In this document: positions 1 through 51,374 of the stretch, piece by piece | Numbering within the stretch: position 1 is the first letter of the stretch | Layout of the letters: every line of letters begins with the position of its first letter | Sequence record: NC_105433.1 | Length of the DNA stretch: 51,374 nucleotides | Reading direction: 5' to 3' (one strand) | Origin: a phage | Made by a program: the position numbers and the translations under genes | The notes under the pieces: generated by a model | Database searches by the model: none | Told to the model about the DNA's origin: nothing | Seen by the model: the letters and a program-made list of their open reading frames with translations, nothing else

Positions 1-21
1 GGTTTTTTATTGCCCGTTGTT

Positions 22-30
22 TGGTATAAT
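22..30 (+). promoter_or_regulatory. Extended -10-like element (TGgTATAAT) upstream of the small terminase gene
   Basis: tggtataat at 22-30, about 28 nt upstream of the ATG at 59; no convincing -35; follows the T-run of the terminator that spans the window junction. Confidence 0.3.
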
Positions 31-58
31 CAGGCATCTAACCAAAGGAGGATTAACA

Positions 59-586
59 ATGGCTAAAAACGTTGAGCCTGCTGTAAAGGCATTAAATTTC
101 AAAGAGTTATACAATAAAACTTATGGCGATATTGTTACGCTAAACAACCGCCACAAGTACACGCCGGAACAGGTTTTTGATATGGCGATCCGCTATTTCA
201 CTTGGGCCGAAGAGAATCACATCCAGGCGGCTGAAACTGCTTCCTTTCAGGGTGACGTGTACGAGAGCAGAGTTTACAAGCCTCGCGTTTTCACGGTTAA
301 CGGATTCAGCTTGTATCTCGGCGTGACTGAGGCAGCCGTAAGCAAATGGCGTAAAGAGCCTGGATTCTGCGATGTGATGGAGTTTGTTGATAAAGTAATT
401 TACGAGCAAAAATTCCAGCTTGCGGCAAATAACATGATTAACGCTGGATTTATCGGTAAAGAGATCGGAGTAGAGAAGCCAGCAACAGTGAGCGTTGAAG
501 CGAGCGCGGCAGCTAATGCAAGCATTGACGCAGTAACTGCCGATGAGGTGAAAGAGGCTGTGATTGATATTCTGGAGCAACTTTAA
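59..586 (+). CDS. Terminase small subunit (putative)
   Basis: Frame of ORF 17..586; first ATG preceded by RBS aaggagg is at 59; stop overlaps the large terminase start (ATGA); position directly upstream of terL. Confidence 0.6.
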   Translation: MAKNVEPAVKALNFKELYNKTYGDIVTLNNRHKYTPEQVFDMAIRYFTWAEENHIQAAETASFQGDVYESRVYKPRVFTVNGFSLYLGVTEAAVSKWRKEPGFCDVMEFVDKVIYEQKFQLAANNMINAGFIGKEIGVEKPATVSVEASAAANASIDAVTADEVKEAVIDILEQL

Positions 587-2154
587 TGATCATATGGGAA
601 GATTTGACGGCGGCGCAAAAGCGAGCCATTAAAGAAATCAGTGAGCATTCATTCGAAAAGATGATCAGGATCTGGTTCCAACTATTACAGGGGCAAAAAT
701 TCCAGAGCAACTGGCATTTTAGCTTATTGTGCAGTGAGGTAGAGAAGATCATCAATGGAGAGTCGCAGAATGTGATTTTCAACATTACGCCAGGTAGCGG
801 AAAGACTGAGATTTTCTCGATCCACATGTCACCCTACGCGTCATTGAAAAGCCGGAAGGTGAGAAATCTTAACCTTTCGTTTAGTGATGGCCTTGTCCAG
901 CAAAACAGCAACCGGATAAAGGAGATTATTGGTTCTCCTGAGTGGCAAGAGCTATGGCCAGGAAAACTGGCAAAGGCGAGCGCTAAAGATCTGATAGTCA
1001 CCGAAGGCGGCAAGGTTAAATTGCAAGTTAACTCACGATCTATTGGCGGCCAGGTAACAGGTTTGCGTGGCGGCTATATGGACGATGGTTTTACTGGTAT
1101 GCTGGTTCTTGACGATCCAGACAAGCCGGATGATATGCTTTCTAAGGTAAAGCGTGAGGCTATCCACATGCGGTTAAAAAACACAGTGCGATCGCGTCGA
1201 ATGAAAGACACCACGCCGATTGTTATGGTGCAACAGCGACTACACGTTAATGATTCCACCTGGTTCATGCTTAATGGCGGAATGGGTGGTATTGAGTTTA
1301 AAGTCGTGAGCATTCCGGCGCTGGTTACGAAAGAATACCGCGAATCGCTTCCTGATTGGTTGAAGCCTGAATTTGATCGTGATGTGCTGTCAAGTAAGCC
1401 AGTGATGATAGATGGCGTTGCTCATTATTCATTTTGGCCTGCGAAGGAAAGCGCGGAGGAGTTGCTTGCATTGCGCAATGCAGATCCTTACACGTTCGCC
1501 AGCCAATACCAACAGCAACCAATCGCGCTGGGCGGGAACGTGTTTAAAACAGAGTGGTTCCAGTATTACGGCAGCGGCGAAAAATGCGCACTTCCTAAAC
1601 CGGATCGCTTTGAATACACATTTATTACTGGAGATACTGCGCAGAAGGCCGGAGAGCTTAACGACTATTCTGTTTTTTGTTATTGGGGGATGTATAAGAA
1701 TCGCGTTTACTTCATTGATGGCATTCGCGGAAAGTGGGAAGCGCCGGATCTTGAATTAAATTTTATTGCCTTCGTTAATCAGTGCTGGAAGCGCAATAAG
1801 GAGTGTGGCAGCTTGCGACGTATCCACATTGAGGATAAGGCCAGCGGCACGGGTTTGATTCAGGGGGCCAAAAAGAAGATCCCGATTGATATAAATCCCG
1901 TTCAGCGAAGCAACGACAAGGTAACGCGAGCAATGGACGCCGCGCCAGTAATGAGGGCCGGACGTGTGGCACTGCCAGAAAATCACCCAATGCTGCCTGA
2001 GATACTGGCAGAGGTTGCAGCATTCACTTTTGATGATTCTCATCCCCATGATGATATTGTCGATAATATAGTTGATGCTGTTAACGTCGAAATGAACTTG
2101 GCAGATGATCCGGTGGCAAGGATGAAAAAGCTGGCTGGTCTACGCAATAAATAG
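586..2154 (+). CDS. Terminase large subunit
   Basis: 522 aa; Walker A-like TPGSGKTE near N-terminus, acidic nuclease-type C-terminal half; order terS-terL-portal. Confidence 0.88.
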   Translation: MIIWEDLTAAQKRAIKEISEHSFEKMIRIWFQLLQGQKFQSNWHFSLLCSEVEKIINGESQNVIFNITPGSGKTEIFSIHMSPYASLKSRKVRNLNLSFSDGLVQQNSNRIKEIIGSPEWQELWPGKLAKASAKDLIVTEGGKVKLQVNSRSIGGQVTGLRGGYMDDGFTGMLVLDDPDKPDDMLSKVKREAIHMRLKNTVRSRRMKDTTPIVMVQQRLHVNDSTWFMLNGGMGGIEFKVVSIPALVTKEYRESLPDWLKPEFDRDVLSSKPVMIDGVAHYSFWPAKESAEELLALRNADPYTFASQYQQQPIALGGNVFKTEWFQYYGSGEKCALPKPDRFEYTFITGDTAQKAGELNDYSVFCYWGMYKNRVYFIDGIRGKWEAPDLELNFIAFVNQCWKRNKECGSLRRIHIEDKASGTGLIQGAKKKIPIDINPVQRSNDKVTRAMDAAPVMRAGRVALPENHPMLPEILAEVAAFTFDDSHPHDDIVDNIVDAVNVEMNLADDPVARMKKLAGLRNK

Positions 2155-2180
2155 CACTAATTGCTAAAAAGTTATATAAT
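2149..2180 (+). promoter_or_regulatory. Degenerate copy of the conserved intergenic box plus TATAAT
   Basis: aatagcactaattgctaaaaag overlapping the terL stop (TAG), followed by tataat at about 2175-2180. Confidence 0.35.
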
Positions 2181-2183
2181 CAA

Positions 2184-2208
2184 GGCTGGATTTTTCCAGC
2201 CTTTTTTA
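2184..2208 (+). terminator. Hairpin plus T-run between terL and portal (intrinsic terminator or attenuator)
   Basis: ggctgg-attttt-ccagcc followed by tttttt, immediately before the portal RBS. Confidence 0.5.
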
Positions 2209-2224
2209 TTATGGAGATTTGACG

Positions 2225-3517
2225 ATGAGTGAAAAAACAAGGCTAGTTAAGGCCGATGGATACAACGAGATTTTCAAGGGCAGCAAGGGCAATGGGCGTG
2301 TGGAGTTGCCTTTCTTTATGCAAGGGTTCGAATACACCACGCACGCTGATTTTTACATTCGCGACGGCCTAGCAAAACGAATCATCGACGTTGTTCCAGA
2401 AGAAATGGTGACGCCTGGATTTAATATTGACGGCGTGGAAGACGAGGAAAGTTTTAGATCTTTGTGGGATGAGAAGCGGCTAAACGATAAAATCATTGAT
2501 GCGCTTTGCTGGTCGCGTCTTTTTGGTGGCGCTGCAATCGTAGCAATCGTTCAGGATGGCAGGGCGTTAAAGTCACCTGTAGCGCCTGGTGCAATCCTTG
2601 AAGATGTTCGCGTTTACGATCGCTTTCAGGTTCGCGTAGAAAAGCGAGAAACTAATCCGCGCAAGGTACGATATGGTGAGCCATTAATTTACACCATTGC
2701 ACCTGGTGCCGACTTGCCAGAATACCAGGTTCACTATTCGCGAGTCTGTATCATCGACGGTGAGCGGCTACCAAATCAGCGACGTCAGTCAAATGATGGT
2801 TGGGGTGAGTCAATCCTGAATAAGCGATTGGTTGAGGCTATTTGTGATTACAACTACTGCGAAAACTTAGCAACTCAATTGTTGCGACGTAAGCAACAGG
2901 CAGTATGGAAAGCTAAAGGACTTGCCGATCTTTGTGATGATGATGATGGTGTTAACGCCGCACGTTTGCGCCTTGCTCAAGTTGATGATGAGGGTGGCGT
3001 AGGTCGTGCGATCGGCATTGATGCGGAAGATGAGGAATATGATGTTTTAAATTCTGATATTTCCGGCGTCGATTCATTCCTGGAAAAGAAGATGGATCGC
3101 ATTGTATCTCTTTCCGGCATCCATGAAATCATCCTCAAAAACAAGAACGTTGGCGGTGTTAGCGCGAGCCAAAACACGGCGCTTGAAACCTTCTACAAGC
3201 TGATCGACCGAAAGCGAAAGGAAGAATACAAACCAATCCTTGAATTTCTGATCCCGTTCCTGATTCAAGAGGAAGAATGGAGTATTCAGTTTGCGCCGTT
3301 AAGCGTTCCCAGCGAAAAGGACCAGGCCGAGATCTTGAACAAGAATATTGATTCTTTGAGCAAGGCTATTGACGGTCAATTCATGGATACAGAGGAGGCG
3401 CGCGACACATTGCGAGCCATTGCGCCTAACGTTAAACTAAAGGACGGCAATAACATTAAATTACCTGAGCAGGACGTAGAGCCGGAGCCAGGAACAACCG
3501 AGGGTAGCAATCAATGA
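2225..3517 (+). CDS. Portal protein
   Basis: ORF frame 2219..3517 begins at a TTG; first ATG with RBS (ggag) at 2225; about 430 aa downstream of terL; acidic C-terminus. Confidence 0.8.
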   Translation: MSEKTRLVKADGYNEIFKGSKGNGRVELPFFMQGFEYTTHADFYIRDGLAKRIIDVVPEEMVTPGFNIDGVEDEESFRSLWDEKRLNDKIIDALCWSRLFGGAAIVAIVQDGRALKSPVAPGAILEDVRVYDRFQVRVEKRETNPRKVRYGEPLIYTIAPGADLPEYQVHYSRVCIIDGERLPNQRRQSNDGWGESILNKRLVEAICDYNYCENLATQLLRRKQQAVWKAKGLADLCDDDDGVNAARLRLAQVDDEGGVGRAIGIDAEDEEYDVLNSDISGVDSFLEKKMDRIVSLSGIHEIILKNKNVGGVSASQNTALETFYKLIDRKRKEEYKPILEFLIPFLIQEEEWSIQFAPLSVPSEKDQAEILNKNIDSLSKAIDGQFMDTEEARDTLRAIAPNVKLKDGNNIKLPEQDVEPEPGTTEGSNQ

Positions 3518-4269
3518 TAGTGAAAGGCGTCGTTAAACAATGGCGCTTTCCTGAAGCAAGCGAGCGGCAATTGCGCCGCTCAATTCAGGAGGCGATAAGG
3601 GATCTTGTTGTGCTGATGCGCAGCAAAACAAAGGAAATGAAATTTGACGCGGACACCGAAGAAATCAACGCCGCAGAGGATGAGATTAGTAGCTTCGCGT
3701 TAAAGCTAATAGCTGGCATCGCCGCATCACTTCCGGCTGTCGGCCTTGCTGTTTATAAATTCAACGCAAAGCAATTTATTAACGTAGCGAAATCAACGGG
3801 AGGCAAGTCAAATTCCGCCGTTATCATCCTTATGGCTATTGGGGCCAATGCGAATGAGAGTTGGTATAGGACGCTATACGGTCAATGGCATGACATGACG
3901 ATCGCATCTCTTCAAAAACTATTTGGAAACATCGTGTCTGACTGGTCAACCAATATTAGATCGGCAAACTTTCGCGGAATGAGAGATAGTCAGGTTAATG
4001 AATTGGCTGGTAAGAGATTTGCAGTGTATAGCTCTTGGGGTAAGACAAGGGCTGAAAATATCATAGGTGCTTGGAATAGTAGACTCATGCGCCAGCGTCT
4101 TTATGATGCAAAAGTAACTCATTATTTTTGGCATGGTATGCTTGATGACAGAGAACGATTGCAGCATGTACAATGGGAGGGTAAGCGCATTGCGCTAGAT
4201 TCTGAACATGATTTTCCTGGTGAGCCTTTCGGTTGTCGTTGTTGGGCCATACCAGATTGGAACAGTTAA
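3514..4269 (+). CDS. Head morphogenesis / minor head protein (SPP1 gp7 / Mu F-like, putative)
   Basis: 251 aa; start overlaps the portal stop (ATGA); conserved position after the portal gene. Confidence 0.55.
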   Translation: MIVKGVVKQWRFPEASERQLRRSIQEAIRDLVVLMRSKTKEMKFDADTEEINAAEDEISSFALKLIAGIAASLPAVGLAVYKFNAKQFINVAKSTGGKSNSAVIILMAIGANANESWYRTLYGQWHDMTIASLQKLFGNIVSDWSTNIRSANFRGMRDSQVNELAGKRFAVYSSWGKTRAENIIGAWNSRLMRQRLYDAKVTHYFWHGMLDDRERLQHVQWEGKRIALDSEHDFPGEPFGCRCWAIPDWNS

Positions 4270-4279
4270 GAGGTGTTAA

Positions 4280-5395
4280 ATGAAGGCAAAACAAAGATTT
4301 GATAGCGCCAAAGTAAAGGCGCACTTTGATGATAACGGGTTTTTAGTTGATCGCCCTATCGTGGCGCGAATTGGTTTGCAAGTCTATCAGACTCCTTTCG
4401 GTGAGCGCAGAGAATTTCGTCCGGCGTCCGAAGTATTCAAGGCCGACTCACTCGCCACCTTCGCAGGGAAGCCAGTCACGGTTGGGCACGTTACGGTAAC
4501 TCCAGAAAACGCCGAAAAGGTTGTGGTTGGTTCTTGTGCTGGCGCTGGCGTGCCGAACGGGATCGGCGTAGAGGTTCCGTTAAGCATTTACTCAAAACGA
4601 GCAATCGAAAGCGCGAAGAAGCGAGATACGGCGGAAATTTCGGTTGGTTATACATCGGTTGATATTGATAAACCAGGCTGGGGAAATAATAAAACTGGTG
4701 AGTACGTTTTCGATGAGGATGTTAGCGAAGACTGGAAACCTGATTCTCCTGATTGGGTTAAGTTTGATGCAATCCAGACTGAAATCAAGGTAAACCACAT
4801 CGCGTTAGTTTTCCGAGGTCGAGCTGGCATTGCAAAATTAAACCTTGATAGCCAGCAAGATTTTCCGTATAGTGACGATGTTATTAACAACAAAGAGGAT
4901 CAAATCATGACTGTAAAAATTAAACTGGATGGCGCTGTAGAATTTGATGTTCCGAAAGCAGTTGCGGATCACATTGAATCACTGAAAGCTGATGCCAAAG
5001 CACAGAAAGAAAAGGCGGACGGCCTGGAAGCTGAGCGAGATGCACTGCAAACCAAAGTAGATGGCATTCAGGATCAGATTGATGCCGCAGTCAAGAAAGC
5101 CAAAGAAGATGCCGCGCAACATGCTCAATTGGTAGCAGACGCTAAAGAGTTAGGCATCAAGTGCGACGGCCTGGATGCGAAAGCAATCAAGGTTGCATAC
5201 ATCAAAGAAGTTATGGGCAATGACGTTTCCGATAAAACTGATGCCTATATAGAAACAGCTTTCGACATCGCCAAAAACTCTGATAAAATGGCTGCGCAGC
5301 GTAAGAGCATTAAGGGTGACTCTTTCGCGAATGAAAAACAGGATGAAGCAGGTTCTAAGCTGAATCCTAACGCTCGTTTTGAGAAACTGAAATAA
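4280..5395 (+). CDS. Scaffolding / prohead core protein (putative)
   Basis: 371 aa; RBS aagagg; C-terminal half is charged, Ala/Lys/Glu/Asp-rich and coiled-coil-like (KADAKAQKEKADGLEAERDALQTKVDGIQDQ); sits between portal and capsid genes. Confidence 0.5.
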   Translation: MKAKQRFDSAKVKAHFDDNGFLVDRPIVARIGLQVYQTPFGERREFRPASEVFKADSLATFAGKPVTVGHVTVTPENAEKVVVGSCAGAGVPNGIGVEVPLSIYSKRAIESAKKRDTAEISVGYTSVDIDKPGWGNNKTGEYVFDEDVSEDWKPDSPDWVKFDAIQTEIKVNHIALVFRGRAGIAKLNLDSQQDFPYSDDVINNKEDQIMTVKIKLDGAVEFDVPKAVADHIESLKADAKAQKEKADGLEAERDALQTKVDGIQDQIDAAVKKAKEDAAQHAQLVADAKELGIKCDGLDAKAIKVAYIKEVMGNDVSDKTDAYIETAFDIAKNSDKMAAQRKSIKGDSFANEKQDEAGSKLNPNARFEKLK

Positions 5396-5407
5396 GGAGT
5401 AATTAAA

Positions 5408-5917
5408 ATGGCTAAAATTGGAGCAAGTTATTTTGACACTATGGCGCGTGCGCTTCCTGGTCAGGTATCCGACACGTCAGCATATAACATCGACGGCGCT
5501 TGCGTTCTTGACAAGGAAGACGGCATCCCAATCCTGGTTGGCGTGGCTGTTAAGCTAAAAGGCGTTGACTCAATGGGTAATAAGCTGATCGACGCTATTT
5601 CTGGTGGTGGTGATGTTCCTTATGGCGTTGGCGTTCGTTCGCACTTTCAAACTACGGCTGATAATGGTCGAATGGTTTATGAGGCTGGCGGCGGAATCAA
5701 CGTTATGACTGAGGGCCGCGTCTGGATGATTGGCGATGATTCCGATAAAAGCAAAAAGCCAGAATATCGTGAGCCTGTAAAAATTGATGAAAACTCTGGC
5801 AAGGTGAAAAGTGCTGGCGCTATCAATACAAACTGGGTTTACACTGGCGATAAAACCACTTTTGGAACTGGCAATAATATGTTGACTTTGTTTGAAGTTC
5901 AGGTCTTCCCAAGCTAA
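5408..5917 (+). CDS. Virion structural protein, paralogue of 5968..6750 (possible head decoration)
   Basis: 169 aa; shares YNIDG..C and RG.VW segments with the next gene; followed by a terminator. Confidence 0.45.
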   Translation: MAKIGASYFDTMARALPGQVSDTSAYNIDGACVLDKEDGIPILVGVAVKLKGVDSMGNKLIDAISGGGDVPYGVGVRSHFQTTADNGRMVYEAGGGINVMTEGRVWMIGDDSDKSKKPEYREPVKIDENSGKVKSAGAINTNWVYTGDKTTFGTGNNMLTLFEVQVFPS

Positions 5918-5921
5918 AATC

Positions 5922-5948
5922 AAGGCGCTCGCTTGAGCGCCTTTTTTA
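5922..5948 (+). terminator. Intrinsic terminator
   Basis: aaggcgctc-gctt-gagcgcctt stem followed by ttttttatt. Confidence 0.6.
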
Positions 5949-5967
5949 TTATGTAAGGAGAAATGAA

Positions 5968-6750
5968 ATGGCTAAAGATTATTCATCTGTTATGGGTCTT
6001 TCTTGCCCTGGTTGTTTGGTTGATTCTACTCGCTACAATATTGATGGTACTGGCGTTTGTGGTTCTGAATCGATCATTGCTGGTAAGGTTGTTTTCTTTA
6101 AGGAGAGAATCGGCGGTTACAACATATTTGTTGACCACAAAGAGGAGGACGCTGTGGTTGCGGGTGTTGCGCTAAGGAGCAACATAACAACGACAGTTAA
6201 CGAGGAAGACGGGTATTCCGACTACAAGGAAGGAGACGCCATCAACATTTTGACAAGAGGTGTTGTATGGTGTGTAACTCAAACAATTGAATCTCCCCCT
6301 GAGCATGGGGATCTTGTTTATGTTAACAATGATGGTTTTGTAGCAAAGAGTGATGGCGATGAAATCGTCGATGGCTGGATTTTTACTGGTGACTTCTACA
6401 AGTTTGATGAAACAATAAACATAGTCGGAGTCAGAATAACGCCGCTTTATCATAGAAAATATCTTCTCACTGGTGCGATCATTGAGGCTGAAAATGGATA
6501 CATAGAGGGAACAGAGACGATTGATAACGTCCAATTAAAGGTAACGGTTGTTCCGACTTGGGCTGATGACAAAACGGGTCAGTGGACAATTACAAATCCA
6601 CAAGATCCAAAGGTTGCCAGTGTTAGCCGCACAGGTCTTGTTGTTCCTACTGGTGTAGGAGGAAGAGTTAACGTCAACTGGACTGCTAATGATGGTTCTG
6701 GAGTTGCTGACCAGTTTGATATTGTATTTACGAAAACCGCTGGCGAATAA
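5968..6750 (+). CDS. Virion structural protein with C-terminal Ig-like (Big_2-type) domain, putative head decoration
   Basis: 260 aa; RBS aaggag 7 nt upstream; N-terminal region paralogous to 5408..5917; C-terminal beta-rich segment resembles bacterial Ig-like folds. Confidence 0.5.
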   Translation: MAKDYSSVMGLSCPGCLVDSTRYNIDGTGVCGSESIIAGKVVFFKERIGGYNIFVDHKEEDAVVAGVALRSNITTTVNEEDGYSDYKEGDAINILTRGVVWCVTQTIESPPEHGDLVYVNNDGFVAKSDGDEIVDGWIFTGDFYKFDETINIVGVRITPLYHRKYLLTGAIIEAENGYIEGTETIDNVQLKVTVVPTWADDKTGQWTITNPQDPKVASVSRTGLVVPTGVGGRVNVNWTANDGSGVADQFDIVFTKTAGE

Positions 6751-6752
6751 CT

Positions 6753-6794
6753 AATAGCATAAAAAAACATTGCACGTTTAACAAAAAGTGCTAT
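6753..6794 (+). promoter_or_regulatory. Composite of forward partial box and reverse-oriented box upstream of the major capsid gene
   Basis: aatagcataaaaaaacattgcacg followed by tttaacaaaaagtgctat (reverse complement of the conserved box). Confidence 0.35.
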
Positions 6795-6799
6795 CATCT

Positions 6800-6827
6800 A
6801 GGCCGTTACATTTAACGGCCTTTTTTA
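6800..6827 (+). terminator. Intrinsic terminator / attenuator just upstream of the major capsid RBS
   Basis: aggccgtta-catt-taacggcct, 9-bp perfect stem, followed by tttttt; RBS ggagg and ATG at 6841 follow. Confidence 0.6.
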
Positions 6828-6840
6828 TGGAGGAAGCAAA

Positions 6841-7812
6841 ATGGCTAAAAAATATGATGAACTAGATGCTACGATTGTGGCGAATCATTTGCAGATTCAG
6901 GGTGTTAAGTCCGACGCTTCTGATATGGGTATTTGGACCGCTCAAGAGCTACACAAGATCCGCTCTACCGCATACGAGAAAGAGTATCCGGCAGGTTCCG
7001 CGCTTCGCGTATTCCCTGTAACAAACGAGCTTTCTGATACTGACAAGACTTTCGAATATCAGACTTTTGATAAGGTTGGCTACGCGAAAATTATCGCCGA
7101 CTACACCGATGATCTGCCGACTGTGGACGCGTTGATGACTTCTGAGTTTGGCAAAGTGTTCCGCCTGGGTAACGCTTATCTGATCTCCATTGATGAGATT
7201 AAAGCAGGTCAGCGAACTGGCAAGAGCCTGTCAACTCGCAAGGCTAACGCTGCGCAAAATGCACATGATCAGTTGATTAACTTCCTGGTGTTCAAAGGTT
7301 CCAAGCCTCACAAGATCGTTTCCGTTTTCGATCATCCTAACCTTACGAAAATTGTTTCTAAAGGCTGGATGAGCCAGGACGGCAATACCAAGTTCCCGGA
7401 AGTGGCAAGCGATGAACTGGAGGCCGCAATCGAAACGATCGAGGAAGTAACCAAAGGTCAGCACCGCGCGACCAACATCCTGATCCCGCCGTCCATGCGT
7501 AAAGTCCTAACGGTTCGAATGGAAAATACCACTGAAAGTTATCTGGAATACTTCCAGAAGCAAAACGGCGGTATCACTATCGACTCTATCGCAGAGCTTG
7601 AGGATATTGACGGCAAAGGTACGAAAGGTTGCTTGGTTTACGAAAAAGATCCAATGAACATGAGCATTGAGATTCCAGAAGCGTTTAACATGCTTCCGGC
7701 GCAGCCAAAAGACCTGCATTTCAAAGTTCCTTGCACTTCCAAGTGTACTGGCCTTACGATTTATCGTCCGTTTACGATGGTGCTTATTACTGGCTTGAAA
7801 AAGTCAGCTTAA
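6841..7812 (+). CDS. Major capsid protein (putative)
   Basis: 323 aa; strong RBS; flanked by terminators; position after scaffold and decoration genes. Confidence 0.7.
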   Translation: MAKKYDELDATIVANHLQIQGVKSDASDMGIWTAQELHKIRSTAYEKEYPAGSALRVFPVTNELSDTDKTFEYQTFDKVGYAKIIADYTDDLPTVDALMTSEFGKVFRLGNAYLISIDEIKAGQRTGKSLSTRKANAAQNAHDQLINFLVFKGSKPHKIVSVFDHPNLTKIVSKGWMSQDGNTKFPEVASDELEAAIETIEEVTKGQHRATNILIPPSMRKVLTVRMENTTESYLEYFQKQNGGITIDSIAELEDIDGKGTKGCLVYEKDPMNMSIEIPEAFNMLPAQPKDLHFKVPCTSKCTGLTIYRPFTMVLITGLKKSA

Positions 7813-7823
7813 TCAGATAACAT

Positions 7824-7853
7824 GGGGAGCCTTAAGGGTTCCCCTTTTTTTTA
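7824..7853 (+). terminator. Intrinsic terminator after the major capsid gene
   Basis: ggggagcc-ttaa-gggttcccc hairpin followed by 8 T. Confidence 0.65.
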
Positions 7854-7870
7854 TTTATGGAGTACACAAA

Positions 7871-8137
7871 ATGAGCAAAACTTTAAAACTTAAAGTAACT
7901 GGCATTTGCATGATTATTATGGACGGTAAGCGTTATCATCCTGGTGATGAAATTGAAATTGAATCTGAACGCATTAATGATTCCGCAATTGAATACCTGA
8001 TCGCTCGCGGTGATGTGGAAGTTAAAGACAATTCCGAAATTAACGAGCAAATCAAGGCGAAAGCGGAGAAGAAGCGCAAAAAAGATCCTACCGAGGGCAA
8101 GAGCCGCAAAGAGCTAGAGGACGGCGGCGAATATTAA
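7871..8137 (+). CDS. Hypothetical protein (head region), Lys-rich C-terminus
   Basis: 88 aa ORF between capsid and connector genes. Confidence 0.45.
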
Positions 8138-8183
8138 TAATTGGGGCGCTTATGCGCCCTTTGTCACATCTGGAGAAAACAAA

Positions 8184-8603
8184 ATGGTAGATGAATTTTA
8201 CACAGACGCTGAAATCATGCAGCAAATCGTAAAGTTAGCGCCGCCAATGCAACAAGTTGATCCCGATTTAATTGTGGCATGGATTGAGCTTGCTAAAGAG
8301 TTTGTTTGCAAAAAACGGTTTAAAAACTCATACCCTAAAGCGGTTGCGCTTTACACTCTTCACCTTATGACCTTAGACGGGGCAATGAAACAGGAAGGTG
8401 AAAGCGTAGAAAGCTACTCCCGCCGCGTTGCCTCGTTCACTCTGACTGGTGAGTTTAGTCAGACGTTTGATCGAATTTCTTCCGATACAAGCGGAAAGCA
8501 GATCCGACAAACGCCGTGGGGCAAAATGTACGAAGTGTTAAACCGTAAGCACGGTGGCGGCTTTGGCCTTGTGACTGGATTGCGCCGGAGATGCTGCCGA
8601 TGA
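8184..8603 (+). CDS. Head-tail connector protein (gp6-like, putative)
   Basis: 139 aa; position and size; RBS ggagaaaacaaaATG. Confidence 0.45.
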
Positions 8604-8971
8604 ACTACAATGAGATTGCAAGAATGGCTACGGCTGGGATTAACTTTTTCAGCGATGCTAACGGTATGTTTAAGTGCATCACGCAGCAGGGAGGGGTTGA
8701 GATTATCGGCGGAGAGGAAGTTACCAAGCCGGAGATTTCAGTGATGATAAAGGGGCTTGTTAGATCTCCGAGGACTAGAGAGGTTGACGGTGAAGCAATC
8801 CGAGTAACCGACAAGTTGGGGATATTCACCAATGAAACTGAGATCAAAAATGGTTATCAGATTGAAATTGATGGCGAACGTTATGTTGTCGTTGAAGCAA
8901 GGCCAGTCAGGCAGACTAACATCACGGCGGCTTATCGTCCGATATTAAGGAGGATTGCTGTGCATGGCTGA
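8600..8971 (+). CDS. Head-tail adaptor / head closure protein (putative)
   Basis: ATGA overlap with the previous gene; about 123 aa; conserved position. Confidence 0.4.
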
Positions 8972-9407
8972 TAACTATAAGATCAGGGAATTTCACGGTG
9001 ATATAAGCAGGTGGATTGATTCAGTAAGCAGCGGCCTTGTTGATTGCGTTGAAATGTTCGCGACAAACGTCCACGAGGATCTTGTAAATCGCTCGCCAGT
9101 TGATACGGGCCGATATAAAGCCAACTGGCAGATAACAGCAAACAAGCCGCCGCTATATGCGCTCAACCAATACGATCGCGATGGTAGTAAAACCATTGCA
9201 GAAGGTAAGCGAGCAATATATGCAATTATGCGTGGCGGTGGCGCTGTGCGGTCAATCTATTTTTCAAACATGCTCATTTACGCAAACGCGCTTGAATACG
9301 GGCATTCAAAACAAGCGCCGTCCGGCGTACTTGGAATCGTGGCGGTAAAGCTGCGATCTTATATGGCTAAGGCAATAAAGGATTCGAGGGCAAAAAATGC
9401 ACTATGA
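8964..9407 (+). CDS. Head-tail joining protein (HK97 gp10-like, putative)
   Basis: RBS aaggagg about 11 nt upstream of the ATG at 8964; about 147 aa. Confidence 0.4.
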   Translation: MADNYKIREFHGDISRWIDSVSSGLVDCVEMFATNVHEDLVNRSPVDTGRYKANWQITANKPPLYALNQYDRDGSKTIAEGKRAIYAIMRGGGAVRSIYFSNMLIYANALEYGHSKQAPSGVLGIVAVKLRSYMAKAIKDSRAKNAL

Positions 9408-9798
9408 TTTAATGTTGGCGGCAAGAAAGGCGCTGGCGGCTGAATATGAATCACGATTTAAGATAGCCTATGAAAACGTTGATTTTGTGCCGCCTGGAGA
9501 TGGTTCTATGTGGTTAAAATTTAACTACATGGAAGCGGACACGGATCGCATATCTCTTGATAGAAAATGTGTTTCTTACATCGGTTTGGTTCAGGTTGGA
9601 ATTGTTATTCCTCCTGGTGGTGGCACTGATAAAGCGCGTTTGCTGGCTAAAGAGATTGCGAGATTTTTCTATGATGGTAGAATGTTTGAAACTGGCTATA
9701 TTAGCGAGGGAGCAAACGTCCACGCATTACTAAAAAGTGAAACAGGTTGGTTCTTGCCGATCCGTTTCAGTGTTAGGCTTGACACAAAGGAGGAATAA
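9397..9798 (+). CDS. Tail completion / tail terminator protein (putative)
   Basis: 133 aa, overlaps the upstream gene, directly precedes the major tail gene. Confidence 0.4.
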   Translation: MHYDLMLAARKALAAEYESRFKIAYENVDFVPPGDGSMWLKFNYMEADTDRISLDRKCVSYIGLVQVGIVIPPGGGTDKARLLAKEIARFFYDGRMFETGYISEGANVHALLKSETGWFLPIRFSVRLDTKEE

Positions 9799-9800
9799 TC

Positions 9801-10463
9801 ATGCACTTGCCTAATGGTTCTCAAATTTTCATCGGCGTTAATATGGGTGAGCCAATTAGCGCGACTCAAATCAGCAATGCTGATAATCCTGTTTTTACAA
9901 CCGAAAACACTCAAAGCATCAAAAAAGGCGCTTATGTTCTTATTGAAACATCTTCTTGGGGAAAACTTGTTAGTCGAGTGCTTCGAGTTAAGGAAGTATC
10001 AGATAATGTAAGTGTTACTCTTGATGGTGTTAGCACTAAAGATACAAACGTATTTCCAGAAGGACAGAACACAGCAACTTTCCGAGAAGTGAAATCTTGG
10101 GTAGAGGTTCCTTGCGTACAGGATCTTGCGCAGGACGGCGGCGAGCAACAGTATTACACTTATCAGTGTTTGGCTGATGACCAGGAACAGCAGTTGCCGA
10201 CCTACAAGAGCGCCGTTTCTCTTACCTATACTTTCGCGCATGAATATGATAATCCGATTTATCCGATCTTGCGCGAGGCTGAGGAATCCGGCGACGTAAC
10301 CGCTTTGCGTATGTACGTGCCGAAAGCTAAAGAGATGCGTTGCTGGGCTGGCGTATTGTCTTTTAATGACATTCCGCAAACCACTATGAACGAAATGGAA
10401 ACTGTTTCCCTTTCCGTATCTCTGAAAGGTAGATTCACGTTCTTACCTTCTGACGTTAAGTAA
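9801..10463 (+). CDS. Major tail protein (putative)
   Basis: 220 aa; strong RBS aaaggagg; followed by a terminator and then the chaperone and tape measure genes. Confidence 0.6.
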   Translation: MHLPNGSQIFIGVNMGEPISATQISNADNPVFTTENTQSIKKGAYVLIETSSWGKLVSRVLRVKEVSDNVSVTLDGVSTKDTNVFPEGQNTATFREVKSWVEVPCVQDLAQDGGEQQYYTYQCLADDQEQQLPTYKSAVSLTYTFAHEYDNPIYPILREAEESGDVTALRMYVPKAKEMRCWAGVLSFNDIPQTTMNEMETVSLSVSLKGRFTFLPSDVK

Positions 10464-10468
10464 AACAA

Positions 10469-10490
10469 GGGGCGTTGCGCCCCTTTTTTC
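10469..10490 (+). terminator. Intrinsic terminator after the major tail gene
   Basis: ggggcg-ttg-cgcccc followed by tttttt. Confidence 0.65.
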
Positions 10491-10529
10491 ATTCCTGTAA
10501 AATCAATCTATCAAATAAATTAATTCCAC

Positions 10530-10549
10530 TTTTAACAAAAAGTGCTATA
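10530..10549 (+). promoter_or_regulatory. Reverse-oriented conserved box abutting the RBS of the tail chaperone gene
   Basis: ttttaacaaaaagtgctata followed directly by aaggag and the ATG at 10563. Confidence 0.35.
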
Positions 10550-10562
10550 AGGAGATCTTGAG

Positions 10563-10880
10563 ATGGCAAAGATGAAACTAACGTTAGGCCCACTGCCTGA
10601 TTTTAAACTGCCTGTTTCTTTCGTGCTTCCAAATGGTGATGAGCAAGTTATTGTTTTCACTGTGCGCCACAAGAAGGCAAGCGAGATTCACGAACGATAC
10701 ACGGCAGAAAAGCCGATGAGCGACGTAGAAATGATCACCTTCCTTGCTTCCGGTTGGGATCTGGAAGATGAATTTAACGAGGAAAACGTTGCTAAATTGC
10801 TGGATTATTACCCTTCTGCGTCATTATCGCTGACTGGTCATTATATGAAAGCACTTGCGGGGCAGCGGGTAAAAAACTAA
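10563..10880 (+). CDS. Tail assembly chaperone (lambda gpG-like)
   Basis: 105 aa, directly upstream of the tape measure gene; ends just after a slippery heptamer. Confidence 0.7.
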   Translation: MAKMKLTLGPLPDFKLPVSFVLPNGDEQVIVFTVRHKKASEIHERYTAEKPMSDVEMITFLASGWDLEDEFNEENVAKLLDYYPSASLSLTGHYMKALAGQRVKN

Positions 10881-11197
10881 AGCGGGCGGTTTACCTGTTT
10901 TACCTCAAGCCGCCAACTGACGCACAATTAGAGGCCGTCGGCCTATCCCGTTCAGACTACGAAGGGGAGGAGCCGCCGGAGGTAATTTTTGATGAATCAA
11001 TGTTTCAATCTTGGGATCTGTTTTGCGCCATGCAGACGCAATGGAGATCGACTAGCGGCAGCGTGTATGGGTTCGACTATAACGTTTTGCCCATGCTTTT
11101 TGATATTTACAAGATTGATGATCGTGAGATGGCGCTAAATGATTTGCGCATCATGGAACAAAAGGCGCTAGAAATGATTCATTCAAACAAAACATAA
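10563..11197 (+). CDS. Tail assembly chaperone frameshift fusion (gpGT-like), -1 shift at 10871-10877
   Basis: The -1 frame continues 10871 to 11197 (covering ORF 11000..11197) and ends 40 nt before the tape measure start. Confidence 0.6.
10871..10877 (+). other. Slippery heptamer A_AAA_AAC for programmed -1 ribosomal frameshift
   Basis: aaaaaac in frame as gtA AAA AAC TAA; the -1 frame is open from here to 11197 with no stop. Confidence 0.65.
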
Positions 11198-11218
11198 GCG
11201 CCGCGAGGCGCTTTTTTA
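11197..11218 (+). terminator. Hairpin plus T-run between the chaperone and tape measure genes
   Basis: agcgcc-gcga-ggcgct followed by tttttt. Confidence 0.45.
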
Positions 11219-11236
11219 ATATCTGGAGGTTTTAAA

Positions 11237-13918
11237 ATGGCTGAAAAATACGCTGGCCTAACGCTAGGCGTTGACGTGTCGCAGGTCAACAATGCTGTTA
11301 AATCATTGCAGCAATTCAAGAAGGCAAACGACGACGCAAAAAAAAGCGTTAATGAATTTGTTGATTCTGAGGTTGTTGCCCGACAGCAAGCAAAACAGCT
11401 TGCCGAAGAACTGGCGCGCCAGAAAGCAGAATTTAAGAAAATCCAGGAGTCAATTGATCCCACTGCATCAAAGATGGATAAGCTGCGAAAGGCAGCGACA
11501 CAGCTTGATGCGCTATGGAAAAAGGGCGTTGTTCCTGATCAGACTTTTTTTGAGCTTGGGGCAATTCTTGAGACGCAGCAAAACAAGCTGATCGCAACCA
11601 AAAAAGCGATGACAGAGGAAGGTCGCGCGGCGCTTGAGGAATCAAAGAACAAGGCGCGTGCAGCGGAAGAGGCTAAAAAATTCGTCCAGGCTTTGCGTGA
11701 GCAGGAAGAAGCAGCAGGAAAAAGCAAGTCTGAATTGCTGGAAATGAAAGCGGCACAGCTTGGAGTTAGCCAGGAGGCAGCACCTTACATCGCAAGGCTG
11801 AAAGAGCAGGAAAAGCAGATCCAGAAACTTGGGATTTCTACAGGCCAATACAAACAAGCAATGGCGCAATTGCCAATGCAGATCACAGACGTGGTGACTT
11901 CACTTGCTTCTGGTATGCCCGTTTGGTTGGTCGCAGTCCAGCAGGGTGGACAGATCAAGGATTCTTTTGGTGGCGCATCCAATGCTTTAAAAGCGTTGCT
12001 ATCTTTCCTGAATCCGGTAAACGTGGCGTTTGGTTTGCTTTCCGGCACGCTGGCAATTGCTGCATATAATGCCCACAAAGCACAGACAGAGCTTGAGGCA
12101 ATTAAAAAAACCGTTCAGGAAACAACTGGCTTGAGTGGTGAGTTTGCCGAAAAGATTGCTATAGGAATCCAGGAGCTTTCCGACAAGACAGGCGAAAGCG
12201 CCGAAGATCTGGCAAAGGCTTACATCACCACGAAAGACGGCGCGAGCGAGGCGATTAAAAAACTGGTTGACGTTGGAATGACTTATGATGACGCAAAAAA
12301 GAAAGTCAACGAGTACAAGGGCGCGTCTAGCTTTGTCAGCTTGAATAACGAAATTGCAAACCACAAAAACAAAGTCCTTGAGTTGGGCGAGTCGTGGTAT
12401 GAAGTTTTGAAAGCTAAGCGTGATTACGCTTCCCCGTCCGGCGGCCTGTTAGGTAAAGAGCTTGGCTATGTTAATCCTATGCTTAAGTTTGCACTTAACA
12501 CTTATGAAGACATTGGAAAGGTCGTAAAAGATGCGAATAAGGACATGGCGGAGCGAGCGGAGCGAATCGACAAAGAAAACTTGTCATTAAACAGAGTGAG
12601 AGCGGCGCAAGAGGCTTTAAACAAAGCCATTGAGGATCAGAAGGGCGTGGCGCGTTCGGCTGATGAAGAACTGAAAAAGCGCGCGGCTGAAAACGTGGAG
12701 TTCAGACGCAAAGAGCTTGAGGAGATCAAGAAGCAGGAGCAGAAAAAGAAAGAGGCTAAATGGGGAATAGTTCGCGGACCTACTGAGCAGCTTGATAAAG
12801 AGTTGTACGTTTTAAAAGCGCAACTGGAAACTCTTAAAGAGCATCGCACTGTTAACGATGTTATTTCTCGCCAGCGTAAATCTTTATGGAGCATCGAAAA
12901 GCAGATCGAGATCCTAGAGAATGCGCAGAGCAAGCGTAAATTGACCGGAGCGGAACAGGCGCTACTAAACGAGCAAAAAGCCGTTCTTGAAATGGCAAGA
13001 CAAAAAGCGGAGCTAGGGGATCAGATTGTTTTGCAGGAGCGCAAAAACAAACTGGAGCAAGATAGTCTTAAGTTTATCCGTGAAACGGAGGCGGCTATTG
13101 ATGCGATTGGCCTTAAGCAACTTGGCTACACTGAAAAGCAGATCGAGCGTGAGCTAGAGTTACGCAAGCTGCGCACCGACTACGAGGCGCAAGGCGGAAG
13201 CGTTAGCGACGAAGTTTTTCAGCAAATGGAGACGAAACTTAAGCTGTATTACCAGGCACAAGACGAGGCGCAAGGCAACTGGTTAGCCGGAGCAAAGAAC
13301 GCATGGGAGCTATTCGCGGAAGATGCAAACAATGCCTATGGCAATGTTCAGCAGATTGCAAGCGAGGCGTTAAACGGCCTTACAAACCAATTAGCGAATT
13401 TTATCGCTACTGGCAAGGCAAACTTTAAAGACTTCTCGACGGCTATCATCAAAATGATTATTCAGATGATCACGAAAATGGTTGTCTTTAATGCGTTATC
13501 TGGCCTGATGGGTGGTCAAACCTGGACGATGGGGAGCTTGCTTAAGAATATTGGCGGATTTGCTGGCGGTGGATACACTGGCGATGGCGGGAAGTATGAG
13601 CCAGCCGGAATTGTTCATAAGGGTGAATTTGTCATGACGAAGGAGGCAACGCAGCGTATCGGAGTAGGCAACTTGTACCGCATGATGCGAGGCTATGCTA
13701 ACGGCGGCGTTGTTGGTGGTTCCGGCTATACTGGCGGTGGCACTGTCACTGGTGGAGCACCTCAATTTAACATCGGCGGGATTGATGTTAGCATCACTAA
13801 CGGCAACGATCCGAAGGGCATCGAAACTGGTGTTAAGATGATCTTTACTGATATGATTAAGCGTTCCTGTATGCAGGGCGGCGAGGTTTACGAATTTGTT
13901 ATGAGCAAGCGAGGTTGA
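11237..13918 (+). CDS. Tail tape measure protein
   Basis: 893 aa; long Ala/Lys/Glu/Gln-rich coiled-coil region; Gly-rich C-terminal segment; RBS ggagg; canonical position. Confidence 0.9.
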   Translation: MAEKYAGLTLGVDVSQVNNAVKSLQQFKKANDDAKKSVNEFVDSEVVARQQAKQLAEELARQKAEFKKIQESIDPTASKMDKLRKAATQLDALWKKGVVPDQTFFELGAILETQQNKLIATKKAMTEEGRAALEESKNKARAAEEAKKFVQALREQEEAAGKSKSELLEMKAAQLGVSQEAAPYIARLKEQEKQIQKLGISTGQYKQAMAQLPMQITDVVTSLASGMPVWLVAVQQGGQIKDSFGGASNALKALLSFLNPVNVAFGLLSGTLAIAAYNAHKAQTELEAIKKTVQETTGLSGEFAEKIAIGIQELSDKTGESAEDLAKAYITTKDGASEAIKKLVDVGMTYDDAKKKVNEYKGASSFVSLNNEIANHKNKVLELGESWYEVLKAKRDYASPSGGLLGKELGYVNPMLKFALNTYEDIGKVVKDANKDMAERAERIDKENLSLNRVRAAQEALNKAIEDQKGVARSADEELKKRAAENVEFRRKELEEIKKQEQKKKEAKWGIVRGPTEQLDKELYVLKAQLETLKEHRTVNDVISRQRKSLWSIEKQIEILENAQSKRKLTGAEQALLNEQKAVLEMARQKAELGDQIVLQERKNKLEQDSLKFIRETEAAIDAIGLKQLGYTEKQIERELELRKLRTDYEAQGGSVSDEVFQQMETKLKLYYQAQDEAQGNWLAGAKNAWELFAEDANNAYGNVQQIASEALNGLTNQLANFIATGKANFKDFSTAIIKMIIQMITKMVVFNALSGLMGGQTWTMGSLLKNIGGFAGGGYTGDGGKYEPAGIVHKGEFVMTKEATQRIGVGNLYRMMRGYANGGVVGGSGYTGGGTVTGGAPQFNIGGIDVSITNGNDPKGIETGVKMIFTDMIKRSCMQGGEVYEFVMSKRG

Positions 13919-13920
13919 TA

Positions 13921-14271
13921 ATGAAGCTGGATCAGTTTAAGTGGTGTACGCAGGTTCAGAATGGCGGCGGGGCCATGACGTCATCGAATAACGATCGAGA
14001 GATTGCATTCGGTAACGGATACACACAGGTAGCATCTGGAGGTTTTAACACAATCCGGCGAGAGTTCAGCATTGTTTACGCTGGGCTTGATTACAGAGAT
14101 GTTGTCAAGTTCCTGAATGAGCACAGGCTAAAACCTTTCTTGTGGATCATGCCAGATGGAAGCCCTGGATTGTTTAGGGTGAAAAGCGGTAGCGTCGGCC
14201 TTACTCCATTGTCGCCAACCGTTCAGGAAGTAAAAGCCACTTTTACGGAACAATTTACATCAATGCAGTAA
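13921..14271 (+). CDS. Minor tail protein (lambda gpM-like, putative)
   Basis: ORF frame 13915..14271 begins at a TTG; first ATG is at 13921 with RBS gagg; about 116 aa after the tape measure gene. Confidence 0.5.
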   Translation: MKLDQFKWCTQVQNGGGAMTSSNNDREIAFGNGYTQVASGGFNTIRREFSIVYAGLDYRDVVKFLNEHRLKPFLWIMPDGSPGLFRVKSGSVGLTPLSPTVQEVKATFTEQFTSMQ

Positions 14272-14275
14272 TTTA

Positions 14276-14313
14276 AAGCCGCCCTTGTGCGGCTTTTTTC
14301 TTGATGTTACAAT
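14276..14313 (+). promoter_or_regulatory. Composite terminator with embedded sigma70-like promoter (TTGTGC, 17 nt, TACAAT)
   Basis: Hairpin aagccgc-ccttgt-gcggctt plus T-run; -35-like ttgtgc lies in the 3' stem and tacaat at about 14308-14313; RBS aaggagg precedes the ATG at 14334. Confidence 0.4.
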
Positions 14314-14333
14314 GAGCAAAAAGGAGGTAGAAA

Positions 14334-15095
14334 ATGGCTAATAAAGAATCAGGTAGAGTTGAATTTGAGAACTGCCTACAAAGTTTGTACCCAGGTGAAA
14401 TTATAACGCTTGTAGAGATTGACGGGACGAAGTTCGGGGCAAATATTTACCGATTTCACAATGAGAACATCTCTTATACTGCCGAAGAATTAATGCAAGC
14501 GCAGCAAACCGGAATCTTGCCGCCGAAAGATATTATTTTTCAGGGTGAGGTTTACGGAGCGCGGCCTTTCGGTGTGAGCGGGATTAACTTCACAAGTAAC
14601 GGCAGGGCAGATAAGCCTCAGCTTATAGTGTCAAACCTTGACAGCAGGGTTAGCGCCATGATCAGAAACTACAATGGCATGATGCAAGCAAAGGTGACTT
14701 TCTGGATTACGGCAAAGGAATTTATAGGAGAAGGCGGAGCAATCAAAGATGGCGCTTACAGAAAATTGGTTTATTACATTGAGCGCCCAAGCCAGTATAA
14801 TAGAGAGGTGGCGAAATTTGATCTGACATCGCCTTACGATATGGATGGATTAATGATCCCGCCGCGCATCACTCAAAGCGTTTGCTATTGGGCGCAAAGG
14901 GGGTGGTACAGGAGCGGAAAGGGTTGCTCTTATAACGGATCGGCAATGTTCGATAAAGACAATAAGCCAGTAACAGATCCATCACAAGACTATTGCGCAG
15001 GAACTGTAACGGCTTGCAAATTGAGATTCGGTAAGCAAAACGAGTTGGATTTCGGCGGCTGTGCGGTGGCATCACTGCTACGGAGGAATCAATAA
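14334..15095 (+). CDS. Minor tail protein L (lambda gpL-like)
   Basis: 253 aa; position between M-like and K-like genes; C-terminal Cys cluster. Confidence 0.7.
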   Translation: MANKESGRVEFENCLQSLYPGEIITLVEIDGTKFGANIYRFHNENISYTAEELMQAQQTGILPPKDIIFQGEVYGARPFGVSGINFTSNGRADKPQLIVSNLDSRVSAMIRNYNGMMQAKVTFWITAKEFIGEGGAIKDGAYRKLVYYIERPSQYNREVAKFDLTSPYDMDGLMIPPRITQSVCYWAQRGWYRSGKGCSYNGSAMFDKDNKPVTDPSQDYCAGTVTACKLRFGKQNELDFGGCAVASLLRRNQ

Positions 15096-15826
15096 TGATT
15101 AGTGCAAAAATTAAACTTGAAATAATGCAGCACGTTAAAGAGGAATACCCTAAAGAGGCTTGCGGCGTCATAACTCAAAAGTCACGGGTACAGAAATATC
15201 ACCGCATAACCAACGTTCATGACGATCCAGAAAATCATTTTGAAATGGACGCCGTAGAATACGCTGAATCGCTCGACAAAGGCGAATTAATCGCGGTGGT
15301 GCATTCCCATTGCGGGGATGGTGCTAGCACGATACCGAGCGCGCACGACTCATGTATGTGCGATGAAATGGGTGTGTCGTGGATTATAGTGTCATGGCCC
15401 GAAGGTGATATGAGAATTGTCGAGCCGCAGGAGAGGCCGCTTATCGGTCGCCCGTGGTCGCTGGGGTCGTTCGATTGCTGGGGTCTTATCATGGCATGGC
15501 ATAAACAGCACGGAGTAGTATTGAATGACTTCCGAAAGCCTTACGAGTGGTGGAGGTCAGAATATGGTGAAAATCTTTACCAGGATAATTATTTGAAAGA
15601 GGGATTTGTTGAAACTAACGAGCCTCCAAAACCTGGTGATATGGTGATTATGCAGCTATCATCGTCAGTCTGGAATCATGCGGGGATTTATTTGGGTAAC
15701 AATCAGCTATTACATCATGCGTTTGGAAAGCTATCTCGCATTGACTTGTATTCTGGATGGTATCAGGAGCACACTGTAAAAATTTGCCGACATAAGGATC
15801 TGAAATATGACATTGAAAGTAATTAA
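15095..15826 (+). CDS. Tail assembly protein K (JAB/MPN plus NlpC/P60 domains)
   Basis: 243 aa; HSHCGDGASTIPSAHD metalloprotease-like motif and a Cys/His segment (FDCWGL ... H); ATGA overlap with the L gene. Confidence 0.75.
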   Translation: MISAKIKLEIMQHVKEEYPKEACGVITQKSRVQKYHRITNVHDDPENHFEMDAVEYAESLDKGELIAVVHSHCGDGASTIPSAHDSCMCDEMGVSWIIVSWPEGDMRIVEPQERPLIGRPWSLGSFDCWGLIMAWHKQHGVVLNDFRKPYEWWRSEYGENLYQDNYLKEGFVETNEPPKPGDMVIMQLSSSVWNHAGIYLGNNQLLHHAFGKLSRIDLYSGWYQEHTVKICRHKDLKYDIESN

Positions 15827-16403
15827 GCTATCTGGTTCCCTGGGGCGTAGATTTGGCGTCTTTCACAAAATGGCGGTTGACTCATACCCCGAAGCAATAC
15901 GCGCGTTATCTTCCCAGGTTGAAGGGTTCAAAGACTACATGCAAAGCGAAGTAGGATCGCGCATGAAATACGCTGTATTCGTTGACGGTAAAAACATTGG
16001 TCAGCATGATGAAAAATCATGGAAGTGCGCGCGAGAGGTTCGAATAGTTCCTGTTCCAACTGGTTCTAAGTCCGGCGGCCTGTTCAATGTTGTTTTTGGT
16101 GCTGTAATTATGGCTACTGCGTTCATTACTGGCGGTGGAAGCCTGGCGCTTATGGGCGCTTTTGCATCTTCCGCATTTATGATGGGTGGTGCTATAGCGC
16201 TTGGCGGTGTCATGCAAATGATCTCACCGCAGCAGGGCGGAATGAAACTGCAAAGCCAATCAGCAGAAAACAAGCCTTCTTACGCTTTCGGCGGCGCAGT
16301 AAATACCACGGCGGCAGGTTATCCGGTTCCTTTACCATATGGATATAGGACAGTAGGCGGCGCGATCTGGTCGGCTGGCAGCTACGCAGAAGATAAAGCA
16401 TAA
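15807..16403 (+). CDS. Tail assembly protein I (lambda gpI-like)
   Basis: 198 aa; overlaps the K gene; Gly/Ala-rich hydrophobic C-terminal half; precedes the J-like gene. Confidence 0.6.
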   Translation: MTLKVIKLSGSLGRRFGVFHKMAVDSYPEAIRALSSQVEGFKDYMQSEVGSRMKYAVFVDGKNIGQHDEKSWKCAREVRIVPVPTGSKSGGLFNVVFGAVIMATAFITGGGSLALMGAFASSAFMMGGAIALGGVMQMISPQQGGMKLQSQSAENKPSYAFGGAVNTTAAGYPVPLPYGYRTVGGAIWSAGSYAEDKA

Positions 16404-16408
16404 AAAAA

Positions 16409-16445
16409 TACCCGCCTTGCGCGGGTTTTTTTGTGCCTTTATAAT
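16409..16445 (+). promoter_or_regulatory. Composite terminator with embedded sigma70-like promoter (TTGCGC, 17 nt, TATAAT)
   Basis: cccgc-cttgc-gcggg hairpin followed by ttttttt; tataat at about 16440-16445 with ttgcgc 17 nt upstream inside the hairpin. Confidence 0.4.
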
Positions 16446-16481
16446 GTTCAAACCAAGAAACAGCACAAAAGGTTAAAAGTC

Positions 16482-19400
16482 ATGGCTAAATATATGATAA
16501 GCGGCAGTAAGGGCGGAAGCAAAAAGCCATACGTGCCAAAAGAGATGGAAGATAACCTGATCTCGATAAACAAGATTAAAGTTTTGCTGGCTGTATCTGA
16601 TGGCGAGTGCGATCCAAATTTCACGTTGCGCGATCTTTATCTTGATGATGTTCCGGTTATTGCCAGCGATGGCACTGTTAACTACGAGGGAGTTACGGCT
16701 GAATATCGACCAGGTACGCAGACGCAAGATTACATCCAGGGGTTTACTGACACATCAAGCGAGGTGACAGTTTCGCGAGATATTACAGCAGACAATCCTT
16801 ATGTTATATCTGTGACAAACAAAAATCTTTCTGCAATCAGAATCAAGATTCTGATGCCAGTTGGCATGAAGCAGGAGGATAACGGCGATCTTGTTGGCGT
16901 AAGGGTTCAATATGCCGTAGATATGGCTGTTGATGGCGGTTCTTATAACGAGGTTATGAGAGATGTAATTGACGGCAAGACGAGATCAGGATATGACCGC
17001 AGCAGAAGGATTGATCTTCCTAAGTTTGATGAGCGCGTTTTAATCAGGGTCAAGCGACTGACTCCAGACAGCACATCTTCAAAGGTGACTGATAAAATCA
17101 AACTGCAAAGTTACGCTGAGGTTGTGGATGCAAAATTCCGTTATCCTCTGACTGGCCTTGTATTCGTAGAATTTGACAGCGAATTGTTTCCTACGCAAAT
17201 CCCTAACATTTCTATAAAAAAGAAATGGAAGATTATTAATGTGCCAAGCAACTATGATCCAATATCAAGAGAATATCACGGGTCATGGGATGGGACTTTT
17301 AAAAAAGCGTGGTCAAATAATCCTGCTTGGGTTCTTTATGATCTGGTAACGAATCAGCGTTATGGGCTTGACCAGCGAGAGTTAGGAATACAGATCGACA
17401 AGTGGAGCTTATACGAGGCAGGCGTTTACTGCGATCAGAAAGTTCCAGACGGTAAGGGCGGTACAGAGCCTCGCTACCTATGCGATGTGGTGATTCAGAA
17501 TCAAGTTGAGGCTTATCAGCTAATCCGTGACATTTGCTCAATCTTTCGCGGAATGAGCTTTTGGAATGGTGAGAGCTTATCAATCGTGATTGATAAGCCG
17601 CGCGATCCATCATACGTGTTTACTAATGAAAACGTCATCAACGGTGATTTTCAGTACACAACCGCAAGCGAAAAAAGCATGTACACGCAATGTAATGTGA
17701 CGTTTGACGACGAACAAAACATGTATCAACAGGACGTCGAGGGGGTTTTTGATACTGAGGCGGCATTACGATTTGGATACAATCCAACAAGCATTACAGC
17801 GATCGGATGTACACGCAGGAGCGAAGCGAATCGTCGCGGTCGGTGGGTTTTGAAAACAAACCTTAGAAGCACTACTGTAAACTTTGCTACTGGACTGGAG
17901 GGGATGATTCCATCAATAGGTGATGTGATTGCTATCGCAGATAATTTTCAGAGCAGCAACCTAACGTTAAACCTATCGGGCCGAGTGATGGAAGTTTCAG
18001 GATTGCAGGTTTTCGTTCCGTTTAAGGTTGATGCTCGTCCTGGTGATTTTATTATCATCAACAAGCCGGACGGCAAGCCAGTTAAGCGAACGATCTCAAA
18101 GGTGAGCGCAGACGGAAAAACCATTGAGTTAAATATTGGCTTTGGTTTTGATGTTAAGCCTGATACTGTTTTTGCGATTGACCGTACTGACCTTGCGTTG
18201 CAGCAATACGTTGTGACAACTATCAGCAAGGGTGATGACGAAAACGAGTTTACCTATTCAATCACGGCTGTAGAGTACGATCCGAACAAATACGACGAGA
18301 TTGATTATGGAGTAAACATTGATGACAGGCCAACTTCAATTGTTCAGCCTGACGTGATGGCAGCGCCTGAGAACGTGCAGATCTCTTCTTATTCTCGCGT
18401 CGTGCAGGGTGTAAGCGTTGAAACTATGGTTGTGTCGTGGGAAAAAGTGCCTTATGCGTCACTGTATGAAATGCAATGGCGAAAAGGTGATGGCAACTGG
18501 CTGAATACGCCGCAGACAGCTAACAAAGAGATAGAGGTAGAAGGGATTTACTCGGGGAACTATCAAGTAAGGGTTAGATCTGTTTCTGCAAGCGGGAACA
18601 CTTCCCCGTGGTCAAAGATTGCAACCGCCACCCTGACAGGTAAAGTTGGCGAGCCAGGGGCGCCGATTAATCTTACAGCTTCTGATAATGAAGTTTTTGG
18701 CATTCGTGTCAAATGGGGTATGCCGGAAGGATCAGGCGATACGGCTTACATTGAGCTTCACCAATCGCCAGACGGAACGGTTGAAAACTCAAGCCTGCTT
18801 ACGCTGATTCCATATCCTCAATATGAGTATTGGCATAGCACGTTACCAGCGGGTCAAGTTGTATGGTATAGAATCCGTAGCGTTGACAGGATCGGCAACG
18901 TTTCCGGCTGGACTGACTTTGTTCGCGGCATGGCGTCAGATGATGTTGAATCTGTTTTAGGCGACATTCTGGACAAGATTTTTGATACCGAAGCGGGTCA
19001 AGAAATCAAAGAGAACGCCATAGACAGTGCAAACAAAATCAAAGATCAGGCGCAATCAATCATCCAGAACGCATTGGCAAACGATGCTGATGTGAAGTGG
19101 ACGCGAGTACAAAACGGAAAGCGTAAGGCTGAATATGGTCATGCACTGGAGCTTATTGCTAACGAAACGGAGGCGCGAGTAACTCAAATCGAAGAGTTAA
19201 AGGCGTCAATTGATGAAGATATAGTTTCAAGTATCAAAACCGTTCAGGAAGCGATTGCCAATGAATCAGAGACGCGAGCTACTCAAGTGCAGCAGCTTGA
19301 TTCTAAATTTACGAAGGAAATAGACGGCGTAAAACGAGATACGGCTGCAAGCATTGGCGAGGTAAGGCAAACCATTACCAATGAATCAGAAGCGCGCGCT

Positions 19401-20060
19401 CAGGCCGTTCAGCAGCTTGACGCTAAGTTCACGAAAGAGATAAACGACCTTGACGGAGTTATCAAAACAGAAGTCGAGGCTAACATCTCAGAAGTGAAAC
19501 AGGCGATCGCCAATGAGACAGAGGCAAGGGTTCAGGCTGACCAGGCTTTAACAGCTAAATTCGGAGATGTTGAATCAGCACTAGCCGAAAAACTTGATTC
19601 GTGGGCTAACGTTGATTCTGTTGGCGCTAAGTACGCTATGAAATTGGGCCTTACTTACAAGGGGCAGAAGTACAGCGCAGGAATGATCATGCAGTTGTCG
19701 CAATCTTCTCAAGGCCTGATCTCGCAAATCTTGTTCGATGCTAACAGGTTCGCGATCATGACTAGCTCTACTGGCGGTACGTTTACATTGCCGTTTGTAG
19801 TAGAAAATAACCAGGTGTTTATCAACAGTTTGTTGGTGAAAAACGGGTCCATTACTAACGCAATGATTGGTAACGTGATTCAGTCAAATAACTTTGTTCA
19901 GAATCAGCAAGGGTGGAGGCTTGATAAAAATGGTAACTTTGAGAACTACGGAACGAGAGCGGGGGAAGGAGCTACAAAATTCACTAACGAAGGCTTAAAG
20001 GTGAAAGATGCAAATGGACGATTGAGGGTTGAGATAGGGAGAATAACCGGAAGTTGGTAA
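16482..20060 (+). CDS. Central tail fibre / host specificity protein (lambda gpJ-like)
   Basis: ORF frame 16431..20060 begins at a TTG; first ATG is at 16482; about 1192 aa; last large gene of the tail module; C-terminal tandem repeats of about 40 aa. Confidence 0.85.
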   Translation: MAKYMISGSKGGSKKPYVPKEMEDNLISINKIKVLLAVSDGECDPNFTLRDLYLDDVPVIASDGTVNYEGVTAEYRPGTQTQDYIQGFTDTSSEVTVSRDITADNPYVISVTNKNLSAIRIKILMPVGMKQEDNGDLVGVRVQYAVDMAVDGGSYNEVMRDVIDGKTRSGYDRSRRIDLPKFDERVLIRVKRLTPDSTSSKVTDKIKLQSYAEVVDAKFRYPLTGLVFVEFDSELFPTQIPNISIKKKWKIINVPSNYDPISREYHGSWDGTFKKAWSNNPAWVLYDLVTNQRYGLDQRELGIQIDKWSLYEAGVYCDQKVPDGKGGTEPRYLCDVVIQNQVEAYQLIRDICSIFRGMSFWNGESLSIVIDKPRDPSYVFTNENVINGDFQYTTASEKSMYTQCNVTFDDEQNMYQQDVEGVFDTEAALRFGYNPTSITAIGCTRRSEANRRGRWVLKTNLRSTTVNFATGLEGMIPSIGDVIAIADNFQSSNLTLNLSGRVMEVSGLQVFVPFKVDARPGDFIIINKPDGKPVKRTISKVSADGKTIELNIGFGFDVKPDTVFAIDRTDLALQQYVVTTISKGDDENEFTYSITAVEYDPNKYDEIDYGVNIDDRPTSIVQPDVMAAPENVQISSYSRVVQGVSVETMVVSWEKVPYASLYEMQWRKGDGNWLNTPQTANKEIEVEGIYSGNYQVRVRSVSASGNTSPWSKIATATLTGKVGEPGAPINLTASDNEVFGIRVKWGMPEGSGDTAYIELHQSPDGTVENSSLLTLIPYPQYEYWHSTLPAGQVVWYRIRSVDRIGNVSGWTDFVRGMASDDVESVLGDILDKIFDTEAGQEIKENAIDSANKIKDQAQSIIQNALANDADVKWTRVQNGKRKAEYGHALELIANETEARVTQIEELKASIDEDIVSSIKTVQEAIANESETRATQVQQLDSKFTKEIDGVKRDTAASIGEVRQTITNESEARAQAVQQLDAKFTKEINDLDGVIKTEVEANISEVKQAIANETEARVQADQALTAKFGDVESALAEKLDSWANVDSVGAKYAMKLGLTYKGQKYSAGMIMQLSQSSQGLISQILFDANRFAIMTSSTGGTFTLPFVVENNQVFINSLLVKNGSITNAMIGNVIQSNNFVQNQQGWRLDKNGNFENYGTRAGEGATKFTNEGLKVKDANGRLRVEIGRITGSW

Positions 20061-20090
20061 AAAAAGGGGGCGTGGCCCCCTTTAATTTTA
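20061..20090. terminator. Bidirectional terminator between convergent J (+) and minus-strand genes
   Basis: gggggc-gtg-gccccc hairpin flanked by an A-run upstream and T-rich sequence downstream. Confidence 0.6.
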
Positions 20091-20702
20091 ATCATAGTGC
20101 GATGAATTTATAACCAAAACAGATGATGCCGTGTAAATACCAACAGGACCAGAAGTTTGCGCAACCTGCCTAGATAAAGAATATACCCCGTTGCCATAAG
20201 CGGCAGCTTGAGACTCAAATATCATGAATCCACCTAAAGACGGATTGGGCACAGAGTTTAAAGCTGTTAGTGATGGCATGATGGCGCAAGGGTATCCCAA
20301 GTTAACGTCAAAAGCGATCCCGCTTACAGATACAAGTTTTGCATCCAAAGGCTTCATCTTTCCATGATAAACCATCTCACCATTAGCATTATAAAAAGCT
20401 ATTCCGTGACTACCAGGAGGAGTAACCATGTTGCTAAAAGCATAAACAAATACCTCGCCTTGATTGTCTGACTTTTCTATCTTTATTGCGTGCTTCCCAC
20501 CATTATTAAACTGAGTAAATGCTATGTATGATTTTGATGTTAATCTTACAAAAAAGAAGCACGGTCTATTTATTGGTATAGAAGTATTAAAAACGGTTCC
20601 TGTTCTTGCTGATATTTTCCCTTTATCTATAAGGTTAACAGGAGTGAAATCTGGACTTAACCACAATGAACCGTCTGGTTTTTTTATGCTCATTCCGTAC
20701 AT
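20088..20702 (-). CDS. Hypothetical protein, third gene of the lipoprotein operon
   Basis: ORF 20088..20714 begins at a TTG; first ATG at 20702 with RBS ggggg; about 204 aa; start overlaps the stop of the upstream gene. Confidence 0.5.
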   Translation of the reverse strand: MYGMSIKKPDGSLWLSPDFTPVNLIDKGKISARTGTVFNTSIPINRPCFFFVRLTSKSYIAFTQFNNGGKHAIKIEKSDNQGEVFVYAFSNMVTPPGSHGIAFYNANGEMVYHGKMKPLDAKLVSVSGIAFDVNLGYPCAIMPSLTALNSVPNPSLGGFMIFESQAAAYGNGVYSLSRQVAQTSGPVGIYTASSVLVINSSHYD

Positions 20703-20704
20703 TA

Positions 20705-20983
20705 TTACCCCCAAAAAGTATATATATATCTTGAGTCAGATCCAGAAAGGCCACTCCATGTAACGGTATCACCACTTACACCCAACTTTGGAGCGCCTGG
20801 ATCGCCTCCTCGCCACGAATTCATTCCAACATATATTGCTTTCAAAGACTTACCTGGAGGCCTGTTTGAGTAGGTCTTACTGCCGGATGATTGAGTAAAT
20901 TTATCCAAGAAAAAAACTGGAGTTAAAAGGCCAGTAACATTTCTACCTTGCTCATCATATATTGCATACCCATATTCAGCCAT
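20705..20983 (-). CDS. Hypothetical protein
   Basis: 92 aa; RBS gaggtg; translationally coupled to its neighbours. Confidence 0.5.
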   Translation of the reverse strand: MAEYGYAIYDEQGRNVTGLLTPVFFLDKFTQSSGSKTYSNRPPGKSLKAIYVGMNSWRGGDPGAPKLGVSGDTVTWSGLSGSDSRYIYTFWG

Positions 20984-21251
20984 TTTTGCACCTCAAATCA
21001 ATGAATTTTCTTTCATCTTGCCAACGGTTGATAAATTTAACTTCTTTATTGTCAACGCTCAACCTGTATTGCTTTTGGCTGAATCTGTTTTCGCGTACCG
21101 CATTAATTTTAACTTCATGGAATCCGTTAACAGGGAATGTTTTAACGTTAAATTTTGCCGTGCAATCGATCTCCTTGAAGTTGCCAGTAGGCGAAGAAGA
21201 ACATCCGGTCAGGGCTGCTACGGTGGCGATAACTGCGATTAATTTTTTCAT
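20976..21251 (-). CDS. Lipoprotein, candidate Cor/Llp-like receptor-blocking superinfection exclusion protein
   Basis: ORF 20976..21257 begins at a TTG; ATG at 21251 with RBS aaggggg; signal peptide with lipobox LTGC; about 91 aa; antisense to and adjacent to the tail genes. Confidence 0.5.
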   Translation of the reverse strand: MKKLIAVIATVAALTGCSSSPTGNFKEIDCTAKFNVKTFPVNGFHEVKINAVRENRFSQKQYRLSVDNKEVKFINRWQDERKFIDLRCKNG

Positions 21252-21283
21252 CTTCAATACCCCCTTAGTTGTTGTTGGCTGTA

Positions 21284-21327
21284 ACTATACACGATCCGGC
21301 AAGCCGAGTTTAGCAAAAAGTGCTACT
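21284..21327 (-). promoter_or_regulatory. Box-type promoter for the lipoprotein operon
   Basis: On the minus strand: gtagcactttttgctaaa, about 21 nt, then tatagt, then RBS and ATG of the lipoprotein gene. Confidence 0.45.
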
Positions 21328-21419
21328 TGTTATTTTTTGTTTTCCGGTGTTATCGGATTTAAGACGGCGTAAATTTAGCGCAAATTTTAGCCAACATAAG
21401 AACAATAAATAATCAATAA

Positions 21420-21615
21420 AATAGGTATATACATATAAAATCAATAGTTTATTTATTTATGTATGTGTATTTGTTTTTTCTTGTTATCTGTGTTTCTTGT
21501 GGTTTTGGTTGTTTGTGGTGATTTTTCTTTCTGAGTATCTGTATGTGCCATCATTCATGTGTATGTATATAATCCGGCGTATCTGAGAGAACAAGGGAAC
21601 AAGAAAAATAACACA
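21420..21615 (+). repeat. Noncoding block A, homologous to block B at 42480..42690
   Basis: Ordered sub-blocks: atttatttat AT-rich run, G/T-rich run (tgtgtttcttgtggttttggttgtttgtggtg), then gtatgtatataatccggcg...aacaagaaaaataaca. Confidence 0.6.
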
Positions 21616-21695
21616 TATTAATCATTAACTTACGCGTAAAATTTGTTTTATTGCCATCTGAGAACGTTTAGAAAACAGAAAAAACAAAACAACTA

Positions 21696-21723
21696 TTGAC
21701 TAAATCAACCAAATGGCTACAAT
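21696..21723 (+). promoter_or_regulatory. Near-consensus sigma70 promoter (TTGACT, 16 nt, TACAAT) for the recombination operon
   Basis: ttgact at about 21696-21701 and tacaat at about 21718-21723; RBS gaggag; ATG at 21754. Confidence 0.65.
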
Positions 21724-21753
21724 GCACACACAAAGCAACGAGGAGCATTAAAG

Positions 21754-22809
21754 ATGAGTGATTTTAACGCCTATACTAGCGAAGAAATGAGCAATGAACT
21801 TTATCATGATCCTAACGCGTGGACGGCTGAATACGTCAGCGGTTCCAGCCTGGCGGAGATTTACAGCACTTGCCCTGCGTACTGGAAGTACAAGCCTCGC
21901 CAGGAAACCAAAGCACTTGTTTTCGGTACGCAGTCGCATACCAATTTTGAAAGCAAGGAGTTATTCGAAAAAACATATCGCCGCGCACCGTCGCAGGATG
22001 ATTTTAAAGATCTGATCACAAGTCAAACGGCGTTGGCCTCAAAGCTGAAATCTTTTGGCCTGAAAGGTACAACTGGTAAGCAATACCCCGAATTGCTGGA
22101 AATGCTGTACAAGTGCGGTGAGGATCTCAATGTATGGTGGCTTATCGAAATGATGGCAGAATGCCAGGCCGCAGCGGACGGCGTGCAGTTAATCGACGCG
22201 AAAGATTATGATGCCTGTGTAGCGATGCGGCGCGTACTTGAGGCAATACCTGAGCATAATGCTTGCATGAATAGCCCAACCGCGCAGCGTGAAATGTCAA
22301 TATTCGGGATCATCAATGGCGTAAAAGTTAAAGTGCGCCTTGATCACGTTGACGTAAACAAGGATGTAAAGGCCACAATCATTAACGGTTACGACGAAAA
22401 AGGCCGACCGATTTATGAAGAAGTCATCTATCCAGAAGCTGTGATTATAACTGACTATAAAACAACGGTTAGCGCAAATCCGGTTGACTTCCAGCGTCTG
22501 GCTTACAATCACGGCTATTATCTCAAAATGGCTTTGCAACATGATTTATTCAAAAAGGCGTATCCAGACGAGGAAAGACCAGTAATTGTGAGATTGCTTG
22601 CTCAAGAGAAGAAAGAGCCTTACTTGCCGCTCGCATTCCGAATGAACATTGAGCAATTGAAGATCGGGCGTATCCAGTACATGAGCGTGATCAACAAGTT
22701 CAACGTTTGCCAACAGTTAGATGAATGGCCTTCGTATGCAAACGGACAACCAGAAATTGATCTTGATACTCCTGATTGGGTTCGCGCTCAATTCAGGCAG
22801 TATCTATAA
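21754..22809 (+). CDS. Recombination exonuclease (PD-(D/E)XK, RecB/Cas4-like, putative)
   Basis: 351 aa; IITDYKTT segment resembling nuclease motif III; first gene of an operon with Erf-like and SSB genes. Confidence 0.6.
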   Translation: MSDFNAYTSEEMSNELYHDPNAWTAEYVSGSSLAEIYSTCPAYWKYKPRQETKALVFGTQSHTNFESKELFEKTYRRAPSQDDFKDLITSQTALASKLKSFGLKGTTGKQYPELLEMLYKCGEDLNVWWLIEMMAECQAAADGVQLIDAKDYDACVAMRRVLEAIPEHNACMNSPTAQREMSIFGIINGVKVKVRLDHVDVNKDVKATIINGYDEKGRPIYEEVIYPEAVIITDYKTTVSANPVDFQRLAYNHGYYLKMALQHDLFKKAYPDEERPVIVRLLAQEKKEPYLPLAFRMNIEQLKIGRIQYMSVINKFNVCQQLDEWPSYANGQPEIDLDTPDWVRAQFRQYL

Positions 22810-22814
22810 CAAAC

Positions 22815-22862
22815 TAAACAAATAGCTAAACTTTTATAATGGTTGGTGATATAATTCGCCAA
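22815..22862 (+). promoter_or_regulatory. Degenerate box plus hairpin-enclosed TATAAT
   Basis: aaatagctaaactttt followed by tataat and a ggttgg...ccaacc stem whose loop contains a second tataat. Confidence 0.3.
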
Positions 22863-22884
22863 CCAGATAACAGGAGAATGAGAA

Positions 22885-23142
22885 ATGACAGACAAAGACA
22901 ATGCCACATTATTGCATTTAGAACGATTCATTGATCGAGTAACCATTGCAATGAAAGAATTTATTAAGCCGATGAACATTAAAGAGTCGGAAGAAATGAA
23001 GACTTACATCAAGGACGTGGTTGCATCCATTGACAACGTTATCCTTGTTGCAACGATGAGCAAGGGAAACAAAGAGCGCGAGAGGTTGGTTACTGAATCA
23101 ACAGAAGAATTTATTAAAATGCTTGAAAGCGAGAAGGAATAA
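22885..23142 (+). CDS. Hypothetical protein
   Basis: 85 aa; RBS caggag; between exonuclease and Erf-like genes. Confidence 0.5.
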   Translation: MTDKDNATLLHLERFIDRVTIAMKEFIKPMNIKESEEMKTYIKDVVASIDNVILVATMSKGNKERERLVTESTEEFIKMLESEKE

Positions 23143-23799
<657 letters not shown>

Positions 23800-23804
23800 T
23801 AAAC

Positions 23805-23826
23805 GGGGCGCTTGCGCCCCTTTTGT
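23805..23826 (+). terminator. Hairpin plus short T-run between the Erf-like and SSB genes
   Basis: ggggcg-cttg-cgcccc followed by ttttgtc. Confidence 0.5.
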
Positions 23827-23842
23827 CATAGGAGAAAACAAA

Positions 23843-24295
23843 ATGCACGTTATTACAGGTGAGATCCGAAAAGAGCCAAAAGTAAAGCAAATGCCTAACG
23901 GCAGCACGCTATATGTTGTTGAGCTTTCCGAGCGATACAAAGACCGAGAGGGAAATTGGCAGTATACAAACTATGTGTTTTTCTTTAACGCGAAAACAGA
24001 CGGCCTGAATGGTTGGTATGCTGAGGCTTTCCAAGTAGGAAAGGTTATTTCTGTTTCCTGCGATACCTTGCGAGTTGAAACGCGAGAATACAACGGAAAG
24101 ATCTACAGCACCGTGCAGCCTGGCGGATTTGCAAACCTGATATTTAGCCAGCGCGGAGAAAGCCAGCAACAATATCAGCAGCGAACGCAAGGAGGCTGGG
24201 GGCAACCACAACAGCAACAGCAACAAAATACTCAACAGCAGCCACAGCAAAGCAATCAGCCGCCAATTGACTTTGACGATGATATACCATTCTAA
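23843..24295 (+). CDS. ssb: Single-stranded DNA-binding protein
   Basis: ORF frame 23792..24295; ATG at 23843 has RBS aggaga; Gln/Pro-rich linker and acidic C-terminal tip DFDDDIPF. Confidence 0.85.
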   Translation: MHVITGEIRKEPKVKQMPNGSTLYVVELSERYKDREGNWQYTNYVFFFNAKTDGLNGWYAEAFQVGKVISVSCDTLRVETREYNGKIYSTVQPGGFANLIFSQRGESQQQYQQRTQGGWGQPQQQQQQNTQQQPQQSNQPPIDFDDDIPF

Positions 24296-24300
24296 TGACA

Positions 24301-24327
24301 AAAAGCCCCGCATATGCGGGGCATTTT
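24301..24327. terminator. Bidirectional terminator between convergent ssb (+) and tail fibre (-)
   Basis: gccccgcatatgcggggc palindrome flanked by aaaa and ttttt. Confidence 0.65.
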
Positions 24328-26630
24328 TATTTGAGATCAACAAGTTTTGCAACCATCGACTTTAATTCGTCAACCTCACTTCTTAGCGATCGCAATTCCT
24401 CCTCCTGCTCTTTGCAAACTTGCAATATGTATGCAGTTACCGCTGAGTAGTCAACTTGTAGAAATCTTTCCTTTCCAATAAGTTCGCTACCGTCTTTTGT
24501 TGGGCCATGCAATTGCTGATAATCCTCAAAAGAACTAATAGCCTCCGGCACAACCTCCATGATCTCTTGAGCTATAACTCCAGCATAAGGCATACCATCT
24601 TTCTTTAACGTGTATGTATACCCACTAACTTTCTCAAGACCTAGCCTTGCATTTTCAATTGGTTTAATGTCAGTTTTCAAATCTCTGTCTGACCCCTGGT
24701 TAAATGCTGTTGCGTTCACAGGTCCGTTAACTTGCAGTTGTCTAGAGTTATTTGAGTTTAACTGAGCATAGAAAACCCACCCAGGTCCGTTATCAAAACC
24801 CCACTCAATAACCGACGCCCTATCAGACCCGTTACCCCATAATTTGAAGGTTGCAGGGTGCGACGAGTTGCCGTCGTTAAGCATTTTGAAATACTTGCCA
24901 CTCGGACGGTCGATCTCTAAACTTGCGGCCTGGACGTATGCTTTGCCTGCAAAGTTCTTTGTACCCATCACAACGCCGTCGGTGATCAACTCAACCTTAG
25001 AAGACGTGAGGTTGTTCAGAAACAGCGCGCTCGTTCCGGTGTCCTTCCCTAAAAACCAAAGACGTGTGCCAGCGGAGTTGTACCCTGTTACGTGCAGTGG
25101 TTGGTTGTTTGTTGACGCTGTTCCGTCGATACGAAAACCGCCATTAGCGGTTGTAACTTTAATGCTTGGTACGGTCATAGCGAATGTGCCACTGGCCGCA
25201 AGGCCGTTATACGCGATCAGCTTGTTGTCATACGCAAGCTCACCATTGTCGCGCATTTGTAGCACTTTCTGCGACGTCCCGTTGCGAATGCCAACATCCG
25301 TGCCGCCTACAAACATTTCGACGATTCGATTACCGCTTTTAGCTCTCACGTAAGCGTTATATTCCGGCGACGACCCCGCGTTATACAGTTCGTACCACTG
25401 CGACCAGGTGTCAGTTGCCCCGTTGCTAATCCAGCGCATCCATTTACGACCGTAACGGTATGAGGTGTACGTTTGTATGCAGCTTTTCGGATTGTTAGCT
25501 CCAGTCCTCTGCACCAACAAACAACCTGCCGTCACGGAAGGGTAGTTTCGCTCAGCAGTGGCGTTTGCAGTCAGTGACTGATAGTAAAAACCAGACTTAT
25601 CACCTTTCAGATCATTAAGGTTCTCAGTTGCCAGTGATTTCTGTCTTTCGTGCATGGCTTGAAGGTTGGCGCGCGCTCCCTGGTCGTTCGATGCTCCTGT
25701 CCCGCCGTCCCCGATCGCCACGTCACCGTTAGCACCCAGCTTCGCCAGTTCAATGGCGCCCACATTTCCAGATGAGCCGTTAATCGCGGCATTGTTTCCA
25801 GCGAAAACCTTCACGCGAGATGTCTGGTAGTCAACGTTAAACGCAAAAAATGTGTCACCAGCCCCGCCGCACACCCCTGGACCATACCTGAACGGCGTCA
25901 TCTCGCCAGAAGGGAACTGCGTAATATCATCGACGCGCCAGAATCCTCCTTTGACAGTATCGCGCAACCGCTTGAGCATATCCCTTACGCCAGTCGGCGC
26001 AGGTAATGTTACACCCGCATACGGCACTCTATTCTGAGCCTCTGAGCTTCCAGCAGCAGCCTCTGCTCGATCAGCCTCTGTTTTAGCCTTGTTTGCACTA
26101 TTTGCGGCATTAGTTTCCGATGTTTTAGCCGCATTCTTACTTGCATTGGCTGCATTTTCAGATGCTTTGGCATTAGTTTCCGATGTTTTAGCGTTTGTTT
26201 CAGAAGTCTTTGCAGCACTAGCGCTTTGTTTTGCTGATTCAGCGCCTTGTTTCACCTGATTTACAAGATCTTTCAACCCATCAAGATCGAAATCTCTAAA
26301 AAATTCAAGCGCGTCAGCGATCTCCGTTTCCTTGCTTTGATAGTAACGCAGTGTTTCCGCTACGTCCTGCGCCAGCCCGTCAACCGTTAACGAGTCATGA
26401 AGCAAGATCAGGTAATTTGTCTTCTGGACTACCGCGCCGCCAGTAGTAATTGCGCGAATGCTTGTATCGCTAATCACTTCTGTAATAACAGCAGCTTGCA
26501 AAGGTTGGGTAAGAAAGAAAATTGTTGCACCTGGGCGAATCAAGGTTAATTGTTCACGCCATTTTGTGTCGTAACCAGTCACATAACCTTGCGCGTCCAT
26601 AGACGCTTGGCCTTGTCTGTAAATCGCCAT
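24327..26630 (-). CDS. Tail fibre protein with C-terminal intramolecular chaperone (peptidase S74-like) domain
   Basis: ORF 24327..26654; ATG at 26630 has RBS taggagg; low-complexity AKTSETNAK repeats; C-terminal [30 protein letters not shown]...GVIAQEI resembles autoproteolytic chaperone domains. Confidence 0.75.
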
Positions 26631-26645
26631 TTGTAAAATCCTCCT

Positions 26646-26666
26646 AAATAGCACTTTTTGCTAATG
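26646..26666 (+). promoter_or_regulatory. Forward-strand box copy antisense to the tail fibre gene, abutting its RBS
   Basis: aaatagcactttttgctaatg on the plus strand; a second partial copy aatagcatttt about 20 nt downstream. Confidence 0.3.
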
Positions 26667-26693
26667 ACAATGCAGATAATAGCATTTTCAAGT

Positions 26694-26719
26694 GTAAAAA
26701 AAAACCCCGCATAAGCGGG
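26694..26719 (-). terminator. Intrinsic terminator after the primase gene (minus strand)
   Basis: Minus strand reads ccccgc-ttat-gcgggg followed by 9 T. Confidence 0.65.
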
Positions 26720-26736
26720 GCAATACTAGCGGAGTT

Positions 26737-27666
26737 TTATAGCAGTGATTCAGGCTTGTAGATTTTTCTTTCTACACCCTGTTTAAAATTATCGTTAACA
26801 GGCATCATTATGTCAAGCCCTCTTTCCTCTGCCGCGATTATCACATCACGATCATCTTTCCGGCAGACTACGCGCATTCTTCTTTCTCCTTTATATCTAT
26901 GCGCAACCATTTCAAGATTTGAAGGAGTAAAACATGCCCACACCTCTTGACCAGTTGATAAATGAACGTGTTGGGAGTCAACCCAATCAAGGCACAAATA
27001 GATCGTCTTATCTGTGCTACCTGTTTTAACAACAGATCCGCGCGTGTAGTCGCGAGCTAAAAACCAATCCTTTCCATCCTCATCAATGAAAAGCACGTTA
27101 CACATTTCATCATCCAGCCCGTCATCATGCACCAGGTGACAAGGTAGCGCGTGAATGTATCGACCATCCTTGACGCCGCAATCATAATGACAATCTTCCG
27201 GCGGATATATCCCCTCATAAACGCTTAATGGTGTGCGATCGAATTTTAATGTTTTTGCCATCACTTTTTCGCAGCATTCATGACTTGCCTGTTTCCCGAA
27301 CGAGTAGCCAGAAGAACGTGAAGCGCGTTTGTTTGCTCTGATCCTGTAATCCTGCGGCACTTTTCCGAGGAAGCGACCCAAAATGTTGATGGCCTCGCTG
27401 TAAGGTTCGCCAGTTAATTTCATTAACCAACCGATCCCCGTGTCGTTACCGCACACGTTGCAGATCGCGCCGCCGTCGCCCTCTTCATTTAGCTTATCAG
27501 TCCATCTAAAACGATCCTTACCGCCGCAGTGTGGGCAAGGCTGATGCTTTTTGTTGAAAACATCGCTATGCAGTCCGCAAATGCTTTGTAGTGCTTCACG
27601 CCATAACCCCTTCATATATGGCAAAACATCTTCTTTCTGATAGGTCATAAAGTTTTCAGTATTCAT
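26737..27666 (-). CDS. DNA primase (zinc-binding plus Toprim-like)
   Basis: ORF 26737..27744; ATG at 27666 has RBS gagg; CPHCGG...CNVCG zinc motif; acidic C-terminal region; adjacent to the helicase. Confidence 0.7.
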   Translation of the reverse strand: MNTENFMTYQKEDVLPYMKGLWREALQSICGLHSDVFNKKHQPCPHCGGKDRFRWTDKLNEEGDGGAICNVCGNDTGIGWLMKLTGEPYSEAINILGRFLGKVPQDYRIRANKRASRSSGYSFGKQASHECCEKVMAKTLKFDRTPLSVYEGIYPPEDCHYDCGVKDGRYIHALPCHLVHDDGLDDEMCNVLFIDEDGKDWFLARDYTRGSVVKTGSTDKTIYLCLDWVDSQHVHLSTGQEVWACFTPSNLEMVAHRYKGERRMRVVCRKDDRDVIIAAEERGLDIMMPVNDNFKQGVERKIYKPESLL

Positions 27667-27674
27667 GGCAAACC

Positions 27675-27715
27675 TCAATAAAAAAGCCCAGCAAATATTA
27701 TCATTTCGCTGGGCC
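27675..27715 (-). terminator. Hairpin plus T-run between the HTH gene and primase
   Basis: Minus strand: ggcccagcgaaatgataatatttgctgggc followed by ttttttatt. Confidence 0.5.
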
Positions 27716-27721
27716 TTATCA

Positions 27722-28198
27722 TTAGCTATTCGTGCTGTTATCACCTTTGTAGAATCTTCCGCCTGGTTCGTAGTCTGAATTTTTGACTACGCGCAACATT
27801 TCGTATTTGTCGCAACGGGTAGTAAGAGGCTTGCCGTTAGAATCAAACCGCAGATCTGGACGACAAAACGAGGCGCGGTATCCTTTGCATCCATTATATT
27901 TGTAGTCGTTATGCACCTTTTGTGCTCCAGCGGCTGAAATCATACCACGCTTTCGCCACTGGTTAACGACTTGCTGAGATACGCGCAGACGTCGAGCCAT
28001 AGCAGGAACACCGCCGTAATACTCGATCAGAATGTCAAGGCGAGATTTCAGGCTTGCTTTTACCTCATCTCGCAGGATAAGAAATCCGGTTCGGTGTTTT
28101 CGTGGCTTTTTGTCTTTACCTCGTCGCGTTCCGTTGTTACCGTTAATAGTGCGCTTGTCGATCTCACCCGTAGATACTGCAATTCGTGCATCTTTCAT
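27722..28198 (-). CDS. Putative DNA-binding protein (HTH) with Cys-rich C-terminal half
   Basis: 158 aa; basic N-terminus; HTH-like VPAMARRLRVSQQVVNQWRKRG; first gene of the leftward operon. Confidence 0.5.
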   Translation of the reverse strand: MKDARIAVSTGEIDKRTINGNNGTRRGKDKKPRKHRTGFLILRDEVKASLKSRLDILIEYYGGVPAMARRLRVSQQVVNQWRKRGMISAAGAQKVHNDYKYNGCKGYRASFCRPDLRFDSNGKPLTTRCDKYEMLRVVKNSDYEPGGRFYKGDNSTNS

Positions 28199-28209
28199 CT
28201 AGTCACCTC

Positions 28210-28253
28210 ATAGCATTTTTTGTTAAAACAGTTTATTGTAATGAGTCTATTAT
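28210..28253 (+). promoter_or_regulatory. Box-type promoter upstream of the helicase
   Basis: atagcattttttgttaaaac, 22-nt spacer, then tattat; ATG at 28286. Confidence 0.45.
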
Positions 28254-28285
28254 ATACTCCAAATGGCATTTTTTAAAGGTTTAAG

Positions 28286-30283
28286 ATGATTCCAAATATC
28301 GAAAAACAAATATCAGCGTTAGGCGAGGCAGTAATAAAAAGCATCCAAGAGCGATTCACGGTTGGCAATATAGTGCCTTATCCTTATCAGTGCGTTGCGT
28401 ATGCCGAGATCGCAAAGCGCATGAAAAACTATGAGCATCCTTTCTTTGTTAAGGCTTCTGTGTCGGCTGGTAAAACATTGATGTTTGCGATGGTTGCGGC
28501 GCAATGCCGCAAGATGGGATTGAAAATGATGGTCCTTGCTCGCCAGGCTGAAATTGTTGATCAGGATTCAGAAGAGATCAGCAATCTTGGCGTGCCAAAC
28601 TCAATCTATTGCGCCGGACTGAAAACAAAAAGCGCATACTTTCCGATCGTAGTCGGTTCTGAGGGCACTGTAGTAAACGGATTGTTTAAGTCGTTAGGTG
28701 ATTATGTTCCGCACGTTATCGGTATTGATGAATGTCACCAGGTGGATTGGGAGGATCTCGCCGACGCGATAGAAAATAATGAATCTTACCAGCAGATGAC
28801 CACTAAGAAGGATTTGCCTGTACTGATTGGAGAAGAACAGCAATTTGATTCCAATGGCGATCCAATGTTCGGAACAGGGCGCACACAGTACACCGTAATA
28901 ATCATGGAAATGATGCGCAGGTGTCGCGAGTCATACGGGCACGAATTGCGAATATTCGGTATGACTGGATCTGAGTTTCGCGGCGTGGTTCCAATACTGG
29001 TTGAAGATAAGAACAAAAAGGGATTCTGGCGTGAGCAGGTGACTAACATAGACACAAACTACTTAATCAAATTCGGTTCGGTAGTGCCAACAAATTTCGG
29101 CGACGTAGGCGACCTGGGGTATGACCTTTCAGAGTTCGAAGCCAGTAGCGAGGATGGCGTTTCAGACTTTGACGCTAAAACATTGCGCAAGATGGAAGAA
29201 AAAATCCATCAAGACGCAACAATGACACAGAAAATCATGGCTAAAGTCCATGAGATATGCAAAGACAGGAACGGAGTTTTAGTTACATGCGCAGGGGAAA
29301 GGCACTGCAAGGAGGCCGCCGCCGCACTGCCCCCAGGCGTTGAATACAGGATCATAACTGGCAAGACTGGAGATAATCAGCGTAAAGAGTGGCTGAGGGA
29401 GGCATACGAGGGAAAAGTAAAATACATCTTCCAGGTACAGGCGCTTACCACTGGCGTTAACGTTCCGTTTTGGGATACTTCGGTAATACTGAGAAAGATA
29501 GGATCTCTAACATTGCTCATCCAGCTTTTGGGGCGCGGTATGCGACTGCTTAAGCAATGGCACATTGAGAAGGGATTCAAGAAAAAAGATCATCTTGTAT
29601 TGGATTTTGCAGGTACTATGGATGAGTTAGGGGATTTGTATTTCGATCCAATCCTTGAGCAAGCGCAATTCCAAAAGAGATTTACAAACGGTAAAGAGCC
29701 TAAGACTTGTCCGATATGTGGAACGCTAAACAGTTTTTACGCTCGCCGATGTATGCACGTAGACGATAACGGGAAACGATGTGAGCATTTTTGGACTTAC
29801 AGAATTTGCGAGGACCAGGTAGATCCGAGAACGAAAAAGATAATCAAGCGCGGTTGCGGAACAAAAAACGACGTAGTGGCGAGAGTTTGCCGTTGTTGCG
29901 ATATTTCTCTTGTCGATCCTAACGAGAAGTTAAGCGGCAAGCACTACACCAAAAACGATTGGTGCAACGTTAAATCTTTCCGCGTTGATATGACGAAAAA
30001 CCAAAAAGGAATTGTTTTTTGCTATGAGCTTGAGGCCAACGGCGACACGTTCAAGGCATACGAAAGATTTTTCCCTGAGTCAGAAAGCAACATTTGCCGG
30101 ACGATATGGAGAAAAATAGCATTGCAGCACATACCGGATCGCAAGATTGCTGGTATGGTGGCGAGCTATAGAAATGCGCGTAAAATAATGTCATACGCTC
30201 ATCACATCATGCCTCCTGTACGCGTAACGCATCGCAAAAACGGCAAAGGTGAGGATAACATTGCAAAACGGGAGTTTGTTTAA
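28286..30283 (+). CDS. DNA helicase (SF2, DExH) with C-terminal zinc ribbon
   Basis: 665 aa; Walker A SAGKT; DECH box (IGIDECHQVD); C-terminal CxxC...C cluster. Confidence 0.8.
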   Translation: MIPNIEKQISALGEAVIKSIQERFTVGNIVPYPYQCVAYAEIAKRMKNYEHPFFVKASVSAGKTLMFAMVAAQCRKMGLKMMVLARQAEIVDQDSEEISNLGVPNSIYCAGLKTKSAYFPIVVGSEGTVVNGLFKSLGDYVPHVIGIDECHQVDWEDLADAIENNESYQQMTTKKDLPVLIGEEQQFDSNGDPMFGTGRTQYTVIIMEMMRRCRESYGHELRIFGMTGSEFRGVVPILVEDKNKKGFWREQVTNIDTNYLIKFGSVVPTNFGDVGDLGYDLSEFEASSEDGVSDFDAKTLRKMEEKIHQDATMTQKIMAKVHEICKDRNGVLVTCAGERHCKEAAAALPPGVEYRIITGKTGDNQRKEWLREAYEGKVKYIFQVQALTTGVNVPFWDTSVILRKIGSLTLLIQLLGRGMRLLKQWHIEKGFKKKDHLVLDFAGTMDELGDLYFDPILEQAQFQKRFTNGKEPKTCPICGTLNSFYARRCMHVDDNGKRCEHFWTYRICEDQVDPRTKKIIKRGCGTKNDVVARVCRCCDISLVDPNEKLSGKHYTKNDWCNVKSFRVDMTKNQKGIVFCYELEANGDTFKAYERFFPESESNICRTIWRKIALQHIPDRKIAGMVASYRNARKIMSYAHHIMPPVRVTHRKNGKGEDNIAKREFV

Positions 30284-30702
30284 TGGCTATAACTGATAAA
30301 GGCGATTATCTTGAGTTTTACGAAAGGGATCCAACCGACACGAGAAGGGAAGTTAATCACCAGATAGATAGTTTTCAGTGGTTGAGTTATGCTCATCCTT
30401 ATTTGCTGGCGTGGCATACGGTAAACGAGAATGAGAAGTCTAAAGCAACGGCGATGATTGATCAGCAGTCCGGCTTGGTTAAGGGAGTAAGCGATTTCAT
30501 CATCCTGATTGGTTTAAACGGAAAATACCCCTTTGCAGCTATTGAGATCAAACGAGTGAATAAATCAGGCAAGGGGAAAGCATCACCAGTCAGCGATGAA
30601 CAAAAGGCTTTTTTGCGTCGCGTTCGCAGCTTAGGAGGATTCGCTGCGGTAGCCTACGGATTCAATCAGTTTAAGTTGGCTATTGAATACATGCTTAAAT
30701 AG
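30283..30702 (+). CDS. VRR-NUC-type nuclease (putative)
   Basis: 139 aa; ATGA overlap with the helicase; ...SDFIILIGLNG...AIEIKR segment resembles the PD-(D/E)XK core; by recollection only. Confidence 0.45.
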   Translation: MAITDKGDYLEFYERDPTDTRREVNHQIDSFQWLSYAHPYLLAWHTVNENEKSKATAMIDQQSGLVKGVSDFIILIGLNGKYPFAAIEIKRVNKSGKGKASPVSDEQKAFLRRVRSLGGFAAVAYGFNQFKLAIEYMLK

Positions 30703-30742
30703 CACTTTTTGTTAAAACTGGCGCGATGGATTGCGCCATAAT
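30698..30742 (+). promoter_or_regulatory. Box-type promoter cassette (box, hairpin, CATAAT)
   Basis: aatagcactttttgttaaaac overlapping the upstream TAG stop; hairpin ggcgc-gatggatt-gcgcc; cataat 22 nt after ttgtta. Confidence 0.5.
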
Positions 30743-30782
30743 TCAATAACACGAGATGGCTTTTAATAGCGGAGAAATGAAA

Positions 30783-31508
30783 ATGGCTAAAGATATTTTA
30801 GATAAAGACACCCATGACGCATTCGTTAGCTTTGAGCAGTTGGAGAGAGAAACGTTTATAGGGAATGCCCTTGCAACTGGAGGCCATTACCAGGCAGTAA
30901 AGCCAAATCAATATTATAAGGTAAGCGGAAACCGATACGCTGGAAGCACTACGCCGGACGTTGTGCGAGATATGTGGAGCACGCCTCAAGAGATCGTGGA
31001 GTGGATGGAATCAGAATTTGGTGAATACGATCTCGACGCGGCAGCAAGCCAGGAAAACGCAGTTTGCGAGAAGTTCTATAGCAAGGAGACAAACTGCTTA
31101 AAGCGTTGGTGGGGTAGAAACAAGCACGTATGGCTTAACCCGCCGTACAGCAACCCAACTCCATTTATCAAGAAAGCAATTGAGCAAATGGAGCACAACA
31201 ACCAAATTGATGTTTTGTTGCCAGCAGACAACTCTACAGCATGGTTTTATGAGGCGCAGAAAAACGCGGCTGAAATTATCTGGATCACTGGCGAGGTTTA
31301 CGAAGAGGGTGGAGTAGAATACTCCCGCACCGGAAGAATTGCCTTTGTGTCTGGATTGACTGGTGAGCCTGTGCAGGGCAACAACAAGGGAAGCGTGATT
31401 TTTGTCATGCGCAAACTTAAAGAAGGCGAGGAGCAGAAAACGCGATACGTTAAGATCAGCGATATTTGCCCTTCTGTAACCGAACGTCGCGCACGCAAAC
31501 GGAGCTAA
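30783..31508 (+). CDS. dam: DNA N6-adenine methyltransferase (Dam-like)
   Basis: ORF frame 30756..31508; ATG at 30783 has RBS ggag; NPPY catalytic motif (WLNPPYSN). Confidence 0.75.
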   Translation: MAKDILDKDTHDAFVSFEQLERETFIGNALATGGHYQAVKPNQYYKVSGNRYAGSTTPDVVRDMWSTPQEIVEWMESEFGEYDLDAAASQENAVCEKFYSKETNCLKRWWGRNKHVWLNPPYSNPTPFIKKAIEQMEHNNQIDVLLPADNSTAWFYEAQKNAAEIIWITGEVYEEGGVEYSRTGRIAFVSGLTGEPVQGNNKGSVIFVMRKLKEGEEQKTRYVKISDICPSVTERRARKRS

Positions 31509-31512
31509 AACG

Positions 31513-31770
31513 ATGGAAAAAGAGAGAAGCGTTTATTTAAATGAAACTGGTGAGTGGTTGTTATTTCGCGCTATGGTGTGCGATGCACTTGATAAAAACC
31601 CTAACGTGAAAAAGATGATTGATTGCGATCCGTGGGAATTTTCAAGCGCATTAGATATGAGCTTTGAGGAGACAAGAAAACTCCCTCTTGAAAAATGGCA
31701 CGAACAAATCAGAAATGACATGCAAGAGTTTGTCGATTCGTGGAATTTTCAGCACGGAATGATCCACTAA
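31513..31770 (+). CDS. Hypothetical protein
   Basis: 85 aa; stop embedded in the following box copy. Confidence 0.5.
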   Translation: MEKERSVYLNETGEWLLFRAMVCDALDKNPNVKKMIDCDPWEFSSALDMSFEETRKLPLEKWHEQIRNDMQEFVDSWNFQHGMIH

Positions 31771-31813
31771 TAGCACTTTTTGTTAAAACGCCCGGCCTAG
31801 TGTCGGGCATAAT
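31769..31813 (+). promoter_or_regulatory. Box-type promoter cassette (box, hairpin, CATAAT)
   Basis: aatagcactttttgttaaaac; hairpin gcccg-gcctagtgt-cgggc; cataat at about 31808-31813. Confidence 0.5.
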
Positions 31814-31845
31814 TATTTCAACGAAGCAAACATGAGGAAATAAAA

Positions 31846-32025
31846 ATGGTGGTATTCGATAAACGCGCTTTTAACCTTGCTCAAGAAGTAGCAAAAGGTT
31901 CAGTGGATGGCGGTTCAAAGGAAGGATTCCAGTTTGATTGGGAGATCGCAATGTTTTTACTGAAAGTTGCATACGGTCACGCGCCAATTGAACAAGCGGA
32001 GGCATATTATAAGCATGAAGGTTGA
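31846..32025 (+). CDS. Small hypothetical protein (59 aa), absent from the ORF track
   Basis: ATG at 31846 with RBS gagg; reads MVVFDKRAFNLAQEVAKGS... to a TGA at 32023-32025. Confidence 0.4.
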   Translation: MVVFDKRAFNLAQEVAKGSVDGGSKEGFQFDWEIAMFLLKVAYGHAPIEQAEAYYKHEG

Positions 32026-32257
32026 GCAAGGTAGAGATGCGGTATGGAATCACGCTAAAGAATGCGGAATAGCCGACGATATAAAGAAGATCGCGCAATA
32101 CTTTGATATTGCAGATGTGAGCATAATTAGCGGCGACAAGATGACTTTCCTCAAGGAAAGGCCGCGAAAAATGGTAAGAGTTCCAGCAGTTCCAACAAAA
32201 ATTGATTTCAAAGAGGCAATGGCTAAAATCCGAGAGCCTCGCAAATATTATAAATGA
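32015..32257 (+). CDS. Hypothetical protein
   Basis: Frame of ORF 31967..32257; internal ATG at 32015 preceded by ggagg, overlapping the end of the small ORF. Confidence 0.4.
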   Translation: MKVEQGRDAVWNHAKECGIADDIKKIAQYFDIADVSIISGDKMTFLKERPRKMVRVPAVPTKIDFKEAMAKIREPRKYYK

Positions 32258-32351
32258 GGATAGTTATCATGTGGCGCTTGTTTGTTCTACCGTTACCCGT
32301 TATCATCGCTGTTACAGTTATGTACCATATAGTGATGAGATAGGTAGCAGA

Positions 32352-33467
32352 ATGAAAAATGTAAAAATTACAGATGAGCAATTCAAGATCGAACGGGCGG
32401 CAGGTAAGACATATAAACAGATCGCTCAAGAGTACGGAATGAATGTGAGAAGCGTTGAGCGTCGCGCGGCGCGTCTTGCAAAGCAAGGACAGTTATCGAC
32501 CATCGGAGCGCCTGGTTTTGGTGTTCATGGTGAGTCAGTAATGACTGACAAAGAAGGAAATATAATCCTCAAGTGGACCAAAACCAGCAAGGATAAAGAG
32601 CAATTAGAGGCACTGATGCGCGCAGCTATGGAGGCGTTTAGCGAGGAAGTGCCGCGATTAGATCCAGTTCCATTGCAGGAGCGTAACTATAATGAAACGC
32701 TTTCATTGTATCCGATCTTTGACATGCACTTAGGAGCTATGGCCCATAAGCACGAATGCGGCGAAAATTGGGATACTGCGACGGCAGAGCGCGTTATGAA
32801 TAACTTTATCGACTATGCTTTGATGTGCGCACCGGACAGCGAAAAGGCTGTTATCCTGATTGGTGGCGATATGCTGCATAGCGACGGACTGGAGGCGGTG
32901 ACACCTGCAAGCGGTCACGTACTTGATCAAGATAGCCGATATGCAAAATTGGTTTACGTTGCAATACGTGCAATTCGCCGCGCAATTAATAAAATGCTGT
33001 TAAAGCATAAACATGTTGAGGTCCAGATCGTAGAGGGCAATCACGACCAATCAGGAATGATTTGGCTACGCGCAGCAATGGCGGCAGCATATGAGAACGA
33101 GCCGCGCGTTTACGTTGATGTTTCTCCTCGCGTTGTTCACCACACGCAATACGGAAAAACTTTCCTTGCGTACCATCACGGGCACACAGTGCGTAAACCG
33201 GAGACTTTGCTAATGATGTGCGCGTCAGATTGGCGGGAGGACTTCGGAAACTCAAAAACGATGTATGCGCACGTAGGGCACTGGCATCACCAGACCGTAA
33301 CAGAAACGTCGCTTGGCATCGTGGAGGTGCATAGCACCCTGGCGGCAAAAGACGCATACGCCGCGCGAGGTGGCTGGAGATCTCGACGCCGTGCAGCGGT
33401 TATCATTTACGACAAAGAGCATGGAGAAGTGGGGCGATTTGTTCACTATCCAGAAATGATGAGTTGA
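32352..33467 (+). CDS. Metallophosphoesterase (calcineurin-like) with N-terminal HTH domain
   Basis: Frame of ORF 32202..33467; ATG at 32352; HTH-like TYKQIAQEYGMNVRSVERR; phosphoesterase motifs GDMLHSDG, GNHD, GHWHH. Confidence 0.55.
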   Translation: MKNVKITDEQFKIERAAGKTYKQIAQEYGMNVRSVERRAARLAKQGQLSTIGAPGFGVHGESVMTDKEGNIILKWTKTSKDKEQLEALMRAAMEAFSEEVPRLDPVPLQERNYNETLSLYPIFDMHLGAMAHKHECGENWDTATAERVMNNFIDYALMCAPDSEKAVILIGGDMLHSDGLEAVTPASGHVLDQDSRYAKLVYVAIRAIRRAINKMLLKHKHVEVQIVEGNHDQSGMIWLRAAMAAAYENEPRVYVDVSPRVVHHTQYGKTFLAYHHGHTVRKPETLLMMCASDWREDFGNSKTMYAHVGHWHHQTVTETSLGIVEVHSTLAAKDAYAARGGWRSRRRAAVIIYDKEHGEVGRFVHYPEMMS

Positions 33468-33513
33468 TGAATTTTTATTTAAATCAATGACAAATTAAAT
33501 CAAAAACTTGCAA

Positions 33514-33543
33514 AGGGGCGGCGTTTGTCGCCTCTTTTTTTTG
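33514..33543 (+). terminator. Intrinsic terminator
   Basis: aggggcg-gcgtttgt-cgcctct followed by tttttttt. Confidence 0.55.
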
Positions 33544-33612
33544 TTTAATTTTTTACCATGTGCGTTTATCATGCGGTCAATATATTGACTTTAATTAATA
33601 TGGAGAATAAAA

Positions 33613-33828
33613 ATGAAAGATTTTATTAACGCAGCTACCGCCGGATCTGGCGGTTCATCTATCGCAAGCGCCGCTACAGGGCAGTTAACCATTGCTATTG
33701 CCAGTTTTATTTTAATGGCTGCATTCGGTGCGTGGGGCGCTTACCTTCGCTGGCGTGATAGTAAAAAATTCCACGAGGCGATCGAAAAAGGTGATATTCA
33801 AAAAGCTATTGAGATCAGGGGCAAGTAA
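33613..33828 (+). CDS. Holin (pinholin-like, putative)
   Basis: 71 aa; weakly hydrophobic Gly/Ala/Ser-rich first segment and strong second transmembrane segment; charged C-terminus; directly upstream of the endolysin. Confidence 0.6.
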
Positions 33829-34319
33829 TGAGCATAAAGAACAGGGTAGCGGCTGCGGCCTTTGGCGTTGCGGTTGCCTTGACTTCTCCACTTCTTGAAG
33901 AGATCGAAGGGGTAAGATACAAGCCATACAAAGATATTGCGGGGGTATGGACGGTTTGCGCAGGAATCACCGGACCAGATGTTATCCTGGGGAAAACGTA
34001 CACTAAAAAAGAGTGTGATGCTTTGTTGGCTAAACATATCCAGGTTGCTAAAAAAGAAGTTGACAAGCAGGTTAAGGTTGACATTCCTGATAGTATGCGT
34101 GCAGCAATGTACTCATTCACTTATAATGCAGGCGTGGGAGCTTTCAGAAATTCAACAATGCTGAAACTCATCAACCAGGGGAAATTAAAAGATGCTTGCG
34201 ATCAGCTTTATCGTTGGACGTATTACCATAACCCCAAAACAGGAAGGCGCGAGAAGTCTAAAGGCTTACTTAACAGGCGCAAGGTCGAATACAAATATTG
34301 CACAATGGATCTGAAATGA
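33828..34319 (+). CDS. SAR endolysin (lysozyme, glycoside hydrolase 24-like)
   Basis: 163 aa; N-terminal Ala/Gly-rich signal-anchor-release-like segment; catalytic-triad-like spacing E(GVRY)...D(IAG)...T(VCAG). Confidence 0.75.
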
Positions 34320-34711
34320 TGAAGAAATTTTTACTTACACCAATCGCAATGGCGGTGATCTTGTCTGGATGTTCAAGCGTTACGCCACTGACCGGATTAA
34401 TCGGCAGTAAGCCGGAAATCACAGCACAGGCTGGCGCGAAGAACGTAAAGCAGACAGTTGGCATTACAGCAAAGCAGGACGCCAGCACAAAACAGAAAAC
34501 CACAATAAAGGAATCTGCGGTTGACAAGGTGGACACGTCCAGCAAGAAGGATTTCACAACATCAACCATTCAGGCCAATACCATCAAGGCAGACAAAATT
34601 CAGGTCGTGCAGGGTAATAACGGCAGATGGTACGATCCAATAATCATATGCGTGGTTGTGTTAATTGTGCTGATTTGTCTTTACTGGAGAGAAAAGAAAA
34701 AGGAGGCTTAA
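34316..34711 (+). CDS. Unimolecular spanin (T1 gp11-like)
   Basis: Frame of ORF 34298..34711; ATG at 34316 overlaps the endolysin stop; lipobox LSGC plus C-terminal transmembrane segment [16 protein letters not shown] in one polypeptide. Confidence 0.75.
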
Positions 34712-34727
34712 TGCCTCCTTTATTTTT
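34701..34727. terminator. Bidirectional terminator between the spanin (+) and minus-strand genes
   Basis: aggaggc-ttaat-gcctcct hairpin containing the spanin stop codon, followed by ttatttttat. Confidence 0.55.
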
Positions 34728-34950
34728 ATGCGTCGGGCCACATATGAGTTTCGTTTGTTGGCTTGTTCGATTCGTCGTACTGCCTTACTTCAATGCTGCA
34801 AGTGTCGCCATACATTTCTGCAATCTTGCGCTCATTTTCAACAGCCGATTGCTCACTCCATCCAAAATCCCTGTCATAAATTGTCGGGATTTCAGCAGAA
34901 GATCCGTTGTCATGATTATATACGCGAACTACTAAAAACTTGCTGGACAT
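34726..34950 (-). CDS. Hypothetical protein
   Basis: 74 aa; preceded on the minus strand by a box cassette and an RBS. Confidence 0.5.
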   Translation of the reverse strand: MSSKFLVVRVYNHDNGSSAEIPTIYDRDFGWSEQSAVENERKIAEMYGDTCSIEVRQYDESNKPTNETHMWPDA

Positions 34951-34986
34951 AATTTTACCTTTTGGTTGTTTCGTTTCGATGAAACA

Positions 34987-35031
34987 AATATACCCGACAC
35001 TAGGCCGGGCTTTTTAACAAAAAATGCTATT
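34987..35031 (-). promoter_or_regulatory. Box-type promoter cassette (minus strand)
   Basis: Minus strand: aatagcattttttgttaaaa, hairpin gcccggcctagtgtcggg, then tatatt 22 nt after ttgtta. Confidence 0.45.
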
Positions 35032-35221
35032 CCATACGCTTTACCGTAACCAGTAATACACCATCATCATTGCATAAAACATGTTCAGTGGTGCTAAAAG
35101 CGCGCATATCTGAATAAAGTAGCGTAAGTAAAGCATGAATAAAATCCTCATGTGATATTGAATTTACGGCGCAGTGCTTCAAGATCTTGTCTATTAGCTT
35201 TTGCCTGGAACAATTCATCAT
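35027..35221 (-). CDS. Possible small ORF (doubtful)
   Basis: 64 aa ORF whose N-terminal half overlaps 35148..35543 in another frame; its stop lies within the box. Confidence 0.2.
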   Translation of the reverse strand: MMNCSRQKLIDKILKHCAVNSISHEDFIHALLTLLYSDMRAFSTTEHVLCNDDGVLLVTVKRME

Positions 35222-35543
35222 CGCCCATCTCCCCTATTCTAGCCATATCCCTGATCCAGTCGTTGCGCATACCATCCAGGCTATACAATTCGAATCCGAA
35301 AGGCCGCTTTGACGATCCTTTGGACCAGTATTTACCGCAGACCCCATCTATATAGCCAGCCGTCATCATTCTTGCGCAAAATTCCTTAGATGCAAGGCTG
35401 GCGAACATTCGCGGCGTAAGTCCGGCGGCCCGTGCGAGCCGCTCACATTCTCTATGCTGATAGATAAATTTGGCTATGTGCTGCCTGTTAAACCAGTCGT
35501 ATGACTCACACCATTTATACAGATCAAGCAAAAACATAATCAT
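35148..35543 (-). CDS. Hypothetical protein
   Basis: 131 aa; start overlaps the stop of the upstream 526-aa gene. Confidence 0.5.
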   Translation of the reverse strand: MIMFLLDLYKWCESYDWFNRQHIAKFIYQHRECERLARAAGLTPRMFASLASKEFCARMMTAGYIDGVCGKYWSKGSSKRPFGFELYSLDGMRNDWIRDMARIGEMGDDELFQAKANRQDLEALRRKFNIT

Positions 35544-37120
35544 CCCAGCAGTATTGGATTGACAAAAATAACACCATTAATCACACAAACATAATTTCTT
35601 TCTTCCAGCATTGGCAGCAAGTGCCCTTCTATCCTCTTCATTACGCCAGCCTGACCAACGAAAGGTTTTACCTTTCTCGCTGATTCGTACAGGGCGCGAA
35701 TATTCAGAATCCCTTTATTAGCCTTGCCGTGTCTAGTGATCAATTCAATCAATTTGCCCATTTCAGCATCATCACCAGCATAACCAGAAGCATTGGCGGC
35801 GCTAATGTATGTTTTGCTCAATTCCTGAAACATGATCAACGCCTCTTGCATTGTTTCCACGTCGATCTCTTTCGACTTCTGCGGGTATCCAGCAGGATTA
35901 AACCAGTTGCGGATAACATGCAGGACGGAAGCAAGCCTGATCACCTGTTTATCCATTTTACCCAGCGCACCGCGTAACATTGTATGAGAATACTTTCCGC
36001 CGTCTGCAAGATGCGGTTCCATATCCTGGCGAGCAATGTTGAGCACTCGCATAGCTGAACGGCTTATTTTCAGCGATATATTTGATTCGCTCATGATGTT
36101 ATGCACCAATTGATAATATTGGGCCTTCAATTCAGGATCTACCGCCTCATAGGTAGAATCACCATTTTCATCAATGAATGAGCGACGGCCTAAGAATGAT
36201 TCCTCACGGACCAACAAAAAGCGCTCACTCACACCGATACCGCGCGATCCAGCGTCCATGATTCCGCTTATCGTTTCATCCTGGGCTATAACGCTCATAC
36301 ATCCAAGCGCGCGAAAACTCATGTTATTGTCAGCATTAGCACGGGCAATTGATACGTGACCATTATCCCACGCCTTAAGCACTAGCTCGCTGTTAGTCTT
36401 CCTTTCGCTATTGGCATAGGTCAAGCCTAACAGGCTGTTAATACTTGTTGCTTCGTCAGATATTACGGCAAAGTTACCTTGCTTGTTGTTGATTTTCGCC
36501 AAGCCTTCTGGAGTGGTATCTGAAACAGGGAAAGTTATATCACACATCTTTTCCAGCTTCTCCTCCAGATCCTCTTTTTCCTGGTATAGAGATTCCATAT
36601 CAGCGCCGGACCTTTCGCTTTTCATCTCCTTTGCAAGACCTGCCAACTTTGCCTGTATTTTCTTTCTTTCCTTGCGGCGTTGCTCGTTGATCTTCTCAAC
36701 TTCCGCAATCATCGGAGCAATAGCCATACTGTTGATCGCAGATTTACCAGTTGACGGCGGCTGGCTTGTAACTACGTAAAGCGCAGTCGGCTGATCGGTT
36801 CCGTGATAGTCAACCGTAAAGCGTCCAAGCATAGCGGCAGAAATGCAGCCGATAAAGTGCATGTAAGCCGATGATTCAGGGAATTGAACGGATCGCGCAA
36901 TACTGCGTGATAACTTTCCGACAACATCAATATCATTACCAAGAGAAATTACGGGGTAGCGATCGTGACCGCTATTTACATCCTTCACGTCGCCCCAAAA
37001 GCTGGACGACTGGCGATAGCCGTTAGCCTGAATTGATACGCGAACTGGCGAAAGGTTCTGGCTTTCAGCCATAGCGATTATTTGCTGTGGAGTTAATTTG
37101 TTCGTTTCTAATGAAAACAT
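35540..37120 (-). CDS. Hypothetical 526-aa protein with P-loop-like motif (DUF3987/YfjI-like replication-associated protein, tentative)
   Basis: RBS aaggag; deviant Walker A-like QPPSTGKSA; central coiled-coil-like Lys/Glu-rich stretch; largest gene of the leftward block. Confidence 0.45.
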   Translation of the reverse strand: MFSLETNKLTPQQIIAMAESQNLSPVRVSIQANGYRQSSSFWGDVKDVNSGHDRYPVISLGNDIDVVGKLSRSIARSVQFPESSAYMHFIGCISAAMLGRFTVDYHGTDQPTALYVVTSQPPSTGKSAINSMAIAPMIAEVEKINEQRRKERKKIQAKLAGLAKEMKSERSGADMESLYQEKEDLEEKLEKMCDITFPVSDTTPEGLAKINNKQGNFAVISDEATSINSLLGLTYANSERKTNSELVLKAWDNGHVSIARANADNNMSFRALGCMSVIAQDETISGIMDAGSRGIGVSERFLLVREESFLGRRSFIDENGDSTYEAVDPELKAQYYQLVHNIMSESNISLKISRSAMRVLNIARQDMEPHLADGGKYSHTMLRGALGKMDKQVIRLASVLHVIRNWFNPAGYPQKSKEIDVETMQEALIMFQELSKTYISAANASGYAGDDAEMGKLIELITRHGKANKGILNIRALYESARKVKPFVGQAGVMKRIEGHLLPMLEERNYVCVINGVIFVNPILLG

Positions 37121-37140
37121 TCGTTAGCTTCTCCTTTGTG

Positions 37141-37193
37141 GGCCGTAAATTTTAACGGCCCAATACTACCCCGTTTTGTCAAAAAGTGCTATT
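37141..37193 (-). promoter_or_regulatory. Box-type promoter cassette with consensus TTGACA and hairpin-enclosed -10
   Basis: Minus strand: aaatagcactttttgacaaaac, 22 nt, taaaat; the -10 lies in the loop of the ggccgt...acggcc stem. Confidence 0.5.
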
Positions 37194-37410
37194 TGATCCG
37201 CTCTATTGCAACCAGAAGTCGATCAGGCTGGCAGTCGCTGTAGCATTCTCCTGTAATCCCATCCTTAAACGTAAAGTAAAGCGCCTTATGATATGAAAAA
37301 CCAATCAGCCAACCTACCGCCGTTTTTTTGATGGGCCTGACTATATCGCCAGGCTTGAAAGTCTTTGTGGTAGAATGCGTTACTTTGTAACGGTTTTCAC
37401 TATTTATCAC
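37189..37410 (-). CDS. Hypothetical protein
   Basis: 73 aa; stop embedded in the box. Confidence 0.5.
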   Translation of the reverse strand: MINSENRYKVTHSTTKTFKPGDIVRPIKKTAVGWLIGFSYHKALYFTFKDGITGECYSDCQPDRLLVAIERIK

Positions 37411-37793
37411 AGATATTTGCCCTCAAACAGATAACAGCCGCCAGCAGAGAATCCGACCTCTTCACGGTACAGGTTCCAGCGGTCGCCGCACTCATCAAAA
37501 ACATAACCCGCAACGCTTCCAAGCGGTCGCCCTTTCTCGATCTGGTATCGCTTGCCCTGCTTAAAGTGCTTTTTGCACGGCATGTTATGATCTACAAACG
37601 TGCAAAGAACGGTTTTTGTGTTAATGGCGCGGTAATCATCTCGGTTTGCTGGAAGCCAGCGGCTACCCTTAACAAGCGTCTTAACCTGGAACTCCTCCAC
37701 CTCGATCACATCATCACTTCCTGCAATCTTCTGATAAACCGTTTTAAAACGGCCTTTCATCAATACGTTGGTTTCATTACAGATAACATTCAT
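37407..37793 (-). CDS. Hypothetical protein
   Basis: 128 aa; RBS aaggag; preceded by a box cassette. Confidence 0.55.
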   Translation of the reverse strand: MNVICNETNVLMKGRFKTVYQKIAGSDDVIEVEEFQVKTLVKGSRWLPANRDDYRAINTKTVLCTFVDHNMPCKKHFKQGKRYQIEKGRPLGSVAGYVFDECGDRWNLYREEVGFSAGGCYLFEGKYL

Positions 37794-37822
37794 GATCAGA
37801 TCTCCTTTGTTTGTTCGATGTG

Positions 37823-37868
37823 ATTATGCCAGGTTTTTACACCTGGCTTTTAACAAAAAGTGCTATTT
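37823..37868 (-). promoter_or_regulatory. Box-type promoter cassette (box, hairpin, CATAAT)
   Basis: Minus strand: aatagcactttttgttaaaa, hairpin ccaggtgtaaaaacctgg, cataat, then RBS aaggag. Confidence 0.5.
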
Positions 37869-38549
37869 TGAGTTTGACTCAAAGACGGCGCGAGCAAATC
37901 CGCGCGGAGTGAGGGAGCGTAGTTGCTTTGTTCTGGCAGACTTACCGCCTAAAAACTTCCAACCCCAAAAGAACATTACGCCCTCATCATTGGATAACGG
38001 CTTGCGTTCCGGTTCGGTAAATCCGTTGCCGCACCAGATAGCCGTCCTTTTAGTGTAGCCATCCTTTAGCGGCATTTTGGGGTGAAATGACCCATCGGAT
38101 TCGTCCAAGTAGTTACCAAAATCGCGCGGATTGAAATAAAAATCCGGCTTGCGCCATAGCGTTGATAGTCGGCCTACCGGATTCTCAGCCATCCAGGGAA
38201 CACCGAAATGATTTCCGACTTTTTCAACCATGATTGCATTTTGTAGCGCGATATGAATATCGTCTTCGCTGCGCACATGCTTACTTCCTGATTGTGCGAA
38301 CATGGTGCAGTCTGGAAAGCCAAATACAATATCAGGTTTTGGAATATCCATCTTAATGATGTTTTCAATGAAATTTTCATCAATCCACATATTCACATAA
38401 TGCAGATTTTCATGATTCATTTTGATGAAATATTCTCCGTGATTGCCTTCGTCAGCGTTAAAGCAATAGCATTGATAACCAGCCTTCGCATATTCAAGCA
38501 GCATGATTCCAGATCCATCAAACATTGAGTAAGCAACTTTATTTCCCAT
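37863..38549 (-). CDS. SAM-dependent methyltransferase-like protein (cytosine-C5 MTase-like motifs, tentative)
   Basis: Frame of ORF 37863..38609; probable start at internal Met (about 38549); motif I-like SMFDGSG, motif IV-like FGFPDCTMFAQSG, ENV-like MAENPVG. Confidence 0.4.
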   Translation of the reverse strand: MGNKVAYSMFDGSGIMLLEYAKAGYQCYCFNADEGNHGEYFIKMNHENLHYVNMWIDENFIENIIKMDIPKPDIVFGFPDCTMFAQSGSKHVRSEDDIHIALQNAIMVEKVGNHFGVPWMAENPVGRLSTLWRKPDFYFNPRDFGNYLDESDGSFHPKMPLKDGYTKRTAIWCGNGFTEPERKPLSNDEGVMFFWGWKFLGGKSARTKQLRSLTPRGFARAVFESNSK

Positions 38550-39066
38550 GATTTTTATGATACCCCAATTCATTCTCGGCTTTACGTTTTGCGGCAACAG
38601 CATCTCCAAAACTGGAAAAACAACCTATATAAATCCTACTTCCTCGCTTTCCGCCTCCAACCCTTACAACCCATTTGCCATGTTTATTTTTATGCACACC
38701 TAGTATGCCACTTGTATTGTTTTTCTGCTTTGATGTGTTTCGCATATTTCCTTTGTGATCTTTTAACTCAAAGTTTATTGCTCTGTTATCAGTCGTAATG
38801 TGATTTACGTGATCAACCTCCATTCCTTCCGGTATAGGCCCATAGTGCATTTCATAGCATATTCTATGAACTTTCAGGTTATAACGTTTTCCGTTTACAG
38901 TAAGTGCGGTTTCTAAATATCTGCCACCACTACCCAAAGAGCCAACCTCATTACCAGCATTGCAAGCATTCCATTGTTTAACTCTTGATGGGTGAATATC
39001 TTTTCTTTCTTTCCAGAACAGCTTTCCAGTTTCTGGATTGTATGTAAAGTAATCGTGCCAATTCAT
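38539..39066 (-). CDS. HNH homing endonuclease with AP2-type DNA-binding domain
   Basis: 175 aa; HNH motif VDHVNHITTDNR; C-terminal GILGVHKNKHGKWVVRV...GCFSSFGDAVAAKRKAE; overlaps the upstream end of the methyltransferase-like gene. Confidence 0.7.
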   Translation of the reverse strand: MNWHDYFTYNPETGKLFWKERKDIHPSRVKQWNACNAGNEVGSLGSGGRYLETALTVNGKRYNLKVHRICYEMHYGPIPEGMEVDHVNHITTDNRAINFELKDHKGNMRNTSKQKNNTSGILGVHKNKHGKWVVRVGGGKRGSRIYIGCFSSFGDAVAAKRKAENELGYHKNHGK

Positions 39067-39074
39067 TCATTACC

Positions 39075-39299
39075 TCAAAACGGAAAACAGCGCGCACAAC
39101 CAGGATCGAAATCGCATCCACAATCATTAACAATCATGGTGGGATCTGCAAATATTGCGCTTGATTCAAGATCCATATCCATATCACCTAAAGCCTCATC
39201 AAGAGTCTTAATTTTATATGCCACTTCAAGCGCCGACTCTTTATTTAGCCCGGCATCTTCTGCCATTTGAAGGCGCTCAAAAAAACCGTCCTGACTCAT
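39075..39299 (-). CDS. Hypothetical protein with Cys-rich C-terminus
   Basis: 74 aa; acidic; C-terminal CGCDFDPGCARCF. Confidence 0.45.
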   Translation of the reverse strand: MSQDGFFERLQMAEDAGLNKESALEVAYKIKTLDEALGDMDMDLESSAIFADPTMIVNDCGCDFDPGCARCFPF

Positions 39300-39412
39300 C
39301 GCATAACTTCCTTAATAACAGCCAAGATAATAGCCAGGCCAGCAGCAGTAACCAAAAATCCAGCCGCGCCAATAATCGAATAAAAAAAGAAATCAATAGC
39401 TTTATCTATCAT
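39296..39412 (-). CDS. Small membrane peptide (38 aa), absent from the ORF track
   Basis: RBS gaggtg; reads MIDKAIDFFFYSIIGAAGFLVTAAGLAIILAVIKEVMR; stop overlaps the downstream start (ATGA). Confidence 0.35.
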   Translation of the reverse strand: MIDKAIDFFFYSIIGAAGFLVTAAGLAIILAVIKEVMR

Positions 39413-39454
39413 TTTTCACCTCATTTAAAAGGCGGCAAAACGCCGCCAGATTAA

Positions 39455-39682
39455 TTAAAGAGCGCGCCAACTTTGAATATAGAAAGCGTTTTCTTCCAGT
39501 AATTCTTTTACCTGATCTTTATTGTATTTGCGCACCTTACCGCCTGGATGGATACCAATAAGATAGCCGCCTTTGCCCTCGGTGATAGTGATTTGGCTAA
39601 TTCCGCAGGACTTATCAAGTTTCACAGCCACGCGGTGATGAGCGTCAATAGTTGCCATAATGTTTAAAACTTTTGCTTTCAT
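39455..39682 (-). CDS. Hypothetical protein
   Basis: 75 aa ORF in the leftward block. Confidence 0.45.
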   Translation of the reverse strand: MKAKVLNIMATIDAHHRVAVKLDKSCGISQITITEGKGGYLIGIHPGGKVRKYNKDQVKELLEENAFYIQSWRAL

Positions 39683-39838
39683 TTAAATATCCTCAATTGA
39701 AATATGAATGACGTGGCGCTCTTTTTCCGTCGCCGCCGTAATGGTCATTTGCAACCGCCACCATCCAGGCATTTTTGAAAATAAATAGCCTCATTTCTTA
39801 TTTTCAGCTTAAATTTATGACCTTGAGCACCAGCGCCA

Positions 39839-40120
39839 TTATGCGATCCCAGTTACGTTAAAACTTACAGCCTTTGTTGCGCTAAATACATAAGCATCAA
39901 CAGCGCCGCCAAATACACGAATTTTACCCTGGCCGTACTGCGCATTCATATTTCGCCAAACCGTTCTATTAGAGCAGAATGCGCTACCAGTCTTAATGAG
40001 CGTATCCATCTCTTTTCTTAGATCGCGATAGTCCAGCCAGAATCTAAAGGCACGCTGTTTAATTCGCGCCGCCTTGATTTTTTCTCTTGCGCTATTGAAA
40101 TCATTCTTTTCGTATGCCAT
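39839..40120 (-). CDS. Hypothetical protein
   Basis: 93 aa; abuts the upstream 82-aa gene. Confidence 0.45.
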   Translation of the reverse strand: MAYEKNDFNSAREKIKAARIKQRAFRFWLDYRDLRKEMDTLIKTGSAFCSNRTVWRNMNAQYGQGKIRVFGGAVDAYVFSATKAVSFNVTGIA

Positions 40121-40368
40121 TAAATGATCTCCATGTATGTTTCAAAGCCATTTAACTTGAACAGGCCGTTTTCACATTTGCGCACGTTCCAAGTTAGCCC
40201 TGAGTGGTACGCTTCCATATCATCAAGGTCAATGGTGATTTCAGCACCTTTCTTAAACAAACCTTTTTCGTGAGACTTGTCGCGCTTAACAACTTTAACA
40301 TCAACCTGATTTTCCATCTTTAAATCCTCGCTTGTTGTCGATGGGTGTAATATACCATTCAGGCGCAC
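40120..40368 (-). CDS. Hypothetical protein
   Basis: 82 aa; preceded by a box and the conserved leader element. Confidence 0.5.
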   Translation of the reverse strand: MRLNGILHPSTTSEDLKMENQVDVKVVKRDKSHEKGLFKKGAEITIDLDDMEAYHSGLTWNVRKCENGLFKLNGFETYMEII

Positions 40369-40373
40369 ATCGT

Positions 40374-40393
40374 TTTTAACAAAAAGTGCTATT
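40374..40393 (-). promoter_or_regulatory. Box copy overlapping the stop of 40389..40730
   Basis: Plus strand ttttaacaaaaagtgctatt; downstream leader shares tattacacccatcgacaac with two other leaders. Confidence 0.45.
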
Positions 40394-40679
40394 CAACGAC
40401 TTTTCCAGTTAAAGAGATAAGTTGCCTTGTAATCTTGTGGCGGCGATACTTACGCGCAACAACAGGAAGGCTTTCACCGCTTTGATGACCAAAGCAGATC
40501 GGCAATTCACCTTCAAGGGAGCGGAAGCCACCAAATTCAAGATCCCGCACTGGCTTCGTGCGCCAGGCTTCAATAAATCCTCGCTCGTCACGAGTGATAT
40601 AGCGGTATATATTTGGGAGGGGCAATTGTATCCCCTCAAAATCCACTGTGTCGGTGTAGCTGTAAAACTTAGAACTCAT
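40389..40679 (-). CDS. Hypothetical protein
   Basis: Frame of ORF 40389..40730; internal ATG at 40679 has RBS ggag and avoids a long overlap with the upstream small ORF. Confidence 0.45.
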   Translation of the reverse strand: MSSKFYSYTDTVDFEGIQLPLPNIYRYITRDERGFIEAWRTKPVRDLEFGGFRSLEGELPICFGHQSGESLPVVARKYRRHKITRQLISLTGKVVE

Positions 40680-40821
40680 AGTCAACAACTCCAAACTCGT
40701 TAACGATTTGCGCCTTGTAGAATCCGCCATTTTTCGCCAGGTTGTAACAAGCGGCTACGGTTTCAAATTCGCGCGCTTCCGGCTGGCTGTTTTCGTGTTC
40801 CCAGGTAATCAGAGTAACCAT
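40669..40821 (-). CDS. Small hypothetical protein (50 aa), absent from the ORF track
   Basis: RBS gagga; reads MVTLITWEHENSQPEAREFETVAACYNLAKNGGFYKAQIVNEFGVVDYEF. Confidence 0.4.
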   Translation of the reverse strand: MVTLITWEHENSQPEAREFETVAACYNLAKNGGFYKAQIVNEFGVVDYEF

Positions 40822-40898
40822 TTTCAAATCCTCGCATTCGTTGTCGATGCGTGTAATGTACAGGAATGCGAGGATTGAGTTTTAACAAAAAGTGCTAT
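40822..40898 (-). promoter_or_regulatory. Box cassette with 10-bp perfect stem (cctcgcattc / gaatgcgagg) sequestering the RBS
   Basis: Minus strand: aatagcactttttgttaaaac, stem cctcgcattc, loop with tacattacacgcatcgacaac, stem gaatgcgagg, then ATG. Confidence 0.45.
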
Positions 40899-41162
40899 TT
40901 AGTCCAGGAATTCGATTTCACGCTCTCCAGTTAACGGATCTACAAGCCAGAATCCGAGCGGTTCGCCGTGAACACCGCCATAGAATCCAAGCGCTGTCAG
41001 ATCTTCACCTTTAACGAATACCAGGTTTCCGCTACGGCTTACGTGAGACACGTTAACGATAACCGGAAATGTGCGATCCTTAAATGCGGGCCGCAGGGCG
41101 TAACATCCGTTATTGAGCAAACGTGCTTTGCGCTTAACTGGAATAGGTGCATTAATTTTCAT
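40899..41162 (-). CDS. Hypothetical protein
   Basis: 87 aa; strong RBS aaggag; stop within the box. Confidence 0.5.
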   Translation of the reverse strand: MKINAPIPVKRKARLLNNGCYALRPAFKDRTFPVIVNVSHVSRSGNLVFVKGEDLTALGFYGGVHGEPLGFWLVDPLTGEREIEFLD

Positions 41163-41174
41163 GGTTATTACTCC

Positions 41175-41387
41175 TTATCGTAAAGATTTAAAGACGTATA
41201 GTTTATTGCGGTAACTATATATCCGCATTGTTATTTCTCGCAGTGCAATATATTCCTTCCTGTTTTCCGGCAGACTGGCGAGCAACAACAGGCAGTATTT
41301 ATAAGCGCGGTCAAGATTCCTTTCCGTGCCCCTGCAATATCCCTTGTTGCGCTTGGAGCGGTACAGCCATAACAATTTCTTGAACAT
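41175..41387 (-). CDS. Possible small basic protein (doubtful)
   Basis: About 70 aa from the internal Met of ORF 41175..41573; Lys/Arg/Tyr-rich and low complexity. Confidence 0.2.
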   Translation of the reverse strand: MFKKLLWLYRSKRNKGYCRGTERNLDRAYKYCLLLLASLPENRKEYIALREITMRIYSYRNKLYVFKSLR

Positions 41388-41388
41388 T

Positions 41389-41598
41389 TCAGATACGCCC
41401 ATACAGATCACAGACTTCGTTGATAAAACAGCGTTGAGACTCTTTATCATGCTTCTCAAACATCGCACGGCATTCGTAGCGGTGATTATGCACGATGACA
41501 ACAACCATATTTTCAGGCGCTGACGGGTGACGCGCGGAAGCGTCGCAGATTGAAACATCCATACCCATCTCATGTGCTTTCTTGATCACATCCAACAT
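41389..41598 (-). CDS. Hypothetical protein, paralogue of 41586..41852
   Basis: Frame of ORF 41389..41622; ATG at 41598 has RBS aggag; C-terminus CFINEVCDLYGRI matches DFINDVCLL of the upstream gene. Confidence 0.45.
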   Translation of the reverse strand: MLDVIKKAHEMGMDVSICDASARHPSAPENMVVVIVHNHRYECRAMFEKHDKESQRCFINEVCDLYGRI

Positions 41599-41852
41599 TT
41601 TTTCTTCTCCTGCAATAAGCAAACATCATTGATAAAATCAGCACGGCCCTTAATGTTGCTGATGTGGAACGTCTTTTCAGCGTACAGGCCATCACCTTCA
41701 ATCACGATCATTACGCGAGTCGGTTTATTCACGGGCGCACACGAAAAGAGTGGTCGCGCCGGAAGAAATTTAGTAGCCACATCCAGGTTAGCCCTGGCGG
41801 CCCTGCAAAATGCCTCCGCCAGATCCAAATCATTTTCGGTAATCACCGCCAT
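41586..41852 (-). CDS. Hypothetical protein
   Basis: 88 aa; ATGA overlap with the upstream gene. Confidence 0.45.
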   Translation of the reverse strand: MAVITENDLDLAEAFCRAARANLDVATKFLPARPLFSCAPVNKPTRVMIVIEGDGLYAEKTFHISNIKGRADFINDVCLLQEKKKCWM

Positions 41853-42124
41853 TACTTCTTAATCTCCTCACTGATAAATTTCAGCACCTGACGCAAGAAA
41901 ACCTCGTTGTTGATAGTCGCTGGCAATTCTTCCTTCACTTCTTGCGGCAGATAGATATTGCCGTGCCAGGTCAAGCAATCGTAGTTGATACGATAAGAGC
42001 AAAGCCACTCGCAATCGTTATCTGCTTCCCAAATGCAGAGTTGCAGAACATCGCCAAAATCTTCAACAGTCAGATCCAGACCGTGACGCTTAGCGAAATT
42101 GAAAGTGGTTTTGCTGATGTTCAT
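41852..42124 (-). CDS. Hypothetical protein, first gene of the leftward block
   Basis: 90 aa; Cys/Trp-containing; preceded by a box cassette. Confidence 0.5.
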   Translation of the reverse strand: MNISKTTFNFAKRHGLDLTVEDFGDVLQLCIWEADNDCEWLCSYRINYDCLTWHGNIYLPQEVKEELPATINNEVFLRQVLKFISEEIKK

Positions 42125-42204
42125 TGCTATCTCCTGAGCGGTTCGTTTCGATGTGTGTAATGTACCCGATCAGACGGCCTGAGTTTTAACAAAAAGTGCT
42201 ATTT
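42125..42204 (-). promoter_or_regulatory. Box-type promoter cassette for the leftward block
   Basis: Minus strand: aaatagcactttttgttaaaac followed by leader gggtacattacacacatcgaaacgaaccgctcaggag and ATG. Confidence 0.45.
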
Positions 42205-42479
42205 GACGGTTAGCGCCAGGATTGTGATCGAAATAATCAGAAGTAATCATTCGTAATCAAATCACGTCAAAATGATGATTGCCTTTGCAAATTTGATGAG
42301 AAAAGCAATCACGTTTAATCATTGGTTGCAGGGGAGATAGTGAAACCCTCCCCTCTTGCCTCACTTTTCCGCCTGGCTGTCAGTGGTTGTTGTCTTTTGT
42401 TCACCCCTGTTACCGATTTCAGGCGGCGTGTTTCCGCGCGGTTTTCCGGTGTAGCGAAAACGGAAAAAACAAAGAAAAT

Positions 42480-42690
42480 CCTCTATAATACATTGAAAAT
42501 AAAGATTATTTATTTATATATATCTATAATGTTTTCTTTTTGTTCTCACTGTTACAGTGCTTTTTGTTGGGTGTGGTGTGGTTGTGTGTTGGTATATATG
42601 GATAGTTGCGCGCGCGGCGGATTGCATATGTATATATACTTTTTCCGGCGGATTGCGTTAACAGCGTGAACAGAAAAATAACAGCCCTGA
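42480..42690 (+). repeat. Noncoding block B, homologous to block A at 21420..21615
   Basis: Ordered sub-blocks: attatttatttat AT-rich run, G/T-rich run (ttgggtgtggtgtggttgtgtgttgg), then gcatatgtatatatac...ccggcgg...aacagaaaaataaca. Confidence 0.6.
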
Positions 42691-42757
42691 AATCAACAAC
42701 TTGCGCATGATTTTGTAGTTTTTCGATATTGGTAACGTTTTGAATACAACAAAAACA

Positions 42758-42785
42758 TTGACACGCACCAAATAGCTTTTATAAT
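42758..42785 (+). promoter_or_regulatory. Consensus sigma70 promoter (TTGACA, 16 nt, TATAAT) for the rightward early arm
   Basis: ttgaca at about 42758-42763 and tataat at about 42780-42785; RBS ggagg; ATG at 42817. Confidence 0.7.
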
Positions 42786-42816
42786 GCGCCAACAGTCAAC
42801 AACTGGAGGAAAGGAA

Positions 42817-43281
42817 ATGGAACAGAAGACCACTAAGGACTATTGCGATTGGCTTCGCGAGCTTGGTCGCCGCCTGGCTAGTGGCGATATTGAAGAGTAT
42901 AAAATGTCACTAATTGACCTGGCCGGAATGTTAAGCGGTGACGACTGCTACAAGATCACGCGCAGTTCATCCTACAGCCGGACCATTATCAACCGCGTTC
43001 CAGAAGTAAGGGCCGCAGGTCGGGTAAGTATCAAGGTCGAGGAAACGGAAGATGATAAATTTTACGTTTTCCGCATGGTGCGCGAATCAAAAAGGAAAAT
43101 CATCACACCAGAAGAATTGCCAGCAATCAAGGCAAGGGCGATCAAAAAGTTTGCCGATCGCTTACTGGCAGCAATCCCGAACATCGTTGACCTGGAGGGT
43201 GATAAACTGGCTGGAGCTTGTGAGGGCGTAAGCCGCTACCAGGATATGATCCGCGAAATCATCAAAGAGGAGGAGCAATAA
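42817..43281 (+). CDS. Hypothetical early protein (first gene after the consensus promoter)
   Basis: Frame of ORF 42784..43281 (whose first ATG lies inside the -10); ATG at 42817 with RBS ggagg; about 154 aa. Confidence 0.55.
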   Translation: MEQKTTKDYCDWLRELGRRLASGDIEEYKMSLIDLAGMLSGDDCYKITRSSSYSRTIINRVPEVRAAGRVSIKVEETEDDKFYVFRMVRESKRKIITPEELPAIKARAIKKFADRLLAAIPNIVDLEGDKLAGACEGVSRYQDMIREIIKEEEQ

Positions 43282-43541
43282 TGAAAAAGGCATTAATCGG
43301 CGTTTTGGCGGCAATGACACTCCTGACCGGATGCGAAAAGGCATCAGAATCAACGGTTGTCGTAGGCGTGGAGTCAGATTTCAAAGTCGGTCGCCTGTTC
43401 ACTGTTGACGGATGCACAGCATACAGATTCTATGATAACGGTCGCGCGATCTATTACACCAATTGCAAAGGCGCAACGGATAGCACGTACAACAGCGGAA
43501 AGAACGTAATGCACCAGCAAGTCACAACAGATATTAAATAG
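43281..43541 (+). CDS. Lipoprotein (early), candidate superinfection exclusion factor
   Basis: 86 aa; ATGA overlap with the upstream gene; signal peptide with lipobox LLTGC; two further Cys. Confidence 0.5.
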   Translation: MKKALIGVLAAMTLLTGCEKASESTVVVGVESDFKVGRLFTVDGCTAYRFYDNGRAIYYTNCKGATDSTYNSGKNVMHQQVTTDIK

Positions 43542-43581
43542 CACTTTTTGTTAAAACGCCAGGCGCAAAGCCTGGCATAAT
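43537..43581 (+). promoter_or_regulatory. Box-type promoter cassette (box, perfect hairpin, CATAAT)
   Basis: aatagcactttttgttaaaac over the TAG stop; hairpin gccaggc-gcaaa-gcctggc; cataat 22 nt after ttgtta. Confidence 0.5.
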
Positions 43582-43613
43582 AGCCTCATCGAAACGAGAT
43601 TGAGGAAACAAAA

Positions 43614-43799
43614 ATGGCACGTCGCATCACCAAAGACCTTAAAGTCCTGAACAAAGAAAACGTAGTTAAAATCCTGGTTATCTGGGGCTACAACGAAGAA
43701 ACAGCAAAGCAGAAGGTCGAGGCGGGTTACGACCTGGCTGTAAAAGCAATGCCAAACGACGACGCAAAAGGCATTGCAAACTATGTGGCTTTCTTTTAA
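43614..43799 (+). CDS. Hypothetical protein
   Basis: 61 aa; RBS gagg; follows a box cassette. Confidence 0.5.
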   Translation: MARRITKDLKVLNKENVVKILVIWGYNEETAKQKVEAGYDLAVKAMPNDDAKGIANYVAFF

Positions 43800-43814
43800 T
43801 TAGCAGGTGAATAA

Positions 43815-44000
43815 ATGAAAACGAAATTAGTCCATAAATCAGAAATTAAGATCGGCGATACTGTGATTCACAACGGCGAGCTTAGAACGGTTGGCAAAGA
43901 GTCAATAAGCCACGATGAATTTATGGGGATCTTGTTGTTCGGTGACTCTTATCGTCTTGGTTACAAGATGGTTGAGCTTGTGGAAGAGGTAAAATTCTAA
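43815..44000 (+). CDS. Hypothetical protein
   Basis: 61 aa; RBS aggtg; stop embedded in the box. Confidence 0.5.
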   Translation: MKTKLVHKSEIKIGDTVIHNGELRTVGKESISHDEFMGILLFGDSYRLGYKMVELVEEVKF

Positions 44001-44044
44001 ATAGCACTTTTTGTTAAAACTCAAAAACGATAACCAGGCATAAT
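44000..44044 (+). promoter_or_regulatory. Box-type promoter cassette (no clear hairpin)
   Basis: aatagcactttttgttaaaac, 22 nt, cataat; RBS aggag before the ATG at 44100. Confidence 0.45.
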
Positions 44045-44099
44045 AAATCACATAGGGCGGCACGGCGTCGCCCAGTTAAACCAATCAGGAGAAAGCACC

Positions 44100-44993
44100 A
44101 TGTTAAAACTTGCTGACATTAAATTCCCGATCACTTTCGAATCTCGTGGCATTGGTCATTACATTTTTACCGATGAAAAAACATGCCATAAGGTTGATAT
44201 GAACAGCGACAAACTAAGTCCATCAACAATGGAGATTGAACACTTTATTGATGCGCACAATACGCACCACAACGCACTTAAAGACTATGGCTATGCAATG
44301 CCAGGCTACACATGCTTGCACTACAAGCCATATAAGGGCCAGGTGTTACCAGTGCGCTCACCGGAACGCGCAGAGATTCCGATGGTCAATATTAAAACCT
44401 GCGACTACAAAAAGCTGTGGTGCTTAAGTCTGGACAATATCAAGTATCCGATCACGTTCCACACGACTGGTAAGTCAACGATTCGCTACACATCTCGCGA
44501 CAATGGCGTTTATAGCGATGGTACGAAATCAGAGTTGAAAGTTAATTTCTTTGTAAATGGTCACAACAAATTCAATCCGCACAACGAAGAGGATAAAGTG
44601 TATTACGTGGAAGACATTACAAAACACTTGTTTGGAGAAACTCCATTCGGCGGCGGGAAGACGGCAATTCAGAAAATCATTGACGAGGAGATCCATAAAG
44701 CGGCTGTCGAAATGAAAGCGCCTGGAGGCTGGCGTATTGACAAGAGCGCATTTGCCTATCAAGAAATCGTAACGCAGGGAGCGATTGAAGATATGCCAGT
44801 TACAGCCACGCTAAAAGGAGTCCGGCTTGATGACGGCACATGGTATGAGTTAACGGCTACACCAAAGACGATCGAAATTCATGATGATGTTGTTATCCTT
44901 CTGCTTCACTACGGCGGCACTAAAAACCGGACTGTTGCAGGTGAGATCAGCATCAAGCGCGGAACGATGGTTAAGTGGAAGGTGAAGATTTGA
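44100..44993 (+). CDS. Hypothetical protein with internal tandem duplication
   Basis: 297 aa; LADIKFPITFESRGIGHYIFTDEK and LDNIKYPITFHTTGKSTIRYTSRD are repeated N-terminal modules. Confidence 0.55.
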   Translation: MLKLADIKFPITFESRGIGHYIFTDEKTCHKVDMNSDKLSPSTMEIEHFIDAHNTHHNALKDYGYAMPGYTCLHYKPYKGQVLPVRSPERAEIPMVNIKTCDYKKLWCLSLDNIKYPITFHTTGKSTIRYTSRDNGVYSDGTKSELKVNFFVNGHNKFNPHNEEDKVYYVEDITKHLFGETPFGGGKTAIQKIIDEEIHKAAVEMKAPGGWRIDKSAFAYQEIVTQGAIEDMPVTATLKGVRLDDGTWYELTATPKTIEIHDDVVILLLHYGGTKNRTVAGEISIKRGTMVKWKVKI

Positions 44994-45070
44994 GTTTGTT
45001 CACTGCGGCGCACGTCGCCGCATGGATAGGATTGTTTGCCTACCTGTTTAGCTTTTATTGAGGTGAGAGA

Positions 45071-45222
45071 TGGCTACCTGGATTTTGCTGATTCTTATGA
45101 TTGATGGCGGCGTTGACCATATCGAAATGAATAGCCAGCAATCTTGCATTGAGGCACGAGAGCAGATCAAGAACAACAACAGGTTTTATGCGTACACTCA
45201 CACGCTATGTATTAAGAAATAG
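45071..45222 (+). CDS. Small hypothetical protein (50 aa), absent from the ORF track
   Basis: RBS gaggtg; reads MATWILLILMIDGGVDHIEMNSQQSCIEAREQIKNNNRFYAYTHTLCIKK; TAG stop at 45220-45222 inside the box. Confidence 0.4.
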
Positions 45223-45261
45223 CACGAATTGTTAAAACTCAAATGTGGGGCCAGGTATAAT
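45218..45261 (+). promoter_or_regulatory. Box-type promoter cassette (variant box, TATAAT in a short stem-loop)
   Basis: aatagcacgaattgttaaaac, 21 nt, tataat flanked by ggcc...ggcc. Confidence 0.45.
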
Positions 45262-45291
45262 GGCCTCACTTTCAACGAGAGGGGAAACACG

Positions 45292-45519
45292 ATGGAAAGT
45301 TTAATCATCCAGAAGAAAATGAAGTGCGTCAGTGTAGCGCCAGGTTGCGGATTTATGTTCACAGTGGGGCATATCTACTCCGCGCAGAAGATGAGAACAT
45401 CAACCGGATCGTTTTACGTCAATAACAATCAAGGATACCGCATGTTCCTGAACGGTCAAAACGGCAACGAAATTTGCGCTTACGCAGACATTATCGCAAC
45501 CTTTGAGGAAGTGAAATAA
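45292..45519 (+). CDS. Small protein, tandem paralogue A
   Basis: Frame of ORF 45229..45519; ATG at 45292 with RBS gagagggg; shares G(Y)(R/K)(M/F)(F/Y)LNG(Q/N)NG(N/T)EI...FE(E/Q) with the next gene. Confidence 0.5.
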   Translation: MESLIIQKKMKCVSVAPGCGFMFTVGHIYSAQKMRTSTGSFYVNNNQGYRMFLNGQNGNEICAYADIIATFEEVK

Positions 45520-45764
45520 TGATCATCGAAAACAACTTTCTTTGCGTTAAGAGCAATCGACCATTCTTCACGCCTGGCAAGGTGTACCAGGGCAAGAAGG
45601 ACACAAGAGATGGTCACTCTTATCATGTTCACTGCAACAACGGATACAAGTTTTACCTCAACGGTAATAATGGAACTGAGATTGTTGCGTTTGAAAACGT
45701 AATTGCCGAGTTCGAGCAGATTACAGACGCGGAATTTGAGGAAGTGAAAGATGAAAACAAATAA
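45519..45764 (+). CDS. Small protein, tandem paralogue B
   Basis: 81 aa; ATGA overlap with paralogue A. Confidence 0.5.
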   Translation: MIIENNFLCVKSNRPFFTPGKVYQGKKDTRDGHSYHVHCNNGYKFYLNGNNGTEIVAFENVIAEFEQITDAEFEEVKDENK

Positions 45765-45972
45765 GCGCGTCAAGCACAGGTTTACTGATAACCACGGCGA
45801 CGCGATTGATGTATACAAGTTCGGCGATCGCGTGTTTATTGATGGCACGTTTGAAGGTGGTCGTAGGCCGGATTTTAGGTCGATACTTACCGTTGACCAA
45901 GTGCGCAAGCTGGCAGATAAGTTAAATGATCTGGCAGATGAAATAGAATACAAGCAAATCCATTTTAATTGA
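45751..45972 (+). CDS. Hypothetical protein
   Basis: 73 aa; overlaps the upstream gene end. Confidence 0.45.
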   Translation: MKTNKRVKHRFTDNHGDAIDVYKFGDRVFIDGTFEGGRRPDFRSILTVDQVRKLADKLNDLADEIEYKQIHFN

Positions 45973-45983
45973 TAGGTTTGATA

Positions 45984-46697
45984 ATGAAAAAATACACTTT
46001 CGAACTGTGGGGCAAGAAGTACGAATTAATCACCAGCAAGCCGATTGTTATCGTTGACCTGGACGGCACACTATCGGACGGATCGCATCGTTTGCATTTG
46101 CTGCCAACTGAAAACTTGCACCTTACGGAATCGTGGCGCGAGTTTAACAGGGCCGCCGCCGGAGATTCACCGATTAAAAGCACTATCGCGGTTATTAACG
46201 GTTTATGGGTGTCGGGATTTGCCATCGTCATCTTGACCGGACGCAGCGACGAGGTTCGCTATGAAACCTGCAAATGGTTGAATGAGAACGGCGTGAAGTT
46301 TGACGAAATCATCATGCGCCGCCAGGAGGACAACCGAAAGGATACGGTTATTAAAGAAGAAGCCTTGCGCGCTATTGGCCTGGACAACATTGTTTGCGCC
46401 TTTGACGATTCGCCGAACGTGGTTAAGCACTTCCGCAGCTTGGGGATCACAACCTATCAGGTCACGGAATACGACAAGCCACACGCTCACATACAATCTC
46501 ACGGCGTGGAATCAATCAAGATCACGAAGCGCGCCCGATTCGTCGGCAGCAAAGACAGCCTGGTCAATGCCAGCTTTATCAAAGGCAAGGTTTATGATGT
46601 TCATAGCCATGATAAAAACAGATTCTTTTTGTGGGATGAAAAAGGTTTTGGCTGGTGCTTTGAACACGACGACGGCGATTTTGTTAATGCGGAATAG
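45984..46697 (+). CDS. HAD-superfamily phosphatase (nucleotidase or Pnk-phosphatase-like, putative)
   Basis: Frame of ORF 45969..46697; ATG at 45984; HAD motif I VIVDLDGTLSDG; stop embedded in the box. Confidence 0.5.
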   Translation: MKKYTFELWGKKYELITSKPIVIVDLDGTLSDGSHRLHLLPTENLHLTESWREFNRAAAGDSPIKSTIAVINGLWVSGFAIVILTGRSDEVRYETCKWLNENGVKFDEIIMRRQEDNRKDTVIKEEALRAIGLDNIVCAFDDSPNVVKHFRSLGITTYQVTEYDKPHAHIQSHGVESIKITKRARFVGSKDSLVNASFIKGKVYDVHSHDKNRFFLWDEKGFGWCFEHDDGDFVNAE

Positions 46698-46743
46698 CAC
46701 TTTTTGTTAAAACAGATTGTCGGGCTTGCGGTATAGTAAGCCC
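46693..46743 (+). promoter_or_regulatory. Box-type promoter cassette with hairpin-enclosed TATAGT
   Basis: aatagcactttttgttaaaac, 22 nt, tatagt in the loop of gggctt...aagccc. Confidence 0.5.
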
Positions 46744-46768
46744 ATCAACAACAAACGAGGATTAAATC

Positions 46769-47032
46769 ATGGCTAACAAGATCGAGTTTTTTAAAGCGGT
46801 AGACATTATTGATGGCGCGCCTAGCTTCTTTGCCATCCATTCTATTGACGGCAAGGATATTGGGTACAACGTTATCCGTCGAGATGGAATCTCAAAACTT
46901 AGTGACCTGGTAGGCCATATTGTGTCAAACGGGAAATGCGCATGGCCCGATTCGCCACGAGAGCCACGCCGCCGCGACATGGTAGAGCCTGTTCTGCTTT
47001 ACACTCTGGTAGTAGAAGGAGAAAATAAATGA
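46769..47032 (+). CDS. Hypothetical protein
   Basis: 87 aa; RBS gagg. Confidence 0.5.
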   Translation: MANKIEFFKAVDIIDGAPSFFAIHSIDGKDIGYNVIRRDGISKLSDLVGHIVSNGKCAWPDSPREPRRRDMVEPVLLYTLVVEGENK

Positions 47033-47214
47033 TTTGGTTACTTGCTTTTTTGGTTGTTTTTCTTTACATTTCAGGCTTGTTTACGTTCCGCGCGTTGGTG
47101 AAATATTCTGACACGACAGACAAAGACGATAAAATCGTTCTCGCTTTCTGGTTTGTTTGGGTGTGGTTAGCAATTTACGAGATCATCAGAGACAAACAGA
47201 AATTTGAGTGGTGA
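47029..47214 (+). CDS. Small membrane protein (two predicted transmembrane segments)
   Basis: 61 aa; ATGA overlap; hydrophobic segments LLAFLVVFLYISGLF and IVLAFWFVWVWLAIY. Confidence 0.5.
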   Translation: MIWLLAFLVVFLYISGLFTFRALVKYSDTTDKDDKIVLAFWFVWVWLAIYEIIRDKQKFEW

Positions 47215-47222
47215 TTCTTGCT

Positions 47223-47252
47223 ATGGCGCATTCATGCAGTGCGCCATTTTGA
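47223..47252 (+). terminator. Hairpin plus short T-run
   Basis: tggcgca-ttcatgcag-tgcgcca followed by tttt. Confidence 0.4.
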
Positions 47253-47270
47253 GAAAACCTAAAGGGGGAA

Positions 47271-47423
47271 ATGATGCGTAACTTTGAAAAAATCATTACC
47301 AAAAAGAAGCGTCGCGGGTACGATGAGCATGTGGAGCTTGTGAAAAAGCAACGCAAGAAGCGCAACGAAGACAAGAAGCGTGGGAAAAAATTTAATGCGA
47401 TTTTTCGCTATGGAGATCATTAA
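47271..47423 (+). CDS. Small highly basic protein (50 aa), absent from the ORF track
   Basis: RBS aaaggggg; reads MMRNFEKIITKKKRRGYDEHVELVKKQRKKRNEDKKRGKKFNAIFRYGDH; stop overlaps the kinase start region. Confidence 0.35.
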   Translation: MMRNFEKIITKKKRRGYDEHVELVKKQRKKRNEDKKRGKKFNAIFRYGDH

Positions 47424-47425
47424 TC

Positions 47426-48016
47426 ATGAAACGAGACATTATCATCCTTAATGGGCCGCCAGGTTGCGGGAAGGACACTATTGCAGCTTACCTAACGGGC
47501 CATCGTTACCCTGCTGTCAAGGCGTCATTCAAACAGCCGATGTTCGATATTGCTTTTTCTATGCTGGGCGTGTACCGATACGATGAATTTATGGACCTGT
47601 ACAACGACCGAGAGCAAAAAGAAAAGCCTCAAGTTATCTTGGGCGGCAAGTCACCTCGACAATTCATGATCTGGATTAGCGAGGATGTAATGAAGCCAGT
47701 TTTTGGGGATCACTATTTCGGGCGTCGAATGGTTGAAGAGATTCACGAGATGTACCGAGATTTGGCGGTTGTGATCAGTGATGGCGGATTCCCCGAAGAA
47801 ATCAAGCCGCTGGTTAAGGCAGGGCATGAAGTGCATATTTGCCGATTGCATCGCGACGGCTTCACGTTTGCTGGCGATTCGAGAGACTACATTGACCTGA
47901 GCGGTTATCACTATCGAATCCATCACTATGATTTCCACTTGCAGGACGGTAAGCCGGAACTGGCTGTAAACGAGATCGTCAATGCTGTCAAATGGAAGCA
48001 CACACAGATTAAATAG
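47426..48016 (+). CDS. P-loop nucleotide kinase (dNMP kinase-like, putative)
   Basis: 196 aa; Walker A GPPGCGKDT at residues 10-18. Confidence 0.55.
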   Translation: MKRDIIILNGPPGCGKDTIAAYLTGHRYPAVKASFKQPMFDIAFSMLGVYRYDEFMDLYNDREQKEKPQVILGGKSPRQFMIWISEDVMKPVFGDHYFGRRMVEEIHEMYRDLAVVISDGGFPEEIKPLVKAGHEVHICRLHRDGFTFAGDSRDYIDLSGYHYRIHHYDFHLQDGKPELAVNEIVNAVKWKHTQIK

Positions 48017-48056
48017 CACGAATTGCTAAACGCGGGGCGCAATGCCTCGCTATAAT
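48012..48056 (+). promoter_or_regulatory. Box-type promoter cassette (variant box, hairpin, TATAAT)
   Basis: aatagcacgaattgctaaac, 22 nt including gcgggg...cctcgc, then tataat; RBS gagagg; ATG at 48087. Confidence 0.5.
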
Positions 48057-48086
48057 GCAAACACCAATCAACGAGAGGAAATCACA

Positions 48087-48467
48087 ATGGTTAACATCAG
48101 AAAAATCCGCGTCGGCACTAAATTCTTAGTTACTTACGCAATTCCAGATAGCGGAATGAAGAAGGGCCAGATTGTTAAGGTTGATAGCAAAAGATTCGGA
48201 ATCCCTGGTATCAATGGCTATCTAATCAATAGAGATCTTGGATTCGACGGCTTCGCTATCCGTGCGCTTGAGGGTATTGTTGCCACTCTTAAACGAATCA
48301 CTAATCATCGCGGCTGCCCAATCAAGACGATTAAAGCGCCAATAAATTACGGCAAACTGGATAATCGTCGAATCCGCCGCCTGGCGCGTAACGCGTTAAA
48401 ATTCCGTGGCGTAGGCGATGATTTCTACTATGGATACAAGAGGATTGCGCGCAATGCTGGGAAATAA
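48087..48467 (+). CDS. Hypothetical basic protein
   Basis: Frame of ORF 48042..48467; ATG at 48087 with RBS gagagg; about 126 aa. Confidence 0.5.
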   Translation: MVNIRKIRVGTKFLVTYAIPDSGMKKGQIVKVDSKRFGIPGINGYLINRDLGFDGFAIRALEGIVATLKRITNHRGCPIKTIKAPINYGKLDNRRIRRLARNALKFRGVGDDFYYGYKRIARNAGK

Positions 48468-48566
48468 CAATAACGCAACGAATCCTAAGCCACCTTTTGA
48501 TTTTCATTCCGCAATGATTGCGGTATTATCAATGCTACTTTTTCTTTATAGCATGAGGGCGCTACT

Positions 48567-48815
48567 ATGGTTTTTAACGCATTGAAACGACTGTTTAAGC
48601 CGGAATACCGGATCGTATTTTGCCGCGACTGTTCTACTTATCATGTGCAGCGACGCAGCTTAGGCGGCAATTGGCACTATGTTACAGACGACTTTTTCGG
48701 CATCATTGCCACTGAATTTAAGTATTACAGTGATGCTTATATGTACGTGAAGAAGCGCCACCGCTTACGCAAGTGTCGTTTTTCCGTGCTGATTCACGTT
48801 AATGATTGTTACTGA
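48567..48815 (+). CDS. Hypothetical Cys-containing protein (possible zinc binding)
   Basis: 82 aa; CRDCSTYH motif and further Cys residues; RBS gaggg. Confidence 0.45.
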   Translation: MVFNALKRLFKPEYRIVFCRDCSTYHVQRRSLGGNWHYVTDDFFGIIATEFKYYSDAYMYVKKRHRLRKCRFSVLIHVNDCY

Positions 48816-48822
48816 GGTGAAA

Positions 48823-49005
48823 ATGAAAACTGGTATTATTATTCTTTTCCTGATCCTTTTCGGTAGCCATTTAACCATTAACTATGAGGGCATTATGGCC
48901 TTTTGGGGCAACTTGATGGTTTTTGCCGCTGGTTCAATTACTGGCTACTCTGACGGGAAAAAGGACGGCGTTCGCAAGATGCTGATGGGACTTAAACAAA
49001 AATAA
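48823..49005 (+). CDS. Small membrane protein
   Basis: Frame of ORF 48802..49005; ATG at 48823 with RBS gaggtg; two hydrophobic segments. Confidence 0.45.
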   Translation: MKTGIIILFLILFGSHLTINYEGIMAFWGNLMVFAAGSITGYSDGKKDGVRKMLMGLKQK

Positions 49006-49016
49006 GGGGATCTGAA

Positions 49017-49307
49017 ATGGCAAACAAAACTTACCGCAAACTACTGGTTAACGCTTTTGAAAACATCGCGCAGTGTAACAAGTGGAACGACTCTAAACAC
49101 TCGCCAGTCACAATGAAGCGGGCCGGATTCAAAAATGCTCGTTCATGGGCGCGAGCTTTCGCAGCTTGCTATATGCCGGATGGTGGACTAGGAGCGATGA
49201 ATGATTTTTTGATCAACATGATAGAGGAAGCTGCGCGAGAGGATCGACCGCTGACACAGCGAGATTTTGACGACTTCGCGCGCGATGAGCTTTACTATCT
49301 GAGCTAA
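49017..49307 (+). CDS. Hypothetical protein
   Basis: 96 aa; RBS aagggga; stop embedded in the box. Confidence 0.5.
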   Translation: MANKTYRKLLVNAFENIAQCNKWNDSKHSPVTMKRAGFKNARSWARAFAACYMPDGGLGAMNDFLINMIEEAAREDRPLTQRDFDDFARDELYYLS

Positions 49308-49356
49308 TAGCACTTTTTGTTAAAACTTCCGCAAGGGCATTTGATAAAGTGCCCTT
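49306..49356 (+). promoter_or_regulatory. Box-type promoter cassette with hairpin-enclosed -10-like hexamer
   Basis: aatagcactttttgttaaaac, then perfect stem aagggca / tgccctt with loop tttgataaag (taaagt 22 nt after ttgtta). Confidence 0.45.
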
Positions 49357-49382
49357 ATTGAAGCGAAACAGAGGAAAGCGCA

Positions 49383-49595
49383 ATGAAAATCAAAATCACC
49401 AAAATCGACACCATCAACGGCGACGGATCAATCACTCTTGAGCAATGCGGTTTGGTTGTTGGTGATGTGCTGGAGGTTGACGGTCATTTCAGCGACGGAT
49501 CTTATTGTGTTATTGCGCCGCGTAACAGCGAGTTTATCAAGGCTGGCGATAATATTAGTGTTAACCATGACGAATGCGAGGTAGTAGAAGAATGA
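49383..49595 (+). CDS. Hypothetical protein
   Basis: 70 aa; RBS gagga. Confidence 0.5.
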   Translation: MKIKITKIDTINGDGSITLEQCGLVVGDVLEVDGHFSDGSYCVIAPRNSEFIKAGDNISVNHDECEVVEE

Positions 49596-49855
49596 TCACG
49601 ATTAACCTGTCAGAGCAGCAAGCGCGCATTATGTTAGCGGCCTTTGGTTGGCGAGATGATGACGGTATTCAGGCAACGGTTAAAATCCCTGAGACGGTAG
49701 CGCGTGAAGTTTTTAACCAGCTTGAACACGCATTTGATCCTGCTGGGACTGAGCAAGCGGAAACTGCCGCATGGTTCGGAGAGAACGGATACAGAGATCA
49801 GCAAGTCGAAAACTGGAAGCGCATAAACGAGACTATGGAGGAATCAGGTTTATGA
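49592..49855 (+). CDS. Hypothetical protein
   Basis: Frame of ORF 49574..49855; ATG at 49592 overlaps the upstream stop (ATGA). Confidence 0.45.
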   Translation: MITINLSEQQARIMLAAFGWRDDDGIQATVKIPETVAREVFNQLEHAFDPAGTEQAETAAWFGENGYRDQQVENWKRINETMEESGL

Positions 49856-50166
49856 TTTACATTCACTACTACCAAATCGGAACTAACGAGAACAAAAAAG
49901 AGCATCGTTTCATCCACGATGATTTGGACAAGGCAAAGGCACAGCAACAGGTTTTAGGCGGCGTCATTCAGGCTTTTGAGCCTGTAGAAGATATTGAGTA
50001 CCGCGAGCATTTAAAAGATGTTGTTATTGATGAGATCTCTTGCTTGATTGATGATATGACAAATCACGGCCCTGGTTCCCCGTGGGAAGATGCAGGATCT
50101 GTAACGTGGGACAAGGCCAAAGTTAAGACGCTAAACAACTTTCGAGAGATTCTCGACGGTTTTTAA
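49852..50166 (+). CDS. Hypothetical protein
   Basis: Frame of ORF 49771..50166; ATG at 49852 overlaps the upstream stop; RBS ggagg. Confidence 0.45.
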   Translation: MIYIHYYQIGTNENKKEHRFIHDDLDKAKAQQQVLGGVIQAFEPVEDIEYREHLKDVVIDEISCLIDDMTNHGPGSPWEDAGSVTWDKAKVKTLNNFREILDGF

Positions 50167-50236
50167 TTAAAAACGCATAGCCGTTAGAGCGCCTAAATCG
50201 CATTCTAACGAGCTATTTTTCTGGTAAGGTGATTTA

Positions 50237-50365
50237 ATGGATGAGTACAAACAACCTTCGCAGTGGTGCAAAGAGAAGCAAGAAGAGGCACTGGAGCGCG
50301 GAGATGTGGAAGAAGCTATGAACTATTTCAAACTTGCGGAAGAGTGGAAGGGGAGAGGATACTGA
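50237..50365 (+). CDS. Small acidic protein (42 aa), absent from the ORF track
   Basis: Reads MDEYKQPSQWCKEKQEEALERGDVEEAMNYFKLAEEWKGRGY; stop overlaps the next gene start. Confidence 0.3.
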   Translation: MDEYKQPSQWCKEKQEEALERGDVEEAMNYFKLAEEWKGRGY

Positions 50366-50595
50366 TGTTCGGCATGAATGAGGCGCAATTCAACGCAGCT
50401 AAACGCCAGGCTAAAAAGTGCGGCGAGGCGATGAAAGCGGATGTGGAAAAGCGCGGGAAGTATGTTGATGAAGTAATGAAGGGCATCATTGCAGAACACT
50501 ACCAGCCAATCGCGCCAATGTTGACGATCACTCAATTCATTTGGCTATGTGGTTACTTGCGTGGACGTTGGGGGAACGCTTTCGACAGGGAATGA
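50365..50595 (+). CDS. Hypothetical protein
   Basis: Frame of ORF 50263..50595 (GTG-initiated in the track); internal ATG at 50365 coupled to the upstream small ORF. Confidence 0.45.
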   Translation: MFGMNEAQFNAAKRQAKKCGEAMKADVEKRGKYVDEVMKGIIAEHYQPIAPMLTITQFIWLCGYLRGRWGNAFDRE

Positions 50596-50624
50596 TTGAC
50601 AACTATTTCCTGATTGGTTAGCAT
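50596..50624 (+). promoter_or_regulatory. sigma70-like promoter (TTGACA, 17 nt, TAGCAT)
   Basis: ttgaca at about 50596-50601 and tagcat 17 nt downstream; a long-loop hairpin ggcgata...tatcgcc plus tttttt follows before the RBS at 50758. Confidence 0.35.
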
Positions 50625-50757
50625 GGCGTCGTTTACATAAGAGCGGCTTAGTCCGAACGCGTGACGCGATAGTCACACAACAACGGCGATATGCAGGAGG
50701 TTTTTGCAACGCAAAATAATCCATAAGACGTATCGCCTTTTTTAATGGAGATCCAAA

Positions 50758-50991
50758 ATGATTAAATACAAATTAACAGTTTCTTTCCGTGATACCGTTA
50801 TTCATCCTTTCTACAATAGCTTTGTTAACAGCTTTACGGTAGAGGCGACAGAGGATCAGCTAGACGGTGACGAAACTTGCATTTCTATTGGAAATGTTGC
50901 TTACCCGATTCACAACATTACCAGCATTAAGCGTGAGGTTGTCGCTGATGAATTACAAAGTGAAGATGACGATCCGGCGAATGGGGCGTAA
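50758..50991 (+). CDS. Hypothetical acidic protein
   Basis: 77 aa; RBS ggag. Confidence 0.5.
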   Translation: MIKYKLTVSFRDTVIHPFYNSFVNSFTVEATEDQLDGDETCISIGNVAYPIHNITSIKREVVADELQSEDDDPANGA

Positions 50992-51129
50992 TTGCCAATC
51001 ATGCAAACAGGAATATGAATGCGTAGTTGATGCTCTTGATGAACTGGAAGCAGTAGCAAAAGCAAAAGAGCAATCGGGCGCTAATCCTGAAACACATCAA
51101 TTTTCAATTAACCTTGTGAGGGCTTTACA

Positions 51130-51354
51130 ATGATCGCATTATCTTTCTGCATTGGTTTTATCATGGCTATCATTATCTTTTCCGTTGTCATGCGCTTTGC
51201 TTATAAGTTCGTGATTAATAAAGGTTGGTACGCTTCTGCAATCTGGAGCGAAAAACAAAAGAAATGGCTTGTACGTGGTCAATACCTGATGATCGGTAGC
51301 AAGATCCTAAATTCCATTCGAGCCAAAGATGGGAAAGTAAAATATACAGCTTAA
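51130..51354 (+). CDS. Small membrane protein
   Basis: 74 aa; N-terminal transmembrane segment LSFCIGFIMAIIIFSVV; basic C-terminus. Confidence 0.5.
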   Translation: MIALSFCIGFIMAIIIFSVVMRFAYKFVINKGWYASAIWSEKQKKWLVRGQYLMIGSKILNSIRAKDGKVKYTA

Positions 51355-51360
51355 AAATCA

Positions 51361-51374
51361 CCCGCCGAACGGCG
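51361..51374 (+). terminator. 5' half of an intrinsic terminator completed by window positions 1-10
   Basis: Window end cccgccgaacggcg joined to window start ggttttttat gives cccgcc-gaac-ggcggg followed by tttttt. Confidence 0.5.

What the first reader, a model, noticed from the sequence alone, without database searches (positions are those of the whole stretch)
51361..51374. Terminator split across the window ends indicates a circularly closed, permuted genome
Joining the window end (cacccgccgaacggcg) to the start (ggttttttattg) forms a canonical intrinsic terminator, and the first gene (small terminase) begins 59 nt after the junction. The window is therefore probably a complete genome linearised at an arbitrary point, as expected for a headful-packaged, terminally redundant phage; the true pac site and ends are not defined by these coordinates.
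Basis: inference. Interest (0 to 1): 0.45.

Follow-up and report, generated by a model that had tools for sequence, protein, structure and literature searches.

The report
Terminator split by genome record origin
The two ends of this window join into an ordinary transcription terminator just upstream of the small terminase gene of a T1-like coliphage, so the sequence is a complete genome opened at a bookkeeping point and not at a real DNA end, which is normal for this phage family.

Summary
Confirmed and ordinary. Joining window end to start gives ACCCGCC-GAAC-GGCGGGT plus a T6 run, 6 nt after the stop of the last early gene and 55 nt before the terS ATG (position 59). The joined 1-kb junction is present as one gapless piece (97.5-99.9% identity) inside 53 of 60 related phage records. 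The window is a clean circular permutation of Warwickvirus tonijn. The same terminator plus -10 module precedes terS in 10 Drexlerviridae from at least 7 genera, with compensatory stem changes, and the T1 and Sip records already annotate it. The phage is a Warwickvirus-type T1-like siphophage. Its TerL is 65% and 62% identical to those of T1 and TLS, both shown by experiment to package by pac-initiated headfuls. Its TerS is homologous to P22 gp3. A published Warwickvirus was called "Headful (pac)" from reads. One nuance: the cut is probably the common "start at the terS operon" convention and not a random point. The likely pac region lies about 9 kb upstream, near window 42,280-42,340, where the T1, TLS, XY3 and G29-2 record origins map. 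No reads were available for this isolate. Nothing here is new.

The parts
51130..51354 (+). Last gene of the rightward early block: a 74-aa protein with a hydrophobic N-terminal segment (DUF7299). Its stop codon lies 6 nt before the hairpin.
   Evidence: ORF list; Pfam PF23973, E 5e-29; translation. T1 has a single-TM protein in the same position (CPTT1_023).
51360..51374 (+). 5' arm (ACCCGCC), loop (GAAC) and the first 4 nt (GGCG) of the 3' arm of the intrinsic terminator.
   Evidence: Sequence; fold -17.1 kcal/mol, z -3.54; scanner call at the homologous site in tonijn.
1..8 (+). The rest of the 3' arm (GGT, 1-3) and the T tract (3-8) of the same terminator.
   Evidence: Sequence; contiguous with 51374 in 53 related records; RNAalifold on 10 Drexlerviridae gives 8 pairs, 4 with compensatory changes.
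22..30 (+). Candidate extended -10 promoter element TGGTATAAT for the terS/structural operon (inferred).
   Evidence: Sequence. A -10-like hexamer at the same distance is conserved in 10 relatives, and 7 of the 11 sequences examined, the window among them, have the TGn extension. There is no good -35, and the site has not been tested by experiment.
45..51 (+). Shine-Dalgarno sequence AAGGAGG, 7 nt before the terS ATG.
   Evidence: Sequence.
59..586 (+). Small terminase subunit (175 aa), P22 gp3-like.
   Evidence: Pfam GP3_package, E 3.8e-11; phrog_606, E 2e-53; tblastn to P22 gene 3, E 1e-12; 54% identity to T1 TerS and 46% to TLS TerS.
586..2154 (+). Large terminase subunit (522 aa).
   Evidence: phrog_38, E 5e-107; Terminase_6C; 65% identity to T1 TerL and 62% to TLS TerL; 99.8% to vB_EcoS-95.
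42758..42785 (+). Perfect sigma-70 consensus promoter (TTGACA-16-TATAAT). It is the probable start of the 8.6-kb rightward early transcription unit that the junction terminator closes.
   Evidence: Scanner, 12 of 12 matches. There is no strict + strand terminator between here and 51367. + strand ORFs cover 92% of 42784-51354. That these form one transcription unit is inferred.
42200..42345 (.). Probable pac / first-cut region in the divergent intergenic region, about 9 kb upstream of terS.
   Evidence: T1 record base 1 aligns to ~42277. TLS record base 1, the mapped and assigned pac (AGATTT), aligns to ~42289. The TLS HindIII site at 5876 agrees with the published distance of 5,882 bp from pac (PMC11447400). 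The XY3 record starts exactly at 42340, and G29-2 appears to start at the homologous base (judged by eye; blastn found no match). This stretch has the highest density of AATCA/TGATT in the genome, 7 in 131 nt against 0.68 expected.

Best explanation
The window is the complete, non-redundant genome of a T1-like siphophage (Drexlerviridae, Tempevirinae, Warwickvirus type). It is written as a linear record whose origin was placed 58 nt upstream of the small terminase gene. That origin cuts through a conserved rho-independent terminator. In the real genome the hairpin ACCCGCC-GAAC-GGCGGGT plus T6 is intact. It ends the 8.6-kb rightward early gene block, which is driven from a consensus promoter at 42758-42785. 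It is followed directly by an extended -10 promoter and a ribosome-binding site for terS, terL and the structural genes. Virion DNA is linear. It is cut from concatemers by a P22-gp3-like TerS and T1-like TerL terminase, which starts at a pac site and then measures headfuls. The DNA is therefore terminally redundant and partly permuted, and it assembles into a circle. The first cut is most likely near window 42,280-42,340 and not at the window ends. Shown here: contiguity of the junction, the hairpin and its conservation, and the homologies. Inferred: terminator and promoter function, the extent of the transcription unit, headful packaging in this isolate, and the position of pac.
For: Junction: one gapless match in 53 of 60 records at 97.5-99.9% identity. 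In tonijn the 60 nt on each side of the junction differ at one base. The window and tonijn are reciprocal circular permutations. There is no terminal direct repeat in the record. Terminator: -17.1 kcal/mol, z -3.54; scanner call of 7 pairs, 6 of them G-C; conserved 49-58 nt before terS in 10 Drexlerviridae, with 4 of 8 pairs showing compensatory changes; annotated independently in T1 (8322-8344), Sip and Sweeny. Packaging: TerL and TerS identities to T1 and TLS; GP3_package domain and P22 gene 3 homology. Literature: TLS and T1 use pac-headful packaging in series of 3-4 headfuls (PMC11447400, PMC5238451); SU57 restriction patterns fit a permuted genome (PMC7718038); Warwickvirus 149_6D was called 'Headful (pac)' (PMC13507304); KanT1 showed no fixed termini (PMC13164509). 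Origin convention: BASEL methods (PMC8594841); many records start at or just before terS. pac region.
Against: No sequencing reads or virion DNA data exist for this isolate, so its packaging mode rests on homology. The terminator and promoter are predictions, and no transcript data were found. The pac position is extrapolated from restriction-level mapping in TLS and from where other depositors opened their records. XY3's start may itself be a convention. Blastn found no match between the G29-2 start and the window, so its correspondence with window 42340 rests on a by-eye comparison of the first ~25 nt; Korf et al. also opened records by homology to published relatives where no ends were detected (PMC6563267). 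The AATCA array could instead be an origin of replication or a set of regulator sites. A cut inside a hairpin is a 0.2% event under a random origin, so the origin is not strictly 'arbitrary', and I cannot tell convention from an assembler break.
Confidence: 0.9

Rival explanations
1. The window boundaries are real physical ends (cos ends or exact direct terminal repeats collapsed by the assembler), and the terminator-like join is coincidental or only formed in replicative forms.
For: None specific. In general, assemblies of DTR phages also circularise, and the window shows no terminal repeat, as a collapsed DTR record would not.
Against: A random join gives such a terminator in 5 of 100,000 trials. 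The join is contiguous inside 53 independently deposited records opened at many different points. T1 and TLS have experimentally permuted, redundant DNA (PMC11447400). SU57 showed no cos ends (PMC7718038). A Warwickvirus was read-typed as headful (PMC13507304).
Confidence: 0.02
2. The junction is real, but pac lies in or next to terS, as in P22, Sf6 and SPP1. The first-headful end would then be close to the window origin, and the origin would be near-physical.
For: TerS is homologous to P22 gp3, whose pac site lies inside gene 3 (established knowledge, cited in PMC11447400). Many depositors open records at terS.
Against: The best match to the 22-bp P22 pac anywhere in the window has 7 mismatches, and none lies in terS. 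The mapped TLS pac is record base 1, 8.8 kb upstream of terS, and this agrees with the HindIII site at 5876 (PMC11447400). T1's pac is placed in the same untranslated region (PMC7718038). XY3 opens at window 42340, and G29-2 appears to open at the homologous base.
Confidence: 0.06
3. The origin inside the hairpin is an assembler artefact and not a depositor's convention: contigs can break at the inverted-repeat k-mers of a strong hairpin.
For: The cut falls inside the stem and not at a gene start or after the T run, where a curator would more naturally cut. Only 125 of 51,374 positions lie in such hairpins.
Against: The cut is also inside the 78-nt spacer directly upstream of terS (0.15% of the genome). 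This is where 7 of 60 related records and many other Drexlerviridae records are deliberately opened (PMC8594841). Either way the conclusion that the origin is non-physical stands.
Confidence: 0.3

Closest known systems
Rho-independent terminator upstream of terS in coliphage T1 (AY216660, feature 8322-8344) and 'Sip_Terminator021' in Warwickvirus Sip (OU734268)
   Same: Same position: just after a small membrane-protein gene and 49-58 nt before the terS ATG. Same core stem CCCGC/GCGGG and T run, followed by a -10-like element. In Sip and tonijn the surrounding 1 kb is 98-99.9% identical to the joined window ends, and the tonijn hairpin is identical.
   Different: The window stem has one more G-C pair than T1's and a GAAC loop in place of TCCG. 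Here it is split by the record origin.
Warwickvirus genomes (tonijn, tiwna, atuna, tunus, SECphi27, swan01, XY3)
   Same: 96.4-98.1% nucleotide identity over 92% of the window, fully collinear as a circle, with the same terS/terL.
   Different: Mosaic replacements at 24329-26205 (tail-fibre end), 37920-39066, 43341-43535 and 45295-45976 relative to tonijn. No record of 99% identity or more over the end segments searched.
pac-initiated headful packaging of T1 and TLS
   Same: Homologous TerS and TerL (46-65% identity). The same divergent intergenic region lies about 8.4-9.1 kb upstream of terS, where the T1 and TLS pac sites or record origins sit.
   Different: Not tested for this isolate. The pac-region sequence is only loosely alignable with T1 and TLS. 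The length of the terminal redundancy is unknown.
Phage P22 gp3 / pac system
   Same: TerS belongs to the same Pfam family (GP3_package) and aligns to P22 gene 3. Both use a headful mechanism.
   Different: P22's pac lies inside gene 3. Here no P22-like pac sequence exists, and the family's pac maps about 9 kb upstream of terS.

Membership tests
Intrinsic (rho-independent) terminator | G+C-rich hairpin (5-11 bp stem, 3-8 nt loop) followed immediately by a run of U | tested here: met
   7-bp stem with 6 G-C pairs, 4-nt loop, T6 tail; -17.1 kcal/mol, z -3.54.
Intrinsic (rho-independent) terminator | Lies just downstream of a stop codon on the transcribed strand, at an operon boundary | tested here: met
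   The hairpin starts 6 nt after the TAA of the last + strand early gene and ends 55 nt before the terS ATG.
Intrinsic (rho-independent) terminator | Structure conserved among relatives, with compensatory changes | tested here: met
   10 Drexlerviridae sequences: 8 pairs, 4 of them with changes on both sides.
Intrinsic (rho-independent) terminator | Transcript 3' ends at the U tract in vivo or in vitro | not testable with these tools
   No transcript data. Term-seq or Northern analysis is needed.
Drexlerviridae / genus Warwickvirus | At least 70% nucleotide identity over the genome to genus members, with a collinear gene order | tested here: met
   96.4-98.1% identity over 47,468 of 51,374 nt with Warwickvirus tonijn, circularly collinear; taxonomy lines of the hits.
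pac-type headful packaging with terminal redundancy | Terminase subunits homologous to those of phages shown by experiment to package by headful | tested here: met
   TerL 65% and 62% identical, and TerS 54% and 46% identical, to T1 and TLS. TerS is homologous to P22 gp3. Experimental basis: PMC11447400.
pac-type headful packaging with terminal redundancy | Genome map closes into a circle, and records of relatives are opened at different points with no fixed end | tested here: met
   the window junction, the tonijn record ends and the pac-candidate region are each contiguous inside other records.
pac-type headful packaging with terminal redundancy | Sub-molar pac fragment or read start-site peak with directional decay; virion DNA longer than the unique sequence | not testable with these tools
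   No reads or virion DNA for this isolate. A genus relative was typed 'Headful (pac)' from reads (PMC13507304).
P22-type pac site inside the small terminase gene | Sequence resembling the 22-bp P22 pac within terS | tested here: not met
   The best match in the whole window has 7 of 22 mismatches, and none lies in terS.

The most novel reading that the evidence does not exclude
The dense array of AATCA/TGATT pentamers at window ~42,220-42,330, next to the base where XY3 opens its record and G29-2 appears to open at the homologous base, and where the T1 and TLS origins align, could be the still undefined sequence-level pac / TerS-binding site of T1-like phages. A P22-gp3-type small terminase would then act on a site about 9 kb away from its own gene instead of inside it.
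Probability: 0.35. Interest if true: 0.3.

Novelty: already known. Interest (0 to 1): 0.06.

Why it matters
It matters only for bookkeeping. The record is complete, its ends are not biological ends, and annotation pipelines will miss the terminator and the terS promoter unless the sequence is treated as circular. It also warns against reading packaging ends from record coordinates in T1-like phages. The physical first cut is probably about 9 kb upstream of terS.

Tried and rejected
(1) An exact 33-nt junction pattern in IMG/VR viral contigs gave 0 hits. This says nothing either way, since Warwickviruses are reported absent from such datasets (PMC7552041). (2) A PDB sequence search with TerL gave no hit at E <= 0.01. 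(3) Rfam on the intact junction in tonijn gave only two sub-threshold sRNA hits (27 and 25 bits against gathering scores of 55 and 51), driven by the terminator hairpin. No known RNA family is present. (4) No tRNA genes were found in the window. (5) A search for a P22-like pac sequence found nothing. (6) The T1 genome paper (PMID 14972552) is not held. T1's pac placement therefore rests on secondary statements (PMC7718038, PMC5238451) and on the TLS mapping. (7) pSf-1's record start was checked as a possible source of G29-2's origin. It starts elsewhere. (8) A terminase tree with distant reference phages was considered and dropped. Identity of 62-65% to two experimentally characterised phages says more than such a tree would.

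Full report
OBSERVATION. The window ends ...CAGCTTAA AAATC ACCCGCC GAAC GGCG and begins GGT TTTTT ATTGCCCG.... Joined, this is a 7-bp stem (6 G-C pairs), a 4-nt loop and a T6 tail. An upstream A5 run can pair with the T run. The joined 48-mer folds as RNA to -17.1 kcal/mol, z = -3.54 against 200 dinucleotide shuffles. The hairpin starts 6 nt after the TAA (51352-51354) of the last + strand gene. The terS ATG is at 59-61. The ORF lister's TTG at 17 is an upstream extension. The quoted string spans 51359-51374, so the finding's start coordinate is 2 nt off. Otherwise the description is accurate.

IS THE JOIN REAL? I built the artificial junction from the last 500 and first 500 nt and searched 50,697 phage records. 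Of 60 matching records, 53 contain it as a single gapless piece at 97.5-99.9% identity in the interior of the record. The other 7 are themselves opened within about 60 nt of terS. In Warwickvirus tonijn the 60 nt on each side of the junction differ from the joined window ends at one base, and the pattern scanner calls a terminator there. A whole-genome comparison shows that the window and tonijn are reciprocal circular permutations. Window 1-6188 corresponds to tonijn 45440-51627, window 6189 onward to tonijn 1 onward, and window 51374 to tonijn 45439. No bases are missing or duplicated at the junction, and the record has no terminal direct repeat. Random chimeric joins of window fragments produce a comparable hairpin plus T run in only 5 of 100,000 trials.

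WHAT THE PHAGE IS. The best relatives are Warwickvirus members (Drexlerviridae, Tempevirinae): tonijn, tiwna, atuna, tunus, SECphi27, swan01, XY3 and Sip. Identity to tonijn is 96.4-98.1% over 92% of the window. The gene order is that of T1 and TLS. No tRNA genes were found.

WHAT THE ELEMENT IS. In the annotated T1 record a rho-independent terminator (8322-8344) sits after a small single-TM protein gene and 52 nt before terS. Sip and Sweeny carry the same annotation. I extracted the region upstream of terS from 10 Drexlerviridae spanning Warwickvirus, Hanrivervirus, Tunavirus, Tlsvirus, Badaguanvirus, Webervirus and Veterinaerplatzvirus. All have a G+C-rich hairpin plus T run ending 49-58 nt before the ATG, followed by a -10-like hexamer. 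Seven of the 11 sequences examined, the window among them, have a TGn extension. RNAalifold gives 8 consensus pairs, 4 of them with compensatory changes on both sides, for example CCCGC/GCGGG against CCCTC/GAGGG. Rfam holds no family for it. My strict scan finds no other + strand terminator between 34,720 and the junction. A perfect sigma-70 consensus promoter sits at 42758-42785, and + strand ORFs cover 92% of 42784-51354. The most likely function is therefore to end the 8.6-kb rightward block of small early genes and insulate it from the terS/terL/structural operon. That operon has its own extended -10 element (TGGTATAAT, 22-30) and Shine-Dalgarno sequence (45-51). These functional statements are inferences from sequence and conservation. 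No transcript data were found.

PACKAGING. TerS (59-586) matches Pfam GP3_package and phrog_606, and it aligns with P22 gene 3 by tblastn (E 1e-12). TerL (586-2154) is 65% identical to T1 TerL and 62% to TLS TerL. TLS and T1 package from a pac site by headfuls, in series of three to four, which gives terminal redundancy and partial permutation (PMC11447400; also PMC5238451, PMC4070988). SU57 gave circle-like restriction maps and no cos ends (PMC7718038). KanT1 showed no fixed termini (PMC13164509). Warwickvirus vB_EcoS-149_6D, which clusters with AV105 (itself 96% identical to the window), was typed 'Headful (pac)' from reads (PMC13507304). It was not tested on this isolate.

WHERE THE REAL ENDS PROBABLY ARE. 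The TLS record begins with AGATTT, the sequence its authors assigned as pac. Its first HindIII site, at 5876, matches their mapped distance of about 5,882 bp (PMC11447400). The T1 and TLS records both open in the divergent intergenic region 8.4-8.8 kb upstream of terS. The window's equivalent region is 42125-42783. Local alignment puts T1 base 1 at about window 42277 and TLS base 1 at about 42289. The Warwickvirus XY3 record starts exactly at window 42340. The Hanrivervirus G29-2 record appears to start at the homologous base; blastn found no match, so this rests on a by-eye comparison of the first ~25 nt. Korf et al. linearised contigs at abrupt read ends where these were detectable, and otherwise by homology to published relatives (PMC6563267). 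pSf-1 starts elsewhere, so G29-2's origin was not copied from it. The stretch 42200-42330 has the genome-wide maximum density of AATCA/TGATT pentamers, 7 against 0.68 expected. No P22-like pac sequence exists in terS or elsewhere in the window. I therefore place the probable first cut near 42,280-42,340. This is an inference. The repeat array could instead serve replication or regulation, and the region is contiguous inside 59 other records, as expected for headful phages.

WHY THE RECORD OPENS HERE. The cut lies in the 78-nt spacer before terS, which is 0.15% of the genome, and inside a hairpin (125 of 51,374 positions lie in such hairpins). Many Drexlerviridae records start at or within about 60 nt upstream of terS. 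The BASEL collection states this as its rule (PMC8594841). A conventional re-opening is the likeliest cause. An assembler break at the inverted repeat cannot be excluded. Either way the origin is not a physical end.

VERDICT. The finding is a routine property of a T1-like phage record and is already known. Its practical value is to treat the sequence as circular when annotating it. The only mildly open point is the sequence-level identity of pac in this family.

Noticed in passing
window, 19 sites, e.g. 6778, 10532, 30698, 31769, 37850, 40376, 40882, 42186, 43537, 44000, 46693, 49306: An 18-nt repeat, TTAACAAAAAGTGCTATT, occurs 19 times with up to 3 mismatches (0.14 expected), mostly in intergenic positions. 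In the early blocks it is read as AATAGCACTTTTTGTTAA on the coding strand. In the structural block (6778, 10532, 21310) it has the opposite orientation. It corresponds to the '21-base intergenic repeats' reported for TLS (PMC11447400), and T1 carries it too. Its function is unknown.
   Followed up: partly
window 42200-42345: The genome-wide densest cluster of AATCA/TGATT pentamers (7 in 131 nt against 0.68 expected). It lies just upstream of the base where XY3 opens its record, where G29-2 appears to open at the homologous base (judged by eye; no blastn match), and where the T1 and TLS origins align. It is a candidate pac / TerS-binding array.
   Followed up: partly
window 42758-42785 (+): A perfect sigma-70 consensus promoter, TTGACA-16 nt-TATAAT, at the head of the rightward block of small early genes.
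   Followed up: no
window 42480-42720: An unusual stretch with AT-rich alternating runs (TATATATATC, TATATATAC) and GT-rich runs (GGGTGTGGTGTGGTTGTGTGTTGG) within the divergent intergenic region. The T1 and TLS leader regions are similar in style. It could be an origin or a regulatory region.
   Followed up: no
window 24329-26205, 37920-39066, 43341-43535, 45295-45976: Segments with no megablast match to tonijn in an otherwise ~97% identical, collinear genome. The first covers the end of the 775-aa minus-strand ORF (tonijn's 'tail fiber protein') and the second the methyltransferase region. These are typical mosaic replacements.
   Followed up: no
phage collection hits: About 20 records named 'Campylobacter phage' (host Campylobacter jejuni), e.g. 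MG065657 and MG065685, match this T1-like coliphage at 60-86% identity across terS-terL and the leader region. This is an odd host label for Drexlerviridae and may reflect contamination or mislabelling.
   Followed up: no
window 51355-51374 + 1-10, minus strand: The A5 run before the hairpin gives a T run on the opposite strand, so the scanner also calls a minus-strand terminator at the same hairpin in tonijn. There are no nearby minus-strand genes, so a bidirectional role seems unnecessary.
   Followed up: no
window 59-586: The small terminase is P22 gp3-like (Pfam GP3_package; tblastn to P22 gene 3), yet the family's pac site maps about 9 kb upstream of the gene and not inside it as in P22.
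   Followed up: partly
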